This document shows positions 1-64,000 of a DNA stretch of 64,000 bases, one piece after another. The DNA comes from Amphiscolops sp. MND2022 (taxonomy: Eukaryota), in assembly GCA_964187785.1 (NCBI GenBank), contig OZ076418.1, forward strand, positions 29,140,001-29,204,000. Direction: 5' to 3'. The notes beneath the pieces were generated by a model. That model made no database searches and was not told the origin of the DNA. It worked only from the letters and a program-made list of their open reading frames with translations. Made by a program: the position numbers and the translations under genes. Every line of letters begins with the position of its first letter. Positions within the stretch are counted from its first letter, which is position 1.

Positions 1-590
1 TTTTGAGAAATTATGGCAAATTTAGTTTGAAAAGAAACTGCGGGATTGAATTGTCCAGAATTTAATGTTTCTTCAACCTTAAACTGAGTTATCGAAGAAA
101 ATAATTTGTTTCGTCAAATAAATTTTCATGAACACTTTTGTGAATCAAATTCAATCCAATTTTAAGAAAAGAACTTTCTGAATTAACTTAACACGAAACC
201 TGACGAGATTTTTTGAATTCAAGCCATTCGAAATTTAAGAGATGCCATTTAAGAGATGCCACAAGTTGTTTCGCTCCTAAAAATCAAAATTTTTGTGATT
301 TTCCAAAACTCAAAATGAATAACAAGAATGGATTTACTCGATAACATGATGCAATCCCCGTCGTAAGATTATTACGCTTGCTAGGCCGGAAAACAGAACA
401 AAAATCTCACATTTTCCGTTAGGTTGTAACTCAAAAGCGTTCATAATCAGACATGGTTTTTGGTTATTCCTTGAGAGTTTCTGACACATGTCAGGTTCAG
501 GTATCATATGAAAATCCTAGAAGAGCATTAATGTTTCTGTAAAGTCAGACAGGATCAGCTTAAGATGCGATTTTGCGACCGGAGTTCATC

Positions 591-3500
591 TCATCTGACA
601 ACGGGTCCCGATCTGTCGTTCACAACAGAAGGTTTGCGCAATTTCGCGTTGGCGAACAAGTTGTTTCTCTCTGGGCTGCAATCATGATTCGATGCTATGG
701 CTCCTCTGGCAGGGGGTCCTACGGGCAGGGATTGCGAAATATTATGAAGTTTCTGATTATGACATGAAATATAAAACTTGGAAACGAAGAATTGACTCAC
801 AGCAGACTGAATGGTTCAAACATGTTTTTTTTTCACTTGAATGCTGTTCACACTTTCGTGTTCGTTACACGTGATATATTTATGATCAACTGTTTAATTC
901 AAGGAAATGTACAAATGACTTTTCTCTAGAGGGTACATCTTATTCGTGTATTTTGCTGTTGAGAACTTAACAACTTCTTGAATATTTTGACTTTCTTAGC
1001 TAGCAATAGTTGACGACGTCACGCTTAGCCATTCTTGCAAAACCTGCCCGGGTGTGGCAGTAGCCCCATGACTGGGGGAGGGGGCGGCGGTGGTGGAGGA
1101 GGGGGTGCGGGTGCCATCGATGGGCGGGGCTGGGGGGTTTGAGGTTGCAGGGCGTACTGAGACTGAGACTGATGATGAAGATGTTGATGATGATGCTGGT
1201 TGTTGTGGTTATGCAACTGGTTTTGACTCTGAACACAAACTCATGACGAATAAATTTCGAAATTTCGAATAACTTCAAGACAAAAAACATTTCTCTACAT
1301 ACAATGGTGTGTGACCTATACAATAGAATTTGAACCTTTATTTGTAAGAAATAACTTGGACTGCATGTAAACAAAGCTGGCATTTTACACGGTGATTTCT
1401 TGCAATCTCTGGTTTACTCAAGAATTTAGGGAACTGTAGAGATAAATTGATAGTTTAAGATGATGGATAAAATCATCCCAATTAGCAGATTCTGTTCTTT
1501 TTAAACAGAACCAAAAACAGAATCCCCAATATTTGCTTAAAAAAAGCTGTGTCCCACGTATCAAGATTGCAAATGAAATGAAAAAATATATAACATTAAT
1601 TTTCTTGATGTTAAGCAGTTGAATGTCTTCTGAAAATGTATATGAAAGATTTTGAAACGGAGCAGTTCAAATCTAAACTTCTAGGTGCTACTGTATAAAA
1701 TTCTGTCTCGTTTCAAGGTAACCTTCAGTCTCTCGACAAAATAATTCTCTCTGGTTATGAAAATATGTCCGATTCAGAGAACGAAACTTGAGCTTTGCTG
1801 TTGGTTGAGAAAACTTGATAAAAATGCGGTCAAAGAGCAAATTTGTCCACGAAGAACCATTAATTTAGGGTACAGTGTTTGTACTATAACATTGTACAAT
1901 TGTATAATTTTCCGCTAAGAATGTAACGCATCAGCACGGGTTCGAACCCAGGACCTCTTGTCTGCCAGGCAGACGCACTACGAACTGCGCCACGATGACT
2001 AGAATTTCCTAAATGGAGTAACAAGTAACTGAAATAGTCAAGTAACTAAAATAGTCAAGTAACTAAAATAGTCAAGTAACTAAAATAGTCAACTAAAGTA
2101 GTCAAGTAACTAAAATAGTCAAGTAACGAAAATAGTCAAGTAACTAAAATAGTCAAGTAACTAAAATAGTCAAGTAACGAAAATAGTCAAGTAACCAAAA
2201 TAGTCAAGTGAAGAGGATGGAGATCGTGGAGATTTGGCAGAATTTGGAAAAAAAACGGAACACAGATTTTCCTCCCCCATTATATGTGGGTGGAAAATAA
2301 TATCCAGGCCAAAAAGATTTTGATGATCACTGTGGAGCAGAAATACCCACAGATAAGTTTGTTGCCATACCTAAGGCCATAAAAAACCCGGCGCGACCCG
2401 AGTTTTCGGTGATGTCTTGGTGAGGAAAACGTCCATTATCATGGATTGTTCTACAAGTTACCTCTAGCTCCAAACAGAAATCCAAAACAAAAAAATTCAT
2501 GCATAATCTGGTGTTCCTATACAAAGTTTTTGTAACAATCATGGATGAACATCAATGACCAGACAACCATAACAACAAGATGCCAAATAAACACCGGGAC
2601 ATATGCTGCATTATCTATTTCAGTAAAAAAAAATCAAAATGCCGTTCAAAATTTTGAGACAAAACCAAAGTTTCGGGACTATTTCAATTATAATGAATCG
2701 AAATTTTCATGAGTATATTTGAAAGCTAACTTCTTGTCGTTTAATTCTGTGGAAACATCCCAGCTCTTAAGTATAACTTCACACAGAGTATGAATAGCAT
2801 AATTAATTTTAAAAAATTTCACATGAGGTACAAGTTTTCCGCTATGCCTTATATGGAAAGCAACCGAAGTTGCAATGGTCTCGGCTGTCATACGAACCAT
2901 GTTGACATCATGCAGTTCTGCGTTATAGTCAGGGGCAGGTAGGTCAGGTCTGTGTGCCATAGTAGATGATTCATTTGAACTGCCCCCTCCTCCTTCTCCT
3001 TGCCCCCCGTACTCAGACAGCTGTTCATAGTCGTTCTCGTCATGTTCGGGTGACACTTTGGAGTGTAGGGGCTGTGTGAACGAAACTGGGAACCATCCTT
3101 GCCTTGAAAAAGAATATTGGATTGTAGAAGAAAGAAGGCAAGACAGAGCGAGTTATGACCGCAATCAAAACTTCCGGTATCTTGAGTTTGCCAAGGAGAA
3201 TGAAGTCACGCTTTTCAATTCAGTTGTTCATAGAAACCATATTTCAAAAATGCGCTCAGTTAAAGGAACTTTAAAACTCTTGAAAACATCCGTTTTCAAA
3301 ATAAAGAATAAATTTCTTATTTCAGAATGTATTTTAAAGTCGTCAAGGAATGTATTTAAGCCAACTTGAGACTTTGGTCGGACCGATTGAAGCGGGAATA
3401 ACGTCAAAAGAATAACATCTAAATGCAAAGCGGGGAGAGAATAACGTCTAAAGTCAAGTCACGCTCATTCCCTACCTTGAAACGTTGAACTTTAGACGCT

Positions 3501-6500
3501 ATTTCTTTAGACGTTGTTCCCGAAAACACTTTCAGACGTTGTTCCTTATAAACTCAGTCTCATAAAAATAGAAAAGTTTTTGGAAATCTGCGAACTGACC
3601 GAGGACTTTCAAGTGTGGGTTTTTTTTTAAAAATGATTTCAAACGTTTTTGTGTCGAATAAGGTCAAATGTAGTTACTGGGGATGTTCACAGAAAAAAGA
3701 ATACTCAAAGGACTTAATATGCAAACCAATGACCACGTAATTCCAACAAGTTTTATTTGAAAATTAGTATTAGTGAATGAATCCAGTATCTTGTATATAT
3801 ATAGTGAGTTAAGATCTTATTCCAGTGGTTTTTTCGGTAATTTTAGATCTAATTTCAGTTTTTGATGATTCTAGATCTTATTCCTGTGGTTTTTCCAGTG
3901 ATAACCCATTTTGTGCTGACAACCCAGGGTAACCCACCGGTGGCCACCACAAAATGTGTCATTACCACCGCGGTGGCCACCGGAGGGGCTGCGATGGGAA
4001 GTGCGGTGGCCACCGGTGGGTTACCCTGGGTTGTCAGCACGGGTAGACGGCAACCCTTATGAAGGTTTGAATGAAAAAATTAGAAGACAGAATATCAAAA
4101 TTTAAGACACATTCAAGGTCACTATCTTTTAACTGTGTAAAATGCTTTTCGTATTTATATTTATCGACATTACCATTTTACATGACATAAGATAGTGATT
4201 GTTTACACAACTGTTCCATGCAACTCTTACTTGACCTACAAAAAGCAGCCGTTTAAAAAAAAACAAAAATTCGTTACTTGTTCGTCCGTTTGTTGAGTCC
4301 GTACTGCCATCCATTGTGCAGGGGCGCCTTGTGGATGATATTGATGACGTCACCCTCTTGCAGTTCCATCTGGATGCCGTCTCCCTTCTGGGGAACGAAG
4401 TTGAAGTCTGCCCTGACCAACTGGGACCTCTGTCTGGACCCAGAACCAGAGCCAGACCCACTCCTTTTAGAAGCGCCTAAGGAACCAGAAACCGGTTGGG
4501 TACTTTCTCCGAGAAGCACTGATGTGAATAAATTTAAATACTGGAAATTGAATTTTTTAATTCAACATTCGGTTATATTCTAAGCAGAGTTGGAACCGGG
4601 CCGGGCCGGGCCGTGCCTGTGTTTCGATAGGTGTAGGACAAAAAGGATCCGAATTAGATTAATTTTCTGTCTATTAGTCGAAGTTTCGAAAGCATTGACC
4701 ACCGGGTCTGGATATTTAGGCCCGCTTCCAACTCTGATTCCAAGTGATTTTAAGGATGCTCAGTTCACAAATGGAGCAAATTAAACTGCTCGTTTCAGTT
4801 AAAAACTATTTAAAAGGTAGCTTTTGAATCAACCAACAGCTGTTGTGAATTCGAGAGTCGTAATATCGTCATAAATGTCCACGCTTCCCATGTAGCAGCT
4901 ATCGTTCTTGGTATACCCCCGCATACAATAACAGAAAAAGGCTTTCCACAAAGTTTTTTCTTCAAAAAAGAAGCCAAAACATTTTATCAATGTTTTTATA
5001 ATCAAATATGCTGTGACCCCCAATCCTTTTAATACTTTTGCTCAATTTACTATGCTACTTTATAAAATTACACTGAATATGATTCATAGGAAAGAAAAAA
5101 AGGATTTGCCTTGAAAGGAAAAGTACATGATGGAAAATATATCTGAAACTATCTAATTTTTCTTTAAAGGCCACCATGGAAACAATAGTTTCCATCCATG
5201 TAAATTTCGTACCAATTGCATGTCCGATCAAACACCGCCATTTTCTTCTAGTTTCGTTCATTAACCTTTCGAAGAATCATTCACGTGTGTCTCCTCCCTG
5301 ATTGAGGTGATAGTCCCTCCCCCGTTGGAATCCATGAGGATGAGGGTATTGTGTTTCTGGTGTCTGCCTCCTCTTTCAACACCTCCGCCCCCAGAGCTGA
5401 CCTTTGACCTCTTCTGCCTCTGGCTGTCTCTGCCCTCGTGACCTAGTCTCGGTTCGTGGTGACCTGACCTTGCTAGAATAACACGTACTTATCCTGCTGT
5501 AATTTACCCTTACTATGAACTGTATGAACTTTAGACAATAAATGTAAGGCTAAGAGTCATAATAGTTCTTAAAGAACTTTTTACGGGAAAATAATTTTGA
5601 TGTGTTTGGTTAGAGTCTTACGATACTGATTGAACGCTTGAAAGTTTCCAATTTTGATCCCAGATATCTTGAAGTTGGTATCGTTTCCAAATGCATGCAT
5701 ATGATAATTGAAGTTTTCTAACATCGATAACCTGAGACTAGAACCAGTCAGTAAAATTTCTCATCTATCAAAAATTATCGACCTCTTTTCAAATTAAATT
5801 TTAACTTATTCGAGTGATATCTGTATCATCTTCATTTTCTGTCAGAGTTCTTTCAATAAAAAAATACTGCAGCACTCCATTTTTCAGCGAATGAAGACGT
5901 AAATAATTCTCAAATTTGAAATGGGATTTACTAATTATTTAAGCAGCAGTACAGCAGCACTAACTTTCGCGGTTGTCTGTTTTCGGAACGGGCGTTCGCT
6001 TCATTGGGGTTCTCTTCTTGTAGCTGTTCTTCTTGAAGGTTACCTTCATTCTAGGAAGACTGCCGCCTCCTCCCATGCTCCCATCTGTTCAAAAATTACG
6101 TCATCGCTTTTCAAACTACTGTTCACAAAGATGATGCGGAATTTGTTGGGAAAATTGAACGAGAAGCGCAGTGTCACTGTCGTAGTTTTATAATACTATT
6201 ACAAGAAAAGTGTTACACTATTACACTTTTAGGATTAAATAGAAAAGCTTCCACTTACAATGGTTTGACGAAAAACAATGTCTTAAAAATCTAACTAAAA
6301 TATCCTACAGATCTAGACGCTAGTGCATACATATATGCATAGATGGTTCCAAAATGACTAAGTGAAGATGAACGTATATCTCTAAGAAAACATACCTACA
6401 GCGTCTTTCGAACTTTCCAAATTATTGGAAAAAATTGAAAACTTCATTGTTTTTTTATTCAAACCCTCGCCTCTTGCCACGCAAAAAAGCACTAAATTCG

Positions 6501-9500
6501 CTATATTCGATTTCTTTTTGTTATATCCGAAAGATATTAAAGTTTATATGTCCCGTCAAAAACAACAGTGTTGGTGTAGTTTGATTCGAAAAGATACAAA
6601 TTTTCGACCAACATAGATTCGATCTTAAACCTGGTTTCTAGCAAAACGTGAAATAATTCGGATGTAACGTAGATAATTCGGATACAGCGCTTTTTTGTGC
6701 CTTATTGTTGTATTCTAAAGCTACTTCGGTGAAGTAGAAGTTATTAAACTCTTGGTGAAATTGTCTGAACTTTTTGCACGCACTTTAATTTTGCATGTAA
6801 CTTTTTCATGATTTTCTAAACCTATTATGGAAACTTTCATGTGAAAATATTTCCCTGTTGTATTCGAACTTTATCAAGCTGCTTGAATGAATCAAAGTTT
6901 TGGCGGCCATTTTAGGCCTTGAAGTTTTGCATATTTCATTGAGAAATTGTTCTATTTTAAAAGCAAATAGGTCGCTATCAGTTCTACTGCTATTTTAATG
7001 CAAAATAAACTGAAAATTAGCATCATGTTCAGCGTTCTATTTTAACAGATGAGTATTTGAGAAAGCAAAGTGTGAACGAAACGTGATCGTGTCTGTAATG
7101 AGGAGAGATATATTTTCGAATTCAGTTACAGTAGTGGAAAATGCCGTATAATTCTATAAGATTTACCACCGGAACCTTACTGAATTTTCTTGTTTTTTTT
7201 TCAAAAATTACCCTGCATGCATGCCTGCAGCATGTAAAAAGTTCTAGCAGTCTGAACTAGGCAAACATATCTTTAGGTAGCTCAACTATCAATGTTGAGT
7301 TTGTTTATCTGATTGTACATTGTAGCAGACATCTAGTACCTGTTAATCTAGTCAACGTTAATCTAGTTAATCTAATAAAGCTAATAAAGTTAATTTGGTT
7401 ATTCAGGTTTGTGAACTCTGAGATTGTCTAGACTATACCACTACATTGTACCAATATACATTGTACAATAGTATGCAACATTACTAAAGTAAAAGAAATT
7501 GGAAACATGAAAAAAAATTGGTTCTGAATGTGATTCGAACTCATGTTCTGACCCAGTTTCGATAAGTGAGAAATATTTCAGTTTTCTGTGGTGTTTGCAT
7601 CACTTACTTTCATGCACGACAATTCGTCTGCCATCTTTGTGCACCTTGTTATAAGTGTGATCGAGGTCGCCATACGTGTTTCGATCTGATTGGTTCATCT
7701 CACTTCCCGAATATCCACTGGCTGAACTGTGATTGGACATTGCGTGCAATGGAGCCCCGTGTCGGAAGTCGAAGTCCTACGAACATTTCAACTCTAATTT
7801 GATTCATTACCTCAAAAACAAGACTTTTCATGGAATCTGTCAGATTGTTTACTTCAGAAACACCTTTAGACCAACCTCGCAAAGTTCAAAACGTATAATT
7901 TAACTGAGCAACTGATCAGGAAATGGTAAACAAACTGAATAACACATATACGTAACAATTTTCAACAAAGACTCTCTATAGAAAGGGATTGGCTTCATCA
8001 TTACATTGCTACTAACATCTAAAGGATTGCGAAGTTTCTCTTTCAACAGTTTCGAGGTTTCTGACCATTTGATTGTTTTCTCCTTCAGAACTTCCATTTG
8101 CTAAAAGCAAAAAAAAACGCAAATATAATCGGTTCCTCCTAGAAAACCAGGTTTAGGATCCCTTGATGCATTTTACTGACGAACGGCTTTGCTAATCATT
8201 TTTCTATAAGCAGCACTGGACCGGTACTGAGACTCAACTCGATCCCATTATAGCCCACTTACTGAGGTTCCATGGGCTCCCATGTATGGCCATCCATGTC
8301 CACGCATGGACCACACACTGTTAATTTTAGGTGTCTGTCTGAAAAGCTTTTCATCGACCTCTCATGGCATTGAAAAACTAACATGTCTGGAAAGTCGATT
8401 AAAGGTGGAAAATTGGCTGAAATTTATGCGATTTTCTCTCTTATCGTTTTTTTAGAGTTTTGGATTTTTGGTTACATCAATGTTCCGACCGGTAGCAATA
8501 AGGATGCTTTTCACCGCTGCCTTTGCTGATAGGTAAAAAAAATAAGAATCAAAGAAGCAAAAATGGGCCCCATTTTTCAGGAAAAATTCATACTGACAAA
8601 AAGACCCACGCAAACCATCAAGTTTTGTAATTCATCTAGAATTGGGAAACTTTCGGGAAGGAAATTTCTGAGTTTTTCCAGGAAATTAAGCGGAAGTGAG
8701 TAAAACTCTGTCAACGATGGATCATTTACATTATTGAGATCAACGTTTTCGTTGAAAGTCTCCAAAGACATGAACCCACAACTTTATAGACCCATAATAC
8801 TTGCCAATTGCAGGATGCCAAGATAAGCTTCAGTGAGTTCCGAAACAAGTTCTATGAAAGTGGCGATGAATCTTCTTTCTTCTACGGCAGCTATCTTGTA
8901 GGCAAAATCTTTGTACTCTCGAAGATCGGAGTCCGCTTCTTTGAAAGAGTTCAGAGACTAAAACAAAGCAATTGACAAACATTTGGACCGAATTACTATG
9001 CTATGTTCATTAGTAATGAAGGTTGCAACTAACAGTTACATTGAATTGAGAGTGTAAAGAAAAGAAAAAATGCAAACCTAGAATGAAGGTTGCAACAAAC
9101 AGTTACATTGAATTGAGAGTGTAAAGAAAAGAAAAAAGATTCTGCCATGAATGTCTCGAAAAAAAATGTTTCGAAACAATTTTTCCGATTTTTTGGCAAA
9201 ATCTCAAAATGAGCATTTCATTTAATGATAGATGAAATTGAATAATTTTCAATCGCAAGAAAAAACCTCTATTGTTCTGGCTTCGATTCTCAAAAAATAT
9301 ATTTCAGGAGATTTCTTGAAAAAAAACGTGTAATTTTTGGCAAACTCTAACAAGAGCTTTAAAATTGTATACAAGGTTTTTCTATCGATTACTTGCGACC
9401 AAATTATTTATTCCACCTCTTTCTATGAATTTTTCAAACATTTACAATCGCGGAAGGCATCGTAGGGCAAATCCATCAATAACAACTGTGAGTCAAAAAT

Positions 9501-12500
9501 GGTGCAAACAAAAAAGATGAGATACTTGAGACAAAAATATTGAAAACTTACTCTGTCTAATCGTTCGTCCATGTGACTGTTCTTGTGCATCGACTTCTCA
9601 TTGCATTTGTGGAGTTCTTTCACTGCCTTGGCCAGTTTCTGGTGCACAAAAAAAAACAACATTTATGGTTAAAACTTTGGTTCAAATATTTGACATTTGT
9701 TACTTTTTTGGACGGATTTGGAGAAATGTGTTTCAGGGCTAACAATAAACTGGTCAAAAAGGTGGAACATCCATCCGTAAACTTTTTTCACGTTTCAATA
9801 CCCTACTCGGCCCGTTTGTGTTTGTTTCGAAGTTTTTTGAGTTTTCAGATCCCTTGCGCTATAGGAAATGTAATTACATTTTCCCTTTCCATCAAATATC
9901 ATTGAATCTCAAGAAGTAGAAATATTTGCAGGGCTTTATGGAATGTTTGTTATGATGGACTCTCAAAACCCTACAAAAAATGCTTTGCAACCTAACATGA
10001 CATGTAAAAATTTCAAGCTCTTTCAACTAATGCGTGTACCCTCGTTGAACATGCTTGATTTTTTACATTTTCATCAAAGTTGGCAGCAACTCTTAAAATG
10101 ACTTTCTAAAATTCTTCCGGAAACATGTTTTTTTTGCGACCAATGAAAAATTACGATTAACAAAAGCTATATAGAAGAACGAAAAATTGTCTTTCTTATT
10201 GACAATCTGTTTGACTGACTGGAGTGAGTTGTTCTTTGTGCCAATATAGTTTTTTCCGAGCCACTGGCAAAAAATTAAACTGGAAAAATAGAAAATTAGC
10301 AAAAAATGAAGTTTTAAAAACTTGTTTCTTCTTAATTACTTAGCAACTATTTGCTAAGTTACTGCCCCACTCTAGTAACACACCATGAAAACGCAACTGA
10401 AAGTTTTTTCAATAAAGCGTCAGCTATAAGTACGACCAGCATTTCAAAGGCCCGGCGATGCTTCCAGCCTTGAAAACTTAGATGAAAAACTGGCTTTCAG
10501 GATCAGAAAATCAATTTGAGCTGCGGTTATTCTTCGTGGAGGAAAAAAAACTTTGAAGAAAGTTGGCCAAACCTTAGTCAATTTTCCAACTTTTTTGTGT
10601 ACTGTGGAGGTTATCAAGCTGTTTGAAAGATTCATCCAAGATTTACCAGCATTTTCAAGCTATGAATTTCTGCTGGTTTCATTATGCATCAGTTCTGATT
10701 TTGAATGCAGCTGAGACGTTAACAGTTTTGCCGCCATTTTAGAAAAAAACTCGTTTGAACTACTTTAACTGTTTTTGCATGCACTTCATTGTTGCCAGCA
10801 ACCTTTATTAAAAGATTGATGAAAAGTTTGTTGGCAATTTAAAGCTTTGGAATTTTGCAGGTTTCATTAAAACAGCCCTTTTGTGAAATTTTGAAATCTA
10901 ATAAGTTGCTGTCAGATTTCCGACATTTTGATGCAGATTAACTTCAGTCGCGTAATAAGCTGCAAATTAGCGTCATGTCATATGTAGCGCCCTATCACAG
11001 AAGCGGTGATCACATCAGTCGAGTAGTTGAGAAAACGATGTGTGAATACAAAGTTATCGTGCCTGTAATGAAGTGTTATTTATTTTCAAAATCTTTTTGC
11101 ATTAGTAGAAAATGCGGTGTAATTCTCTCAGATTTACCACCGGAACCTTCCTGAATGATATTATGAACAAACCGGGAACGACCCAGGTCGGCGCCCCGCT
11201 CAAGGTTCAAAAGAGTAAAGTTTCCTAAATATGCAAAGCACACTTTTGTCAAAAGTTTATCAAATTTACAGTGCCAAAAATACCAAAAAAGAAGGATACG
11301 GATAAGACTCGAACACAAACTTGAAGCATCAAAATACTGATTATTTTATTAAAGTAACTTTTTTGAAATTGTTTTATCTGGCAAAAACATATAGTGCCGA
11401 AAACAAAGTTTTCGCTCGCTAAACGCTTTCTTCAGGCCGAAAATTTTATTAAAGTGAAGGAGGGTACCCTACGACCAAGTAAAAATTGTATTGAATAAAA
11501 GTCCCACGGTGTCAAAAAAAAATCGTGGATCTTTTCACAATCATTGCGAAAATTCATCAGTTCCAAAGGATCAGAAAGAAAATTTCGAGAAAATGTCTCA
11601 GTTCGCCGAAAAACGCAAAAGGGGCACCCTTTGAGCTTCTTTATCATCCAGTTGGTTGCAAAAAGTCAAAATAACCTGAGAGAGGGGACGCTTTGGCGAC
11701 ATAAAACATATCGGCAAAAAAGTCTCACAATGCCGAAAAAACTAGTAAAACCAAACCTGTATTGTCTATTCACGGCAAAAGCTTCAAAAGCTTTCTTTCG
11801 TGAAATGTCGCATAGTGCCGAAAAGTGTAAAAGGGGGACCCTTCAGGATTTATTTACATACATTCTGTTGCAAAATATTTTTTAAAAATTGAAGGGGGAA
11901 AACTTCGATGCAATCAAAAAATTTTTGTAAAAAAGTCTCATAATGCCGAAAAAAAATCCAGTTGAGTGCAAAAAAGTCAAAATAACCTGAAAGAGGGGAT
12001 GCTTTGGCCACATAAAACATATCGGCAAAAAGGTCTCATAATGGCGAAAAAACAAGTAAACTAAACATTCTGTGTTGTCTATTAACGGAAAAAGCTTCAA
12101 AAACTATGGTACCCAAAGATGGCACCTTTTCGAGGCACCCAAGTATGCTGTCTGGAGAAAGAAAGAAAACGAGACGGGAACGTCGAAAGTCGGCGCTATA
12201 TCTAAGGATTTAAAAGCGCAAAGTTTTTATAAAATAGGCCCAGGACGTATTTATGAAAAGCTCAGAAATCAGTTTCGAGGCACTCAAAGGGTGCGTTTCA
12301 TGCTCGATAAGGCTCGAAAACCACTTTTTCCCCCTGGAAACAGAAAAACTTTTTTGAAAAAATTTCGGATTTTTTTCTTTCGTAAAATGTCGTATAGTGC
12401 CGAAAAGTGAAAAAGGGGGGACCCTTTGGGATTTATTTACATACATTCTGTTGCAAATTATCAAAAAAGTTGAAGGGGGACTCTTCGATGCAATCAAAAA

Positions 12501-15500
12501 AATTTCTTGTCTCATAGTGCCGAAACTACCAAAAAATAGTCTCATAGAGCCAAAAAAGTCTAAGTTAAGACTACCACGATAGCCAAAGCGGAATCCTTAG
12601 TATGTTTTCGAGTGTCTGAATGTCGGTTTTGTTTCGGGCGAGTTTCTGACGTATCCAGTATGTTTTGGATATGCGTAGTTCAAGTTCAACAAATGAACGA
12701 AAGAGTGGACCATTCAGTGTGAGGTATGTGGTCTGGAGAAAAAAAGGGTCACTGTAAGAGTCGTGCATTTTTTGTTTCACAAAAAGCGCCGACTAAAAAA
12801 TACCCTGCATGCAAAATGTTCCAGTAGTCTCAACTAGGGTAAACTTCTTGGGTGCAATATGACACTGCTTGATGGGATAAGTGTTGGAAATTTTCACTTG
12901 CACGTTTTTGTTATCAAAAATTCGCATCATCGGAGTATGATACCAATATAGACCCTTCCAACTGTAACTGAGCCGCGAACACAAGACTTTTCTGAAATCA
13001 TTCTTAAATCCCTCGTCTGTTTTTCGCAGGAAACTAGTTCAGGAATTTCTCAGAAGTTCGAAAAAACACGAAACGAAGAGATCCTGGATAGCTTTGATAA
13101 CCTCTATCATAAATTAGGCTGAAGGAAGGCTTTGTCTTAGCTTTTGACGTCACTGCTTTTCTAAAAAGTGTTTCATACGATTTCCAAGACATCGTCTTTA
13201 ATGAAACATAACAGCAAAACGTTGGGTTCGAAAAGTGGTTTGAAGTGAGCAAACCGCCGCAAATCATTTAACTTCCCAGGTTTTCGATCTTTGCGAATCT
13301 GTGCAGATCTGCAGAATTTTTTCTGCAGGGTTCTGCAAATATCTTTGCACTGAATCTTGAAGATCCATACAGATCTGCAAGATCTTTACAGAAGTGTGCA
13401 GATTTTCTTTAAAGATTTTTGCAGAAATATGTTTTTCTGCAGCTTTTAAGGAACCAATATACTGCATTTTTGGATTTCTTCAACTACTTTATCGAGTATT
13501 TTAGCTGACCTAAGGTCAGTCAGTAGAAACTCTCCATCATTCAAAATTCATGAAAAGGAAATATTGTCCTCATCACGGTAAATTTGGTGTCTGGGGAAAA
13601 TTTGGTACAAGTTATACCAAATTTATCTATTTCACTCGAACTTTCCAGAAGCGGTTGTTCAAATTTGAGAGGCTTGTTTGTCATATTGACTTCGTTTTGG
13701 CAGATACAACTACACATGTGGCACCCTTCTGGGTTGGTCGATGTGTTGATAAAGTGTTTTTGTTTCAATATTTCCGCAACATAGTTTGCTGGAGTATTTT
13801 TAGTAATTGCTGTTAATTTGGAATACGTTATAGTAATTTATTGGTCATTGTTTGGCTCTGTAAAGATCTGTAATCTCTACAGATCTTTACAGATTGCTAC
13901 AGAAAAATGTTTCATCATTTTGACATAAATGAGACTTCTCTCCAGTTTAAAACCTTTTTGTTTTTCGATTGACATCGCTGTCGGGTTTTATTGTGTTTCT
14001 CAGTACGTCAGTATTTTTCGAATCTGCACATACACTATGGTAGCAAAAAGCGACGTACAGCTGAAAATCAAATCTTATTCAGTTTGTGAAGAACTTTTCA
14101 TTTTCATTCTCAACCGGAAGTGAAATCAATCACTCTTGATTTAAACATTGTTGAAAATGGTCAAACCATTGGATTCATACGTTGTTTGCAAAATCGTTAC
14201 ACTTCGCGAAAGGGGTTTATCAAAGAAATTAAAGAAAAGTTGGGCCTTAAACCTCGATCGACAGCTCAAACAGCTTATCAGCGTTTTTGAGAACGAACTC
14301 TTATGTGGCGAAAAAACCTCCAGGCCGGCCAGAAAAGCTCAGCAAAAAAGAGCGAAGACTAATATTTTGAAGAGTGGAAAAGACCCAAAAACAACATTAG
14401 AACGAGTAAGAGTACTGCAAATCTTTTTCAACGTCAACAACAAGACGTACAATTCGAAGAATCCTGAAGAAGTACGGAATTGTTTCTAGAAAAGCCGCAA
14501 AAAAGATCAACTTGAACAAAACACAAAGACTGATCAGAAAACGTTGGTGCTCGAGTATGGTGGAAAAGCCCCTTGGTTTTTATCCAGCTTCAATTTTCCA
14601 CCGAAAATGAGAAAAAGATTTGGAATTTTTTGAAAAAAAAAATAATTGAAAAAAATCTCAAATTGCCGGAAAAACCAAAACGAAATAAAAAGTTTCATCA
14701 AATCAATCACTTTCATAGTGAACTGATAGCGCTTTTGATGGCGCTCCCAATGATACAAAACGGGAAAATCGAACGTCGGCGCTAACCTAAGGCTCAAAAA
14801 GCGCAAAGTTTAGAAAATCTGCTAGGGACTTTTATGAAAAGACAAAAAACTTCGAAACACCAAAATATCACAAAATTTGCAAGGGGACCTTTTAGTCACA
14901 ATCGGTTTCGTATGTTACGTTAAAAAAGGAGAAATGAGAGGGGGGACCCTCTGTACTACGTTAGATGAATTTTCGCTGCCCAGATTTGGGTGATACTGTA
15001 AACTTGAAGAATGTTGTTTTTTTTTTCACTCGAAATTTTGCATTTTCGTTCTGAGTTTTGGTTGGATGGAAACTAGGCTTCTGGGAAAACGTCGTATTTT
15101 CAGACGAAACTCGTGTGCGCTTGAATAGTGACGGCGTTGTGCGCGTGTTCAAGAAAACTGGTCGTCGCTTTTGCCCCAAAAACACCCAAGGACTAAGCAC
15201 ATGCAGAAGATCTATGATGTTTGAGGGGGCATCAGATCAGATGGCAGGAAAATGCTACTTGAATGTCCAGCAACACTTAACAGTTACGGATAATTGGAGA
15301 CTTTAAAGCAATACGATCGACATTTGATCATACAGGAATTGGTGTTCCAGCAAGACAACGCCCCAGTACACAAAAGTGAAGTTGTTCGCAATTTTCTAGC
15401 CCGAAAGCAACGGGAGGTGCTGGATTGGCCAGCTTACAGTCCTGACCTGATTCCTTTTGAAAATCTTTGAGCCATTTAAAAAAAAATCTTGCGAGGTCAG

Positions 15501-18329
15501 ATTGTTAGCTGGGAGAATTTAGAAGAAAAGGTTATGGAAGCGTGGAACAACATAAACCCTGAAGTTGTTCGCAACTTGTACTTATCGTATGGGAATCGCC
15601 TGGTGAAGGTAATCAAAAACCATGGAAGTTTGACGGGATTTTGATTTATGATTTGTTTCAGCAGTTGTTTCAAAAACTCTGTTCTGAGTTTTTTTTAAAA
15701 AAAGTTGGTGTACGTAGCTTTTTGATACCATAGTGTATCTGCAAAGAACTGCAAAAATTCTGCAGATCTGCAAACATCCTGCAGATCTGCACAGATTCGC
15801 AAAGATCGAAAACCTGGGTTGCCTGTGAGTCAATCTAGATGACTTCTAAATTGCACGAGTAAATCTTCAAACAATGCAATGAAGATGACAATGAAGATGA
15901 CAATGAAGATGACAATGCATTTTCAGTGAATGTTTGGATACTTTTCGAAGATCCAATGAACTCATCTTCACGTTTAGATGTTTAGATGTTTAAGAACCAC
16001 TTGCATTGGATTGAGCACAGCACTGAATCCCTCTTAATTGATTAACAAAAATATGCAATTTTTAGATGTCATTTGACTAATAGTTTGGTTTCCAGAGTGA
16101 AAGTTTATTCCCAATTTTTTTTGGGGGTGAACTTTAGAAGTTAGAAGTTAATTTCCCTTCCCCATTACTGCGGTAGGCTGTTCTGTTTTTTCCAAGTCGC
16201 TGCCCATACGGATACTATCTCCCCATAGCCAGCTATGGTACCATATTTGCAGCCAAGTGGTCAAGTAATGGTGGATTTGAAGCTGTGGTTTCAAAGTGAC
16301 TTGCTCAAGGTCACAAAGGCCTGACTGTTCACCGTTGCTATTTTTGTTTTGATTTTCTCCGCCAAATGCGTTATTTTTTGTCATTGACCATACCGCTAAG
16401 CTAGGGATGAAGAACTTGCTTAAGGACCAACAATGGTGAGTTGAGAGAGTTCATTTTTAAACTGAAACCATTCATATTTTGTCAGCCTGATGGATCACAT
16501 GATAATACAGATCACTTTCAAATCTTTTACAACATTGAAATGGCCAAACGACATACAGATCAGACATGTAGATCTGATCAACGAGCGTTTCGGTTCCTTG
16601 TAGTACACTAATAGTTTAACCTCTGTCTTTGATCGCATAAGACTGTTGTGTTCTCGCAAGGCCAGCGGAGTGGATTTGATTGACAGCTGAAGCTTCTTGG
16701 AAATTATGTCCATCAAGTTGCTCTTCAAATCTGGCACCTAGAAAGAGTAGAATTCTGCAACTCTGTTTCCTTGAGAATTTTATAAAATCATGAAAAATTA
16801 GCTTGGTAACCTACAAAAACTTGTAAAAAGTTCAAGCAGTTCCAACCAGGGTAGTGAATAGGGGTTAGAGTGTTGGTTATAAAATGAAAATACCAGTTTT
16901 GGCGGGAAATTTCTTTTTAAAATGTTTTTCTTCGTCATATGCGGCTCATCTTTTATCGTTAAAACAGTTAATTGCGCAGCTGAAAGGTAGCAATAAGATT
17001 TGTGCAACTTTTGTTTTTGGCCGGAAACAAAAAGTTCAGTGACTTTTAATACCTTCTTCAAATAAAAGTAACTTTGATTAGTTCAAATCTGAAATTTCGA
17101 ACAGCATGATTATAATTGAATTTATTTGGACCATAATCATACATTTCGCTGCAAAAACTAGTCAGAAGCTGCATAGTTTGCATGCAAAATTCATGAATGT
17201 TTTGCATGTTTTGGCTGCTAACTTTAGAAGATATGGAATGAATGAGTCGCAGATAAGTATCTGACATGTCCACCAATGTTTCAGCCATGTCTGAAGACAC
17301 TGCTGACGTCATCGCACAGTCGGCACTTTTGCCCAGACACTCGAAGAAAAATGTGCTGCATTTCTCAACGTCTGAAGCGTAAAAAGACTACACTAATAAA
17401 AATATGATAAATTAAATCATTAAATTGCAGAAACTAGTGTTGCTTTTTTTCAACTTCGCTTTCTGAAAAAAAACCGACTATATAAGAAAATAAAATTTTT
17501 AGCATATTTAACATATTAACATATTTGATAAAATCAGGCAAAAAAGCATTAGGCAGTTTTTACTGTCTGCGAAGAAATAAACAATGGGTTCGATACTTGC
17601 CTCAGGATTGATTTTTTTGTTTTTCCTTGTTGAAGGCAACTAACTGATATGTTCTCAGTTTTAACCAAGAAGGGCAATGAAATGAAATGCCTTTGAATTT
17701 CTTCGAAAGTGTGCAACACTTTTCATATATTTTTTGATGGACCGAAATATACATTTCAATAATTCGCCTTTTGAGTAGTTTATAATTTGCAACCATGTGG
17801 CAGCAGAAAGCTCCTAAAGACCTTATTCTTGGAATTTTTCGGTACAGTGAGATCTTTTGGTTTTTTAGAAAACAACAACTCTTGAGCTGATCTGAAGCAC
17901 ATCGTGGTATTTCCAACCACAAGTTCGACTTTAAGCCGCTCCGGTTTTTTTCTAATTTGTGACACTCTCGAATTTTTCAACTTTAATTGCACTCATTTTA
18001 ATTTTGGATCTATCTTGTCTGACAGCTCGTCACTTTTTTCAACTTTAATTGCACTCATTTTAATTTTGGATCTATCTTGTCTGACAGTTCTTGGTCAACT
18101 AGTTTCCTCTCAATTTCAAGAAGACTTTATCAATCCATGGGTATCTGACCGAGACGGATGTTCTATTCAGTTGATGTTCAGTTGATAATCAGAAAAACGA
18201 GGGTCTCTGAGAATGTTTCAGTCATGTTTTGTAAGAAAATTTTAAGCACTAACGTGTGAAAGCTAGTTCCATTCGGGTGCTGGCATCTAGGAACTGCGAA
18301 GTAGATGGAAAGAGCTGTTGAATCATGCT
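591..18329 (-). CDS. BAIAP2: IRSp53/IRTKS-family I-BAR + SH3 + WH2-like adaptor, spliced (13 coding exons found; first exon not located)
   Basis: Hand-spliced exons 18254-18329, 17223-17371, 16621-16737, 9552-9638, 8805-8957, 8017-8100, 7608-7776, 5965-6084, 5266-5472, 4278-4518, 2898-3102 (donor could be 2823), 1044-1228, 591-675 give one phase-consistent 1878-nt ORF. IMD helices: SMIQQLFPS..., AAVEERRFIATFIE (cf. ALTEERRRFCFLVE), VLKEKTIKW. SH3: VRADFNF...GWQYGLNKRTNKQGWFPVSFT. Also LPAPDY and C-terminal NLFANAKLRKPSVVNDRSGPVVR* (cf. [22 protein letters not shown]). The symbol denotes the family; orthology is untested. Confidence 0.9.
1927..1999 (-). other. tRNA-like (SINE-head or pseudo-tRNA) repeat
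   Basis: A-box TGGCGCAGTTCGTAG and B-box GGTTCGAACCC at tRNA spacing. The anticodon arm and acceptor stem do not fold canonically. Confidence 0.6.
2022..2209. repeat. 17-bp minisatellite (caagtaactaaaatagt), about 11 copies
   Basis: Directly visible tandem units. Confidence 0.95.
3392..3546. repeat. Imperfect palindromic MITE-like element
   Basis: Repeated aataacgtc(t)aaa units on the left are mirrored by tttagacgttgtt units on the right. Confidence 0.45.
3913..4040. mobile_element. 128-bp MITE-like hairpin with perfect 36-bp inverted repeats
   Basis: 3913-3948 gtgctgacaacccagggtaacccaccggtggccacc is the exact reverse complement of 4005-4040. No TSD identified. Confidence 0.7.
11390..12560. 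repeat. Patchwork of an interspersed repeat family with internal block duplications
   Basis: Recurring catagtgccgaaaa and aaagggggaccct motifs. Blocks ~11660-11800 and ~11960-12080 are near copies, as are ~11800-11960 and ~12380-12550. A related segment recurs at ~14740-14950. Confidence 0.7.
12570..13270 (-). pseudogene. Possible degenerate DDE transposase remnant (Harbinger/ISL2EU-like)
   Basis: Only fragmentary ORFs with LIYDRGY and RISKTYWIRQKL...IQTL, loosely resembling D(K/R)GY-type transposases. Confidence 0.25.
13275..15818. mobile_element. Non-autonomous TIR DNA transposon with CCCAG...CTGGG ends (CMC/EnSpm-like) hosting a Tc1 insertion
   Basis: Inverted ends cccaggttttcgatctttgcgaatctgtgcagatctgc (13275) and its reverse complement ending at 15818; subterminal tctgcag-type repeats; TT on both sides as a possible 2-bp TSD. 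Confidence 0.7.
14033..15735 (+). mobile_element. Tc1/mariner DD34E transposon, pseudogenised and interrupted
   Basis: TIRs cactatggtagcaaaaagcgacgtaca / tgtacgtagctttttgataccatagtg with TA TSD (14031-32, 15736-37). Motifs WENVVFSDET, FQQDNAPVH and WPAYSPDLIPFEN, with 34 residues between D and E. Stops, frameshifts, and a ~450-bp foreign insert at ~14500-14960. Confidence 0.9.
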
Positions 18330-19027
18330 CTGCAAAAAAAACAAAAAATCTATGAAGAACAAACTTAAGCATGTTGGTTATATCGAACTAATGCATAATT
18401 CTCATGAAAATCTGAACTATCGCCTAAAAAGTACAAATAGTTTCTGGAGTTCATATGAAAAATGTAGCGGATACAAAGAAATGAAATAAACAATTTTCCT
18501 TGAGAAATGTCGAAAAAAAAGCGAAATTGCGATAACACAGACAATTCAGTAGGGAACGAGTTAGTTGAATTTTAAAAGTAATTGGACTGTCTAAAGCAAA
18601 TAAAGATGGTAAGGCTTGGAAAATTTGAAAATGTTCTTGTTATGAGATCTTGATTTTTGCTTATATGAATAAAACATTAGTTGAACAAAGGAGTCTGTTC
18701 AGTAATCTCAGAGATTCTTTCGAGCTTTAAAAATAGTTTAAAATAGTTTTAGTTTAAATTGAAGCTGTGAATCTCAAATTAGAGCACGTTCCGATTCAGG
18801 TGAACAGATGAACGCTTAATCGAAAACGAAGGGGTATCCTTTGGAACCTTTTATATCTTGGGTGTCGCAGGCTGCCGCTTGTGACGGCAACCGATATTCA
18901 ATAGCCCCTAATGACAGCAATCTGCCTTTCATACCCTACCATTATAAACGGAGTCCTACCATTATAAACGCGGGACCATTGGTCCTTTGGTCTAAACTTT
19001 TCAAGATTTGAATCATTATGTTTTGTA

Positions 19028-20400
19028 TGTGAACTGTTTTAGATTATTGTTATTAGACATGTAATACGTATTAAATGTAAACCAGAAACGGATTGTTGAT
19101 GCTTTTTAGATTAATAATCAAAACAAGTACAGTAAGATAACTGTATGCAATAAAAGAAAAGTGAATTCCGCTCTAGTCAACTCGACGCACAGTCCCTGAT
19201 GATTAAGAACCAGTCATGTGTAAGTATTCGCTAGCCGTCCTGACCACCAGTCAACTATGCTGTTGCGTGCTAGTTTTATCTAGTCTGTTAGACTACCAGT
19301 GCGCCATACTGTATTTCTCTCATATAGAATATTAAGTAAATAAATGCTTGTCATTCAAACCACCAGCCATATAACTTGAATTGAAAGGCAGACCGCCTTC
19401 CAGTCCCCTCCATTCTATTTATAGATTCAGGCCCCAATCGATGCTATTTTTAGCCATGACCTAATAGTGATGTAAGACTGACGTCTGACCGAGGGCTATT
19501 TTAACCCGCATTAGTTGCTATTTTTAGAAACATGTCCAATATATCTTTGCTAGTCATGTATCAATTACTGTAAGTAGCAGGCCACCGTGGTCCAAAAGGC
19601 ACATCTTTGAACACGACGGTACAAATCAGTGAACACGAATTACTGCCTAATTTTCCTAAAATTCTCTATTTGATTTACGTTCTTTCAAATCAAATTTAGT
19701 TAACAGATAAATGTTTAAATATAACCATTTTCGAGCATTAAATTTTCAAATGCCATCAACAAGGAAACAGAAGGCTACTAAAAAAAGATCTAGGCAATTA
19801 GACGTGATGTCCGACTTGGAGAATACAGGCATAATCTTAGGAAATTACTCTAGAAATGAACTAGACTGTCAGTCAGGTGAGAGGGAAACTGGAGGAGACC
19901 TGGAGTCCAACGGACAGCTGATCCAACCAGTGGAGATTTCAGATATTTGATTAATTCTAATAGCGGAGAGAGCAGTGAAACTAATATAGAGACTGCAAGG
20001 ATGATAAACAATGAAATCACAATGAAAGATGCTTCCTAGCATTCAGAACGTACTAGGAGTTCACAAATCGGGATTAAATTCCATGAGGGACCGCAAATCC
20101 GGTAGACTAGACAGGAGCACCGGAGATCATTTTAGTAATATGGACCGCCAGTCTGGTAGACTGGACAAAAGCTTCGGGGATCATTGCAGTCAATTGGACC
20201 ACCGGTCCAGGAGACTTGACAAAAGCCCTGGAGAACGCTTTAGTCAGCTGGACCAGCAGGACCGTTGCAAATTAAATTCCAAATTCAGCATTCATGGAGG
20301 CTTAAACAGTGAGATCTCAGTGGACTCCCGGGCCGATAAACAAGATTGCGACATTGAGCTAACACTGTATAACATGGACAAATCCGATCTTTTGAGTGGT
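19028..20400 (+). mobile_element. Degenerate Gypsy-like LTR / gag 5-prime fragment
   Basis: Broken ORF from ~19750 (MPSTRKQKATKKRSRQLDVMSDLEN...) resembles the basic N-terminus of the gag at 30401 in composition; AATAAA-containing LTR-like stretch upstream. Boundaries uncertain. Confidence 0.35.
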
Positions 20401-20403
20401 CTG

Positions 20404-21353
20404 TGTAACGGCTGCTTGCCTTTATCCTGCGCTGAGGCTTGACAAACTTTACGCCGCCCTGATCCGTTGCTTAGTACTGTGGACCGTTACTAAACAAATC
20501 CTGGTTTTCTTGTTTTAAAGGACTGTATCTTTGGCTGGTGGGTCCGATGTGACCCGTGGAATCTCCTGCGATACCTCTTTGCACTGATTTGGATCCGATG
20601 TGATCCTGCACACACTTCCCTCACTGTATCTTCACGCGCTCCGGCTCTCCAACTATGAGAGTAGCTACTTAGTCGCTCTGACTCTAGCGAAAAGTTGTGA
20701 AGATTGAGAAGTTGATTAATTAGTCTTGCGGTCCTAAGACCCAACTTGACTATAGCTATACAGTGGAGAAAATCTCTATCTAATAATGGTGTACATATGG
20801 TTTACAATTCTACAGTAAATATAAGCAAATATCAGTTGAAATATGTTGTATAAATAAATGACATTTAAAGCATAATATGAAGTTATTGGCTAAGTAAACA
20901 AAGAATGTGGTGGTTTTGGCATGCTGGTCAGGTGGGTTAGAAAGTATGTTTACACAATGTAAATATCATAATTTCAACAGAGTTACATTTCCTTCAAGGT
21001 CATATGAGAAAATCACATAATAATTAATACATCAAATTTGGGTATTTCATGGGGTCCGACCTAGGTCACTTTGGGTGTTAATTGCTCAGAACCCAGGGGA
21101 GATACGGGGTCGGGTGTTTCTAGTGAAAAGTTAGCGTAGCACCACTACTATACGTGTGCCAAGTTTCAAGGTGATTGAATGAGTGGTTTACCGGGACGGG
21201 GGGGTGGTGTTTTTTGGTGACGCCATCTTTCTGGTGAAACTTGTAAATTTTCCAACTTGAATCTTGATGAATTTTCTAAAAGTTTTGAGTTGTAAGTTTC
21301 ATCAGTCACGTTCGAATTTGGGTTTCTGATCTCGCAATTGACTGGCGCCAACA
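20404..21353 (-). repeat. BEL 3-prime LTR
   Basis: TGTAAC...CCAACA; about 7 substitutions versus 26480-27429, counted by eye. Confidence 0.92.
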
Positions 21354-21610
21354 TTGCCGGCCCTGTTTTTCTCCCGAAAAACACTTTCGTAGAACATGGG
21401 TGCCAGTTTCACTACTGGTCTTTTCAGTTTTCCATCTTCTGTTTTCATCAGTGCTGATCTCACTCGCCCATCGCTTCCATGATAGACTTCCAACACTCTG
21501 CCCATCTTGTAGTATGCTTTTTCTATGTTTTCATCCATAATCCGAACCAAATCATTGACTTCAAGTTGTCTAACTTCTTCTTTAATCCATTTTCCAAAAG
21601 AGTCTTGTCG
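21354..21610 (-). pseudogene. BEL integrase C-terminal remnant (DUF5641-like)
   Basis: KWIKEEVRQLEVNDLVRIMDEN...MGRVLEVYHGSDGRVRSALMKTEDGKLKRPVVKLAPMF, the typical Pao pol C-terminus. Confidence 0.85.
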
Positions 21611-22678
21611 CATCATCACTTCCCATGATGCGGCCGGCCCTATGAAAGGTCCAATTTTACAGCTTGTTGTTGTTCGGGCTTTTGAAGAACCCATTTGCCT
21701 TTCCATCAGTGATATTTCGCCTGCAAATTCATCTGTCGAATTTTTTGCTTCTACTATGCCATCTTGATTCAGTTGAACCCCTACGTGCATTTCATCTAAT
21801 ATGTATGAGCTATGTTCAAATTTCCAAGCTCGTTTCTCGAATCGATTGCGGTGGCCATTGCTCAATTGAGTGTACACATTAGTGTTTGCTTGTGCCACTG
21901 CATCCATTCCCGAGTTTCCATTACCTAACCAGTTGTTACAATTTTCACTCTCGTTTGAAATAAATTTGTCCGGCATTTTTTCTTTCAGCTCAACATCATG
22001 TCTTCAACCAAATAACACAATTACGAATTTTGTTTCATTACTTGCCTTCTCTTCAGCCGGTTTGTCTTGTTCCAACAAACCACCAAGGGGTCTTCGATAA
22101 ATCGTTTTGCCTCGTGGAACTTCATGAAGTTAAATTTGGCACTCATTCACGAATCCAATTTCTCTGTCCAATTGAGAACACCTTTTTCCTTCTTCAAGTG
22201 TTAGAGTGTTGACAGTAACATTCATTGCTTGCAATTGAGTTGATTGCTTTTCTTTTACATGCTGTCGCACAGAGGCGACATCCATATTCTGTTTCACCAA
22301 ATCAAGCATCACAGTAAATTCTTCCAAGGTTCGGAGGTTTGATTTAATTGCAAAACTTTCATGTCCGTTCTTTTCTTCTGTAATTGAGAAACCCACATTT
22401 GCGTCTTGTTTGACTACCATATGGTCACCCACAGCTAGGTGCATTTCGTCTTGCCAGACTTGCTTGATCTCCAAAAGGAGAGGTTTAGTACTGTCTTCCT
22501 GCCAGTTTCTTTCTACAACGAATATGTCTGGTGAGTTCTCCGTATTTTCCTTGGACATTTCGTATACGCTGCAGTGGGAAGTACACAATTCCAGGCTCGA
22601 CCAAGTTTTCATCTGATCCACCAATGGATCCACATCTGCAAAAACCAAACTTTCATTGGCGAGCTTCGCAGTTTCTTG

Positions 22679-25651
22679 TTAAGGCAAGGGTCCACTAAGC
22701 ATCCACCCCAATTTTGTCAATACGGCCCAAGGTTTTGACCTTCCACATTTTCTATACCCAATCGCTCTATGCAAGTGGTAACAATCTTGTCCCAAAATGA
22801 CTTTTACATCTTTCTGGTTGATGGTAGAATCTTTCAGCATTGACAGGTGTGGATATTCTTCCTTCAATTTCTTGAGGTTGTACGTTCGATTTCCTGCATT
22901 TACGTCGGGATGACTATAGGCCATGATATCTTCTTTGACTTTTCCTTGTTGATCTCCAATCCTGACCCGCAGTCGTTTGCTACTAATATCTGACGCACCA
23001 TGAATCCCTGCAACATTCAAATCCACTGGCTGTCCCGTCAGATTTAGTGTTTTCATCAGGCTCTCGTCCACAAAGGACAGGCTTGCTCCAGAGTCACACA
23101 AAGCGAACGTATTCACATTTTTGCTCACACTCCCTATCGATACTGGAAGGACGGGAAGCACTCCACTGCTTCTCATTGAGGACAGGTTAGAAACCTCCTC
23201 GACATTTTCATTATTTTGCTTTTGTTCAACGTCCTTGTATGATCTATGCAGCAATCTGTGATGAGGTTTTCCGCAACCATTGACGTCGCAGAGTCTACCA
23301 GAGCAATTTTTCATCTGATGTGCGTCTGACAAACATTTGAAGCACAATTTCAGCTCTTTCGCCTTTTGTCCTCTTTCTTCGACGTTCATCTTCTTGAACT
23401 TCTCACATTTCCATATTGGATGTTTGCCATCTTTCAGCGCACACTCTCGTTGATTCTTCGAGTTGTCATTTGCTGTGTTTGTTGCTGACGTTGCAAACGT
23501 AGAGCCTTTTGCCTTTTCTTTGTAGCTCGTCTTCGCGCGATCAGCATTCGGGTTTGAAGACAAAAGCAATTCGTCTTGAACATCTGCTATATCATTGAGC
23601 CATTCACTGAACACAGGGAGTCCAGGTTGATACAGGTTCATTTGCTTCACATGAGTGAGCCACTTCGTTTTCATGTCCAGTGTTAACTTCCTTGTGGCGC
23701 TGCCCAGAACTCCTTCTGAGTTTAGGTCTCCCACGTAGTTGAATTGTGTCAAACCATTCACGCAACTCGACACTATTCTCGCAAACTTGATAAATGCGGC
23801 TCCATCATAAGATTTCATCGGTGGAAAAGAATATATTCGCTTCAGCTGAGCATTCACAACCATCTGTGGTTTTCCAAAGTTTCGAACTAGCACGTTCCAC
23901 GCCACATTGTACATCTCAGCGGTGTACCCAAGGCCAGCAATCGCCTCTTTGGCTTTGCCCGTTACCATTGTTTTCAGGTGATTCATCTTCACACTGTCGT
24001 CTATGTTTGCTGCGTGGACGGTTGCTTGAAACAGTTGTGACCACTCTGGCCACTCCAATGGGTCACCTGAAAATTCTGCCAACTTCAGTTTTGGCAAGCT
24101 AGATCTGATGTAGTAGTCATCTCTTACGTTCGACCCCATGTTTGGCCCTTGACTTGGCGAATACTGCTTCTGTGTGTTCGCAAGCTGTGGTACTTGAAAT
24201 GAACCACTCGGAATGCCTCCAAACGTAGGTGGTAACCGATTCTGGTCTGCACTGAGAGTCATCGACGGCTTCGATGAGGTGATTTTCACTTCTGGTTGTG
24301 CTGTTGCTCTTTGACTGCCAACATCTATGACAGTCTTTGTTCTGTCCTTTCCAATATCTCGCACAGCGGTCTCTGTGGACATGACTGGTTTCAATGAGGA
24401 CTTCAAATCCCTCACTTGCGCGGAGCCTTGTCCTCCATGAGTTGATCGTACTGTAAACACTGGTGCTGAGATGGACGTTTGCTGGTATACAGATGGCACG
24501 TTAATCGGCGATGCTACGTTTCCAGCTTCTTCGGTCTTGTCCATCCAATCTGAGACTTTTGTCAGATTGTCGTCTGGGGTCCCGACTGGTGAGATACTTC
24601 TGAAACTAGACCCACAACTACTCGGAACTTTCGCCATCTCTATTTCCTTTTCAGCAATTCTGGCCTTGCGGGCCACCTCTTCTCGCAAGTCTGTTATCTC
24701 CTTCTCTTTTGCTTCTCGTTCCAGTTTCTCCAGGCGCATTTGCAGTTCTTCGTGCTCTTTCAGAGCTTTCAGTTCTAAATGCATAACTCGTCTTGCACTT
24801 GATGTTTTTGAAATCACTGAGGTTTTGTTGCTTTTGGCTCTTTCACTTCGCGAATGTATGCTCAATTCTTCTATTGGCAATGATCTAGCTCCATTTCTTG
24901 GATCTTGGCTGTCATCCGCGTTGTGACCATCATGTTCCTTTTGCTCATCGTCTGGTTGCGGCTCCTTTTGTGGTGAAGTACCATTTTTACTCGATTTGTC
25001 TGCGGCTACGTTTGCGCGAACGTCTGCTAGTCTTTGTTCGGCGTCTTCAAGGCTTCGCAAAATGGCTCCAGCTTCTCCTGACTTCAGGAGGGCTTCAATT
25101 TTCAGTTTGAGGTCAGACCTCTCTTGAAGCAATTCTTGACATGCCGCTGCATAATCTTCTTTGGCGTCCTCGCCGTTTTCAATTCGTTCATCGCGCAACT
25201 TTTCGTTGTGGGCGATCTTTTCATCAATAGCACGTTTCTCCTCTTCAAGATCCAAATAGTTTAGTATCTGATTTTCATCTTGCAATGCTGACATCAGTAT
25301 TATCACCCTTCCAGTGTTAGAGTCTTGTCGCTGCAACTCAACAAATCGGCTCTTCATCGCTTGGATCACTGTTGAGAACATTTCGGGTATCTGGGGTTGG
25401 TACTTGATTTTGATTGCATTTTGGATTGCCTTAAAGAGTCGTTCTCGCTTGTTTATGACATCTATTCGTCGTAACAGCAGCTCTGCTATCTGTTTGTTGT
25501 CATCATTGCTAACTAGGTTTTCATCAAATGCTCTGATCGTCTTGCCGTGCTCGCAAGCTGCATTCCAATGACTCACAATTTGGGCCTTGTCTACAGAGTT
25601 CTTCAGAAAATTTTCAACCTTGTTGATATCAAACCGTTTTTATTGAGCCAT
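22679..25651 (-). CDS. gag-pro: BEL/Pao Gag-protease (disrupted)
   Basis: 965-aa ORF with the LPKLKLAEFSGDPLEWPEW capsid region, triple Cys/His knuckle C..KDGKHPIWKC...CFKCLSDAHQMKNC...CDVNGCGKPHHRLLH, and protease ALCDSGA. The likely ATG at 25651 is followed by an in-frame TAA at codon 4; the ORF terminates at 22679. Confidence 0.88.
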
Positions 25652-25676
25652 TTCTTCTCTTCTTGATTGAACTCAG

Positions 25677-25890
25677 TTCCCAGAGTCACAATAGCCCAAA
25701 CTCCCAGAGACACAATAGCCCACTCTCCCAGCGACACAATAGCCCAATCTCCCAGAGACACAGTAGCCCAATCTCCCAGAGACACAGTAGCCCAATCTCC
25801 CAGAGACACAATAGCTCAATCTCCCAGAGACACAATAGCCCAAACTCCCAGAGACACAATAGCCCAATCTCCCAGAGACACAGTAGCAGA
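25677..25890. repeat. 24-bp tandem repeat (ctcccagagacacaatagcccaat), about 9 copies, in the BEL leader
   Basis: Directly visible; accounts for the repetitive ORFs in the track. Confidence 0.95.
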
Positions 25891-26029
25891 GACTCCAAGA
25901 TCCAGACACTTGTTCTTCTTGGACAATCTTTTGTTGTCTACCAACGAGTCGTCTTCTTCTAGTCCGGGTCGTCCACCAACGAGTTGTCCGTGTCGTCCAC
26001 CAACGAGCTGTCCGGGTTCGCGGACCAAA

Positions 26030-26479
26030 TGTAACGGCTGCTTGCCTTTATCCTGCGCTGAGGCTTGACAAACTTTACGCCGCCCTGATCCGTTGCTTAG
26101 TACTGTGGACCGTTACTAGGAGAACGTACTAGGGGTTCACAAATCGGGATTAAATTCCATGAGGGACCGCAAATCCGGTAGACTAGACAGGAGCACCGGA
26201 GATCATTTTAGTAATATGGACCGCCAGTCTGGTAGACTGGACAAAAGCTTCGGGGATCATTGCAGTCAATTGGACCACCGGTCCAGGAGACTTGACAAAA
26301 GCCCTGGAGAACGCTTTAGTCAGCTGGACCAGCAGGACCGTTGCAAATTAAATTCCAAATTCAGCATTCATGGAGGCTTAAACAGTGAGATCTCAGTGGA
26401 CTCCCGGGCCGATAAACAAGATTGCGACATTGAGCTAACACTGTATAACATGGACAAATCCGATCTTTTGAGTGGTCTG
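26030..26479 (-). repeat. Partial BEL LTR (26030-26118) plus duplicate of flank 20045-20403 (26121-26479)
   Basis: 89 bp match the LTR end; 359 bp match 20045-20403 with one substitution seen. Confidence 0.92.
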
Positions 26480-27429
26480 TGTAACGGCTGCTTGCCTTTA
26501 TCCTGCGCTGAGGCTTGACAAACTTTACACCGCCCTGATCCGTTGCTTAGTACTGTGGACCGTTACTAAACAAATCCTGGTTTTCTTGTTTTAAAGGACT
26601 GTATCTTTAGCTGGTGGGTCCGATGTGACCCGTGGAATCTCCTGCGATACCTCTTTGCACTGATTTGGATCCGATGTGATCCTGCACACACTTCCCTCAC
26701 TGTATCGTCACCCGCTCCGGCTCTCCAACTATGAGAGTAGCTACTTAGTCGCTCTGACTCTAGCGAAAAGTTGTGAAGATTGAGAAGTTGATTAATTAGT
26801 CTTGCGGTCCTAAGACCCAACTTGACTATAGCTATACAGTGGAGAAAATCTCTATCTAATAATGGTGTACATATGGTTTACAATTCCACAGTAAATATAA
26901 GCAAATATCAGTTGAAATATGTTGTATAAATAAATGACATTTAAACCATAATATGAAGTTATTGGCTAAGTAAACAAAGAATGTGGTGGTTTTGGCATGC
27001 TGGTCAGGTGGGTTAGAAAGTATGTTTACACAATGTAAATATCATAATTTCAACAGAGTTACATTTCCTTCAAGGTCATATGAGAAAATCACATAATAAT
27101 TAATACATCAAATTTGGGTATTTCATGGGGTCCGACCTAGGTCACTTTGGGTGTTAATTGCTCAGAACCCAGGGGAGATACGGGGTCGGGTGTTTCTAGT
27201 GAAAAGTTAGCGTAGCACCACTACTATACGTGTGCCAAGTTTCAAGGTGATTGAATGAGTGGTTTACCGGGACGGGGGGGTGGTGTTTTTTGGTGACGCC
27301 ATCTTTCTGGTGAAACTTGTAAATTTTCCAACTTGAATCTTGATGAATTTTCTAAAAGTTTTGAGTTGTAAGTTTCATCAGTCACGTTCGAATTTGAGTT
27401 TCTGATCTCGCAATTGACTGGCGCCAACA
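26480..27429 (-). repeat. BEL outer (5-prime) LTR
   Basis: 950-bp copy of 20404-21353, followed by TSD GTCTG. Confidence 0.92.
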
Positions 27430-28771
27430 GTCTGAAAAGATAGAAGTTCGTCGCCTAATAGTCAGAACACAAACGTTTTCAAACAATAAGAGCCCCTTGA
27501 AATAGCTCGATATAAATTCCTCAATGCAGGGGCGTATGAGAGTTGAAAAGTGAGTTCCGACGAGAAAAGTAGAATGTAACAAAACGTAGAAAAATTCGAT
27601 GTTGTTGAAATAATTGAGGGCCTAAATCAAACCGGTGATCAGCGGGCTTCTTTTTACACTAAATTTAATAAATGGAAGTTCCTTTCAGTTTTCCTCCGAA
27701 CAACCACATGGAGGGTTTGCAATGTTTTCCTAAGCGAAATAACCATCTATCATAGGTAGAGTTGTGAAAAATTTTCCAGCGCTTAACGCAAATTGGATTA
27801 CCTTGCTCTTTCATAGCATGCATGAAAGATAAAGGTCAATTTGATGATTTGATGCAGTCATGTGAAACATTTTTATTTCACAAATGGAAATGCGTAGAAC
27901 GATGTAATGTAGGGCAAGAAAGACGTGTTAGTTGTTAAAATTCACTTTCGTTCGACTATTTGAAATAAAAAACTATTTGAGTTTGGGAAATTTTATAACC
28001 AACTTCGCTTTCAACGAATTAATCGAATATTTTGAAACAAGGAGCAAATCAAAGTGAAAAACAGCTGTTTTATTGACCTAATCAAAACCACCAGATACAT
28101 GTTCTTTTTGGGTGTTAGCTCTTGAACAGCCTAACACAACTGATCAACAGATGCAAGTTTCAGAAACGAAGTCTAGTGGAGTTGTCTTGGTAAATCAATC
28201 AACCATCAGACGAATGACAAATAAATTTAATTGTGTTTAAACACATATCAAGAGTTTCTGCAAAACAATGAGACCGCTGATTTTTTGTTCCAAACAAATG
28301 GACATTATTTGTAGTTTCTGACTTCATTATCATAATTTGTTTTTGTAATCTATTGACATGATGTACATGGAACTGAACTGATTGCAGAAAAAAATTGCAC
28401 AAAGGTTCCATTAAAATGGATCTGGATATTTTTGCAATAGAAACTTTTTGTGAGTTGACTCACAAAAAGGTTATATTGCAAAAATATCCATATCCATTTT
28501 AATGGAAACTTTAAACCATTTTAAAGAAGTCAGAAACTTGCTTTTTTTAAGCTTCAAACAATAAGATTATTCGAAACGGTCCAAATTTGAGTTTTCCTAG
28601 GGAACGTTTCGAATAATCCTATTGTTTGAAGCTCAAAATAACAGCAAGTATATATTACGAATGCATCTAGATATTGAGCATTCGTTTTCTCTCCAAGCAA
28701 AACAAATTGTATCTTTTCAACAAGACGCCCGCTAAAAACCGGGATATTTTCCGCCTTTTCAAAAAAGTCAA

Positions 28772-28843
28772 GCGAAGGCGAGATTCGAACCCACAATCTA
28801 CTGCCTGATAGGCGGTGCACTACCAACTGAGCACTACCATTGC
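28772..28843 (-). other. Second tRNA-like repeat
   Basis: A-box-like TAGTGCTCAGTTGGTAG, B-box GGTTCGAATCTC, anticodon-like loop CTATCAG with a mismatched stem; shares its adjacent sequence with the copy at 1927-1999. Confidence 0.6.
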
Positions 28844-29208
28844 AAATATTTGAAACGGATGGAGATCGTGGAGATTTGGAAGAATTTGGGAAAAATGCAA
28901 CATAGATGATAAAATTTTCCTCTCCTACAGAAGAAACTGTGGGGCTGAAAAAAATTGCGATTGAGCCTTGCTTTTGAGCATGCCCTGTTGAAATTGTTTG
29001 ATTTTTTTTCATGTTTTTCTAAGTTTCCAAGCACATTCATAATAACTTTATGAAACTCTGACAAAAGTTTCCATGTAAAAAGAAGTAACTGTTCTATTTG
29101 GTTTTTAACAAGCAGCCAGAAAGATGCATTTAAATATTGAGAGGCATACGAAGCTATGAAATTTTGCACGATTTATAATGCCGAACTGCTGTTTTTGAAA
29201 TCGGCTCG

Positions 29209-30959
29209 TGTCGCCGGGCTTCCCCTGCGAGATGTCCGGAGTGCAGCATCGATGATCAGTTCAACTTGCTCCTTCCTACCGCCTGAGACCCGAAGATCCG
29301 AATCAAAGCGTCATCAGTGGTACAGACTTCAAAAACATTTAAAGTTACCATAAACTGAGATAATCGTTTTAAATGTTTGTTCTTGTTGCTAATTTCTTAG
29401 CATTCGTTTGTGTTATAGTGTTCGTTAATGTTAAATTGGATGCCCTGTTGCCTTCATTGATTTAATTGTAACAACGGTCTGACCGCTGGCAAATCGAAAG
29501 AAAAAGAAAAACTTTGACCAAATAAATTAGTCTCTAGTGATAATGTTACTAGCTGACCCAAGCCAAGCCTTTATTTTTACTCCCACTTTACCTTATAAGA
29601 GTGTACTGTAGTTTGATATAGCTTTCAAAATAATAGAGCATTTGTAGCAAGACTATGTAGGAAGCTTTCATAATTTGCATGATGAATTATCCATGAAACA
29701 GCATACTGTGCTCATACTTCTTTTCATTGAGAGTTTATACTGCTTTGTGCAGTTCTTACTAAGCCACATATGCGGCTTTAGCTAAAAAACAGTATGATGA
29801 CTACATACGTGCGGATAGTTATGCTACTTACCGCATTATGCGGAAGTATTGTAAAAACATCATGATGATTACATCCGTGTGCACGTTTATACTCCTCACC
29901 GCATTATGCGGAAATATCTCAAAACAGCATGAAGTTTAATTCATAATTGACATAATGAACAGCACCGAACTGCATTATGCGGTTCCCATAAAACAGTATA
30001 TATGCGGATATGCTGACAGAACGTCATAATCCGCATATTGCTTCTACAGTAATTTACTGATGTAGCAGTTCTATATTTAGACCTTCTAGGGATATGACGT
30101 TATGAAGTATTTTTAATCCCTGACCCTAGAAACATGACGTTATGATGATTTGTATAAAATTGATTGTCATGCTACTAAAAATACCAACCAAAAGAATCAT
30201 TCGAAGCGAGTCCCTAAGAAATCATTTTCCCCACATTCATTCGAAAAATCTCACACAGAACACAGTCACTTAATTTCACAATCTACCCACAGTTCTCAAA
30301 CTTGGCAGTTTTCTTCCTTTGTAAAGATAACTTCCACGATTTCATTTCACCACAAAATCTTCGTAATTCAAAGATTTCTACACTCAACACTGTTTTCATC
30401 ATGGGAAATAAAAGAAATAGACGTTCAAGAAGGATAGAATCTCAGTCATTGGACAGAGAAGAGAATACTTCAGAAACAAGCTTCACTCAAGGTAATGCGA
30501 CTTTAGTTGATGTTTCTGAAAATGTTAATAACATTTTTGACAGGAACTTAGGTAGCGAACTGACAGAACCTTCGCAAATCAGCAATGAAATAGAAGTAAT
30601 ATCCCAGAGATTATTTGAACAGAACAGTAACAAGATGACACAAATCGAACAGCAACTGAATAGTAAATTCGAAGAGATACTTAGAGAAATTAGAACAAAT
30701 AGAGAAAGCAATTTGGCAAATGATGAAGAGGATGCCGAGAACAACAGGCCAGGTCCATCTAACTCGAAAAACAGAAGTCTCAGTAACAATCACGCATCAA
30801 ATACAACATTAGACAAAGACAAAAATCAGGATGATCGGTTTCATCCATCTGAAATGGGTGAATTAAGACAACCATACACGCCAGTCGGAACTGCTAATGA
30901 AACACTAGACGAAACCATCATTATAAACGAAAACAGACAGGAGAATGCCGATCATCACA
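29209..30959 (+). repeat. Gypsy 5-prime LTR (1751 bp)
   Basis: About 13 substitutions and one 8-bp indel versus the 3-prime LTR, counted by eye. Confidence 0.95.
29695..30045. promoter_or_regulatory. Cluster of CCGCAT/ATGCGG/CAGCAT motifs in the LTR, including two CCGCATTATGCGG palindromes
   Basis: Palindromes at ~29831 and ~29900, more half-sites nearby, upstream of a TATA-like gtataaaat at ~30151. The regulatory role is inferred. Confidence 0.5.
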
Positions 30960-32068
30960 TGGTGACAGGACCTACCAAGAACATCCTGAGACAAAGCTCT
31001 ACTAACTCTAACACAACAAATACAATTGGACCACACGTAACAACTCTTCTCGAACACCCTGAAACATCAGACCCTGTCAGCCAAATTGCATTAGCAATTG
31101 AAAAACTGGCACGAAAAAACCCAGAACCCTCACTCTATCACCCGAAAAACACACTCACCTTTAACGGTAAATTAGAGAAAAATGAAAAGTTCGAGTACTT
31201 TGAAGACCTTTTTCACACCACACTCAGGATGCAACCTCATCTCACTGAAGAGATGAAAATAAACCATTTTCACGCCCATCTCAGAGGACTGGCGTTAAAA
31301 ACCTTCAAAAACATACAACGCACACCTACCACAACACTTGAAGACAACTTGGTAGTATTCCGCAGAAAGTATGTCAAGCCTGAATCTAGTGGTTCAGCCA
31401 AACATAGATTCAACAGGCTTATGTTCCAACCCGAAAACCAGAAGCTGCCCGACTTTCTCGAAGATCTACAAGAGAGTGCTGAAAAAGCCTTTGGGGAAGC
31501 AGCGCCACAGATGATCGAAAGTCTCATATACGCAAAAATGCCTCCCCATCTAAAGAAATCAATCAACCAAGCGTACCTTGAGAATGGTACCTACGACCAA
31601 ATTGTACGACACTTAGAACGCGAAATGGAACTCAATGGACTCGAAGCAGATGAGCCATTAGTCAAAACACAAATGACAGCTGTAAAACAGCAAACCAACA
31701 CACAAAACACTAAAAGTTCGACACAAAACACAAAATCTAAAACCAAAACTCCCAACACAGTACCCAACAACACTCTACAAAACAACCAATGTCGTTATTG
31801 CAAAGAAGAAGGTCACATGGCGAAGGAATGCCCAAAACTTGCAAAACGGCAAAAACTCGATAATGATCCAGATGCACCACGATGCTCCCATTGTAACACT
31901 ACAGGACATGAAGAACCCAACTGTTACTTTGGAGCTAACATGGAAAATCGTCCACCCAAATGGACACTGACAAAAAATCAACAAAAACTCATTGACGAGT
32001 ATAAAAAATCAAACAAGCCCATCAACCCACGAAGCACGAAACCTTCAACATCGAAGGCCTTAAACTAA
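30401..32068 (+). CDS. gag: Gypsy Gag (two CCHC knuckles)
   Basis: ATG at 30401; FNGKLEKNEKFEYFEDLF capsid region; CRYCKEEGHMAKEC and CSHCNTTGHEEPNC; ORF intact. Confidence 0.9.
   Translation: MGNKRNRRSRRIESQSLDREENTSETSFTQGNATLVDVSENVNNIFDRNLGSELTEPSQISNEIEVISQRLFEQNSNKMTQIEQQLNSKFEEILREIRTNRESNLANDEEDAENNRPGPSNSKNRSLSNNHASNTTLDKDKNQDDRFHPSEMGELRQPYTPVGTANETLDETIIINENRQENADHHMVTGPTKNILRQSSTNSNTTNTIGPHVTTLLEHPETSDPVSQIALAIEKLARKNPEPSLYHPKNTLTFNGKLEKNEKFEYFEDLFHTTLRMQPHLTEEMKINHFHAHLRGLALKTFKNIQRTPTTTLEDNLVVFRRKYVKPESSGSAKHRFNRLMFQPENQKLPDFLEDLQESAEKAFGEAAPQMIESLIYAKMPPHLKKSINQAYLENGTYDQIVRHLEREMELNGLEADEPLVKTQMTAVKQQTNTQNTKSSTQNTKSKTKTPNTVPNNTLQNNQCRYCKEEGHMAKECPKLAKRQKLDNDPDAPRCSHCNTTGHEEPNCYFGANMENRPPKWTLTKNQQKLIDEYKKSNKPINPRSTKPSTSKALN
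30960..30972 (+). other. Primer-binding site of the Gypsy element
   Basis: TGGTGACAGGACC directly abuts the LTR-terminal CA. Priming tRNA not determined. Confidence 0.8.
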
Positions 32069-35000
32069 TACAGCCACGCCTTCAAGCAGAAACACCACAA
32101 AAACAACACTCTACTGATGACTGGCAGCATCAGTTGAGTCTCAAACCAACAAAAATCACAGTCTTTGATCATAAAACCAACAAAACCGACTCTCACACTA
32201 CAGACACATCAACTACAACTCCAGATACCCAAACAGAGGATTTATATGACCTACTCAAGGATGCTCCTGATAACTACATTCTACGACAGATCTTTGAACC
32301 TGCAACCGAAACAGAAACACAAAATCAACACCCTAACACCTCACAACCTCAAGAAACACAAACTGATCACCTAAACACAATCCACATCGACAACTCAAAC
32401 CGACGAAGACGTCACCTCAGAATTAACCAAAACTCTCTTTTGTGCATCACCTGGAAAACAACCCCTCCTTGATAATGATGTTTTCAATCATCTAACTACA
32501 GATGAAGGCAATAACATCATGTATTTGAACCTTTCTACAAACCTTACACTGAAAAAGAAACGCCATATGTACTATTTCCCAATGGATTTCGAAAAACTAA
32601 CTCTGGATGGACTCATAGATACAGGCGCCTTAACAAGCGCGATTTCAGAAGCTGATCTTAATAAAATCAAACTCTTATCAAACGAAGCAATCAAAGACAC
32701 TGGCCCAGCACCTAACTTCCAAATTATGGTGGCGAACGGTCAGCTTGAACGCCCCATTGGAACCGTCCTCCTCGAATTCGAGGTAGCAGATTTCCACTTT
32801 CAAGAGAATTGCATAGTAATGAAGACACTACCAAACCCACTTATTGGCCTGTGCTTCTTACAAAGACACAACGCTCTTTTCGATATTCGACAAGGAATCA
32901 TTACATTCCCATACTTGTCAATGCAATTGCGTCCCGAACACACAACAAACACCCGAACAGCAACACCCTTGCTGACTGAAACCACTTATACCCTACAACC
33001 TGGATTAACTCTTGCAATCTCCAGCAAAATGCCACACTTGATAGACCACAATGCAACAGGAATTGTTACTCCGTCATCACACATGGAGGAACATGAGAGC
33101 ATTTTCATTACCTCATCATTAAGCACAGTCAACAACAACGCAGTGGGTTACCAAGTGATCAATTTCTCGGATATGCCTTACACCCTTCCAGTGGACACAC
33201 ACATGGCAGATTTCCGAGTTCTCACACCAGAACAAATCAAACACATCAAACCAGTTGATCCATCAACCCTCACCTTCATGATGCATCAACATATAGAGAA
33301 CACCGACCTTTACCTCAACCAACTGATGAAAACAAACCATTCATCTGATGAACAAGAAACGTATTGGTTCCCGACACCTGAACAACCTGGGGATCCAGAA
33401 ACATACACACCCATACAAAAACGAATTTACGACGAACTACTGGAGCTCAAACAACTTGAACAATTGAACCCAAACGACCACGCAGAATCTAGAAAGCAAT
33501 TCCTTGACCATTTCGACTGGACCGATACTACCCTAAGCCCATTCGAAAAACAGCACATTGAAGACATTCTGGTGCAATACCATGATATCTTTGCCAGACA
33601 TCGGTTTGATATTGGCACCAATAGAGAATTTAAGGTTAAATTGACTCCTAATGATGATAGGCCTGCCTACAGTCAAAGTCTCCCTAGGCCAATCAACCTC
33701 AAAGACGACATAACTGTTGAACTAGCCCTTCTCCATCGTTATGGTATCATCACAACTTTACCATTCTCTAAGTACGCAAGCCCCATTTTTGCCCAGAGAA
33801 AACCAAATGGACGCCTTCGTCTCTTGGTAGATCTGCGCAAAATCAACAACCTCATCACCCAAGATCACGTAAACAACAACCATCCAGTTAGCACATTGTC
33901 AGATGCTGCACAGCACATGGCCGGAAAGAAGCTTTTCTGCAAACTCGACTGCTCACAAGCATACCATTGTTTGCCGATGGCTGACTATCAGTCAATACAA
34001 ATGCTAGCTTTCAACTTCGCAAGCCGAACCTTTGCATACAGACGTCTTGCTCAAGGTCTTAGTCGTTCATTATCCGCCTTCTCTTCCTTAATGAGAGAAT
34101 ATCTAGACAAGGCCATTAAGGCTGACCAGTGTGCACAATACGTTGATGACATTGGCATAGCTGCGAACGATTCAACACAACTCTGCATCAACATCAAAAC
34201 AGTCTTTGAATGCATCAGAAATGCAGAACTTAAGTTTACAATGGCAATGGCTAAATGCCATTTTGGTGTCAAACAGGTCGACTTTTTGGGACGAACAATA
34301 ACCCCACAAGGAGTCTCACCACAAACCGAGAAAGTCAAACTATTTCTTCAAAAACTCAAATTCCCGAAATCCAAAAAAGCCCTTCAAAGGTATATTGGGT
34401 TTCTTAACTACTACAGAAACTACATCCCTCGTTTATCAGAAAAGCTGTCGCCTTTCTTCAAACTACTCAAAGAAATATCACAATTTTGCATACCAAACAC
34501 CGTTTTGGACACATTTAAAGAACTAAACCAACAACTGGAGAAATCATGCAACCTTGCTCTCAAACAACCACTACAGAACAAACAACTCTTTCTTATGACA
34601 GACGCAAGTTTCACAGCAGCCGGTTATGCCATCATGATTGAAGATGACCCTAACCAGAAACTCCAATCCAGAAGAAAAACATATGCCCCAATTGCGTTTG
34701 GGTCAAAAACGTTCAACCCAACACAACTCAAAATGTCAATTTACGCGAAAGAATTCTCAGCAATTTATTTCGCGTTTTCCGAATTTGGACACCTAATGTG
34801 GGGAAGCATCTTTCCTGTTATAGTCTTCACAGACAACCGTTCAGTAACACGCTTCTTCCAAACAAAAATAATACCACCACCCCTCTGGGACGCCTGTGAC
34901 TATGTACTGCAATATAACTTCGTCATAGCACACGTTGCAGGAGCTATGAACACAGCTGCCGATTTCCTTTCAAGAGCGGAAGTAAACCTGACTGAAAAAC

Positions 35001-37058
35001 TCGAAATGAACATCCGAAATGATGTTGCAACCAAAGCAATCGAAGTCAATATTCAGTCCACAGGAGTTGCAGAGGAAGAAACTCTTTACATCCTTCCGGA
35101 CGAATCCCCCACAGAACAGCAATTGTGGGAAGAGAAAAACACAATACGCTCTATGGCAAGAACGGAAACCCACAATGATCCAGAAAACGAAGTGTCAGAA
35201 CTCCAAACTTTCCACAAACCCACAGCGGGCACAATCAATTACCGCGAAGGACACTTCAAACACAACGCCAAAATCCGCTTGGAACAAAACAATGACCAAG
35301 TATTACGCAATCTTCGATATAAACTTGAAGGTGAACCCTACGACGAAACAGAGTTTACGCAAGATTATCGCTACAAACACTATTTACAAAAGATCACCAG
35401 AATTGAAATTAAACAAGATGTCCTAACACGAAGATACTACAATGATACTGGGATGATATCACATTACCAGATACTCTTACCAAAACAACTACTAGATGAA
35501 TTCCTTCATGCACTCCATGGACATAACGCAAATCATCCTGGAATAACAAAGATGATCCAAGAAGCCCGGCAGAAGTATTACTATCCCTGCATAGCCAAAT
35601 ACATTCGAACTTGGGTCACAAAATGCTAAATGTGTATACAAAATAAACGCATCAACAATGACCTTCTGAAAACAGAACTACTTAATTGCCCAGACTGGGA
35701 TTTGGGCCCAGAAGACATTCTACAAATGGACATTCTCCCTAATCTCCCGACAAGCGAAGGTTATGACAACATCATCACAGCAATAGACGTGTTCTCACGC
35801 TATTTGTTTGCCTATCCAGTCACCAGGATCACCGCCCCAGCAGTAGCAAAAGTCATTATGGATATTTTGCGCAAACACACATACCTACCCACAACAATTA
35901 TTGCAGATATGGGCACTCAATTCAACTCACAGGTTACCAAAGAAGTTGCAGCAGTCCTAAACATAGAACTCAAACACGCAACGACAAAACATGCCCAAAC
36001 AATTGGACTATTAGAACGTACCCATGCATCGGTTAAAGCGCATCTTAAAGCAGCCACTGGAGAATTCAGAAACAATTGGCATAAGTTTCTACCTTTGGCA
36101 GTCTTGAACCATAATACAACCTACCATGCAACACTTGGTTGCGAACCTACACGGGTCTTCCATGGAAGAATCCCGCACAATATACTCGATTTCAAACTGG
36201 GGTACAATCCAAACCCTAGATTTCAACCCCAAACTGAGGTAGCAGAAGAGGTACAAAGACGGATTGCATTACTTCATGACCAAACAAAGAAAAACATTAT
36301 GCAATCCTACCTTAAATATAAAGCATACTACGACAGGAAAGCGAAAGCAGCACCCCTTACAACAGGGGATTATTGCTTTATCTTGAACCCGAAAGCAGAC
36401 ACACAGGCAACCAAAATCCCCTTCAGAGATTTCCGTTGGGTTGGCTCTTACAAAGTCGAAAAAGTCCTACCGAATAACAATTACATTGTTCGTCGTTTGG
36501 GCACAAATAAAACCCAATTGCTTCATCGTATACGACTACGTATATACATTCCACAACCACCTCTAGCTGACAATTTTGTCAGAGAGTCTGAATGGCAAAA
36601 AGAAGATACACTTATCGCTCAAGATGTCTTATATGCCCACACCTGGGACACAAATTTTGGATCGAGCCCATTTGACACTGACCATGAAATTAATGATCAG
36701 CAAGAAGACATGGTAGAATATGAGCCTACTTCTCAACCTAGAATAAACCGCCCTCCCACCCCCGATAATTCTCAAAACAGTGGGGGGAACCCCAGCAGAA
36801 CAACCTGCTGTGACCGACAAAGAACCCCAGATAATTGATTAAACCATTACAAGAAATGAAAATCAAGAGCCCATACCAGAAATTTCAAGAAATCCAGAAA
36901 CTTCCCAAGAAACCCCAACCAAAAATTCACCAAAAACTCCCAAAAATAACCCAGAAATTGATGCACAAGAAACACAAAAAACAGTTAACACGAGAGGTGA
37001 AAAATACAACTTACGCCCGAACCCTAACCCTAACTACTCAGACTCATACAGATACTAA
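32059..37058 (+). pseudogene. pol: Gypsy Pol (PR-RT-RH-INT), disrupted
   Basis: -1 frame from gag at CTTAAAC (~32059). Motifs LIDTGA, LLVDLRKIN, KLDCSQAYH, YVDD, MTDASF, TDNRSV, HHCC, LQMDIL/IADMG/LLERTH. Frameshift at ~32390, in-frame TAA at 35627-29, further shift near 36800; ends YNLRPNPNPNYSDSYRY*. Confidence 0.93.
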
Positions 37059-37555
37059 AAAAGACAAAATCAAGAGACTCAAAGACTTTAACTAAACACA
37101 GTCTCTGTTTATCTTTTGCTCTCACATCTTTTCTCTTCATTTTTTCTTTCCCAATCAGTTACTTCAGTAACCCTTTTGAGAATTGATTTACTGGAATCAA
37201 CAAAACTAACTAAACCGAATCAGGTGTAATCAACCTGAAGCAAAGCAAACAAAGTATACAAAGAACAAAGCAACAAATAAATGGAATACAAGCAACACCG
37301 CAATCTATAGAAACAGTAACAACTTGACGTCTCTCATTTACCACCGGGAGATGGTCTCTTCTTTATAGAAAGCTTCTTCGCAGATTTAGTTTGGTCAGGG
37401 GGTAGAAACGGAACCTCGCTGACGAAGCGCGGAACAGCCAAAGTAGCAGTAGCCAATTGCAGAGTCTGATCGAAACCTCTTGATGACCCACCGGAAGGCC
37501 CAACCGGGATTGGCCCAGGAACAGCAAACTTCGAACTGGGTAGAGGAATTTTGGG

Positions 37556-40500
37556 CTATTTACTAGTAGAAGAAGTGACCCGATGAGTTGGCGAAGAAGA
37601 AGTTGAACTAGAAGGTTTAGGATCAACATCCAGAGAAGTCCATGCCCTTTCCTCATCAGTAACCGTGCAGGTGAAACGGGACTCAAATCTATTCTGTTGT
37701 CGTCGTCGGCGAGATGAACAACTGGAACTAACGTCCCAAACAGAATAATCGGGATTTTCCAGCAAACTCCTCCCTTTTCCGAGCAAGGAAAAAATAGGGG
37801 CAACAGTTCTAGGATTGGAAAATAACCCTAAAACGTTGGGAATGCCGACCAGTGAAGACTGAACACTCCTAACAGCAGAAGTAAAATCACAGTTGTCAGA
37901 AGCCAAGTCAGATAAAGCAACGATGAAAACAGGTGGAATGCAAATAGAGCTGGAAATTCCAAGACAAAACAATTTGAATACAGAGAACAAATTGGTGCGA
38001 CATTGGAGCTCATAATAACCGGACATGAAGGTAACCCAGTCTGTGTCGTACTGTACTTCGCAAGACCTGAACTTCTCAACAAAAGATCGGTACTCACTCA
38101 AGACGAGTGGCTTGATGGAATTTGATATCCAGTCCCGCTGTATGAGGAAGTCGCACAATTGGTCTGATTCTTCTTCGTAGTCCTCCTCTCGCCCATGTAA
38201 TATCACAGCTTCGTCGAAAACAGACATTCCTCGGATAAACTTCGACTTGCGGATGCTGTGTTTCAGAAGCAAAGTACATAGACTTTTATAAAAACACAGA
38301 GCTTGTTCAACGAAATGGGTTGGCGTCGGAAGGTCACTCTTATTGACTAAGTCGGCAAAATCTTTATTGCGAAGAAAATCGTTGACGCGTTTGAAAGGAA
38401 GATCTGAAGACAAGTCAATAGATAAGAAGCGGTCCCAGTCAGAGATGTCCCCCAAGAAAGAATCTGGCAAGATAGTCTGGAGCTGACTATACACAAATGT
38501 GGCGTAGGAACTGTAGAGTCGAAAGCCGTCTGAGGCGATCCCAGTGACTCCTTTGAAAGCCGATTGGTCTGAATTATTTTCAGATTAAGAAAAGGGACCA
38601 GACATTAAAAGAATGGAAAAAATAGAAAAGGCTAACAATGAAGAAGCACATTCCGTACTAGAAACAACTTGGCGGGATAAGTCTTGTCTTTAAATATCGT
38701 CTCATCCAAACTTTTGGGCTGAAACATCAAAGGTTGGCCATTAAAACTATGTCAGAACAACGATATCTGGAATTTCGAAAACGAATATTACCTCTTTCAT
38801 GTGGTATTTGAAAGCCTTGATCCGGTCAGTGAGACGGAGATGAGCAACCACATGATGCCAATTCTGGTACAGTTGTCCAAGAAGAATAGCGCACTTGTCA
38901 TAACTGTATTCGAAGCTACAGAGCGCCTAAAAGAACAAATTCATGCCTGTGAGAACTAATAGCATTGGAAATGAACTTAAGACATTACGCATTATGATGT
39001 CTTCCAAATACAGTAGGATGCTAAACAGCATGCAGCATAAGATACGCGGACTATGCGGATTAACCGTGAAACCAGCATAATTCAAGAAAAACAGTATAAA
39101 AGAAACAATTACGTTGTTCAGGAGAAAACAGCATAGAAGAAAAGTTCATGCGATTTTCAGGAGAAAACAGCATAGAAGAAAAGTTCATGCGATTTTCAGG
39201 AGAAAACAGCATAGAAGAAAAGTTCATGCAACTTTCAAAAGAAAACAGCATAGAAGAAAAGTTCATGCGGTTTCCAGAAGAAAACAGCACAAAGAAGTAT
39301 CCATGCGGTCTCACTAAAAGAGTCAGCATAGAAGAAAAGTTTATGCGGTTTTTGGAAGAAAACAGTATAAAGGAATACTCATGCAGTTTTCGAAAGAAAA
39401 CTACATAAAAAAGCATCCATGCAGTTCCCGTAATGGAATGGCATGGAAGATGTGATTATGCGGTTTTCGGAAAAGGTGGCATAAGGGAATACCCACACAA
39501 GCGGAAAAAAAACAGTATAAAGATAGAATCTATGCAGTTTGCAGAAAACAATGGCTATGCGGAGTAGCAGCATAATGAAATGAAGAAACTATGGTCAAGA
39601 TCCAACAAAGTATGCGGTAATATGCGGTTTTCTGAAGACGTCTTAGGAGTGTTGATTACGGTTAGGAAGGGACATAATAATAGTTAAACAATAGAAATGC
39701 TTACTTCTCGAAGCTCCTGCAAATTGTTGAGCCAAACTGATCCCAAAGCTGTTCGAAGTTTCATCAAAAGAAATTGTAAATTGCTGTGTATGTCATAGCG
39801 GTCCAGGATTTTGACACATGGGCCCGCGAGCATTTTGTATAAATCTTCATAGCCGAAAGTGGCAACGACGCAAATGGGTGTGGATTGGTTCAGCTCAGTA
39901 GTCAATGTTTTACTGACCCGTCCATCAAACCCGAGCAGAGAAAACACAGTGGGTGGATTGCTTGTAACAGCAAGGAAAGAAGAGATGGCATCGAGGACTT
40001 TTGGAGTTGTTTGGAGACTGTTGGGAAACTCGGAAAGGCAGATACTATTGTACACATTCCCAGACCAGAAGGCCAAATTAACCTGAGCAACTTTAGTCGA
40101 GGAACTGAATTGAAGGGAACACAAGCCTCGTTGACCAATAGATGTGACAGAATATCGTAGTAACTCGTGAAACATGTAGACGAGTATTCCCTGTGAAACA
40201 TACGAATTAAATATAAGATAGATAGATGCCCAACTCAGTTAGATAACAAAAGATACTTACAAAAACACGTTCCTGTCTCCAGTCGTACTGCGGGAATCTA
40301 GTGGGCCCCTGTGCCTTGACATTCAAATTGGATAAGAGTGAAGTTAATAGGTCCAACTCTCCGCCAGATTGGAGTCCTAACAGGAGGAGCCTCATCTGTG
40401 AGCATGCGACTGATGAGGGATCAAGAATTTCTGTGTCTTTTGGCAACTCTCTCTGTCCTGGCAGCAGGTGACATTCGCCCAAAGTTGGAGTGATTGGAAA

Positions 40501-41567
40501 CGTCTGCTCCGCTTTTTCCCGTGCTTCGTCTAAAGCAACTCCAATTATCTCTCGCTCATTTTTGTCATAGAGTGGAAGTCCTGGTGTTTCTAATCTGATT
40601 CGATGCTCTCGAACCAAGTGGGCATCAGTACGGTAGTGCGATAAAATTTCGAGCGATCCTTTCGTCTTTAGAGACAACTCTACTTGACACACTCTACAGC
40701 GCCACTTGTGAGGATTCTCGTTCGGGTCAGCTGGACCTGTGACGAAGAATTTGAACACGGGATGCTTTTTATACATCTGAGCAGAAAGCTGCATTCGAGG
40801 TCTTGGTCTTTTGCTAACCACAACTTGTTCATCGGATGTTGTTTGGACCGGATCAGAAGTTTCGGTGTTGTATGAACGCCTGAGAGAGCGTCCTTTCCCC
40901 GGAGATGTAATTGGAGTCCGTTCTGCGGCACTACGTCGTTGTTCTGTCGGTGTGGATTCACCTCCAGAAGGGCCCGTAGTGAGTTTGGATCTTTCAACAA
41001 CGTGCGCAGACATTGATTGCTCAAGTTTCGTACTGACAAGAGTTTCAAGTCTCTGCTCCAGTGCCTCTAGGTCAGAACTTGTAACAAAATTGCCAAATTG
41101 TGGTAATGGGAGCGACTGAGCATTGGTAGCTGGTTCTTGACTTCCTTGCTCGTTGGGGGCTGTCACTGCAAGTTGACCTAAGTAACGTGTGGTAGGAGAT
41201 GTCCGAGAATGGACCCCTTCCAACATAGGAGTAGTCGCCCGTGAGGAACATTCATCTGGTAGAGATTTTTTCTCACCTGCAGGAGCGATTGAATTGAGGC
41301 AATCGGGTTGTTCTCCAGTCACATCAAGAATGAGTTGAAGTTTAGAATCAACGGAAGTGGCAAGGAAACTAACAGGTTCTTTAGGACTTGTCATGCTGTG
41401 GTCAAACGAGTGTTTAATACCGTCTTGGTCGAGAGTTACATTAACGGTTTCGCAGAAAGAGCGCTCTGGTTCAGGAGTAGATTGATGAAGGGGAACAACA
41501 GACGTCAAAACCGTCAATTCATTGGTAGATGTTTGTTTTTGGTGAGAGGATTGAGAATCGGTATGAG
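37556..41567 (-). CDS. Antisense spliced gene inside the Gypsy element: BED-type Zn finger + hAT-transposase-like protein (at least 1006 aa)
   Basis: Exons 40261-41567, 39705-40190, 38792-38926, 38637-38718, 37556-38568 join in phase via GT-AG introns of 70, 778, 73 and 68 nt. WRCRVCQVELSLKTKGSLEILSHYRTDAH finger; hAT-like CSLQFSSSTK...NLAFW and EYRSF...DW...NLFSVFKLFCL. Start exon unresolved (candidate ATG at ~41930). The hAT relationship is by eye only. Confidence 0.75.
39120..39360. repeat. 39-bp tandem repeat (ggagaaaacagcatagaagaaaagttcatgcgattttca), about 6 copies, in the long intron of the antisense gene
   Basis: Directly visible; each unit carries CAGCAT...ATGCG half-sites. Confidence 0.9.
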
Positions 41568-43163
41568 CTAGAACACATAAAGAATTGGAAATAATGATGA
41601 CATAGGTCGATGAAAATCAACCTGAAAACGGATATTATCCGACTAAATTATGGGAAACTGATCACTTCCTACTTTGAAATCAGAGTTAACTCGAAAAAGT
41701 GTTCACAACTTGAAACAGAAAATCCGAAAATGGACCTGTGGAGAGCGGATGTGAAAATAAAATTTGTTCAGCGGCGGAAACAGGAAGTCTTCAAGCGACT
41801 TTTGTGAAAGCCCAATGTGAAATCAAATACCGAGATATTTTCATCCATTAATTAAAGGCTGAAAATATACAAATCTTGTGTTGGCAAATCGGTTCCCTCC
41901 TTGTAGCCAGACATCGTTTCACCCAGTGGATCCATAAGACAAACTGCGAAACGCTGTAGTCGATTGCAAAACAAAGAGTCCGTGAGAATGGCAGCGTTGG
42001 AAGAATGAAAACCAAGTGAAGCTAAATCAGGATAACGAATCAGGAAAGCGGAATTGGATAATTCGAACGAAAAATGTGAGAAACTAAAGATGGCGGAACT
42101 ACAAATGACTTGAAGACTCTGAAAAATTGTAAAAACTATGAAGACTGAGAATTAATAATGTAGATTGAAATTATCAAGAAATCAAAATTATCAAAGCAAC
42201 TGGAAACAGAAGGCGTGGCAGTTAACGAGAAGGCAAAAAAGCAAATGGATGACGTCAATAATGGCGTTTTCAGTGTATCTCAAATCTAATTGGTCGAGAG
42301 CAAGTACTCAGTTTGGCCATTTCTGCCAGAATGACTAAATTGGAGGAATCCATACCATATAAGGAAACTGACAGACTTTGCGTATCAACTCGCAGCACAC
42401 TGTTACAGTGAAATTGCACTATGCTGTTCTGCATCAGAAACAGCATAATGGTCCAGCGCTATCGTGAACAGCAATGTGTTATAGTATAGGGAAGAAAATG
42501 TAACAAGGCAGCATAATGGGATTATGCGGAATTAAAAGTGAAACTGCATAACGTGTTTATGCGAAAAACTATCAAAGACAGCATGGTGAAGTAATAATGG
42601 CAATATGAGAAAATATGATGCATTATGATGTTTTCTGTAAGCAGTTTATGATATGAATCACTATTAACACTGCTGATTTGAATATTACACATTTACTAGT
42701 GAAAGAATGAAATTCCACAATTTTGAGAAAGATGATTCATACAACAAAGTGTGAAATCTTCACATGATGAATCTGAATGGACTACAACCATAATGTATTT
42801 TGATGATGAGTAATTAAAATTCAGTTACCCTTTATGGGGTAGCTACCGGCGATATATGAAAGAAACTCTGAAAATCAATATTTATTGATGATCAATTAAA
42901 GAAACTTGATGATGCTAGATTTCCATAAATTATTTGATAATTACCCAAAACCCGGGAGAAGGGTAAAAGTGAAAGTGTATTGGAGCAATTTATATAAAAC
43001 CCATAAACCTACAAAAACCTAGAAAACCTTACCATTTCGGTCTTAAATTTCCTGAAAACAGTTGATCTTCGCCTTACAACTTCCTAATCTTGTAATAATT
43101 CTTGATTCGAAATTGTGTAACAAATTGAACTGTTTATACCATTTGATTTGAAAAAACATAAAA

Positions 43164-44111
43164 ATGGGCAGCACACCTGTGAGAAGAAACAATAACACGA
43201 GGGACCCAATGTTAATTGACACTGCATTGGACCTAATAAATATCTCCAGTAGCTCTGAGGAAGGATTTACGGTGGAACGTTTCTCTTTGCCCGAACTAGA
43301 AGATATGTTCAGAGTTGCACCATCATCAATCACGAACATGCCAACTGCTTTCATGGGGTCGGCAGAGGCCTCATTATTCGTGACCAATTCAGTTGATGCC
43401 AGGTCAACAGGATGTATAGACACAAGAGGAACGTCTATTGAAACTGAGCTGATGGATCTATTGAACGACATACCGGATATTTCACCCACAACGTTCATCG
43501 ATACCTCCGACGAAGAAATGAACCCCTTCCCAGAGGCTAATTTCGCGAATGTACAAAGGAACGCGTATGGTCGCCCTACCCAGAGAGTGTGCCCTATGCC
43601 CAGACAGCAACAAGAGACACAACCTCCTAATGCGAATCTACCAACTATACCCAGCCGAACAAGCGCCTTTACAGCGTATACAGCACCACAGCAGAGAACA
43701 ACTGACCCGAATCCTCGTCCTACACAACAAGCACAGTATTTGCCGATGCCCATCCCGTTCTACCCTAATGCGTGGAACAATGTGGGATATGGGACATTGG
43801 GTCATAATATGCAACCACCACCATCAAGCAACGTTCCCGCTCATAACGGAACCTTGTTGCAAATGAACCCTCCAGTCATGCCCCAGGTCGCAGGTTATTG
43901 CCCAGGTTGCACTAAAACCTATGACCAAATCGCAGTAGAGACATTGACCAACTACGTTGCTTGGTCCGAGTATCCTGATGAAACAATCCGCGACAGAAAC
44001 GTCAGATCAAGGGCTTTTGTGGACGGATTTGGAGCTGCGTTAATCTGCTTCAAAAATGCTGGACTGTCGCCGGGCTTCCCCTGCGAGATGTCCGGAGTGC
44101 AGCATCGATGA
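43164..44111 (+). CDS. Gypsy accessory ORF3, unknown function (315 aa)
   Basis: Intact ATG-initiated ORF; acidic then Pro/Gln-rich body and a compact C-terminal region with CPGC; last 47 nt lie inside the 3-prime LTR. Confidence 0.7.
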   Translation: MGSTPVRRNNNTRDPMLIDTALDLINISSSSEEGFTVERFSLPELEDMFRVAPSSITNMPTAFMGSAEASLFVTNSVDARSTGCIDTRGTSIETELMDLLNDIPDISPTTFIDTSDEEMNPFPEANFANVQRNAYGRPTQRVCPMPRQQQETQPPNANLPTIPSRTSAFTAYTAPQQRTTDPNPRPTQQAQYLPMPIPFYPNAWNNVGYGTLGHNMQPPPSSNVPAHNGTLLQMNPPVMPQVAGYCPGCTKTYDQIAVETLTNYVAWSEYPDETIRDRNVRSRAFVDGFGAALICFKNAGLSPGFPCEMSGVQHR

Positions 44112-45823
44112 TCAGTTCAACTTGCTCCTTCCTACCGCCTGAGACCCGAAGATCCGAATCAAAGCGTCATCAGTGGTACAGACTTCAAAAACATTTAAAG
44201 TTACCATAAACTGAGATAATCGTTTTAAATGTTTGTTCTTGTTGCTAATTTCTTAGCATTCGTTTGTGTTATAGTGTTCGTTAATGTTAAATTGGATGCC
44301 CTGTTGCCTTCATTGATTTAATTGTAACAACGGTCTGACCGCTGGCAAATCGAAAGAAAAAGAAAAACTTTGACCAAATAAATTAGTCTCTAGTGATAAT
44401 GTTACTAGCTGACCCAAGCCAAAACTTTATTTTTACTCCCACTTTACCTTATAAGAGTGTACTGTAGTTTGATATAGCTTTCAAAATAATAGAGCATTTG
44501 TAGCAAGACTATGTAGGAAGCTTTCATAATTTGCATGATGAATTATCCATGAAACAGCATACTGTGCTCATACTTCTTTTCATTGAGAGTTTATACTGCT
44601 TTGTGCAGTTCTTACTAAGCCACATATGCGGCTTTAGCTAAAAAACAGTATGATGACTACATACGTGCGGATAGTTATGCTACTTACCGCATTATGCGGA
44701 AGTATTGTAAAAACATCATGATGATTACATCCGTGTGCACGTTTATACTCCTCACCGCATTATGCGGAAATATCTCAAAACAGCATGAAGTTTAATTCAT
44801 AATTAACATAATGAACAGCACCGATAAATTATACTGCATTATGCGGTTCCCATAAAACAGTATATATGCGGATATGCGGACAGAACGTCATAATCCGCAT
44901 ATTGCTTCTACAGTAATTTACTGATGTAGCAGTTCTATATTTAGACCTTCTAGGGATATGACGTTATGAAGTATTTTTAATCCCTGACCCTAGAAACATG
45001 ACGTTATGATGATTTGTATAAAATTGATTGTCATGCTACTAAAAATACCAACCAATAGAATCATTCGAAGCGAGTCCCTAAGAAATCATTTTCCCCACAT
45101 TCATTCGAAAAATCTCACACAGAACACAGTCACTTAATTTCACAATCTACCCACAGTTCTCAAACTTGGCAGTTTTCTTCCTTTGTGAAGATAACTTCCA
45201 CGATTTCATTTCACCACAATATCTTTGTAATTCAAAGATTTCTACACTCAACACTGTTTTCATCATGGGAAATAAAAGAAATAGACGTTCAAGAAGGATA
45301 GAATCTCAGTCATCGGACAGAGAAGAGAATACTTCAGAAACAAGCTTCACTCAAGGTAATGCGACTTTAGTTGATGTTTCTGAAAATGTTAATAACATTT
45401 TTGACAGGAACTTAGGTAGCGAACTGACAGAACCTTCGCAAATCAGCAATGAAATAGAAGTAATATCCCAGAGATTATTTGAACAGAACAGTAACAAGAT
45501 GACACAAATCGAACAGCAACTGAATAGTAAATTCGAATAGATACTTAGAGAAATTAGAACAAATAGAGAAAGCAATTTGGCAAATGATGAAGAGGATGCC
45601 GAGAACAACAGGCCAGGTCCATCTAACTCGAAAAATAGAAGTCTCAGTAACAATCACGCATCAAATACAACATTAGACAAAGACAAAAATCAGGATGATC
45701 GGTTTTATCCATCTGAAATGGGTGAATTAAGACAACCATACACGCCAGTCGGAACTGCTAATGAAACACTAGACGAAACCATCATTATAAACGAAAACAG
45801 ACAGGGGAATGCCGATCATCACA
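44065..45823 (+). repeat. Gypsy 3-prime LTR (1759 bp)
   Basis: Copy of 29209-30959; its gag fragment has a TAG at 45538-40. Confidence 0.95.
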
Positions 45824-46513
45824 GCTCGGTCCTAATCGCTTTTAATTCAATTCTAATGCTGAGCATCGCCGATCACCTCTTAAGATTCAAACAGGTGTCC
45901 AGCTTGACTACTAACTCTAAGTTGAGTGCTTTAGAAACTATAATGCGAAACAAAGCGTGAAAGTGATGAAAAGAAAGAACTAAAACGAAGTCGAATCGTT
46001 TCAATCTCGATTGAAATAGTACACGTTGCCTTGCGATCTTAAAAAATTGTTTTAAGCATATACTGGAGGTCTCCTTATTCAGCTATAAAGCTTTGGTTTA
46101 TATTTTAGCAAGAAAGTAGTATCAAACTTTCCATCACATTCAACTTAAGTACACAAAGTGATTACTGAGATTTCGGCGCAAAAGGCAATAATAAAGTTTC
46201 GTACTAAGTATGAACGTTGATGATAATCGCGTCATATTTTGCATTTCTGTGGTACCAAGAGATTCAAGTTGTCAAACTATGTAAAATTTTGTTTTGCCAC
46301 AATTGGGTAAAAATAGAATGAGGTCTTAGGAGAAGAATACATACGCAAATACAGCCAAGTCGTGCTTCGGCTATCTCAAAAACGATAAACTTCGGCTTCT
46401 ATTTTAATTGAAAAAAACTTGAAATTAATTTTAAAAAAATTGAAATAAACTTACCAATTACTGAAGGAAAAGAAATTTAAAAAAATAAAGAAAACTACAG
46501 TAAAAAGAGGTAA

Positions 46514-47308
46514 CTAAGGATCAAGCGTCCTCCAAAAATCTTGGTCGGTTTCACAGACTGATTCAATCAATGTCAGCGATTTCCTCAGGGTTTCCACGTT
46601 GAATCCTGTCCTGACGCACAAAAGTTTCGGATACCGCTGACAGAGACGATGAATCCGCATCAACTCTTTTATTTTTGTAACTCCATAATTAATGTGGAAC
46701 AAAGATAAATGCTCTTTTAATTTGACAGGCGATTTGGACTGCAGTTTCTCTGTTAGTGCCACAATTAATTTTCCTATAGCGCAGCTTTGAGCAATAAGCC
46801 CAAAGTCTGACGCTTCATGCAGTTTTTTAATTTTCTCACATAACAAATCCGCACTCCCGTCAACAGAGTTGTTATTAACCTCCTCGACAAACGCCATATC
46901 TTGAGGCGCTACACCGTCATTAACAGCGGAGTACATCTGTTTTTTGACGGAATCGTGCGACACAGGAGAACACTTCTTTCTATTTTTCGGAACTGGCTCC
47001 GGAACATTTTCCAACGATGAGGACGAGGAGGAAGACGATGAGGCGAAGGACGATGAGGCTGAAGACGAGCTGGACGCCGAAGACGGGGAAGGAGGACAGG
47101 ACTCGCTAAAAAATTTCTCCTGAACTTGCTCAAAAATGTACTCGCTCATTTCGTCCGTAAATTTTGTATTCGTCCTGTAACAAGTTCTCGACGCCAGCGA
47201 GAATCCGCACAAAAGGTGGGCAAACGTCTTTGTTTCCTTCTCAGTGAAGGAAACGCCGACCAACTGCTCCCTCAGGCTCTCGAAAGCCCGAACAACACAC
47301 TCCGGCAA
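46514..47308 (-). CDS. Polinton accessory protein, unknown (264 aa)
   Basis: Intact ORF, Ser-rich linker and helical C-terminal domain; co-oriented with the Polinton genes. Confidence 0.65.
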   Translation of the reverse strand: MPECVVRAFESLREQLVGVSFTEKETKTFAHLLCGFSLASRTCYRTNTKFTDEMSEYIFEQVQEKFFSESCPPSPSSASSSSSASSSFASSSSSSSSSLENVPEPVPKNRKKCSPVSHDSVKKQMYSAVNDGVAPQDMAFVEEVNNNSVDGSADLLCEKIKKLHEASDFGLIAQSCAIGKLIVALTEKLQSKSPVKLKEHLSLFHINYGVTKIKELMRIHRLCQRYPKLLCVRTGFNVETLRKSLTLIESVCETDQDFWRTLDP

Positions 47309-47427
47309 CTCCTGTTAACGAAAAAAATTGAACCATGGATAAAAAATTTATTGGATAATACCAAGCTGGGCAAACAAAATATCAGAAACATGAGAAGTAT
47401 AAATTGGAAATAAAATTACAAAACTTT

Positions 47428-47910
47428 TCAACAAAAATTATCGGATATAAAACGCAAGATATCTTGTTCCGTGGCATATGCTGGGTAATCCGACACAAGC
47501 AAATCTCGTTCCGAAAATCTTTTTTGTTTTGTTGAATAAAAAAAGTGAGCCATGAAAACACAGTATATCCCACAATTACCACTATCAATAGATTGCATAA
47601 ACACTTTGTTCGGAACATATTGATATAAGCATTGACCAGTGTGGATGGCATGTTTTTCTATTTTTGAGAAAATTTGAGGAAAAAAAGTCTCGAAATCTCT
47701 ACCAAAGCTATCATATAGGAGAATATTTTTGTTCTTCGAAGCAATCAAAAGCCAATGCTCTCCACTGCTTTCAGCGGGTAGGGTATTCACGATTACAAAC
47801 TGTCCGCTTTTAGGGGGAATAAATGTGTCTCTGGAGAAGCATCCCAAATATTTAAACTTCAACACGGGGTCTTTATTAACGAGTAGCGTAATTTGGAGAT
47901 TGTCAACCAT
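47428..47910 (-). CDS. Adenain-like maturation cysteine protease
   Basis: FKYLGCFSRD, IVNT...SSGEHWLL (His), YDSFG (Asp), QSIDSGNCGIYC (Gln/Cys); intact. Confidence 0.9.
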   Translation of the reverse strand: MVDNLQITLLVNKDPVLKFKYLGCFSRDTFIPPKSGQFVIVNTLPAESSGEHWLLIASKNKNILLYDSFGRDFETFFPQIFSKIEKHAIHTGQCLYQYVPNKVFMQSIDSGNCGIYCVFMAHFFYSTKQKRFSERDLLVSDYPAYATEQDILRFISDNFC

Positions 47911-49240
47911 TGTAAATGTTGGAGTTTTTTATCACTTCGCGGTTGCGATCAATCAAGACAACAGAACGTCTTTCACCCAAAAGTATCAATCGTATCGCTT
48001 TTGTAGTGGGCTCTTTAAACTTCAATTCCAAGCCCAACCGAGCAGCTGTAAGTTCGGGTCTGATTGTGTTGTCGTTAATGTGGTAATCAGCTGTTAGGCG
48101 AAAAACCAGACAGAAATGATTTTCGAAAGTGTCGAGAGTGATACCATTTCCACCGTGTTCGAAACCCAACGCTTTCAATGTGGTGTAATAAGCCCGAACC
48201 AGTGATGAATTCATGCTGAGAGGAGTTCCGCCCACAACATTTCCCTCACGATTGATTCTGACGGTGTCCAGTCCAAGACGCTGGAAATGAAACGGATTAG
48301 TCCTGTAACTTCCACTGAAACTGGTTTCGGGTATCATGAGTAAGACAAGACGGCTAATAGGAGCTCTATTGAAGATATCATCTTTGTAATAAAGTGTGAC
48401 TCCCTCCGCAAATAGAAAAGACTTAGTCACCACTTCTCTAAAATCGTATTGAGCAGCTTTTCTAGTAAGGGCACGTTCCAATCCAAGAAATGTTTCGTTT
48501 TTAAGTTCCTGCTTATGAGCAATCAAGGACGCGTTCAGTATTTGAATGGCGTATTTACCTTGTGAGTCTTCTGTCCCCACCGTATGAAGTAAAACAAATT
48601 GATCTGGCGAACGATAGAGGCGGATTCTAACATCGACGCCGGGAAGAATAAACTTATTGTTATCGGCCAAAAAACTATCAGATAATCTTCCGTAGTAACT
48701 CCATTGTTCAGTAAGTCCCACTCCAAGTTTCCGCCTATTGGAAAACGCCTCCCCCGAGCTGTCGGAAGGATCTTCTTCAATTTCATACCCTTGACATCGT
48801 AGCCAACCTTCTTTGCAGCTCTCGTTATGGGATAATTCCGCTTCTACCAACGCTCTGTAGGGATAGAGGTTATTCGACGATGAGACAGGGGTCCCATTGA
48901 GTGCTACTTCTACATTCTGGAAAATACTATGCATCAAGTTATTGACAAAGACTGGTTTTTTGCTCACATCGTCGTCGCTTTCAGTTTTTGAATTAGACAA
49001 GTGCTTCAATTTTACGTCCAGTTTCAAAAAGAGATTCACCAGATCAGTCACCGTTCCTCCAATGTCCGTTTTTGCGCCTGTGAACTCAAAATCCAGAACG
49101 GGTCCGTCGGCACTTGTTGGAGTGAAAACTTCTTCATTGTACCCTCGCTGGAAATCAACAAGTATTTCAGATGATCCAAAGAGCGACAAACCAGAATTTG
49201 TTCCTGGTTCGGGCGGTTCTGAGTAAATAAAGTCAGGCAT
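47903..49240 (-). CDS. Major capsid protein (double jelly-roll, Polinton type)
   Basis: About 445 aa intact ORF; FVNNLMHSIFQNVEVALNG, NLYPYRALVEAEL, QGY, NPFHFQ motifs; stop overlaps the protease ATG. Confidence 0.88.
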   Translation of the reverse strand: MPDFIYSEPPEPGTNSGLSLFGSSEILVDFQRGYNEEVFTPTSADGPVLDFEFTGAKTDIGGTVTDLVNLFLKLDVKLKHLSNSKTESDDDVSKKPVFVNNLMHSIFQNVEVALNGTPVSSSNNLYPYRALVEAELSHNESCKEGWLRCQGYEIEEDPSDSSGEAFSNRRKLGVGLTEQWSYYGRLSDSFLADNNKFILPGVDVRIRLYRSPDQFVLLHTVGTEDSQGKYAIQILNASLIAHKQELKNETFLGLERALTRKAAQYDFREVVTKSFLFAEGVTLYYKDDIFNRAPISRLVLLMIPETSFSGSYRTNPFHFQRLGLDTVRINREGNVVGGTPLSMNSSLVRAYYTTLKALGFEHGGNGITLDTFENHFCLVFRLTADYHINDNTIRPELTAARLGLELKFKEPTTKAIRLILLGERRSVVLIDRNREVIKNSNIYNG

Positions 49241-49358
49241 CACAAACAAAATAAATAAATAAAAAAGCTACAAAAGGCACACTGAACTATTCTGAGGAAA
49301 ATATAACTAACGTAACTCTAGAGGACACTGCTCTGAAGACGTTTTGACTAAACGCGAT

Positions 49359-49908
49359 CTACAATAGATGCAAAGAAATCTTGGCGGGATCGTTTTTTCT
49401 TGTTTGACTTTTTACGGCACTACTCGGCTTAAACGTTTTTCGTTGACTTGGAGTTTTCTTCATTCTCGCAACTGTTTTTCTCGATCGATTTTTCTTGAAT
49501 GATTTTTTACGTTTTGATTTCGACTTTCGCACTTTTCTGACACCAATCGATTTATTTTTCTTTCGGGAGGCCACTCTCCCTTTTTTTCCAATTTCGAAAC
49601 GTTTCAGACCTCCTCCAACTTGCTGTCTGATTGTTTTTTTAGGTGCATTCTTCACTGCGGCTTTTGGCTTCGAAGTGCCATCTAAGACATTGATGACTTC
49701 CGGCGCAGCTGCTCGAAGAAATTATTTTTTCAGCGGGAATTCCATATCTTCTCATCATCGGAATAACAAACCCTCGGAAGCCCATTTTTATGGCAGTTGG
49801 TAAGCCGCTACCATACTGCCGCGACGGTGATCCTTGAAAATAATTTAGACCAGACAAGTGCGGCTTTATGTGATTAGAATTTACAGATGAGCTAGGGAAG
49901 GATGACAT
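49359..49908 (-). pseudogene. Small basic core/DNA-condensing-like protein, frameshifted
   Basis: RQYGSGL...FRGFVIPMMRR followed, after a shift at an A-run (~49730), by QVGGGL and a very Lys/Arg-rich tail. Confidence 0.65.
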
Positions 49909-50020
49909 CCCGCCTGGTTAAAGACAAAAATCGACAGCTGAAAACAAGAGCAACTTATCGCAAATAGAATGATAAAAAAAATGAAATTTAACAAAAGTAT
50001 GAAAAGATTTGAGAAACTAT

Positions 50021-50851
50021 CTAATCAGTTTTTTTGAAAACAAGATTGAGAGTTGTTCGACCAACACCAACAAAAGGTATTAAATCCCCGGTTTCAGTGC
50101 GCAGTTCTACGAGCATGTCAATGAGGTTCTTCTTGGAAACATTTTTGAAAGTAGGATTGGGAAAGGACATAAACGAGCAGGCACCATAGCCGAAAGAGCC
50201 TCCGGGTTTCTCCTCCTCCTCCTTCGGCGGCATCTGTTGAGGGTTGAATAAAGGGAATGTATTGAGAAGTGGAGCACGGCTGTTGCCGACGAACTGCTGC
50301 TCTAAAAAATCTCCATACACGTAAACTTGATGCCAATGATGAATGTCTACGGGAAAAAAGGACGGCATGTTATGGTAATCCGGTGCATGTTTCCACGGGG
50401 ATTTCACCCGCTAACAACCGAGAATGTGGAAAAGATCGGGTGACATATCAGCAAACCTGACAGTTTCTGGATAGTTCAAAACAAACTTGCCCTCAAGATC
50501 GATCAGCCAACTGAAATATTTTTTCAAAGCCTCTTTGTTCCATACTCCTCGTGCACGGTGAATGCTTCTATGTATCTCTTCAACTACCTGTTCCAAGTCT
50601 GTATAAACACCTTTTCCAAATTTGCAATTCTTTATCCATTTTTTTCCACCCACGTGGTAATAAAAGTCAAATGTCGACTCTCTAATATTGTAAATCTTCC
50701 GGGGATATGTAATCTCAGTTAATCCGACTTGCCACCTTCTCTCTAGTTCAATTGTTGTTGGTAAACAGGTCCTGAAAGACGCCAAGGTATTGGAGGGGTA
50801 CACGTCTGAAGACGCGTTAGATGAAAGGGTAATGGTGAAATGCTCCGTCAT
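50021..50851 (-). pseudogene. Minor capsid (penton-like) protein, frameshifted
   Basis: MTEHFTITLSSNASSDVYPSNTLASFRTCLP...WQVGLTEITYP at the N-terminus; VYVYGDFLEQQFVGNSRAPLL...ELRTETGDLIPF...TTLNLVFKK at the C-terminus in another frame. Confidence 0.82.
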
Positions 50852-50978
50852 TAATATGCTGGCGAGCAAGCAATCATTTGTGCGACAGATTTCGGGTTCA
50901 GTTGTGAACACAATTATGCAACTAACTCGATAATGTGTGATTAGAATGTGATAAAAATTTTTAAAATATCTGGATCGC

Positions 50979-51988
50979 CTAGAATAAAATTCGCTGATGA
51001 CGCGACCGACTCCGATCAGACAAGTAATTGTAATGAGTAATTTCTTCAGAATAAAATCGACCCAGAATTGGCTCGCCTTTCGAATCTCGTAGTTTGTAGG
51101 TAATTGGTTCGTGCGGTGGATTGCTGACTTGACTGACTCGAAAAACTTCTGAGGTGTATTGCTGTTTGTATCCCTTACGGAACGCCATGTCTTTGAACGC
51201 GATTCTAACCGTGTCTCCCACTTTGAAAACAAGAACTTTTCGACGTCTGTGATATTTCTTGTTTGCTTTCCGGTGTTCATCTTGCTGCTTGCGCAAGAGT
51301 ATTGGAACATGCGTCGCGTCAACATCGTTAGGAGACATACAAATGGACCGGTTGAAACGTTTGTTCATCAGGCTGACGAAATTTTTCAGGTTGTTTATGT
51401 AACGAAATGTTCTAAATTCTTCAAAAAATTTATAGATGAGGGTTTTAATCGAACGTATATACCTTTCAGCCATTGAACTTTTTGTCTCACTATGAGTGCT
51501 ATATATTTCAATTTCATTGTCATCAAAGAACTTTTTGAAGCTACCTTTAAATTCCTTTCTAAGATCGACCCAGACTTTGATCGGGAAGTCAAGGTGTTCA
51601 AAATTAACCATTTTTTGAACGCTCTACAAGTCTCTTCAGAAGTTTTTGACTTCATGGCTTCGACTCGTGTCTTTCGGGAAAGAGTGTCAACTGCAACTAG
51701 CAGATACTTGTAGCCATTGTTGTGCTCCGCAAGTTTCTCCATGAACGCAACGTCAATAGACCAAATATGGTTTATTCCAAGGCTTCTAACAGACAACCGC
51801 CTGAATTTCCTTCTAACTGGTTTGAACTTTGTGTAGGTAGATGATGTATGTAGAAAAGCTTTGACTTTGGCCAACGACAACCCACTAGCTTTTTTTAGAC
51901 TCTTGACACTTCCAAACGCCGCGAGATGTTTTGTTGAAGTGTATATACCATGCAGTAGGCGGAATTCAGACTCTGTCAGCTTTCTCAT
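50979..51988 (-). pseudogene. Retroviral-type (rve) integrase of the Polinton, frameshifted
   Basis: IWSIDVAFM...YLLVAVDTLSR (D1), VWVDLRKEF (D2), SMAERYIRSIK (E), GDTVRI, GRFYSEE; split between ORFs 51395-51988 and 50979-51611. Confidence 0.92.
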
Positions 51989-52012
51989 GGTCTTGGAAGT
52001 GCTAACCGACGC

Positions 52013-52666
52013 TCAATGCATAATAGCAGCCATATTTTTACCAGAAACATTTTTGCTAAAAATATAGCTCAACGAATTCCTATTAAGGATTGGCTTTGAG
52101 GCTCTATCGAAACTCGCAGGGTCAGACGCAGGGAAAAGGACATCCAACGCGAGAAGGTAACTATCTGGAATTTTTTTCTGATAGAGTTGCATGTCTTTCA
52201 AAAATTTTATGATTTTAATACTGGAATGGGGTTGGAAGGCTGGCTTATTGCCTCTGCCAATGTTGAAGGTTTTTGTAGAGAAATTGAACGTTATGTCATT
52301 TGAGGATGAGAGGAGGTCGATAAGTCCCGTTATTCGGTCTTTCCGTCGGGAATTAGATAAGTAAGAATCTTCATTATCTTTCGAATTTTGGGTGGAATCT
52401 GTCACATTAGACACTTCTTTCAACCATTCTTTTTGATGTCCTTGAACAGTGTCACCTGGTGTTGCTACGGGGTCGTTTTTCGCGGGGGCAAACTGTACCG
52501 GCTCTGTTGATGGTTGCGATAAGCGTATATCGGGCAATTTCTCCTCTGCGTCGTGTTCGTCCGATCCATTATTAGTAGAGCCCACAGAAGAACAAAAATC
52601 GACAATTTTATTATACAGTGGTAATGGTATCAGAACAAACTCCTGTTGCTCCAATTGCGCTTGCAT
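52013..52666 (-). CDS. Polinton protein of unknown function upstream of integrase (217 aa)
   Basis: Intact ORF between ATPase and integrase, starting with EFVLIPLPLY. Confidence 0.6.
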   Translation of the reverse strand: MQAQLEQQEFVLIPLPLYNKIVDFCSSVGSTNNGSDEHDAEEKLPDIRLSQPSTEPVQFAPAKNDPVATPGDTVQGHQKEWLKEVSNVTDSTQNSKDNEDSYLSNSRRKDRITGLIDLLSSSNDITFNFSTKTFNIGRGNKPAFQPHSSIKIIKFLKDMQLYQKKIPDSYLLALDVLFPASDPASFDRASKPILNRNSLSYIFSKNVSGKNMAAIMH

Positions 52667-52683
52667 ATCTCGACTGTTGTTTT

Positions 52684-53780
52684 TCAGGAAGACTCCAATT
52701 GATCCACTGTGTGGGTCAAGGTACTATCGATTCGACGCATTTCGTCAAAATGCTGTGACAAAACAAGATGAATTTTGCAATCTCCATTGTTGAATGGACC
52801 TGGAACTGCTGATCTTTTCAGAACTGGTTGATCATCTGCACTATAGAGGTACTGATTCTGGATGTCATACGGCACAAAATAAACAGCAGATTGATGTTGA
52901 CTACTGGCCAAAGAAGTAGCTAGTTCGTTTGTGGATTGTTTCCTGTTTCGCATGGGAGTTTGGCCAGACTGTGACTCACTGTTTTCGAATTTTGAGAATA
53001 CAAAGTCTCGACAAAAAACCGACTGATCAAATGAGTTAGTTGAGAAGCGGAGAGCATCAGTGCAATTTGTTGTGAGGTCAATCAACAAATGTCCGAAGGG
53101 TCTTACAGTAGCTTTCCGATAAACATCCAATAGAAAAGTAGGCCCGCCGTACTCAATCTCAGAACCGAGAATTTTCAGTTGTTTGCCGATTCTGGGAGTT
53201 TTCAAAATAACGAAAGGTGTAGTGTTTTTATCAATAGTCACACAGTATTTACCCTGTTGATAAAGGTTATGTTTGACAAAAATCACACTCACACCGCGAT
53301 GACGACCGGCTGTTGCTAGGTTTGAAAAATGGAAGCTTTGAATTAATTCTTCGCAACTGTCGTCAAAAATTGCTAAAACTTTATCGTTCTCAACACTGGT
53401 TCGAAACCCAGATTCTTCTTTTTGGTGATTCAACAGATTGTTTAATGCCTCTTTAATTTCAGTGGAGGTTTGATTGGCTTTAGAAGTTTTCAGGCGTTTC
53501 ACTGGAACATCTGGGGTCTTGTTGACTCCATCACTGCGTTGGTTGGACGCAGCAAGTAGTTGACGAAAAAACAGCTTTGCTTCGATTTTTTGCAGAAAAC
53601 TATCATATATAGGCTGCCAATGACGATAAAAGTAAACAATTTTTTAAATGGAGGACTGAAAATGCCGCCAGTGGTAGAAGGTTTTGTGAGAAAGTTCAAA
53701 ATATGGTTTGTCTTGCCCGACTCTGACCCACCACATACGCTCATAAAAACTCTTCTGTCGGTAGGAATGACCTTGTGCAT
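52684..53780 (-). pseudogene. A32/FtsK-like genome-packaging ATPase, frameshifted
   Basis: Walker A GGSESGKT, Walker B LAIFDDS, GRHRGVSVIFVKHNLY; frame change at ~53570. Confidence 0.92.
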
Positions 53781-53785
53781 ATCAA

Positions 53786-54499
53786 TCACACAGTCGGTAA
53801 AATATATGTCAAGCAGAGAGAGATGATCATGAAGTTCGCAGTGTGATCTTCGCAAGAAGGGTTCTTTATGAAAAGTACCCTCAGCGCTGCAAACAAAACC
53901 AAAACAACGACAAAAAAGATTTGACAAAGGAATACAAATCTTTTCTTTGATAAAAAAAATCCACAGCAATGCCAATCGTTGTCTTCAGAATCTCGCTTCA
54001 ATTCAATTTGAAAGTGATATCGCGACTGAGTCCCTGGAAACACACTGTCAACTTGGTCACACGCTATGCTTTTTCCGGGATCTCCTCCAGCCTCGTCTTT
54101 TGGTGGAGGATCCTTCGTGTAGGATGGTGGCGGAATAAGGTAACCTAACGTCGAGCTAAGTATTGAAAGATACAAGGCTGTTTCGTCACAACTCAGGGAC
54201 GCTCGATATTAGATTAGCGTTAGCTTTAAGAGACAACAAATATCCAAAACGGAGATAACAAAGAGTTGTGTCAAATAAAAAATTTGCTCATGTGGTAACC
54301 TGTTGATACTTCTTGTGGTTGATTGGAGTCCAATTTTTTCTGTCTTGAGTGAATTCGAGCAGCTTGTGTTTTCTCTCCTACCGGTTAAATCTCCACATTC
54401 CTCTGCCGACTGTACTTCCAGAGGAAAAGGTTCCAGATTATGGCTTGGTTCGTTAAGGCTGCTGAATGTCACTTCTACAGGGGTTTCAATTATACTCAT
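53786..54499 (-). pseudogene. Small membrane protein with two tandem hydrophobic-hairpin modules, in-frame stop
   Basis: ORFs 54209-54499 and 53786-54175 are in frame, separated by a TAA at 54209-11; modules end LSSTLGYLIPPP and ISLCLTYILPTV. Confidence 0.6.
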
Positions 54500-54679
54500 C
54501 TGAAAACGTTAAACTATTACTACATCTGTGGAAAACAAAAACTAGAAAAAAACCTAAAAAGGAGATCACAGTTTAATCAAAAACTTGTGGATAAAAATTT
54601 CTTGACACAATCACATATGCTAGAAACAAGACGCTAAATCTAAAACAAACATGCACGCTTTTTATTGAGTCAGCAGTTG

Positions 54680-55768
54680 TTACTCAGTTAAAGACGACAC
54701 ATCATCTGTTTCTACGTTCTCGGTCGAAACACTGGAGTGTTGGTCTCGATCGTTAAGTTGATCCATACTCGAGGCATATGGTGGAGGAGGTGTACTTGCT
54801 CTAAAATGACTCGTCTGTTGATCCATTCCTGTTTCCTCTTCGACCTGATGGGTGCCATAGCTATTGTTATCACTCATATCCGAGTTGGTATGGTTCGAAT
54901 AGTTTTCACTATAAGACGCCAATGTTTGAGTTTGACCGTTTGGATAGGGATAGTTGTGTTCATGAGAGTGAGTGGGCATTGTGGTCTGGTATGACGAAAC
55001 GTTTTGATGACGGATATGCTGATAATGATGATTGTTGTACTGCTGTACAGAGTACCGAGGGGTCAAGTTGGAATAAGAACCGTTGGTTTGAACATTGATT
55101 CGCGGGAAAGAAGGTTGCGTCGGCAAGATTTGATAAAAGTGACCATTCGAAGAGTTGATACCCGGTATAAAAGCGTTTAAATTGTTCGAATTCACAAAGC
55201 TTCCAATTCGGTTTTCACTTTGCGGGTTGTTTGTTCTCAAGGATCCTTCCCACGTTCGTCTGACTGAACTTCGAAAAGCAACTATGCTGTGGGCCAACTG
55301 TTTGCTGGCGACTAGAGAGGTGAACTCAGCCCAAGTAAGACTGAAAACTTGCTGGAAACTTTCGGGAGCCCCGTTGGAAGTCGCTGGCGCTGGATTCTCA
55401 TTGTTGGCTAAACGGTTGGATGATCGTGAGAGAATAACGGTCGGAAGAGAACAATCGCTATAAGTTTCAGTTGGAGCAGCAGTGGGGGGTCCCACATTCA
55501 AAGAATCGTCGAATTGGAAATTCAAATGAAGAGTATCTGACAAAGGTACGAGGCCCATCATTTCTTCAAGTTGTATCGCTCCAACTTGAGGCGAGTTTCG
55601 TTTCAATCGCTCTGAAAGCAAAGTAATGACGTAACTTAAAAACGAGGAAAAACAGGCAACCAGTAACATGACCAATCCCAAGAAAATTGGGGATAAGGTA
55701 AATACGGAATGCGTAAAAGTACCCTGGACCAACTTTGAAATCTCGGTAGAGAAACCCGTAAGCGTCAT
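54680..55768 (-). CDS. Putative single-pass membrane protein with a disordered tail and PPPY motif
   Basis: ATG at ~55768 (MTLTGFS...); hydrophobic IFLGLVMLLVACFSSFLSYVITLL; Ser/Asn/Gln-rich tail; STPPPPYASS. Confidence 0.6.
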   Translation of the reverse strand: MTLTGFSTEISKLVQGTFTHSVFTLSPIFLGLVMLLVACFSSFLSYVITLLSERLKRNSPQVGAIQLEEMMGLVPLSDTLHLNFQFDDSLNVGPPTAAPTETYSDCSLPTVILSRSSNRLANNENPAPATSNGAPESFQQVFSLTWAEFTSLVASKQLAHSIVAFRSSVRRTWEGSLRTNNPQSENRIGSFVNSNNLNAFIPGINSSNGHFYQILPTQPSFPRINVQTNGSYSNLTPRYSVQQYNNHHYQHIRHQNVSSYQTTMPTHSHEHNYPYPNGQTQTLASYSENYSNHTNSDMSDNNSYGTHQVEEETGMDQQTSHFRASTPPPPYASSMDQLNDRDQHSSVSTENVETDDVSSLTE

Positions 55769-56511
55769 GGAAGCAAGCGTGTAGTTTGAGAATAGGAAAA
55801 ACTCTACCCAGGCACTGATGCAACAAAACTTTTTCCAGGGCCTATGAGACCACCGTAGCTCGCTCTGAAAGAATAAAGGTTCGCATTGACCATCAAATCT
55901 TCCCTGCAGTGCTGACAAACCGAATGGCAACTGCAATCACGTGTTTCAACGAGACAGACGCTCAAGAAAACTAAGTGATTAAAAATATATTTTTCTGTCA
56001 CTTCTGGAGACAGGAACAATTTCAACTGCTTGCAGTCGCGATTGAGATTTTTCCTACTCTCTAAATACCACTCGTGCCAAATGGGGGCTACGCGGAAGAT
56101 CAAAAAAACTTTGTCATGCGATAAACTGTTTTTCATCTCGACAAAAAGAATAATGAGCAGCAAGGTGAAAAAAACTGCCATACATGGACAGAGAGCCACA
56201 TACATAAAAAAGTTACTGATTCAAAAGATGTATAAATTACATAACTAACTATAAACATAACAAACGGAGTTTACAATACTGCACTGACTGAATAGATCTT
56301 GACAAAAACACTAAATTTTTGAGATACGATGTAATTGCATGGTGGAACACAAAGAAGATGTGACCTTCCGTCAAACTTTTTTAACATGAGGAATGACAAC
56401 CAACTCCCACTGTTTTCTGGCTTTCACTTTGGGAGAGCGTTTAGGAAACAGAATTTTGTTGCACAGTTTCTCATTGCTTTCATAGGCACTCTCGAAGCTT
56501 TCTTTGAAGAT

Positions 56512-57215
56512 TCAGCCTTGAACTCTAGCGAAGTCCTGGTCACGAAAACTGGCCCAAATGGAAAAAGGACACCACACATTCCTTTGATGCACATGATAAC
56601 CACACTGGCCGAATTTATGGAGAAACTCATTTAGGAAAAAAACTTTCACCATCTTGACATTTTCCTCGAATCGCCAGTTCGTTGCTGATTCGCCGGTGAA
56701 CGAGGTTCCACAGCAAGTATCATTTTCAGTTAGTTTTGTGCACTTGCTAGAACTGATCGCGAAGCCACCACTACTTCCAGCATCCTTATGGTCTTCTGCA
56801 CTGGAAGCGAATTTGGATATTTTTCTCGGTGATGGGGTGAAATCATCGGCGTCAACTGATGGCAGAACTGAATTTGATGGGCAATAAATAAGGATATGGA
56901 GGTGGTTATCTATTGTAGAACGGTCGTATGGCTCGGGCAGGATCAAACATCTTCCGTTCGGGTACTTCCAGGTACGTTTTTTTTTGATGTCAGGTCAGCG
57001 ATACAGCCCAGACTGTTTTCTTTAAACCCACATTGTTTGTAACAGTGCGTCAGATGAGCCCCAATGACGTGATCCACGCCAGCTTCTTCCAGCAGTTCCC
57101 CAAGTCGGTCACGTACAAAATAAACTTGTTCAATGGCGTCTCTTTCTGTCGCCAAATCCGGGTAGAAACAAAAATGCGAGAAGCCTGTAGTACAGCGAAG
57201 CCTGAATTCCATCTC
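56512..57215 (-). CDS. Polinton accessory ORF(s), unknown, probably one frameshifted gene
   Basis: Overlapping ORFs 56943-57290 and 56512-56946 abut at ~56945, directly downstream of PolB. Confidence 0.35.
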
Positions 57216-57293
57216 TAACGCCGGCGACACAAATTGTTCCAAACACTCTGAAACGCAAGAAAAGTAAAACACAAATATTTTTCGGATCAACTC

Positions 57294-60200
57294 TCAAAGA
57301 TTTGAAAAAGGAAAACGATGGACTTTGAAAGCATTTGTTGGTAATGAGGAAACATGTGAAAAAACTAGGTAAATACTAAAATAGGCAGAGTCATAAAAAC
57401 CGAAAGGGAACGAACATCCAGTGATACGGCTGAACACTCTTTTGCTACTAGTTACTCTTGAGCGTTTCTCACAATGTTGTGTTTCAAGCTTCCCTGTGCG
57501 TACACATCGCTTGAGAGACGAGAAAGGACTCCTGATTTCATGCGTTTCTCCAAGCACTAGCTTTTTGAATGCATCAGGGTTGAATGTCTTCTCCGTTGCT
57601 CTGTTGAGAGTAACACCTTTCACCTTGAACATGTTGATTCGAGCCCAGTATCTGTATTCGTACCGGAGAGACAGTAAAATTTCGGTCCTGCACTCCAGAA
57701 TTTGTCGATAGTTATGTTTTCTCCCAGTTCATCTGTCATCTCGCCAAGAAAAGTCCCAGTCTCAATTTCACGTTGTTGGTTTTTGTCGGAGTTCTCCGTA
57801 TACATGATGCTGTCGGTGTCACAATAGATAATTCTTCGGGGTTCTCGTACATTCTCCATATTTTCATACAACACAACACGAGCGTGGGCTGTAGTGAAGG
57901 CTGCTAAAATCACGTTTGTTTTCCTTGATTGATCAGCTGCGTCATCTATCAATTGATACTGAAGCAGCATGAGGTCATCGTCGACTAAGGTTGCGTCAGT
58001 AACACGCTTGGTTTCCGATGTGAAGTATTCAACTACTTCAGAATATTTGTTCACATATTTCGTCTTCGGCATATTTTCACGCATTCCCAAGTAACCCCAA
58101 AAACTATTCAACAAAATTTTAGCAATGAATCGCAGACCTTCATTTCTCGCAATCTTTTGAGGCTCGAGGCGAATTCCTTCTTTCTTTTCAAAGTTTTCTA
58201 GGTAGGAGATACGATGTACACAAAGCTGGTCACTTTTGCTGCATGAAGGAGCATCGTCCGCAGAAAAGCAAGAACATTTCGTTGGCCAACCCGAAGCTTC
58301 CGCCTTGATTTTCAGAAATTTATCGATGTAGTCTTTAAACAGCTGTGACGAACGTTTTTCTCGGCTCCAGCTCCATAGCTTGGACACTTCCAGAACACGA
58401 TAACCCTTTTCTACGGCCAATTTTAGCTCACATGAAACAAAAGTTCCCCAGATTGTCCGCTCAGCAACACCGATGTGAGAACAGCGAGTAGATGTTAATT
58501 CAAGACTCCTCGGGTTTCTCTCAGAAGTCCTATTCTCAACACACGCTCGACACAGTGGGAAAAACAGTTTGGATTGGAATTTGTAAGGTAACACTGGAAG
58601 CAGCAGGTCAGCAGGTGCTAAGACATTGCATTTAACCAATCCGAAGGTTTCATCTAAGATTCGACTCTCGAACTGTGTCAGAGGTATCTGCGAGAGAACT
58701 TTTCTCTGAAACTTTTCAAGACCAGAGAAAGATGTTTCGATGATATCATTGGATGTCTTCAGCATATTTGAATGAGCCTCTTCCAAAACCTTGTCAGTAA
58801 TGTTATTGAGTCCCAGAAACATAGACTCGTTTTCATTACCAGGCAAAGGGTTGCCGTCAGACTGCTTCTTGTTGTCACTTGAAGCGTCAAAATTGAATGC
58901 TTTCGACACACTGATAACATCGGGATGGCCCAGGGATATAAAGATCGAGAGTTCACGAAAAGATAGAGTGAGCAGACGTCCACGTAACGAAAGGTTTCTC
59001 CCTTTGATGTTTTAGACCACCAAGACTTGAAGTTCTCAGTCCTTCCTCCGACGAAGGAATCTCGTGCTTGCAAAGGGTAGTAATTCTTGCTGCTCCCCAC
59101 AACTATTTTGAGCAGATCTATGTTACTATCATCGAAGAGGTCCAATCCTCGGAATGGTGTGTTGGCTGCATCTTCGGTTGAAAATCGATGTGGTGATTTT
59201 GTATTCTCCCCGTTCAACAAATCATTGAATTCACACTCCCAGAAGTAGTAAAGGTGCAATTACCTGAACCGGCGTCCATCCGAAGTAGTGAAGATTCGTC
59301 TAGAATTAATTTGAACTTGAAACCAATTCACTCGGTCAACCACAGTTTGCGTAAACAAATCGCCCATTGTTATCCCGTTTAGTTTACAATTTTTTTCTAA
59401 TCTGTCAGGGTAGCAAGAAGGACATTCATGAAAGAAGCAACCAAAAAACTCGAAAACATACGCTGAGGTAATATCCAACTTGGAACAACCTCTTTCTTCC
59501 ATCAACATTAGCCCCGTCAACTTTGAACTGGCCCAGCTTTTGTTCTTTTCCTATCGCAGACCGTGAGCCATTTCCGGATCGATAAAGCCTTACTGTATGA
59601 TTGCTGGAGCTCTTTCTCGCGACTAGCTCGACCCATTTCAGCCATTGAGAAACAGGGAATGACGTTTTCTCTCTGCCCGAGTACCCGGTAACTGGAATGA
59701 TAGCTATCGAGTCCTCAGGCATGAACAATTGACGGTAGATAAAGTTGCAAGCAGAAGCAGCAGTGCACGCTACTTGGAACGGGTCAATGTCGCTGCAAAT
59801 TTCCATCATTAGTCTGCGATACTCTAGGAAACCATTCTTCAGAAGTTTCACGTCCATTTTCACGTCAGAATCACAATACTCGACTAGTTCTTTTTTAAAG
59901 TCGTACACAAGAGAGTTTTCAAAAAACCATTTGCTTTGCTCATGATGCCACGAGAGGAACTTTTCGACATCAATAGACTTTTTCATGGAGTTAACACCAA
60001 ACAAGCAAGGCGGGGGAAACTGACCAGCAAGGAAAGCAAATGATGTAGTTAGCTTTGGCTCGTTGCTATTGTTGGTGGTGGAATTCAAGACATTTCTGCA
60101 GTGGAAACAGTCTTTTGCTATTGTTTGTCGTAATCTGCAGTTCAAACCTTTGGAACAGGTCAAAAAACTGTGCATGGGCGAGCATTCTGTATTTGCGTCA

Positions 60201-62259
60201 TAACTTAAAGCCTCTTTAGAAGTAAGAAAATGAGGAAAGTATCCTTTCCGTTGTTCGGTTAAGACGAAAATTTTCGCGAAGCTGGATAAAGGAATATGAA
60301 TGAAAAGATATGAGTCAATGAACCTTTTGTTCCCAACTTTCATTGAGACCACTTTGTTACCCCTCAACAAAATTTTTGGGATGAACTTGTGTTGCTGATA
60401 AAGCCACTCCAATATCGGTAAAAAGTCGAAGCCACTACCAAAGTGAGCAACAAACCACTCCTCTTTACGGACTCTAGAGCTGTCGTTGAAAATCTTGTCA
60501 CAAAAGTTTTGGATACAGTCGTACCCCAAATGAACTTCCTGTTGACCTGTCAGCGATTCGGCATCTGGTAGTAAGGGTTTGTGACCACCTTCATTATTAC
60601 AACTTTGATTTGTCTCTATGTCAAAAACCCATACACACTCATCCGGTACTTTTGGTTGTTCGAGGTTTGGACCGTTCAAGTTGAAGCTTTCTGACACTTT
60701 GCGACGTTTGCTGTGCTGTGGTTCGTGTTGTTTAGAACTTTCCGTTACAGACTGCGATCGAGTTCCGTTCAACGAATAGCTGTCACAATCGTCAAAAATT
60801 CTTCATCCTCAACTGTTTGCGGTATTGTTGTAGATTTTTCCTCACTGGAAGAATTAACTTTTTCTCGCTTTCTATTTGGCCTCTGCACAAAACACTGATG
60901 CCGTGTCGACTGGTTCCTCGACGCCTCATGTTCGATTTCATAGTACGATGAGCACACAGTGCAACGTCTTCTCAAACACAAATGATTTGACATAGCGCGC
61001 TTCGCTACTGTTGAGTTACAAACCGGACAAATTGTGTACAGATGACAAACACCCGATTTCATATGACAATCCAAGCACTTCTGAGATCTCAAAGTGAGAT
61101 TACATACATCACAGGAGACCAATAATGTTCGATGTGATGAAAAACTTTCCGATTGATGCAGAGAAAAATCTTGCGGCGTAAAGTTTATAAAACCAGTTCT
61201 GTTGAGGCATCCTGGTTGACGGCACAGCATACATCCGCTAGCTGAACAAAGATGCTTGACTTAAGAAAGAGCTTTGTGACAGCTGTAACAAAAATGACGA
61301 GCATCGAACAGAGCTTTCATTGATGTCACTAGGTCCACATGGCCTCTCTCACTATCGTACAACAAATCAATGTGCTTCTCACTTTGAGAGTTGTAGCTCT
61401 TAAGAAAAGTCCCCAGGAAGTTTCTGTCATACACTGACAAGCAAAATTGTTCGAGTGCTTTGCTCTTACAGAGTTCTTCCAAATCCGCCAAGGTAGAGCG
61501 TCGTTTGGCGGAGAAACCACAACTATTTGCCGACTGATGATTGTTGACGAGTTCCAATACAGTCGAAGAATTGTGTAAGTACTCATCAGCTCGTAGTTCC
61601 TCGATAAAATTCGCCATTTCACTCCTCTGATACGAGGCCTTGTAAAAATTAGTATTCTTCTTGACTTTACCTTCTTTTTTTGCATGAAGCACTCGACCCA
61701 ACGCTAATGCTTTCAGTAGGCAGTCGTTTTCGTCATATGCAACGTGGATAGTAATAATAGACCTTTTTTGCTTTGTAAAGCACTGGAAATCTGGCACGAC
61801 ACGGTTGTGGATACCACCAATTCTTTTGCCACCAATAGAAGGCAAAGACACACTGAGTACATTAACTTTAATGTTGTTGCTAATGTCGAAGGACTCGTTC
61901 GAGTTCACAACCCGATCAATTTCGTTGAGAACGATGTCAACATCGAACAATTCGGAAGGAGAAAAGGGAATGTGGATGGGATAATTGAGGCTAGGAGCAT
62001 TCAGAACCATCCGGATTCTGTGTGAATAACCCGGCAAATCGTTGTTTATTTCTTCCACCAATTGTTTGATGAGATGGTTGAAAATTTCGCGAAGTTTATC
62101 TATAACTGATTCAATGTCTGTAAAGTAAACTTCGTAATCACGACTTGTGGCTCGCAATAAACTTCGTTTCTGGGGCATTCGATTGAAAGAGTAGTAACGC
62201 GATGGGTCAAAATTTGTTGATGGCCCTGGGCTGGAAGGTTCGCTTGAGTTGTCTGCCAT
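57294..62259 (-). pseudogene. polB: Protein-primed family B DNA polymerase (pPolB) with N-terminal extension
   Basis: Exo I VFDIET, Exo II AHFGSGFDF, RFIDSY, KGYFPH, Exo III YCDSDV, GGRTE, YVDVCSLY, KILLNSFWG, YCDTDSI, KVKGVTLN. Broken by in-frame TAA at 61261 and 59260 and by four frameshifts (~60790, ~59500, ~58930, ~57635). Confidence 0.95.
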
Positions 62260-62565
62260 TACTGGACAGTGAAAAACACGAAAAATGATGAGTTTGTGAC
62301 AAGAATACCAGCTGTATTGCGCACAACTAAAAAGTCTTACTCAGTTAAGGTGGTTAACCAAAGTGAAACAAATGATAAGAAGTAGTCAACTAAACTTTCA
62401 CAGATAAATAGATACAAAACATCCGAGGAGTCAAACTGCCTAGAGCCAAAACGAATAATACTGCACTGGACATAGAAAGTATTAAGGGAGTGAAACACAA
62501 CAGACAGTTAGAAGACATGAACGTTAACATACAAAGCGTCTTGGACATTTCAACATTTTAATGGT

Positions 62566-63249
62566 TCACGCAGCTTCGTCAGAGTCACAAAGCACTTCCA
62601 TTGCACATTTTTGAGCTTGTGTGTCAACTTTGTCTAGCATTTGTGACTCTTCGTCACAATAATTATCTTCCTGCACAGTCATTTTCCCTTTCTTGCAGGC
62701 AGACCCCTGATGACCAGCAGATGAAATCTTAGCAGATGAACTATCAGGAATTGAGGGTGGCGATGAAGTGCCCGTTACCAGCTGCATCAACCTGCGATTG
62801 AAGTCACCCGTCTGGGAGGAAGACGATTTAAGATCTTTCGACGTTGCACCAATGCCGAAAAGTTCGCCCAGCTTAGACAATTCGTCCAGGGTCAGCGATA
62901 CATGCCCCTGCTTAACCCAACCATCGTCACTTGGGCTTCCATCGGAATCCATGCTCTTCGGACCCACCGGACCAAAACGAGCCGGTTGTGACATCACAGG
63001 CTTGAAAAGTCGGATACTTACGTACGCGGCATTGTTCGGTTCATAAACTTTCAACCCGACACGAACCCATCTACTGTGGCTGCGGCTTATGTCCCAGTGC
63101 GCGTCGAGATTCTGGGCATCCATCGATGGTGTTACTTTCCATGGAGACACCGAGTTGCTGGGCTGTTTGTTGAACGGGTCACCGCCGCTTCCAGTCTTGG
63201 CAGCCTTCTTCTTGTTACGCACAGAACTCATCCAATGATTTTGATTCAT
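62566..63249 (-). CDS. PC4-like ssDNA-binding protein (putative)
   Basis: RWVRVGLKVY...YVSIRLFK...GHVSLTLDELSKL parallels the PC4 pattern (RYVSVRDF..LIDIREYW..KGISLNPEQWSQL). Confidence 0.55.
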   Translation of the reverse strand: MNQNHWMSSVRNKKKAAKTGSGGDPFNKQPSNSVSPWKVTPSMDAQNLDAHWDISRSHSRWVRVGLKVYEPNNAAYVSIRLFKPVMSQPARFGPVGPKSMDSDGSPSDDGWVKQGHVSLTLDELSKLGELFGIGATSKDLKSSSSQTGDFNRRLMQLVTGTSSPPSIPDSSSAKISSAGHQGSACKKGKMTVQEDNYCDEESQMLDKVDTQAQKCAMEVLCDSDEAA

Positions 63250-63599
63250 GCTGGAAAAAAGACGTAAAAGGTTGGAGACAGCCATTACCGAATAAAAGGT
63301 CTTCAAATAGTAACTTCCTTACTTTCAAGTTTTGATGAATTGGGTGGGAAGAAATGTGACGCGTGGTTCAGAAGCGAATCAATCGGAAGAAACAGCAGAT
63401 CACAGAATAATCTGAAAAGGATCCAAATGTTATGGACTGAAACACAAAGAGTTCGCTTCAAATAAAGAAATGTCAAAAAGTACTGACGAGAAAAAAATTC
63501 CAGGGTACAAGTGAACTTCTACAAAATATAGTAAGTAAAACAAAAACAAATAAAGTCATATACGCACAACACACAAAAACACACACATATGCTATACAG

Positions 63600-63966
63600 G
63601 AACCACCATGTACTTTGCGTTTAAATACTCAGCTGCTTTCATACAGTCACAAGCTTCCTCATCTCTTCCTTGATGGAGCAGTACTGCGGCCATGAGGCGA
63701 TACGCTTGCTCCAACAATTAAATAATGGAGAATTGCAGAAATTGAGGCACGGCGCGGAACTTGACCTCTTCCATCAACTTCAACAGAATGTCTCTGTTTT
63801 TCAGAGCAACAGACAGTGCTTTCTCCGGTTCAAGAAATTTTCTGATGGACCATGAATCCAAAGAGGACTGTACAGTCTGCAACTTCGTCATCAAGCAGTC
63901 ATCAATGGAAATATATTGCTGCATTGTGAACAACAAAATGTCTGAAATTACATCATGGTTAAACAT
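63600..63966 (-). CDS. Unknown Polinton-associated ORF, possibly frameshifted
   Basis: 82-aa ORF 63718-63966 with a plausible continuation in another frame (LLEQAYRLMAAVLLHQGRDEE...). Confidence 0.3.
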
Positions 63967-64000
63967 TTAGCCGTTATTACTTCTAAGCAAACATCGACAT

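Follow-up and report, generated by a model that had tools for sequence, protein, structure and literature searches.

In DNA transposons of plants, VANC and TnpA are established examples of self-encoded, sequence-specific regulators whose target motifs co-evolve with them. The antisense extra genes of Gypsy retrotransposons have, to our knowledge, long been suspected of being regulators, without a target being assigned to them. For VANC21 it is the density of sites that is described as giving specificity (PMC5735166), and the same is described for TnpA (bioRxiv 10.64898/2026.08.24.746577), in a paper whose main text contains neither the word "retrotransposon" nor "LTR". Similarly, the texts of the Arabidopsis atlases name anti-silencing factors for DNA transposons only (bioRxiv 10.1101/2024.04.02.587720; PMC13547354). 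In the case of Hermes, base contacts are made by a loop and a helix, and binding to a quasi-palindrome is cooperative between two BED domains (PMC10368747). Our search of the literature, largely confined to papers outside subscription journals, found no case in which an LTR retrotransposon encodes a protein that binds motifs specific to its lineage. Here we describe a Gypsy clade in which a candidate target and a candidate reader occur as four matched pairs, which is new, starting from one element located in the window (the whole 64,000-nucleotide stretch of DNA that was analysed).

Results

The host element and its extra genes

The element has the TG...CA LTRs, the target-site duplication (GCTCG, 5 bp, at 29204-29208 and 45824-45828) and the order of gag followed by protease-RT-RNase H-integrase that characterize the Gypsy class (Table 1). 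Its two LTRs are 98.8% identical, and a PBS-like TGGTGACAGG is located at 30960, directly after the 5' LTR. The region between the integrase and the 3' LTR is occupied by an antisense intron-containing gene and by a sense ORF, which has one CxxC and gave no Pfam match. At 29209-30975 of the window, the LTR begins within the coding end of this sense ORF, so that the 5' LTR contains its final codons, and gag has its first 186 codons in the 5' LTR as well, and thus the primer-binding site falls within gag. The same arrangement was observed in all four lineages described below.

The window copy is defective, since its pol is interrupted by a stop (35627-35629) and shifts frame near 36830, the antisense gene has a premature stop, and the donor site of the candidate first exon is non-canonical. 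Five exons of the antisense gene are supported in this copy by the reading frame and splice signals. No RNA source was listed for the accessory region, a result that is neutral as to its expression. The conserved blocks next to the intergenic array consist of a GC-rich box, an A-rich box and a CCAAT-type box and are common to lineages A and C, and the corresponding region of lineage B has words that we take to be YY1-like. In addition, a TATGA(C/T)G..TATGA word, conserved in the intergenic alignment, follows the LTR array and the intergenic array (at 30095-30150 and 42613-42632) and is possibly a core-promoter element.

Table 1. Features of the retrotransposon and of its motif arrays (positions in the window).
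Feature	Position	Strand	Remarks
Ty3/Gypsy LTR retrotransposon	29209..45823	+	16.6 kb
5' LTR	29209..30959	+	TG...CA
LTR motif array	29679..30036	.	three 26-bp inverted pairs (29679, 29770, 29838)
gag	30401..32068	+	with zinc knuckle
pol	32375..36838	+	protease, RT, RNase H, integrase
Antisense gene, last exon	37334..38568	-	premature stop in window copy at 37556-37558
Antisense gene, small exon	38637..38718	-	27 codons
Antisense gene, small exon	38792..38926	-	45 codons
Intron motif array	39026..39627	.	five 26-bp inverted pairs
Antisense gene, middle exon	39705..40190	-	predicted helix, three strands, helix
Antisense gene, finger exon	40261..41567	-
C-x2-C...H-x5-H BED-like finger	40618-40698	-	loop LSLKTKGSLE
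Antisense gene, candidate first coding exon	41875..41914	-	ATG + 13 codons; proposed from conservation
Promoter-like conserved blocks	42209..42337	.	7 lineage-A elements; putative function; adjoin intergenic array
Intergenic motif array	42421..42584	.	between divergent genes; three 26-bp inverted pairs (42421, 42524, 42559)
Sense extra ORF	43164..44111	+	315 aa; terminates within 3' LTR
3' LTR	44065..45823	+
3' LTR copy of motif array	44535..44900	.

The antisense protein of the window had no match in a Pfam search, and Transposase_28 (TRP28) gave no Pfam match in any exon frame. A search of 1.84 billion proteins yielded 417 matches; the zf-BED cut-off was passed by one of 30 homologues from this search, and two more matched weakly. 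In the Atlas the protein was placed at 0.95 to zf-C2H2_12 and at 0.93 to a cluster in which 12% of the members have zf-BED (range 0.92-0.95), and one homologue was placed at 0.76 to DUF659. The structure models were of low confidence (pLDDT 38 and 45), and with these models neither Foldseek nor VIA-align gave a clear match, Hermes chains being among the non-significant ones (Foldseek E 0.15-0.44, Z 3.5). The fold of the middle exon could, with low confidence, be read as an RNase H-like start. Sequence searches of the PDB found nothing, a search for longer homologues of the last exon of the antisense gene found none, and no loci of a distant homologue were detected when metagenomes were scanned. 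Against 16 hAT proteins from the same genome, a profile comparison produced no match, nor did its reversed control, and DUF4371 had no match in the genome, with its control also lacking a match anywhere. Among inverted repeats of at least 30 bp there were no terminal inverted repeats around the antisense gene. A hAT origin of the antisense protein is plausible.

A spaced inverted pair is clustered in the non-coding zones of the element

Four half-site hexamers were counted 11 times in 29695-30045, 17 times in 39000-39650, 5 times in 42400-42650 and 11 times in 44550-44910, i.e., at 20-31 per kb, and none of the 1000 dinucleotide shuffles made for each zone attained the observed count. The flanks had 40 hexamers in 47,385 bp (0.84 per kb), with a maximum of 2 in any 650 bp, and outside the zones the element itself had 7 in 15,001 bp (0.47 per kb). 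These counts confirm two claims made in an earlier sequence-only reading of this DNA, namely that half-sites are clustered in four non-coding zones and that no such clusters are seen in the flanks. However, the two LTRs are copies of each other, and thus the four enriched zones represent three independent ones. The perfect palindromes that the reading had mentioned do exist as the 13-mer CCGCATTATGCGG, but its four occurrences in the window are restricted to the LTRs (two of them in the 5' LTR array, at 29831 and 29899), and the unit that recurs is instead a 26-bp inverted pair, ATGC[GT]G-N14-C[AC]GCAT, the inner edges of which are usually T-rich and A-rich. The CpG ascribed to the motif is present in its CCGCAT half and in no other half. 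The zone at 39.0-39.65 kb is indeed intronic, as the 45-codon exon after it has AG/GT ends in 16 of the 17 lineage-A elements, and the 39-bp tandem reported in this zone was located at 39117-39401.

When one mismatch was allowed, the 26-bp pair had 14 matches in the window, all of them within the four zones. In 11 elements, 186 start-to-start distances between such half-sites were no longer than 45 bp, and 96 of these were of 20 bp. Each LTR also contains a 68-bp tandem, which in the 5' LTR is located at 29785-29932.

The arrays are tied to the sequence of one clade

The stricter 26-bp pattern of lineage A had 1161 matches in the genome and its reversed control had none, while the exact 13-mer had 173. 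We opened 20 genome regions outside the finger-selected set, 11 of them by 26-bp matches and 9 by the 13-mer. Clade LTRs or internal parts with clusters were found in 16 regions, and the other four had a lone 13-mer in unrelated sequence with no cluster. All 11 regions opened for 26-bp matches proved to be clade sequence, so that among the sampled places the clusters were confined to the clade. The 13-mer is a poor marker, as 7 of the 19 places opened with it (3/10 and 4/9) were lone copies in unrelated repeats. One unrelated repeat with a single CCGCATTATGCGG (L001, L002 and L006) has two copies facing each other, 15.7 kb apart.

The intron array was present in 30 of the 30 top finger loci. 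Two outcomes that the sequence-only reading had regarded as damaging to its proposal, arrays that are independent MITE insertions and arrays that are missing from sister copies, were thereby checked: the arrays are not private to the window copy, and their origin as independent MITE insertions was rejected, because the 26-bp regions were clade sequence and the lone 13-mers elsewhere were without clusters.

Four finger lineages carry four motifs

Three further finger queries together with neighbouring elements provided 60 finger-bearing regions. Matches to both pol and integrase were present in 59 of them, and the remaining one had gag and pol. The clade comprises four lineages, each having its own variant of the antisense BED-like finger and its own repeated motif. 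Lineage A includes the window element and has the inverted pair described above. Lineage C, in which pol is 74-80% and the finger about 45-50% identical to the window element, has direct pairs TATRCG..A.TATGCGG placed 10 bp apart with periods of 32-33 bp, which form arrays in the LTR, between the divergent genes and within an intron; A and C have a common core, TATGCGG. Lineages B and D (pol about 58-60%) appeared motif-free when contiguous k-mers were examined. This was wrong, as a gapped scan revealed spaced dyads, GCC-N6-GGC in B and GAC-N5-GTC in D, the latter being extended by N5-GACGGCA in three D elements. The sense ORF is present in all lineages.

The motif counts formed a block-diagonal table over 59 elements. 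The median number of own motifs was 9 (4-17) in 17 A elements and 7 (0-15) in 19 C elements, with no more than one in any other lineage, 11 (7-14) in 19 B elements, with at most 4 elsewhere, and 32 (26-39) in 4 D elements, with at most 7 elsewhere, the B, C and D motifs being chosen and counted on the same elements. The exact C site was missing in one of the 19 C elements. Element C121, in which the sense ORF was not found, was excluded from the zone and motif tables. In the whole genome the C pattern had 2160 matches and the D pattern 2357, and the reversed control of each had 0.

The position of the sites also differs between the lineages. The intron array is in the last intron in C (19/19) and two exons further upstream in A (17/17), which implies that the two arose separately. 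The D and B sites are scattered, including through gag and pol, and the 6.4 kb of coding sequence contains 16-17 D sites in D elements compared to 1-2 in B elements. Two D elements that are 64% alike, with 37 and 27 sites, have 14 sites in common, about 4 being expected by chance, which demonstrates site turnover.

The finger tree gave the same four groups (FastTree support 0.94, 0.92, 0.94 and 0.87), and the RT tree and the finger tree agreed, the RT stretch being too short for the tree in 10 of 50 elements (quick IQ-TREE) and in 10 of 60 elements for a second tree. The loop preceding the finger helix is LKTKG in 14 of 17 A elements, LM[SN]RG in 18 of 20 C elements and IYGRG or IRAKG in D. 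The pattern is that the motif differs as the finger lineage differs, one motif to one lineage, with the four lineages lying on one tree and not being phylogenetically independent. With the RT tree and the finger tree in agreement, these data do not distinguish co-evolution from shared descent, and since the four lineages amount to three changes on a single tree, they would suit any other factor specific to a lineage just as well. Moreover, the KTKG loop is common to A and most B elements, yet their motifs differ. No mixed element, with the finger of one lineage and the motif of another, was found among the elements examined. Two C elements with a KTRG loop favour CATCATACAGA units; this does not amount to a clean switch within lineage C, as one LMSRG element has similar units.

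The sites and the finger are under constraint

Across the 17 lineage-A elements the tandem periods vary, being 68, 50 and 24-26 bp in the LTR and 39, 40 and 79 in the intron. The 20-bp spacing persists whatever the period, and it was the commonest tail-to-tail distance in the LTR of 11, in the intron of 15 and in the intergenic zone of 13 of these 17 elements. In 13 of 14 diverged A LTRs the half-sites were 76-93% conserved compared to 60-69% for the spacers, in pairwise alignments that may favour repeated cores; the 14th LTR was decayed (half-sites 64%, spacers 59%). The arms carry a G/A mismatch in 48 of the 71 distinct A sites, and the aligned sequences therefore indicate that the arms are retained as sequence and not as pairing. 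The dN/dS of the finger was 0.017/0.268 when compared to a 92% copy, and between A subfamilies the synonymous sites of the finger exon are saturated. Judged by these substitutions, the finger is under purifying selection.

Controls and contrary observations

In the dyad test, which was run after tandem masking, the finger-less controls comprised 10 Gypsy stretches and 4 others, and 40 shuffles were added; the controls (4-11 kb) were shorter than the test elements. The masking merges the A and C arrays away by design. The best dyad z was at most 5.8 in controls and shuffles, 9.9-13.6 in D and 4.4-7.6 in B, so that single B elements overlap the null range, and the B dyad or its inner part ranked first in 16 of 19.

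In one decayed and more distant Gypsy relative (L081, L082 and L067), with pol at 46% and a degenerate finger match (E 3e-11), no motif was detected; it possibly represents a fifth lineage. The B dyad GCC-N6-GGC occurs in a 29-bp LTR tandem in 3 of 10 finger-less elements. The family concerned (L213-L214, L217-L218 and L221-L222) is a finger-less Gypsy family which bears this tandem in LTRs of 3.2 kb, and the dyad could be either a chance occurrence or a sign that the factor of another lineage is used. Beside a finger-less Gypsy, L215-L216 (about 9680-10220 of the joined stretch) has two inverted arrays of 17-bp units with GAC-N5-GTC, which form a MITE-like element with the D core.

The left flank of the window has an excess of D sites, which is partly due to a decayed D-lineage LTR. 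This LTR, at 18862-20120, has 6 GAC-N5-GTC sites and is cut off by the neighbouring BEL/Pao element (20045-27429, minus strand), which has LTRs 99.4% alike and a 24-bp coding tandem, and in which an 89-bp piece of the LTR is present a third time at 26030-26118. On the other side, at 46500-63300, a protein-primed DNA polymerase B in fragments, together with a weak match to a major capsid protein, is indicative of a decayed Polinton-like element.

CpG transitions between the LTRs of a pair were not in excess: the rates at CpG and at other C/G were 0.025 and 0.027 in A, 0.007 and 0.012 in B, and 0.022 and 0.017 in C. Since these rates are not raised, protection from DNA methylation has no support here.

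Discussion

Sites of fixed geometry and a conserved finger, matched lineage by lineage, suggest that the antisense BED-like finger protein probably binds the sites of its own element and acts as a lineage-specific self-regulator. The sequence-only reading had proposed an autoregulatory or anti-silencing loop of this kind. That proposal gained from the finding that the arrays are not MITEs, that they are present in sister copies and that four finger lineages have four motifs; its methylation aspect did not gain, as a CpG-methylation signature was absent.

By analogy with Hermes, the contacts made by the loop and the helix would map onto the antisense finger. In each lineage, a dimer or oligomer of the antisense protein would bind the paired sites of that lineage, the geometry read being inverted with 20 bp between half-sites in A, direct with 10 bp in C, and spacers of 5-6 bp in D and B. 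Two of the three arrays adjoin likely promoters, i.e., the LTR upstream of gag and the promoter-like blocks between the divergent genes, and a high density of sites next to both the promoter in the LTR and the internal divergent one could allow the protein to tell its own copies from stray half-sites in the genome. The effect would most likely be that own copies are kept transcribed against host silencing, a direction guessed from VANC and TnpA; by the same comparison, activation or protection from chromatin silencing seems likelier than self-repression. New sites might arise by tandem expansion in A and C and by scattered point change, even within coding sequence, in B and D.

It is unlikely that host transcription factors were instead recruited separately by each lineage for germ-line or stem-cell expression, with the antisense gene doing something else. 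The TATGCGG core that A and C have in common could be explained by one host factor, the arrays adjoin conserved promoter-like blocks, similar short dyads occur in tandems of finger-less elements, and LTR motif arrays without a known self-encoded binder do exist, as exemplified by the RM boxes of Sireviruses (PMC2829016). However, at least three host factors would be needed, each with a spacing private to one lineage, and the D and B sites run throughout gag and pol, where enhancers are not expected. GCM (ATGCGGG) is presumably the host motif nearest to the A/C core, and it is avoided: G follows ATGCGG in only 5 of 212 A sites and 11 of 305 C sites.

A little less probable still is that another protein of the element, be it the sense ORF product, integrase or gag, reads the motif, either on DNA or on RNA during packaging or reverse transcription. 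All genes of the element have one tree, so lineage specificity would suit any of them; the sites are mostly on one strand, and the sense ORF is found in every lineage and has a CxxC. However, resemblance of a domain to a known binder of specific double-stranded DNA sequences is limited to the antisense protein, the sense ORF being without a Pfam match. Integrase acts at the ends of the element, and the intron arrays of A and C would be of no special use to it.

It is very improbable that no protein reads the arrays and that they merely form hairpins or are neutral, having expanded in tandem from an ancestral palindrome. A perfect A site could form a stem of 10-11 bp, and the A and C arrays are partly tandem repeats, but the mismatch between the arms in most distinct A sites speaks against pairing, as does the A opposite A seen at inner arm positions in 22-27 of the 71, with no compensating change. 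Moreover, the C arrays are direct repeats, the sites of B and D lie scattered and are still detected once tandems are masked, and the cores outlast the spacers, so that on the sequences available this explanation appears largely refuted. The least probable proposal, that the arrays are left over from subterminal repeats of a DNA transposon that was captured along with its transposase gene, draws on the many short subterminal repeats of hAT transposons that are read by BED domains (PMC10368747) and on the one array just upstream of the antisense gene, but as a sole explanation it is refuted by the location of arrays in LTRs, two different introns, gag and pol and not at the two ends of the gene, by the absence of terminal inverted repeats flanking this gene, by the different motifs of lineages with the same gene, and by the pol, integrase or gag matches that accompany the finger in all 60 regions.

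Returning to the self-regulator, we see an even chance for its broader form, in which an animal LTR clade captured a DNA-transposon protein that lost its cutting role and became a regulator of self-recognition. Such a clade would have at least four private codes with sites in LTRs, introns and gag/pol codons, representing a VANC/TnpA-type system in a class I element, with silencing apparently not based on CpG methylation. If the self-regulator holds, the arms race between silencing and element-encoded countermeasures extends to retrotransposons and animals, and the clade offers a natural series for specificity change in a BED-type finger. The thousands of sites (5,678 exact matches to three patterns), including those in solo LTRs, would then suggest regulatory networks run by element proteins.

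Comparison with known systems

The RM boxes of Sireviruses resemble the arrays in being a symmetric LTR motif of high copy number that precedes the promoter and recurs ahead of an extra gene; in contrast, Sireviruses are Copia elements of plants with a single motif genus-wide, and the text describing them names no self-encoded binder (PMC2829016). Closer in structure are the plant Gypsy elements Retand, Grande and RIRE2, which have a long region from pol to the 3' LTR with an antisense ORF predicted to be DNA-binding, and of which about half bear tandem arrays specific to the family (PMC11963269). The antisense ORFs of Retand are TRP28 ORFs, whereas the gene described here has introns and no TRP28 match, and the Retand text gives neither a common motif across zones nor a link between array and protein (PMC11963269). 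Hermes, a hAT element, has a BED-type finger, palindromic, phased short repeats and an AT-rich flank by the core (PMC10368747). Here, unlike in Hermes, there are no terminal inverted repeats and no clear catalytic triad, homology is assigned at the finger only, and the sites are not at the ends.

TnpA of Spm/CACTA is, like the antisense protein, a proposed transposase-derived regulator with clustered, family-specific motifs, and motif and lineage diversify together (bioRxiv 10.64898/2026.08.24.746577). However, TnpA remains in its DNA transposon and binds the termini (bioRxiv 10.64898/2026.08.24.746577), whereas here the gene is located in another class of element and the motifs extend over LTR, introns and coding sequence. 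VANC of the VANDAL (Mu-like) DNA transposons of Arabidopsis is likewise an element-encoded accessory protein; its short motifs are dense in the introns, intergenic and terminal non-coding regions of its own element, tandem repeats multiply them, and families differ in motif (PMC5735166). VANC sites are 9-mers in the same direction (PMC5735166), whereas the predicted sites described here are spaced pairs with no sign of CpG methylation, in an LTR retrotransposon of an apparently animal genome. Membership in the VANC family proper was rejected, as the host element is a Gypsy and not Mu-like, and the protein resembles BED-type fingers and not VANC. The system belongs to neither family, but if binding holds, it would work like VANC or TnpA.

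Follow-up and report, generated by a model that had tools for sequence, protein, structure and literature searches.

A conserved antisense gene with predicted introns and a predicted hAT-like transposase fold in a Ty3/Gypsy retrotransposon family

A Ty3/Gypsy element with an additional antisense gene

The window analysed here, the whole stretch of 64,000 nucleotides, contains an LTR retrotransposon that carries an additional gene on the strand opposite to gag-pol (Table 1). The LTRs, 98.8% identical in a self-comparison of the window, have TG...CA ends and are accompanied by a short TSD and a primer-binding site, and the element is assigned to Ty3/Gypsy because it encodes gag and a pol with domains in the order PR-RT-RH-IN. 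The original prediction had placed the antisense gene between pol and the 3' LTR of a single TSD-bounded 'giant Gypsy'; its placement and the Gypsy assignment are borne out, while 'giant' is generous for 16.6 kb when set against the more than 30 kb of the planarian Burro elements (available text of PMC6431247). The stop within pol marks the window copy as decayed. Here, as in sister copies and other clades, gag begins about 560 nt inside the 5' LTR (30401–30959) and reads through the primer-binding site.

Table 1. Features of the element and of its antisense gene, in window coordinates
Feature	Position	Strand	Remarks
Ty3/Gypsy element, 16.6 kb	29209..45823	+	5-bp TSD GCTCG at 29204-29208 and 45824-45828
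5' LTR	29209..30959	+	12 C[AC]GCAT motifs in non-coding part; 68-bp tandem repeat 29785-29932; gag start inside
gag	30401..32068	+	zinc knuckle PF00098; weak Ty3 capsid match
Primer-binding site position	30960..30977	+	begins TGG directly after LTR; same in sister copies
pol	32375..36838	+	PR-RT-RH-IN by Pfam; stop at 35627-35629 in window copy
Exon 6	37334..38568	-	predicted all-helical domain and basic tail; family stop 37334-37336; window-copy premature stop 37556-37558
Exon 5, 82 nt	38637..38718	-	from clade A alignment
Exon 4	38792..38926	-	135 nt in 19/19 aligned copies
Long intron (intron 3), predicted, 778 nt	38927..39704	-	614-1,087 nt in sisters; 17 C[AC]GCAT motifs; 39-bp tandem array 39117-39401
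Exon 3	39705..40190	-	predicted RNase H fold b1-b2-b3-a-b4-a-b5; catalytic Asp not conserved
Exon 2	40261..41567	-	fast-evolving low-complexity N-terminus, then C2H2 finger C-x2-C...H-x5-H (about 40698-40618), helical region
Exon 1, 61 nt, ATG	41875..41935	-	donor non-canonical in window copy
Promoter-like block, conserved	42250..42293	-	CCAAT in 18/19 copies; TGACGTCA in 17/19; about 320 nt upstream of ATG
ORF3	43164..44111	+	sense, runs into 3' LTR; SIM-like motif near 43233-43265; C-terminal C-x2-C domain
3' LTR	44065..45823	+	from self-comparison

Structure and predicted introns of the antisense gene

The structure of the gene was read from an alignment of 19 clade A copies, including that of the window, with two of 20 fetched loci excluded as rearranged. 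It comprises six exons of 61, 1,307, 486, 135, 82 and 1,232 nt with matching phases, giving 1,101 codons. An earlier reading of at least five exons and at least 1,006 codons had recovered five real frames with canonical boundaries (exons 2 to 6 in Table 1, the last from 38568 onward) and 1,006 codons as far as the stop at 37556–37558; exon 1 and the final 74 codons were overlooked. That stop is premature and peculiar to the window copy, since the last exon of the family remains coding down to 37337 in clade A copies; other close copies have frames of 416 aa where the window copy stops. The donor of the first intron is canonical in 18 of the 19 aligned copies. Exons 2–6 are unbroken in seven of them, the other 12 having at least one break.

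That the introns are real is likely on the pattern of their conservation. Among nine divergent copies (60–70% protein identity), the predicted splice dinucleotides are retained in 87 of 90 cases, compared with 222 of 828 (27%) for other GT/AG dinucleotides inside the same introns, and the intron lengths (64–112, 69–76 and 614–1,087 nt) vary regardless of frame while exon phases remain constant. Intron 2 and the last intron occupy matching protein positions in clades A–E, and others are cleanly missing from particular clades, namely intron 4 from four of nine clade B copies and intron 3 from the clade D and E copies read. Splice-site conservation and this clean presence or absence between clades support the proposal that the antisense gene contains introns. 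Introns on the antisense strand are not spliced out of the sense genomic RNA and so survive reverse transcription; they are retained in young copies with LTRs 99.7–100% identical, as expected if sense genomic RNA is the template that is reverse-transcribed.

Conservation and selection in five clades

For three clades, searches of the 1.07-Gb genome returned at least 121, at least 150 and at least 96 matches, while a fourth gave 27 exon matches; 39 loci were picked from the match lists with a preference for distinct subfamilies and long frames. Identity to the window copy across these loci runs from about 52 to 97% in pol and from about 22 to 96% in the antisense protein. Sister Gypsy copies carry the gene at the same position, opposite to gag-pol, in 38 of the 39 sampled loci and in five clades, the sole exception being a rearranged fragment without gag-pol nearby. 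More specifically, pol is found upstream of the last exon and on the other strand at 19 of 20 loci in clade A, 10 of 10 in clade B and nine of nine in clades C, D and E, and most sampled loci have paired LTRs and their own 5-bp TSDs. Clades A and C separate alike in trees of the integrase, exon 6 and the finger region (15 rows each). Among public proteins, 253 clusters (50% identity) match exon 6; the ten examined are unnamed ENA predictions.

Comparison of the window copy with six close copies gave dN/dS values between 0.03 and 0.4 over the antisense gene (finger exon, 0.03–0.10; exon 3, 0.13–0.39; exon 6 core, 0.10–0.19; N-terminus of the protein, 0.26–0.35), with 0.04–0.17 for pol. The gene is conserved and under purifying selection in at least five Gypsy clades, and it is almost certainly an integral, spliced accessory gene of the family. 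A nested hAT insertion or a neutral passenger would accord with the broken window copy, with the breaks in the 12 aligned copies and with the single locus lacking gag-pol nearby, but any retroelement copy decays once it has inserted, place and strand are constant in all other sampled loci, and dN/dS is well below 1. Nor was there a credible TIR pair with an 8-bp TSD around the gene, as originally stated: with all position pairs tested, there is one weak pair (9/12 arm, 7/8 flank), beside 29 chance pairs at 10/12. Locus context and dN/dS refute a nested insertion or passenger, and we consider either extremely improbable.

Between clade A subfamilies (window 32375–41567 against L035–L050), dS is about 1–1.8 in pol and saturated in the antisense exons. 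One copy, L031/L032, is farther in pol and nearer in exon 6, and sequence comparison suggests module exchange by recombination between clade A subfamilies.

Predicted fold and probable origin of the protein

The N-terminal half of the antisense protein is modelled as a zinc finger and an RNase H fold (pLDDT 73). Foldseek searches with this predicted model returned a hAT protein as the top match in BFVD (356 columns, E 1.8e-4) and Hermes as the top match in the PDB (E 1.1e-3), and the RNase H-like core is present both in the model and in the fold searches. Profile-profile alignment did not support a hAT origin. The hAT-like origin put forward in the original prediction therefore stands on fold comparison and not on profile comparison, and we regard it as likely rather than shown. 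Atlas leads (PF05699, PF18658, PF02892 and FAM200/ZBED5) all score below 0.9. The finger, C-x2-C...H-x5-H, is intact in 36 of 40 loci and matches zf-BED only at E 0.067, in 2 of 136 cases, while the hAT C-terminal dimerisation domain, PF05699, is an Atlas lead (0.89) with no Pfam match and no fold match. The RNase H fold might instead stem from a different DDE superfamily or from an RNase H-like protein of the host, which would leave the rest of the picture unchanged; however, hAT proteins head the matches, and align over the greatest length, in two Foldseek libraries, the order of finger, RNase H and helical parts fits hAT, and the Atlas leads for each half indicate hAT families, so a non-hAT source is distinctly unlikely.

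Judged from aligned sequences, the putatively hAT-derived protein is very probably catalytically dead, in agreement with what was first proposed. Neither the b1 nor the b4 strand end has an invariant acidic residue in 30 aligned rows from five clades, the triad positions being assigned from strand ends and by eye rather than by residue-level superposition, and the E-R-x-F-S region has no conserved Glu. Of the hAT hallmarks, the D-D-E triad is not found and C-x2-H is lost. One acidic position after b5 is D or E in 30 of 30 rows, and several W/R/L positions are nearly invariant, as might befit an active nuclease or recombinase with non-canonical residues that gave the retroelement a second DNA-cutting enzyme. 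A single acid is, however, insufficient for a two-metal site and both strand-end positions differ among clades; together with the loss of C-x2-H, this makes an active enzyme very unlikely. Lacking the triad and TIRs, the gene falls outside the hAT family proper, though it is likely derived from one. The same genome also holds ordinary hAT transposase frames of 600–700 aa with canonical motifs (L091–L095), which have no detectable relation to the antisense gene.

Motif arrays and ORF3

C[AC]GCAT is the top enriched word (k-mer) in nine of nine clade A elements. In the window it is densest in intron 3 (21.9/kb), followed by the LTR (10.1/kb) and the region upstream of the gene (4.1/kb); the background is 0.3/kb in gag-pol and 0.8–0.9/kb in the flanks. 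In clade C the related TCCGCATA is concentrated in the same kinds of place, but in the last intron, which is the long one there; no comparable array was found in six clade B and five clade D/E elements. The arrays lend new, indirect support, in two of the five clades, to the role of DNA-binding accessory factor that the original prediction had inferred for the protein. CpG sites are not mutating faster among nine close copies (transitions are not raised), so any silencing that is countered is probably not DNA methylation.

The antisense gene adjoins ORF3, which is found in all five clades, has dN/dS of 0.13–0.29 among close copies and gives no Pfam match; its C-x2-C domain is conserved in clades A–C. 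Fifteen of 21 ORF3s contain a SIM-like [VIL]2-x-[VIL]-[ST]2-acidic motif, a pattern chosen post hoc from the alignment with the SIM consensus in view and not seen elsewhere among the 90,245 aa of scanned open reading frames. SUMO connects piRNA targeting with chromatin silencing in flies (available text of 10.1101/533091).

A possible role in counter-silencing

The VANC21 protein targets tandem motifs in introns, its own included, and in intergenic and terminal regions of its element (available text of PMC5735166), and transposases activate cognate copies, the TnpA protein of Spm being derived from a transposase (available text of bioRxiv 10.64898/2026.08.24.746577). Like VANC (VANDAL, Mutator-like) and TnpA, the antisense protein is an element-encoded accessory protein, with short motifs arrayed in non-coding parts of the element, including its own intron. 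VANC and TnpA belong to plant DNA transposons, involve DNA demethylation and have been shown to bind, whereas here the element is a retrotransposon, the gene probably comes from another class, CpG hypermutation is absent and binding is predicted; clade-specific arrays of the VANC/TnpA type are seen in clades A and C, not in B, D or E.

In the mechanism that we propose, the gene would be transcribed from the internal CCAAT/CRE-like block and then spliced, and its product, with a predicted BED/Spin-doc-type finger, RNase H fold and helical domains, may bind C[AC]GCAT arrays at three places, namely the LTR, the upstream region and an intron of its own gene. On the model of VANC and TnpA, the bound protein would counter silencing and promote transcription of the element in trans, perhaps with the assistance of the SIM-bearing ORF3. 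We give slightly less than an even chance to a dead hAT-derived protein that binds short repeats of its own element as an activator or anti-silencer.

Instead of controlling transcription, the product of the same gene may serve a different step, tethering or targeting the integration complex or assisting nuclear entry. Transposase folds bind element ends and target DNA, the arrays lie in LTRs and hence in the cDNA, and clades without arrays still keep the gene; yet the arrays have expanded in the gene's own intron too, and in differing introns in clades A and C. Because they grow in these clade-differing introns, an element-wide chromatin role fits better than end-binding, and we think a role in integration or nuclear entry fairly unlikely. 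Dead transposases are also able to repress, and the gene could be a self-limiting repressor that damps the element through protein binding or antisense RNA and spares the host. Antisense transcripts of LTR elements can form dsRNA (available text of PMC7264820), but the strong protein-level purifying selection argues against an RNA-only role and the families are abundant and young, with LTR identity up to 100%; we hold repression to be unlikely.

Returning to counter-silencing, a fuller version would have an animal retrotransposon capture the transposase of a DNA transposon, kill its active site and keep it as a spliced antisense gene which, with a SUMO-binding ORF3, provides sequence-specific counter-silencing while target arrays grow in the element's own LTRs and introns, resembling VANC across transposon classes. 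We offer this tentatively, as less likely than not.

Relation to known systems

In plant and fungal Ty3/Gypsy elements, additional antisense ORFs (Grande gene23, RIRE2, Retand TRP28/PF04195 and Boty) lie between pol and the 3' LTR, and their origin and function are given as unknown in the available text of PMC7264820 and PMC11963269; in the same sources, the word 'intron' is absent from the Retand paper and the review calls for a search for spliced transcripts. The placement that defines an aORF-3R (antisense additional ORF) is found in 38 of 39 loci here. Whereas the Grande, RIRE2, Retand and Boty ORFs are of unknown origin, the present gene comprises six exons, encodes about 1,100 aa with a predicted finger and RNase H transposase fold, and has a likely animal host. 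The Retand ORF has a domain named Transposase 28 (PF04195), but the Gypsy elements here have no PF04195 match.

With hAT transposases (Hermes) and domesticated hAT proteins, such as ZBED, FAM200, GTF2IRD2 and DAYSLEEPER, the antisense protein shares the predicted succession of finger, RNase H core and helical domains. Unlike them, it has no DDE triad or C-x2-H, the gene has no TIR/TSD, and its keeper is a retroelement rather than a host genome. HBZ of HTLV-1 is a spliced gene. It exemplifies the antisense regulatory genes that retroviruses carry at the 3' end of their LTR elements (available text of PMC11963269), but it encodes a bZIP protein and is expressed from the 3' LTR, whereas the antisense gene here apparently has an internal promoter and a predicted transposase fold. 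Our literature search, with repeat databases and supplements outside its scope, found no spliced, transposase-fold (hAT-derived) antisense gene in an LTR element, and the available text on bdelloid extra ORFs (PMC5408684) and giant elements (PMC6431247) holds nothing similar.

Where the antisense extra genes of LTR retrotransposons come from, and what they do, are described as open questions (available text of PMC7264820 and PMC11963269). For this family an origin can probably be named, a hAT-like transposase, domesticated by another transposon rather than by the host, and spliceosomal introns appear to be kept through reverse transcription while being cleanly present or absent between clades. 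With hundreds of copies in five clades, with and without arrays, binding and anti-silencing are directly testable, and would carry over to a retroelement, in a genome that is likely that of an animal, the recent claim of transposases as latent self-regulators (available text of bioRxiv 10.64898/2026.08.24.746577).

Rearranged copies and neighbouring elements

Some copies are tandemly arranged. Clade B elements at L057/L058 lie head-to-tail with shared LTRs and a period of 14,465 nt, and in L013/L014 and L065/L066 parts of the antisense gene or ORF3 are repeated within the element by tandem duplications of 4.3 kb and 3.4 kb. Elsewhere in the window, a Bel/Pao-type LTR element on the minus strand (20045–27429; DUF1759 and DUF5641) has LTRs 99.4% identical over 1,309 nt; as Bel/Pao elements are not known outside animals, this neighbour makes an animal host likely. 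The stretch 46500–64000, also on the minus strand, is a decayed Polinton/Maverick-like cluster with a protein-primed DNA polymerase B and weak matches to a major capsid protein and an A32 ATPase.

Follow-up and report, generated by a model that had tools for sequence, protein, structure and literature searches.

A very probably dead Polinton/Maverick copy of an undescribed clade in an animal genome, most likely that of an acoel

Gene content and class of the element

The window (the whole 64,000-nucleotide stretch of DNA analysed here) holds a gene array, 46514-63285, in which every long ORF lies on the minus strand, and the question raised by this locus is whether the array is a Polinton/adintovirus-like genome and how much of it still works. 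The first-pass annotation had proposed a near-complete genome of this kind at 46514-64000. The observation was confirmed, and the decay of the copy is added to it here: the element is another member of the well-known Polinton/Maverick class, and very probably a dead integrated copy (adintovirus-type) in the genome of an animal that is most likely an acoel. The term "near-complete" held for gene content only, as the copy is broken (14 breaks) and has lost autonomous replication and integration. The hallmark genes were located as follows.

47428..47910 (-), maturation cysteine protease (adenain/Ulp1 type), unbroken
47903..49240 (-), major capsid protein (MCP), 445 aa, unbroken; double jelly-roll by predicted structure
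49359..49908 (-), basic core-type protein with Gly-rich motifs; frame change near 49720
50021..50851 (-), putative penton (minor capsid protein), identified by position; in-frame stop 50411-50413
50979..51988 (-), retrovirus-type integrase; frame change near 51600
52684..53780 (-), A32/FtsK-type packaging ATPase; frame change near 53640
57294..62259 (-), protein-primed DNA polymerase B; four frame changes, two in-frame stops

These modules had been described as one co-oriented block; their identities were borne out by Pfam for the polymerase, integrase, ATPase and protease and by structure for the capsid, and the putative penton and core proteins were placed by position and motifs, with no library match. 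The protease matched Peptidase_C5 above the Pfam cut-off (E 1.3e-8) and Peptidase_C48 (3.4e-4). The ATPase matched Pox_A32 below the cut-off (E 6.2e-4), with a Walker A motif in its upstream piece. The integrase matched rve at E 3.7e-6, which is under the cut-off because the gene is split, and an IS481 model at E 1.2e-6. The Gly-rich motifs of the core-type protein (49359-49908), which matched nothing in the profile libraries, are presumably protease sites. Motifs that we take to be those of a penton were present in 50021-50851, and this putative single jelly-roll protein gave no match in Pfam, PHROGs or NCBIfam.

The capsid fold was observed directly in the predicted MCP model (pLDDT 72.5; 29.7 without alignment). 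Three structure searches agreed in placing the 47903-49240 product among the double jelly-roll capsids, the point on which the earlier identification had been staked in advance. The model matched the Sputnik MCP with an E of 9.9e-16 in structure search, aligned with the PBCV-1 chain over 338 residues in structure comparison (Z 25.5, rmsd 3.3), and also matched adintovirus, MELD and adomavirus models in structure search. The MCP family comprised 9,698 proteins at E<=0.001, and its profile yielded chance matches only against the sequences of solved structures.

The polymerase ran from a terminal-protein/vOTU-like start through a Cys-rich region, exonuclease and VSR-like insert to the palm, and was colinear with relatives of 1,539-1,658 aa. 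DNA_pol_B_2 (PF03175) scored above cut-off on two pieces (E 1.5e-12 and 7e-9). Frame changes were located near 60796, 59515, 58927 and 57636, and in-frame stops at 61261 and 59260. From its Cys and His pattern we tentatively take the N-terminal domain to be OTU-like; an OTU-type Cys pattern was found in 6 of the 17 relatives listed. The window's polymerase clade carries Phe in exonuclease motif II, whereas most relatives have Asn.

As in Alpha-polymerase adintoviruses (Starrett et al. 2021, PMC8502044) and animal Polintons, a polymerase of the PF03175 type, here with a putatively OTU-like N-terminal region, occurs together with a double jelly-roll capsid, an adenain-type protease, an rve integrase, a packaging ATPase and small membrane-type accessory genes. 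Unlike animal Polintons and adintoviruses, the window copy is broken, its genes all run one way, and its accessory genes are without library match. The integrase of an adintovirus as defined by Buck et al. has a C-terminal chromodomain, whereas no Chromo Pfam match was obtained in the element, and the stretch of 127 nt that separates the integrase stop from the penton ATG contained nothing chromo-like in three frames; the chromodomain may have been deleted in this copy.

Extent and termini

The visible element is at least 17.5 kb long, against a Polinton/Maverick criterion of 13-25 kb. Members of the class carry terminal inverted repeats of 100-1500 bp and a 5-8 bp target-site duplication. A retrotransposon lies to the left, outside the element.

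29209..45823 (+), neighbouring Gypsy-type LTR retrotransposon; LTRs 98.8% identical

The earlier joining of the Gypsy empty site was correct, with LTRs at 29209-30959 and 44065-45823 and a 5-bp duplication, GCTCG. With the Gypsy excised, the host repeat that stops at 28895 leaves room for no more than about 1 kb of further element on the left. No inverted repeat touching 45829-46513 was found in the window; the partner arm would fall past base 64000, so this absence is uninformative on loss of the terminal repeats. AGTAGT occurred once, at 46115-46120 (+), in the 1 kb expected to hold the left terminus, and was rejected as the left end because such a motif is expected by chance in 1 kb. No tRNA genes were found in the window.

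Accessory genes

At least six accessory ORFs had been claimed, and seven were counted, plus one doubtful.

46514..47314 (-), unbroken accessory ORF; the ATG at 47149 gives 211 aa, with the reading frame open from 47314
52013..52666 (-), 217-aa ORF, unbroken; 8-member cluster of sister copies
53786..54499 (-), membrane protein; in-frame stop 54209-54211
54680..55768 (-), low-complexity ORF, unbroken, 293-362 aa by start chosen; PPxY motif at end
55590..56205 (-), ORF with hydrophobic ends, about 206 aa; frame change near 55828
56374..57212 (-), ORF rich in Cys and His, about 285 aa, no family assigned; stop 56512-56514, frame change near 56980
62566..63285 (-), accessory ORF, unbroken, 227-246 aa; 13-member cluster
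63718..63966 (-), 82-aa ORF, doubtful; cluster of 1, from the window's own contig only

The ORF at 62566-63285 has a residue pattern that we take to be PC4-like. A homodimer of its residues 45-170 was predicted with a score of 0.56, the best control scoring 0.01; in it, strands of one copy would pack on the partner's C-terminal helix. PC4/Sub1 single-stranded DNA-binding proteins are homodimers with a curved sheet and crossing helix, and the likeness to them is putative: neither profile nor structure searches supported the family, and no library matched. The ORF at 55590-56205 is represented by three sister copies of 206 aa, and GPG and HD-x-Y motifs, presumably the calcium-loop and catalytic motifs of a parvovirus-type phospholipase A2, were visible in a sister protein. 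No library matched this ORF (no Pfam family at E<=10 for the three sisters), and no homologue of the sister protein was found among 66 candidates of 113-361 aa.

The remaining ORFs were less telling. ORF 46514-47314 has a Ser-rich start followed by a probably helical domain, its Pfam matches were to low-complexity sequence only, and it may be a second exon, given an acceptor-like site at 47312. The 217-aa product of 52013-52666 presumably resembles the conserved Polinton PZ protein; the profile libraries held no match to it. ORF 53786-54499 has a PPxY-like motif and a tandem pair of hydrophobic units, each of two helices, and ORF 54680-55768 is followed by AATAAA at 54666. An HLHILI motif in 56374-57212 had suggested an HUH nuclease, a reading that was dropped after follow-up searches gave no support. 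An Atlas search with two accessory proteins returned no usable match.

Decay of the copy and its sisters

The 15.0 kb of coding DNA contained fourteen reading-frame breaks (nine frame changes and five in-frame stops), observed directly and spread over 8 of 14 genes; the polymerase has six. Sister copies were present on 11 other contigs, with proteins mostly 90-99% identical to those of the window; they read through the window's breaks and are interrupted at other places. An intron reading of the frame changes was rejected, as sister proteins cross them without length loss. Among the sisters listed (15 of 20 members for one polymerase cluster) there was no whole polymerase, the longest piece being 889 aa vs 1,539-1,658 aa in related subfamilies. 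Searches for sister DNA found nothing usable in viral contigs (two weak 22% matches), nothing in metagenome contigs (one locus was a fungal-looking false match) and nothing in prokaryote genomes.

Could the breaks be long-read assembly errors in an intact, active provirus? Six of the nine frame changes fell at runs of at least five identical bases (background 22%), the MCP and protease are whole, and the source assemblies of the contigs may have low host coverage. Frame changes at homopolymer runs are expected from slippage as well as from read errors. The five in-frame stops, however, are substitutions, and over 3,068 columns the two LTR pairs in the window showed 21 mismatches and a single gap, of 8 nt, with no single-base gap; being nearly gap-free, they indicate that small indels are not abundant in the assembly. 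Sister MCP proteins, moreover, differ by 1-4% with conserved positions not spared, and an intact provirus is very unlikely. Also very unlikely is a non-autonomous or domesticated form in which selection keeps the capsid and protease while replication genes decay. It would account for the absence of breaks in the MCP and protease, against six in the polymerase, and for a full-length MCP on 6 of 9 contigs of the MCP cluster, but at 0.93 breaks per kb the probability of no break in these two genes is 0.18, the penton, core and ATPase genes are broken, and the MCP is split on the other 3 of 9 contigs. Differences among sister MCPs, at 16/147 conserved vs 15/148 variable positions (p 0.85), look neutral. 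Those in the polymerase piece lean towards constraint (7/116 vs 14/115, p 0.115), and between-subfamily controls of the same position test were only marginal (p 0.07). A dead copy, broken independently of its sisters, is the preferred reading.

By analogy with the family, the active parent would have replicated by protein-primed synthesis, its terminal protein cut from the polymerase by the OTU-like domain, and integrated by the rve integrase; the A32-type ATPase could have packaged its DNA into a capsid of double jelly-roll protein, which the protease would mature. As to timing, we infer that one subfamily spread in a burst to at least 12 contigs, after which the copies would have decayed independently.

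Relatives and host

In trees built by FastTree only, the window's proteins fell into an MCP clade of 54 rows and a polymerase clade of 17 rows, each with support 100. The capsid and polymerase trees both set apart an undescribed clade with several subfamilies. The nearest named MCPs, at about 52% identity, were from the acoel Convolutriloba macropyga, as were all named members seen in the 54-row clade (six proteins). These 'F54H12.2-like' models (XP_075255191.1 and others) share the MCP clade (30-row group, support 100), form a separate subfamily and are annotated as uncharacterised host proteins; no description of them as elements was found in the literature searched. The suggestion that the lineage may be uncharacterised thus stood in that its named members are only automatic gene models, and fell short in that xenacoelomorph Polintons are already in published tables.

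Mavericks make up 4.5% of the Praesagittifera naikaiensis genome (PMC6451197), two xenacoelomorph accessions account for 28 integrase-linked polymerase rows with identical coordinates, hence 14 loci (PMC10748475 supplement), and Adintovirus nemertoderma6405 is listed (PMC11071296 supplement). No description of acoel Polintons was found beyond these listings, subscription journals lying outside the search. The listed elements share the class with the window element and probably the phylum; their polymerases are 959-1,251 aa, whereas whole members of the window clade have 1,539-1,658 aa. An acoel host is most likely, as inferred from relatives only. Another animal or a symbiont in the sample is an unlikely source: the window is without host genes, which would allow it, but the named MCP-clade members point to an acoel, and the low GC and dense LTR elements match published acoel genomes.

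Splicing signals and significance

Splice-acceptor-like sites were found just upstream of several start codons, with an enrichment that depended on settings: under strict ones it was gone (1-2 of 13 starts, P 0.25-0.51). Minus-strand acceptor-site density was similar in host DNA at 1-20000 (1.5 vs 1.65 per kb), and no start in the element fitted a pattern of acceptor and ATG at fixed spacing. Two intron-like units were seen.

62262..62340 (-), intron-like unit with GTAAG donor, T-rich tract and CAG; ends 3 nt before the polymerase ATG
63251-63322 (-), similar intron-like unit, 72 nt

Spliced-leader trans-splicing affects 30.2% of genes in Symsagittifera roscoffensis (PMC9911081); no report of its use by Polintons was found, again with subscription journals outside the search. 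Tentatively, and with the odds somewhat against it, the one-way clade may be acoel-associated, making a few long transcripts that are spliced and encoding PC4-like, phospholipase-like and PPxY proteins, and subfamilies with whole polymerases may form particles. Splicing would there be spliced-leader trans-splicing onto acceptors before ATGs, or removal of short 5' introns in the two rightmost genes. The proteins would be a PC4-like ssDNA-binding protein of the element's own, a phospholipase-like protein anchored in the membrane, and membrane proteins with PPxY motifs.

Because the class is well known and the copy a fossil, the finding by itself is unremarkable. It is of value as a way into an undescribed clade with several subfamilies and accessory genes without library match, with the predicted homodimeric PC4-like protein and the setting-dependent acceptor-like sites near start codons as leads. 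Should the acceptor pattern prove genuine, it would reveal the mode of expression of a one-way Polinton array in a host group that uses spliced-leader trans-splicing.

Gene content and capsid fold

The ORF listing gave a dense block at 46514-63285 in which all long frames lay on the minus strand; this bore out the co-oriented gene block of the first-pass annotation. The gene order from the right was a 239-aa ORF, the polymerase, four accessory ORFs, the ATPase, a 217-aa ORF and the integrase, followed by a putative penton, a basic core protein, the major capsid protein (MCP), the protease and a last 211-aa ORF. Of the hallmark modules, polymerase, protease and integrase were supported by Pfam, the ATPase weakly, and the MCP by its fold.

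Features of the element assigned by Pfam
57294-62259, minus strand: protein-primed DNA polymerase B; PF03175, E 1.5e-12 and 7e-9
Minus strand: protease; Peptidase_C5, E 1.3e-8
Minus strand: integrase; rve, E 3.7e-6
Minus strand: ATPase; Pox_A32, E 6.2e-4 (weak)

The penton, the core protein and the PZ-like ORF (unbroken, 217 aa, 52013-52666) had zero library matches in profile searches, and their names are our assumption from position and motifs. AATAAA signals followed the stops of the MCP (47877), the protease (47352) and the ORF at 54680 (54666) on the minus strand; in 18 kb, the motif occurred 8 times on the sense strand versus 24 times on the opposite strand.

The 445-aa MCP (47903-49240) was folded from an alignment of 29 sequences, yielding a predicted model (mean pLDDT 72.5) whose best structural matches were double jelly-roll capsids: the Sputnik MCP matched at E 9.9e-16, iridovirus and PBCV-1 capsids were also matched, and another structure search matched adomavirus, adintovirus and virophage models. 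When structures were compared, ranks 1-16 were all viral capsid or scaffold proteins, including a PBCV-1 chain (Z 25.5, rmsd 3.3, 338 residues aligned), whereas the first unrelated fold reached Z 6.6. The proposed placement of this product among double jelly-roll capsids was upheld by these structure searches. The MCP profile matched 9,698 proteins at E<=0.001.

Decay and sister copies

The polymerase region (~62210-57390) was colinear with five long natural polymerases (1,539-1,658 aa); compared with these, its frame shifted four times and was interrupted by two in-frame stops. Sister proteins (from copies on other contigs) and three-frame listings located further breaks in the integrase, ATPase, penton, core and three accessory genes. 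The total came to 14 breaks over 15.0 kb (0.93 per kb), of which 9 were frame changes and 5 were stops; six genes out of 14 were whole. Sequence errors might produce such breaks, and 6/9 frame changes lay at runs of at least five identical bases, compared to a background of 22%, but alignment of the window's two LTR pairs showed 21 mismatches, one 8-nt gap and zero single-base gaps in 3,068 columns, and the stops were substitutions, which argues against error. The element is a real, decayed Polinton.

Exact look-up in the protein collection recovered 8 of 10 window ORFs, all on one 407-kb contig, and 11 further contigs (22-850 kb), distinguished by their lengths, held sister cluster members; for one cluster of 20, five short members without a match to the window were dropped, and 5/20 members are absent from the listing. 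The longest sister polymerase pieces among the matches listed were 889 and 642 aa, and catalytic-piece relatives of 701-2000 aa had a top identity of 63%. Full-length MCP sisters were 95.7-98.9% identical, and the positions varying among them were equally frequent in the conserved third (16/147) and the variable third (15/148, p 0.85). Controls between subfamilies (related groups within the same clade) leaned to variable positions (19/109 vs 31/109, p 0.076; 13/96 vs 24/99, p 0.068), while the result for the polymerase piece was equivocal (7/116 conserved vs 14/115 variable, p 0.115). The simplest reading is that the copies arose in a single burst of insertion and then decayed neutrally.

Whole polymerases were present in related subfamilies; three lay on contigs of 17-21 kb equal in size to MCP-carrying contigs (polymerase/MCP: P0287/P0048, 20,652 bases; P0294/P0117, 17,258; P0296/P0123, 17,628), each roughly one whole element in size. 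These contigs may represent either collapsed repeats or free genomes.

Expression and accessory genes

The sense strand was T-rich in 9/9 stretches between genes (skew 0.13-0.44) and not T-rich in six coding stretches, and acceptor-like sites (pyrimidine tract plus YAG) were present ahead of several starts. Relaxed settings with two re-chosen starts gave an acceptor at 8/14 starts versus a composition-matched mean of 1.95 (P 0.0002), the acceptor settings having been picked after sequence inspection. With starts fixed from the initial ORF list, 15 settings gave 1-6 of 13 starts (P 0.0045-0.51; P <0.05 in 9/15), and 0-1 of 26 internal ATGs had such a site. In two genes, a GTAAG donor preceded the acceptor by 72 and 79 nt; the others were without a clear donor. 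In the acoel Symsagittifera roscoffensis, 30.2% of genes undergo spliced-leader trans-splicing (PMC9911081, whose supplement did not contain the term Maverick). From sequence, the splice-acceptor-like sites are a candidate lead to expression of the element's genes.

ORF 62566-63285 was a predicted homodimer over residues 45-170 (score 0.56; best of 3 controls 0.01), with runs agreeing in at least 52% of contacts and pLDDT of at least 62. This mark was reached by 21/30 solved microbial homodimers, 0/23 monomers and 7/16 animal homodimers, and memorisation of a solved relative by the predictor may lie behind it. The predicted contacts placed strands 64-93 and 127-129 against the partner's segment 131-143, which would fit the PC4 dimer; PC4 was unsupported by profile searches. 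The product may bind single-stranded DNA beside the strand-displacing polymerase.

Between hydrophobic segments, ORF 55590-56205 carried GPG and HD-x-Y motifs resembling those of parvovirus-type phospholipase A2; homology and profile searches gave zero support for that enzyme. Two neighbouring ORFs carried PPxY-type motifs. Membrane-active cargo is expected here because Starrett et al. (PMC8502044) report that adintoviruses carry phospholipase-like genes and others with membrane activity; the terms acoel and PC4 were not found in the available portion of its supplement.

Boundaries and neighboring repeats

The empty-site join assumed earlier for the Gypsy LTR retrotransposon left of the element was confirmed, as Gypsy (29209-45823) is flanked by a 5-bp duplication. 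Because the repeat common to host DNA ends at 28895, the element's left end should fall within ~1 kb of joined sequence. The sole AGTAGT there, a candidate terminal motif, was at 46115 and is expected by chance alone. The right end lies beyond the window.

Gypsy was unusually long (16.6 kb), with antisense ORFs (37556-38584, 40207-41616) and a sense ORF (43164-44111) beyond gag and pol and a tandem array of 39-bp units near 39073-39384, all with zero Pfam matches. Its integrase region had a stop at ~35629, and its right LTR held two open frames (within 45082-45960), one of 152 aa and one of 139 aa, the latter extending beyond the LTR end into the flank. A BEL/Pao-type LTR element lay at 20045-27429 (DUF1759, DUF5641), its LTRs sharing 99.4% identity across 1,309 bp. 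With just ~4.8 kb between the LTRs and no reverse transcriptase match seen among its ORFs, it has probably lost internal sequence. Two adjoining palindromic units (65-nt and 41-nt arms) at 28391-28641 were MITE-like; a tRNA-like stretch near 28780-28845, not called by ARAGORN, preceded a repeat common to 2209-2253. A 17-bp tandem array (~12 copies) occupied 2005-2211.

Lineage and host

The available parts of the published record give Mavericks as 4.5% of an acoel genome (PMC6451197), define Polintons (10.1101/2023.08.22.554363), treat terminal protein and vOTU (PMC11161782), and include 28 xenacoelomorph rows representing 14 loci under two accessions (supplement of the journal version, PMC10748475) and Adintovirus nemertoderma6405 rows (supplement of PMC11071296). 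The portions available of PMC11131425, PMC11662393 and PMC11071213 held nothing bearing on the element. The literature search, over partial texts, returned no description of this Polinton clade; figure gene maps in supplements may show the same accessory genes.

The MCP tree (FastTree, 169 MCPs) placed the window in a clade of 54 rows (support 100). With 20 clusters looked up for names, the clade's named rows were limited to six Convolutriloba macropyga gene models, the nearest of them ~52% identical. In the polymerase tree (69 pieces), the window belonged to a clade of 17 rows (support 100), separate from those of insects, corals, echinoderms and chordates. Exonuclease motif II was AHF in the window and in 9/9 clade members where the pattern was located; among 120 matches, the residue was N in 72 and F in 11, with 29 lacking a pattern match. 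Phe for the usual Asn was observed in piece 59426-60802 and relatives P0286-P0296, and might alter proofreading. We infer an acoel host, and the element is a new member of the known Polinton class.
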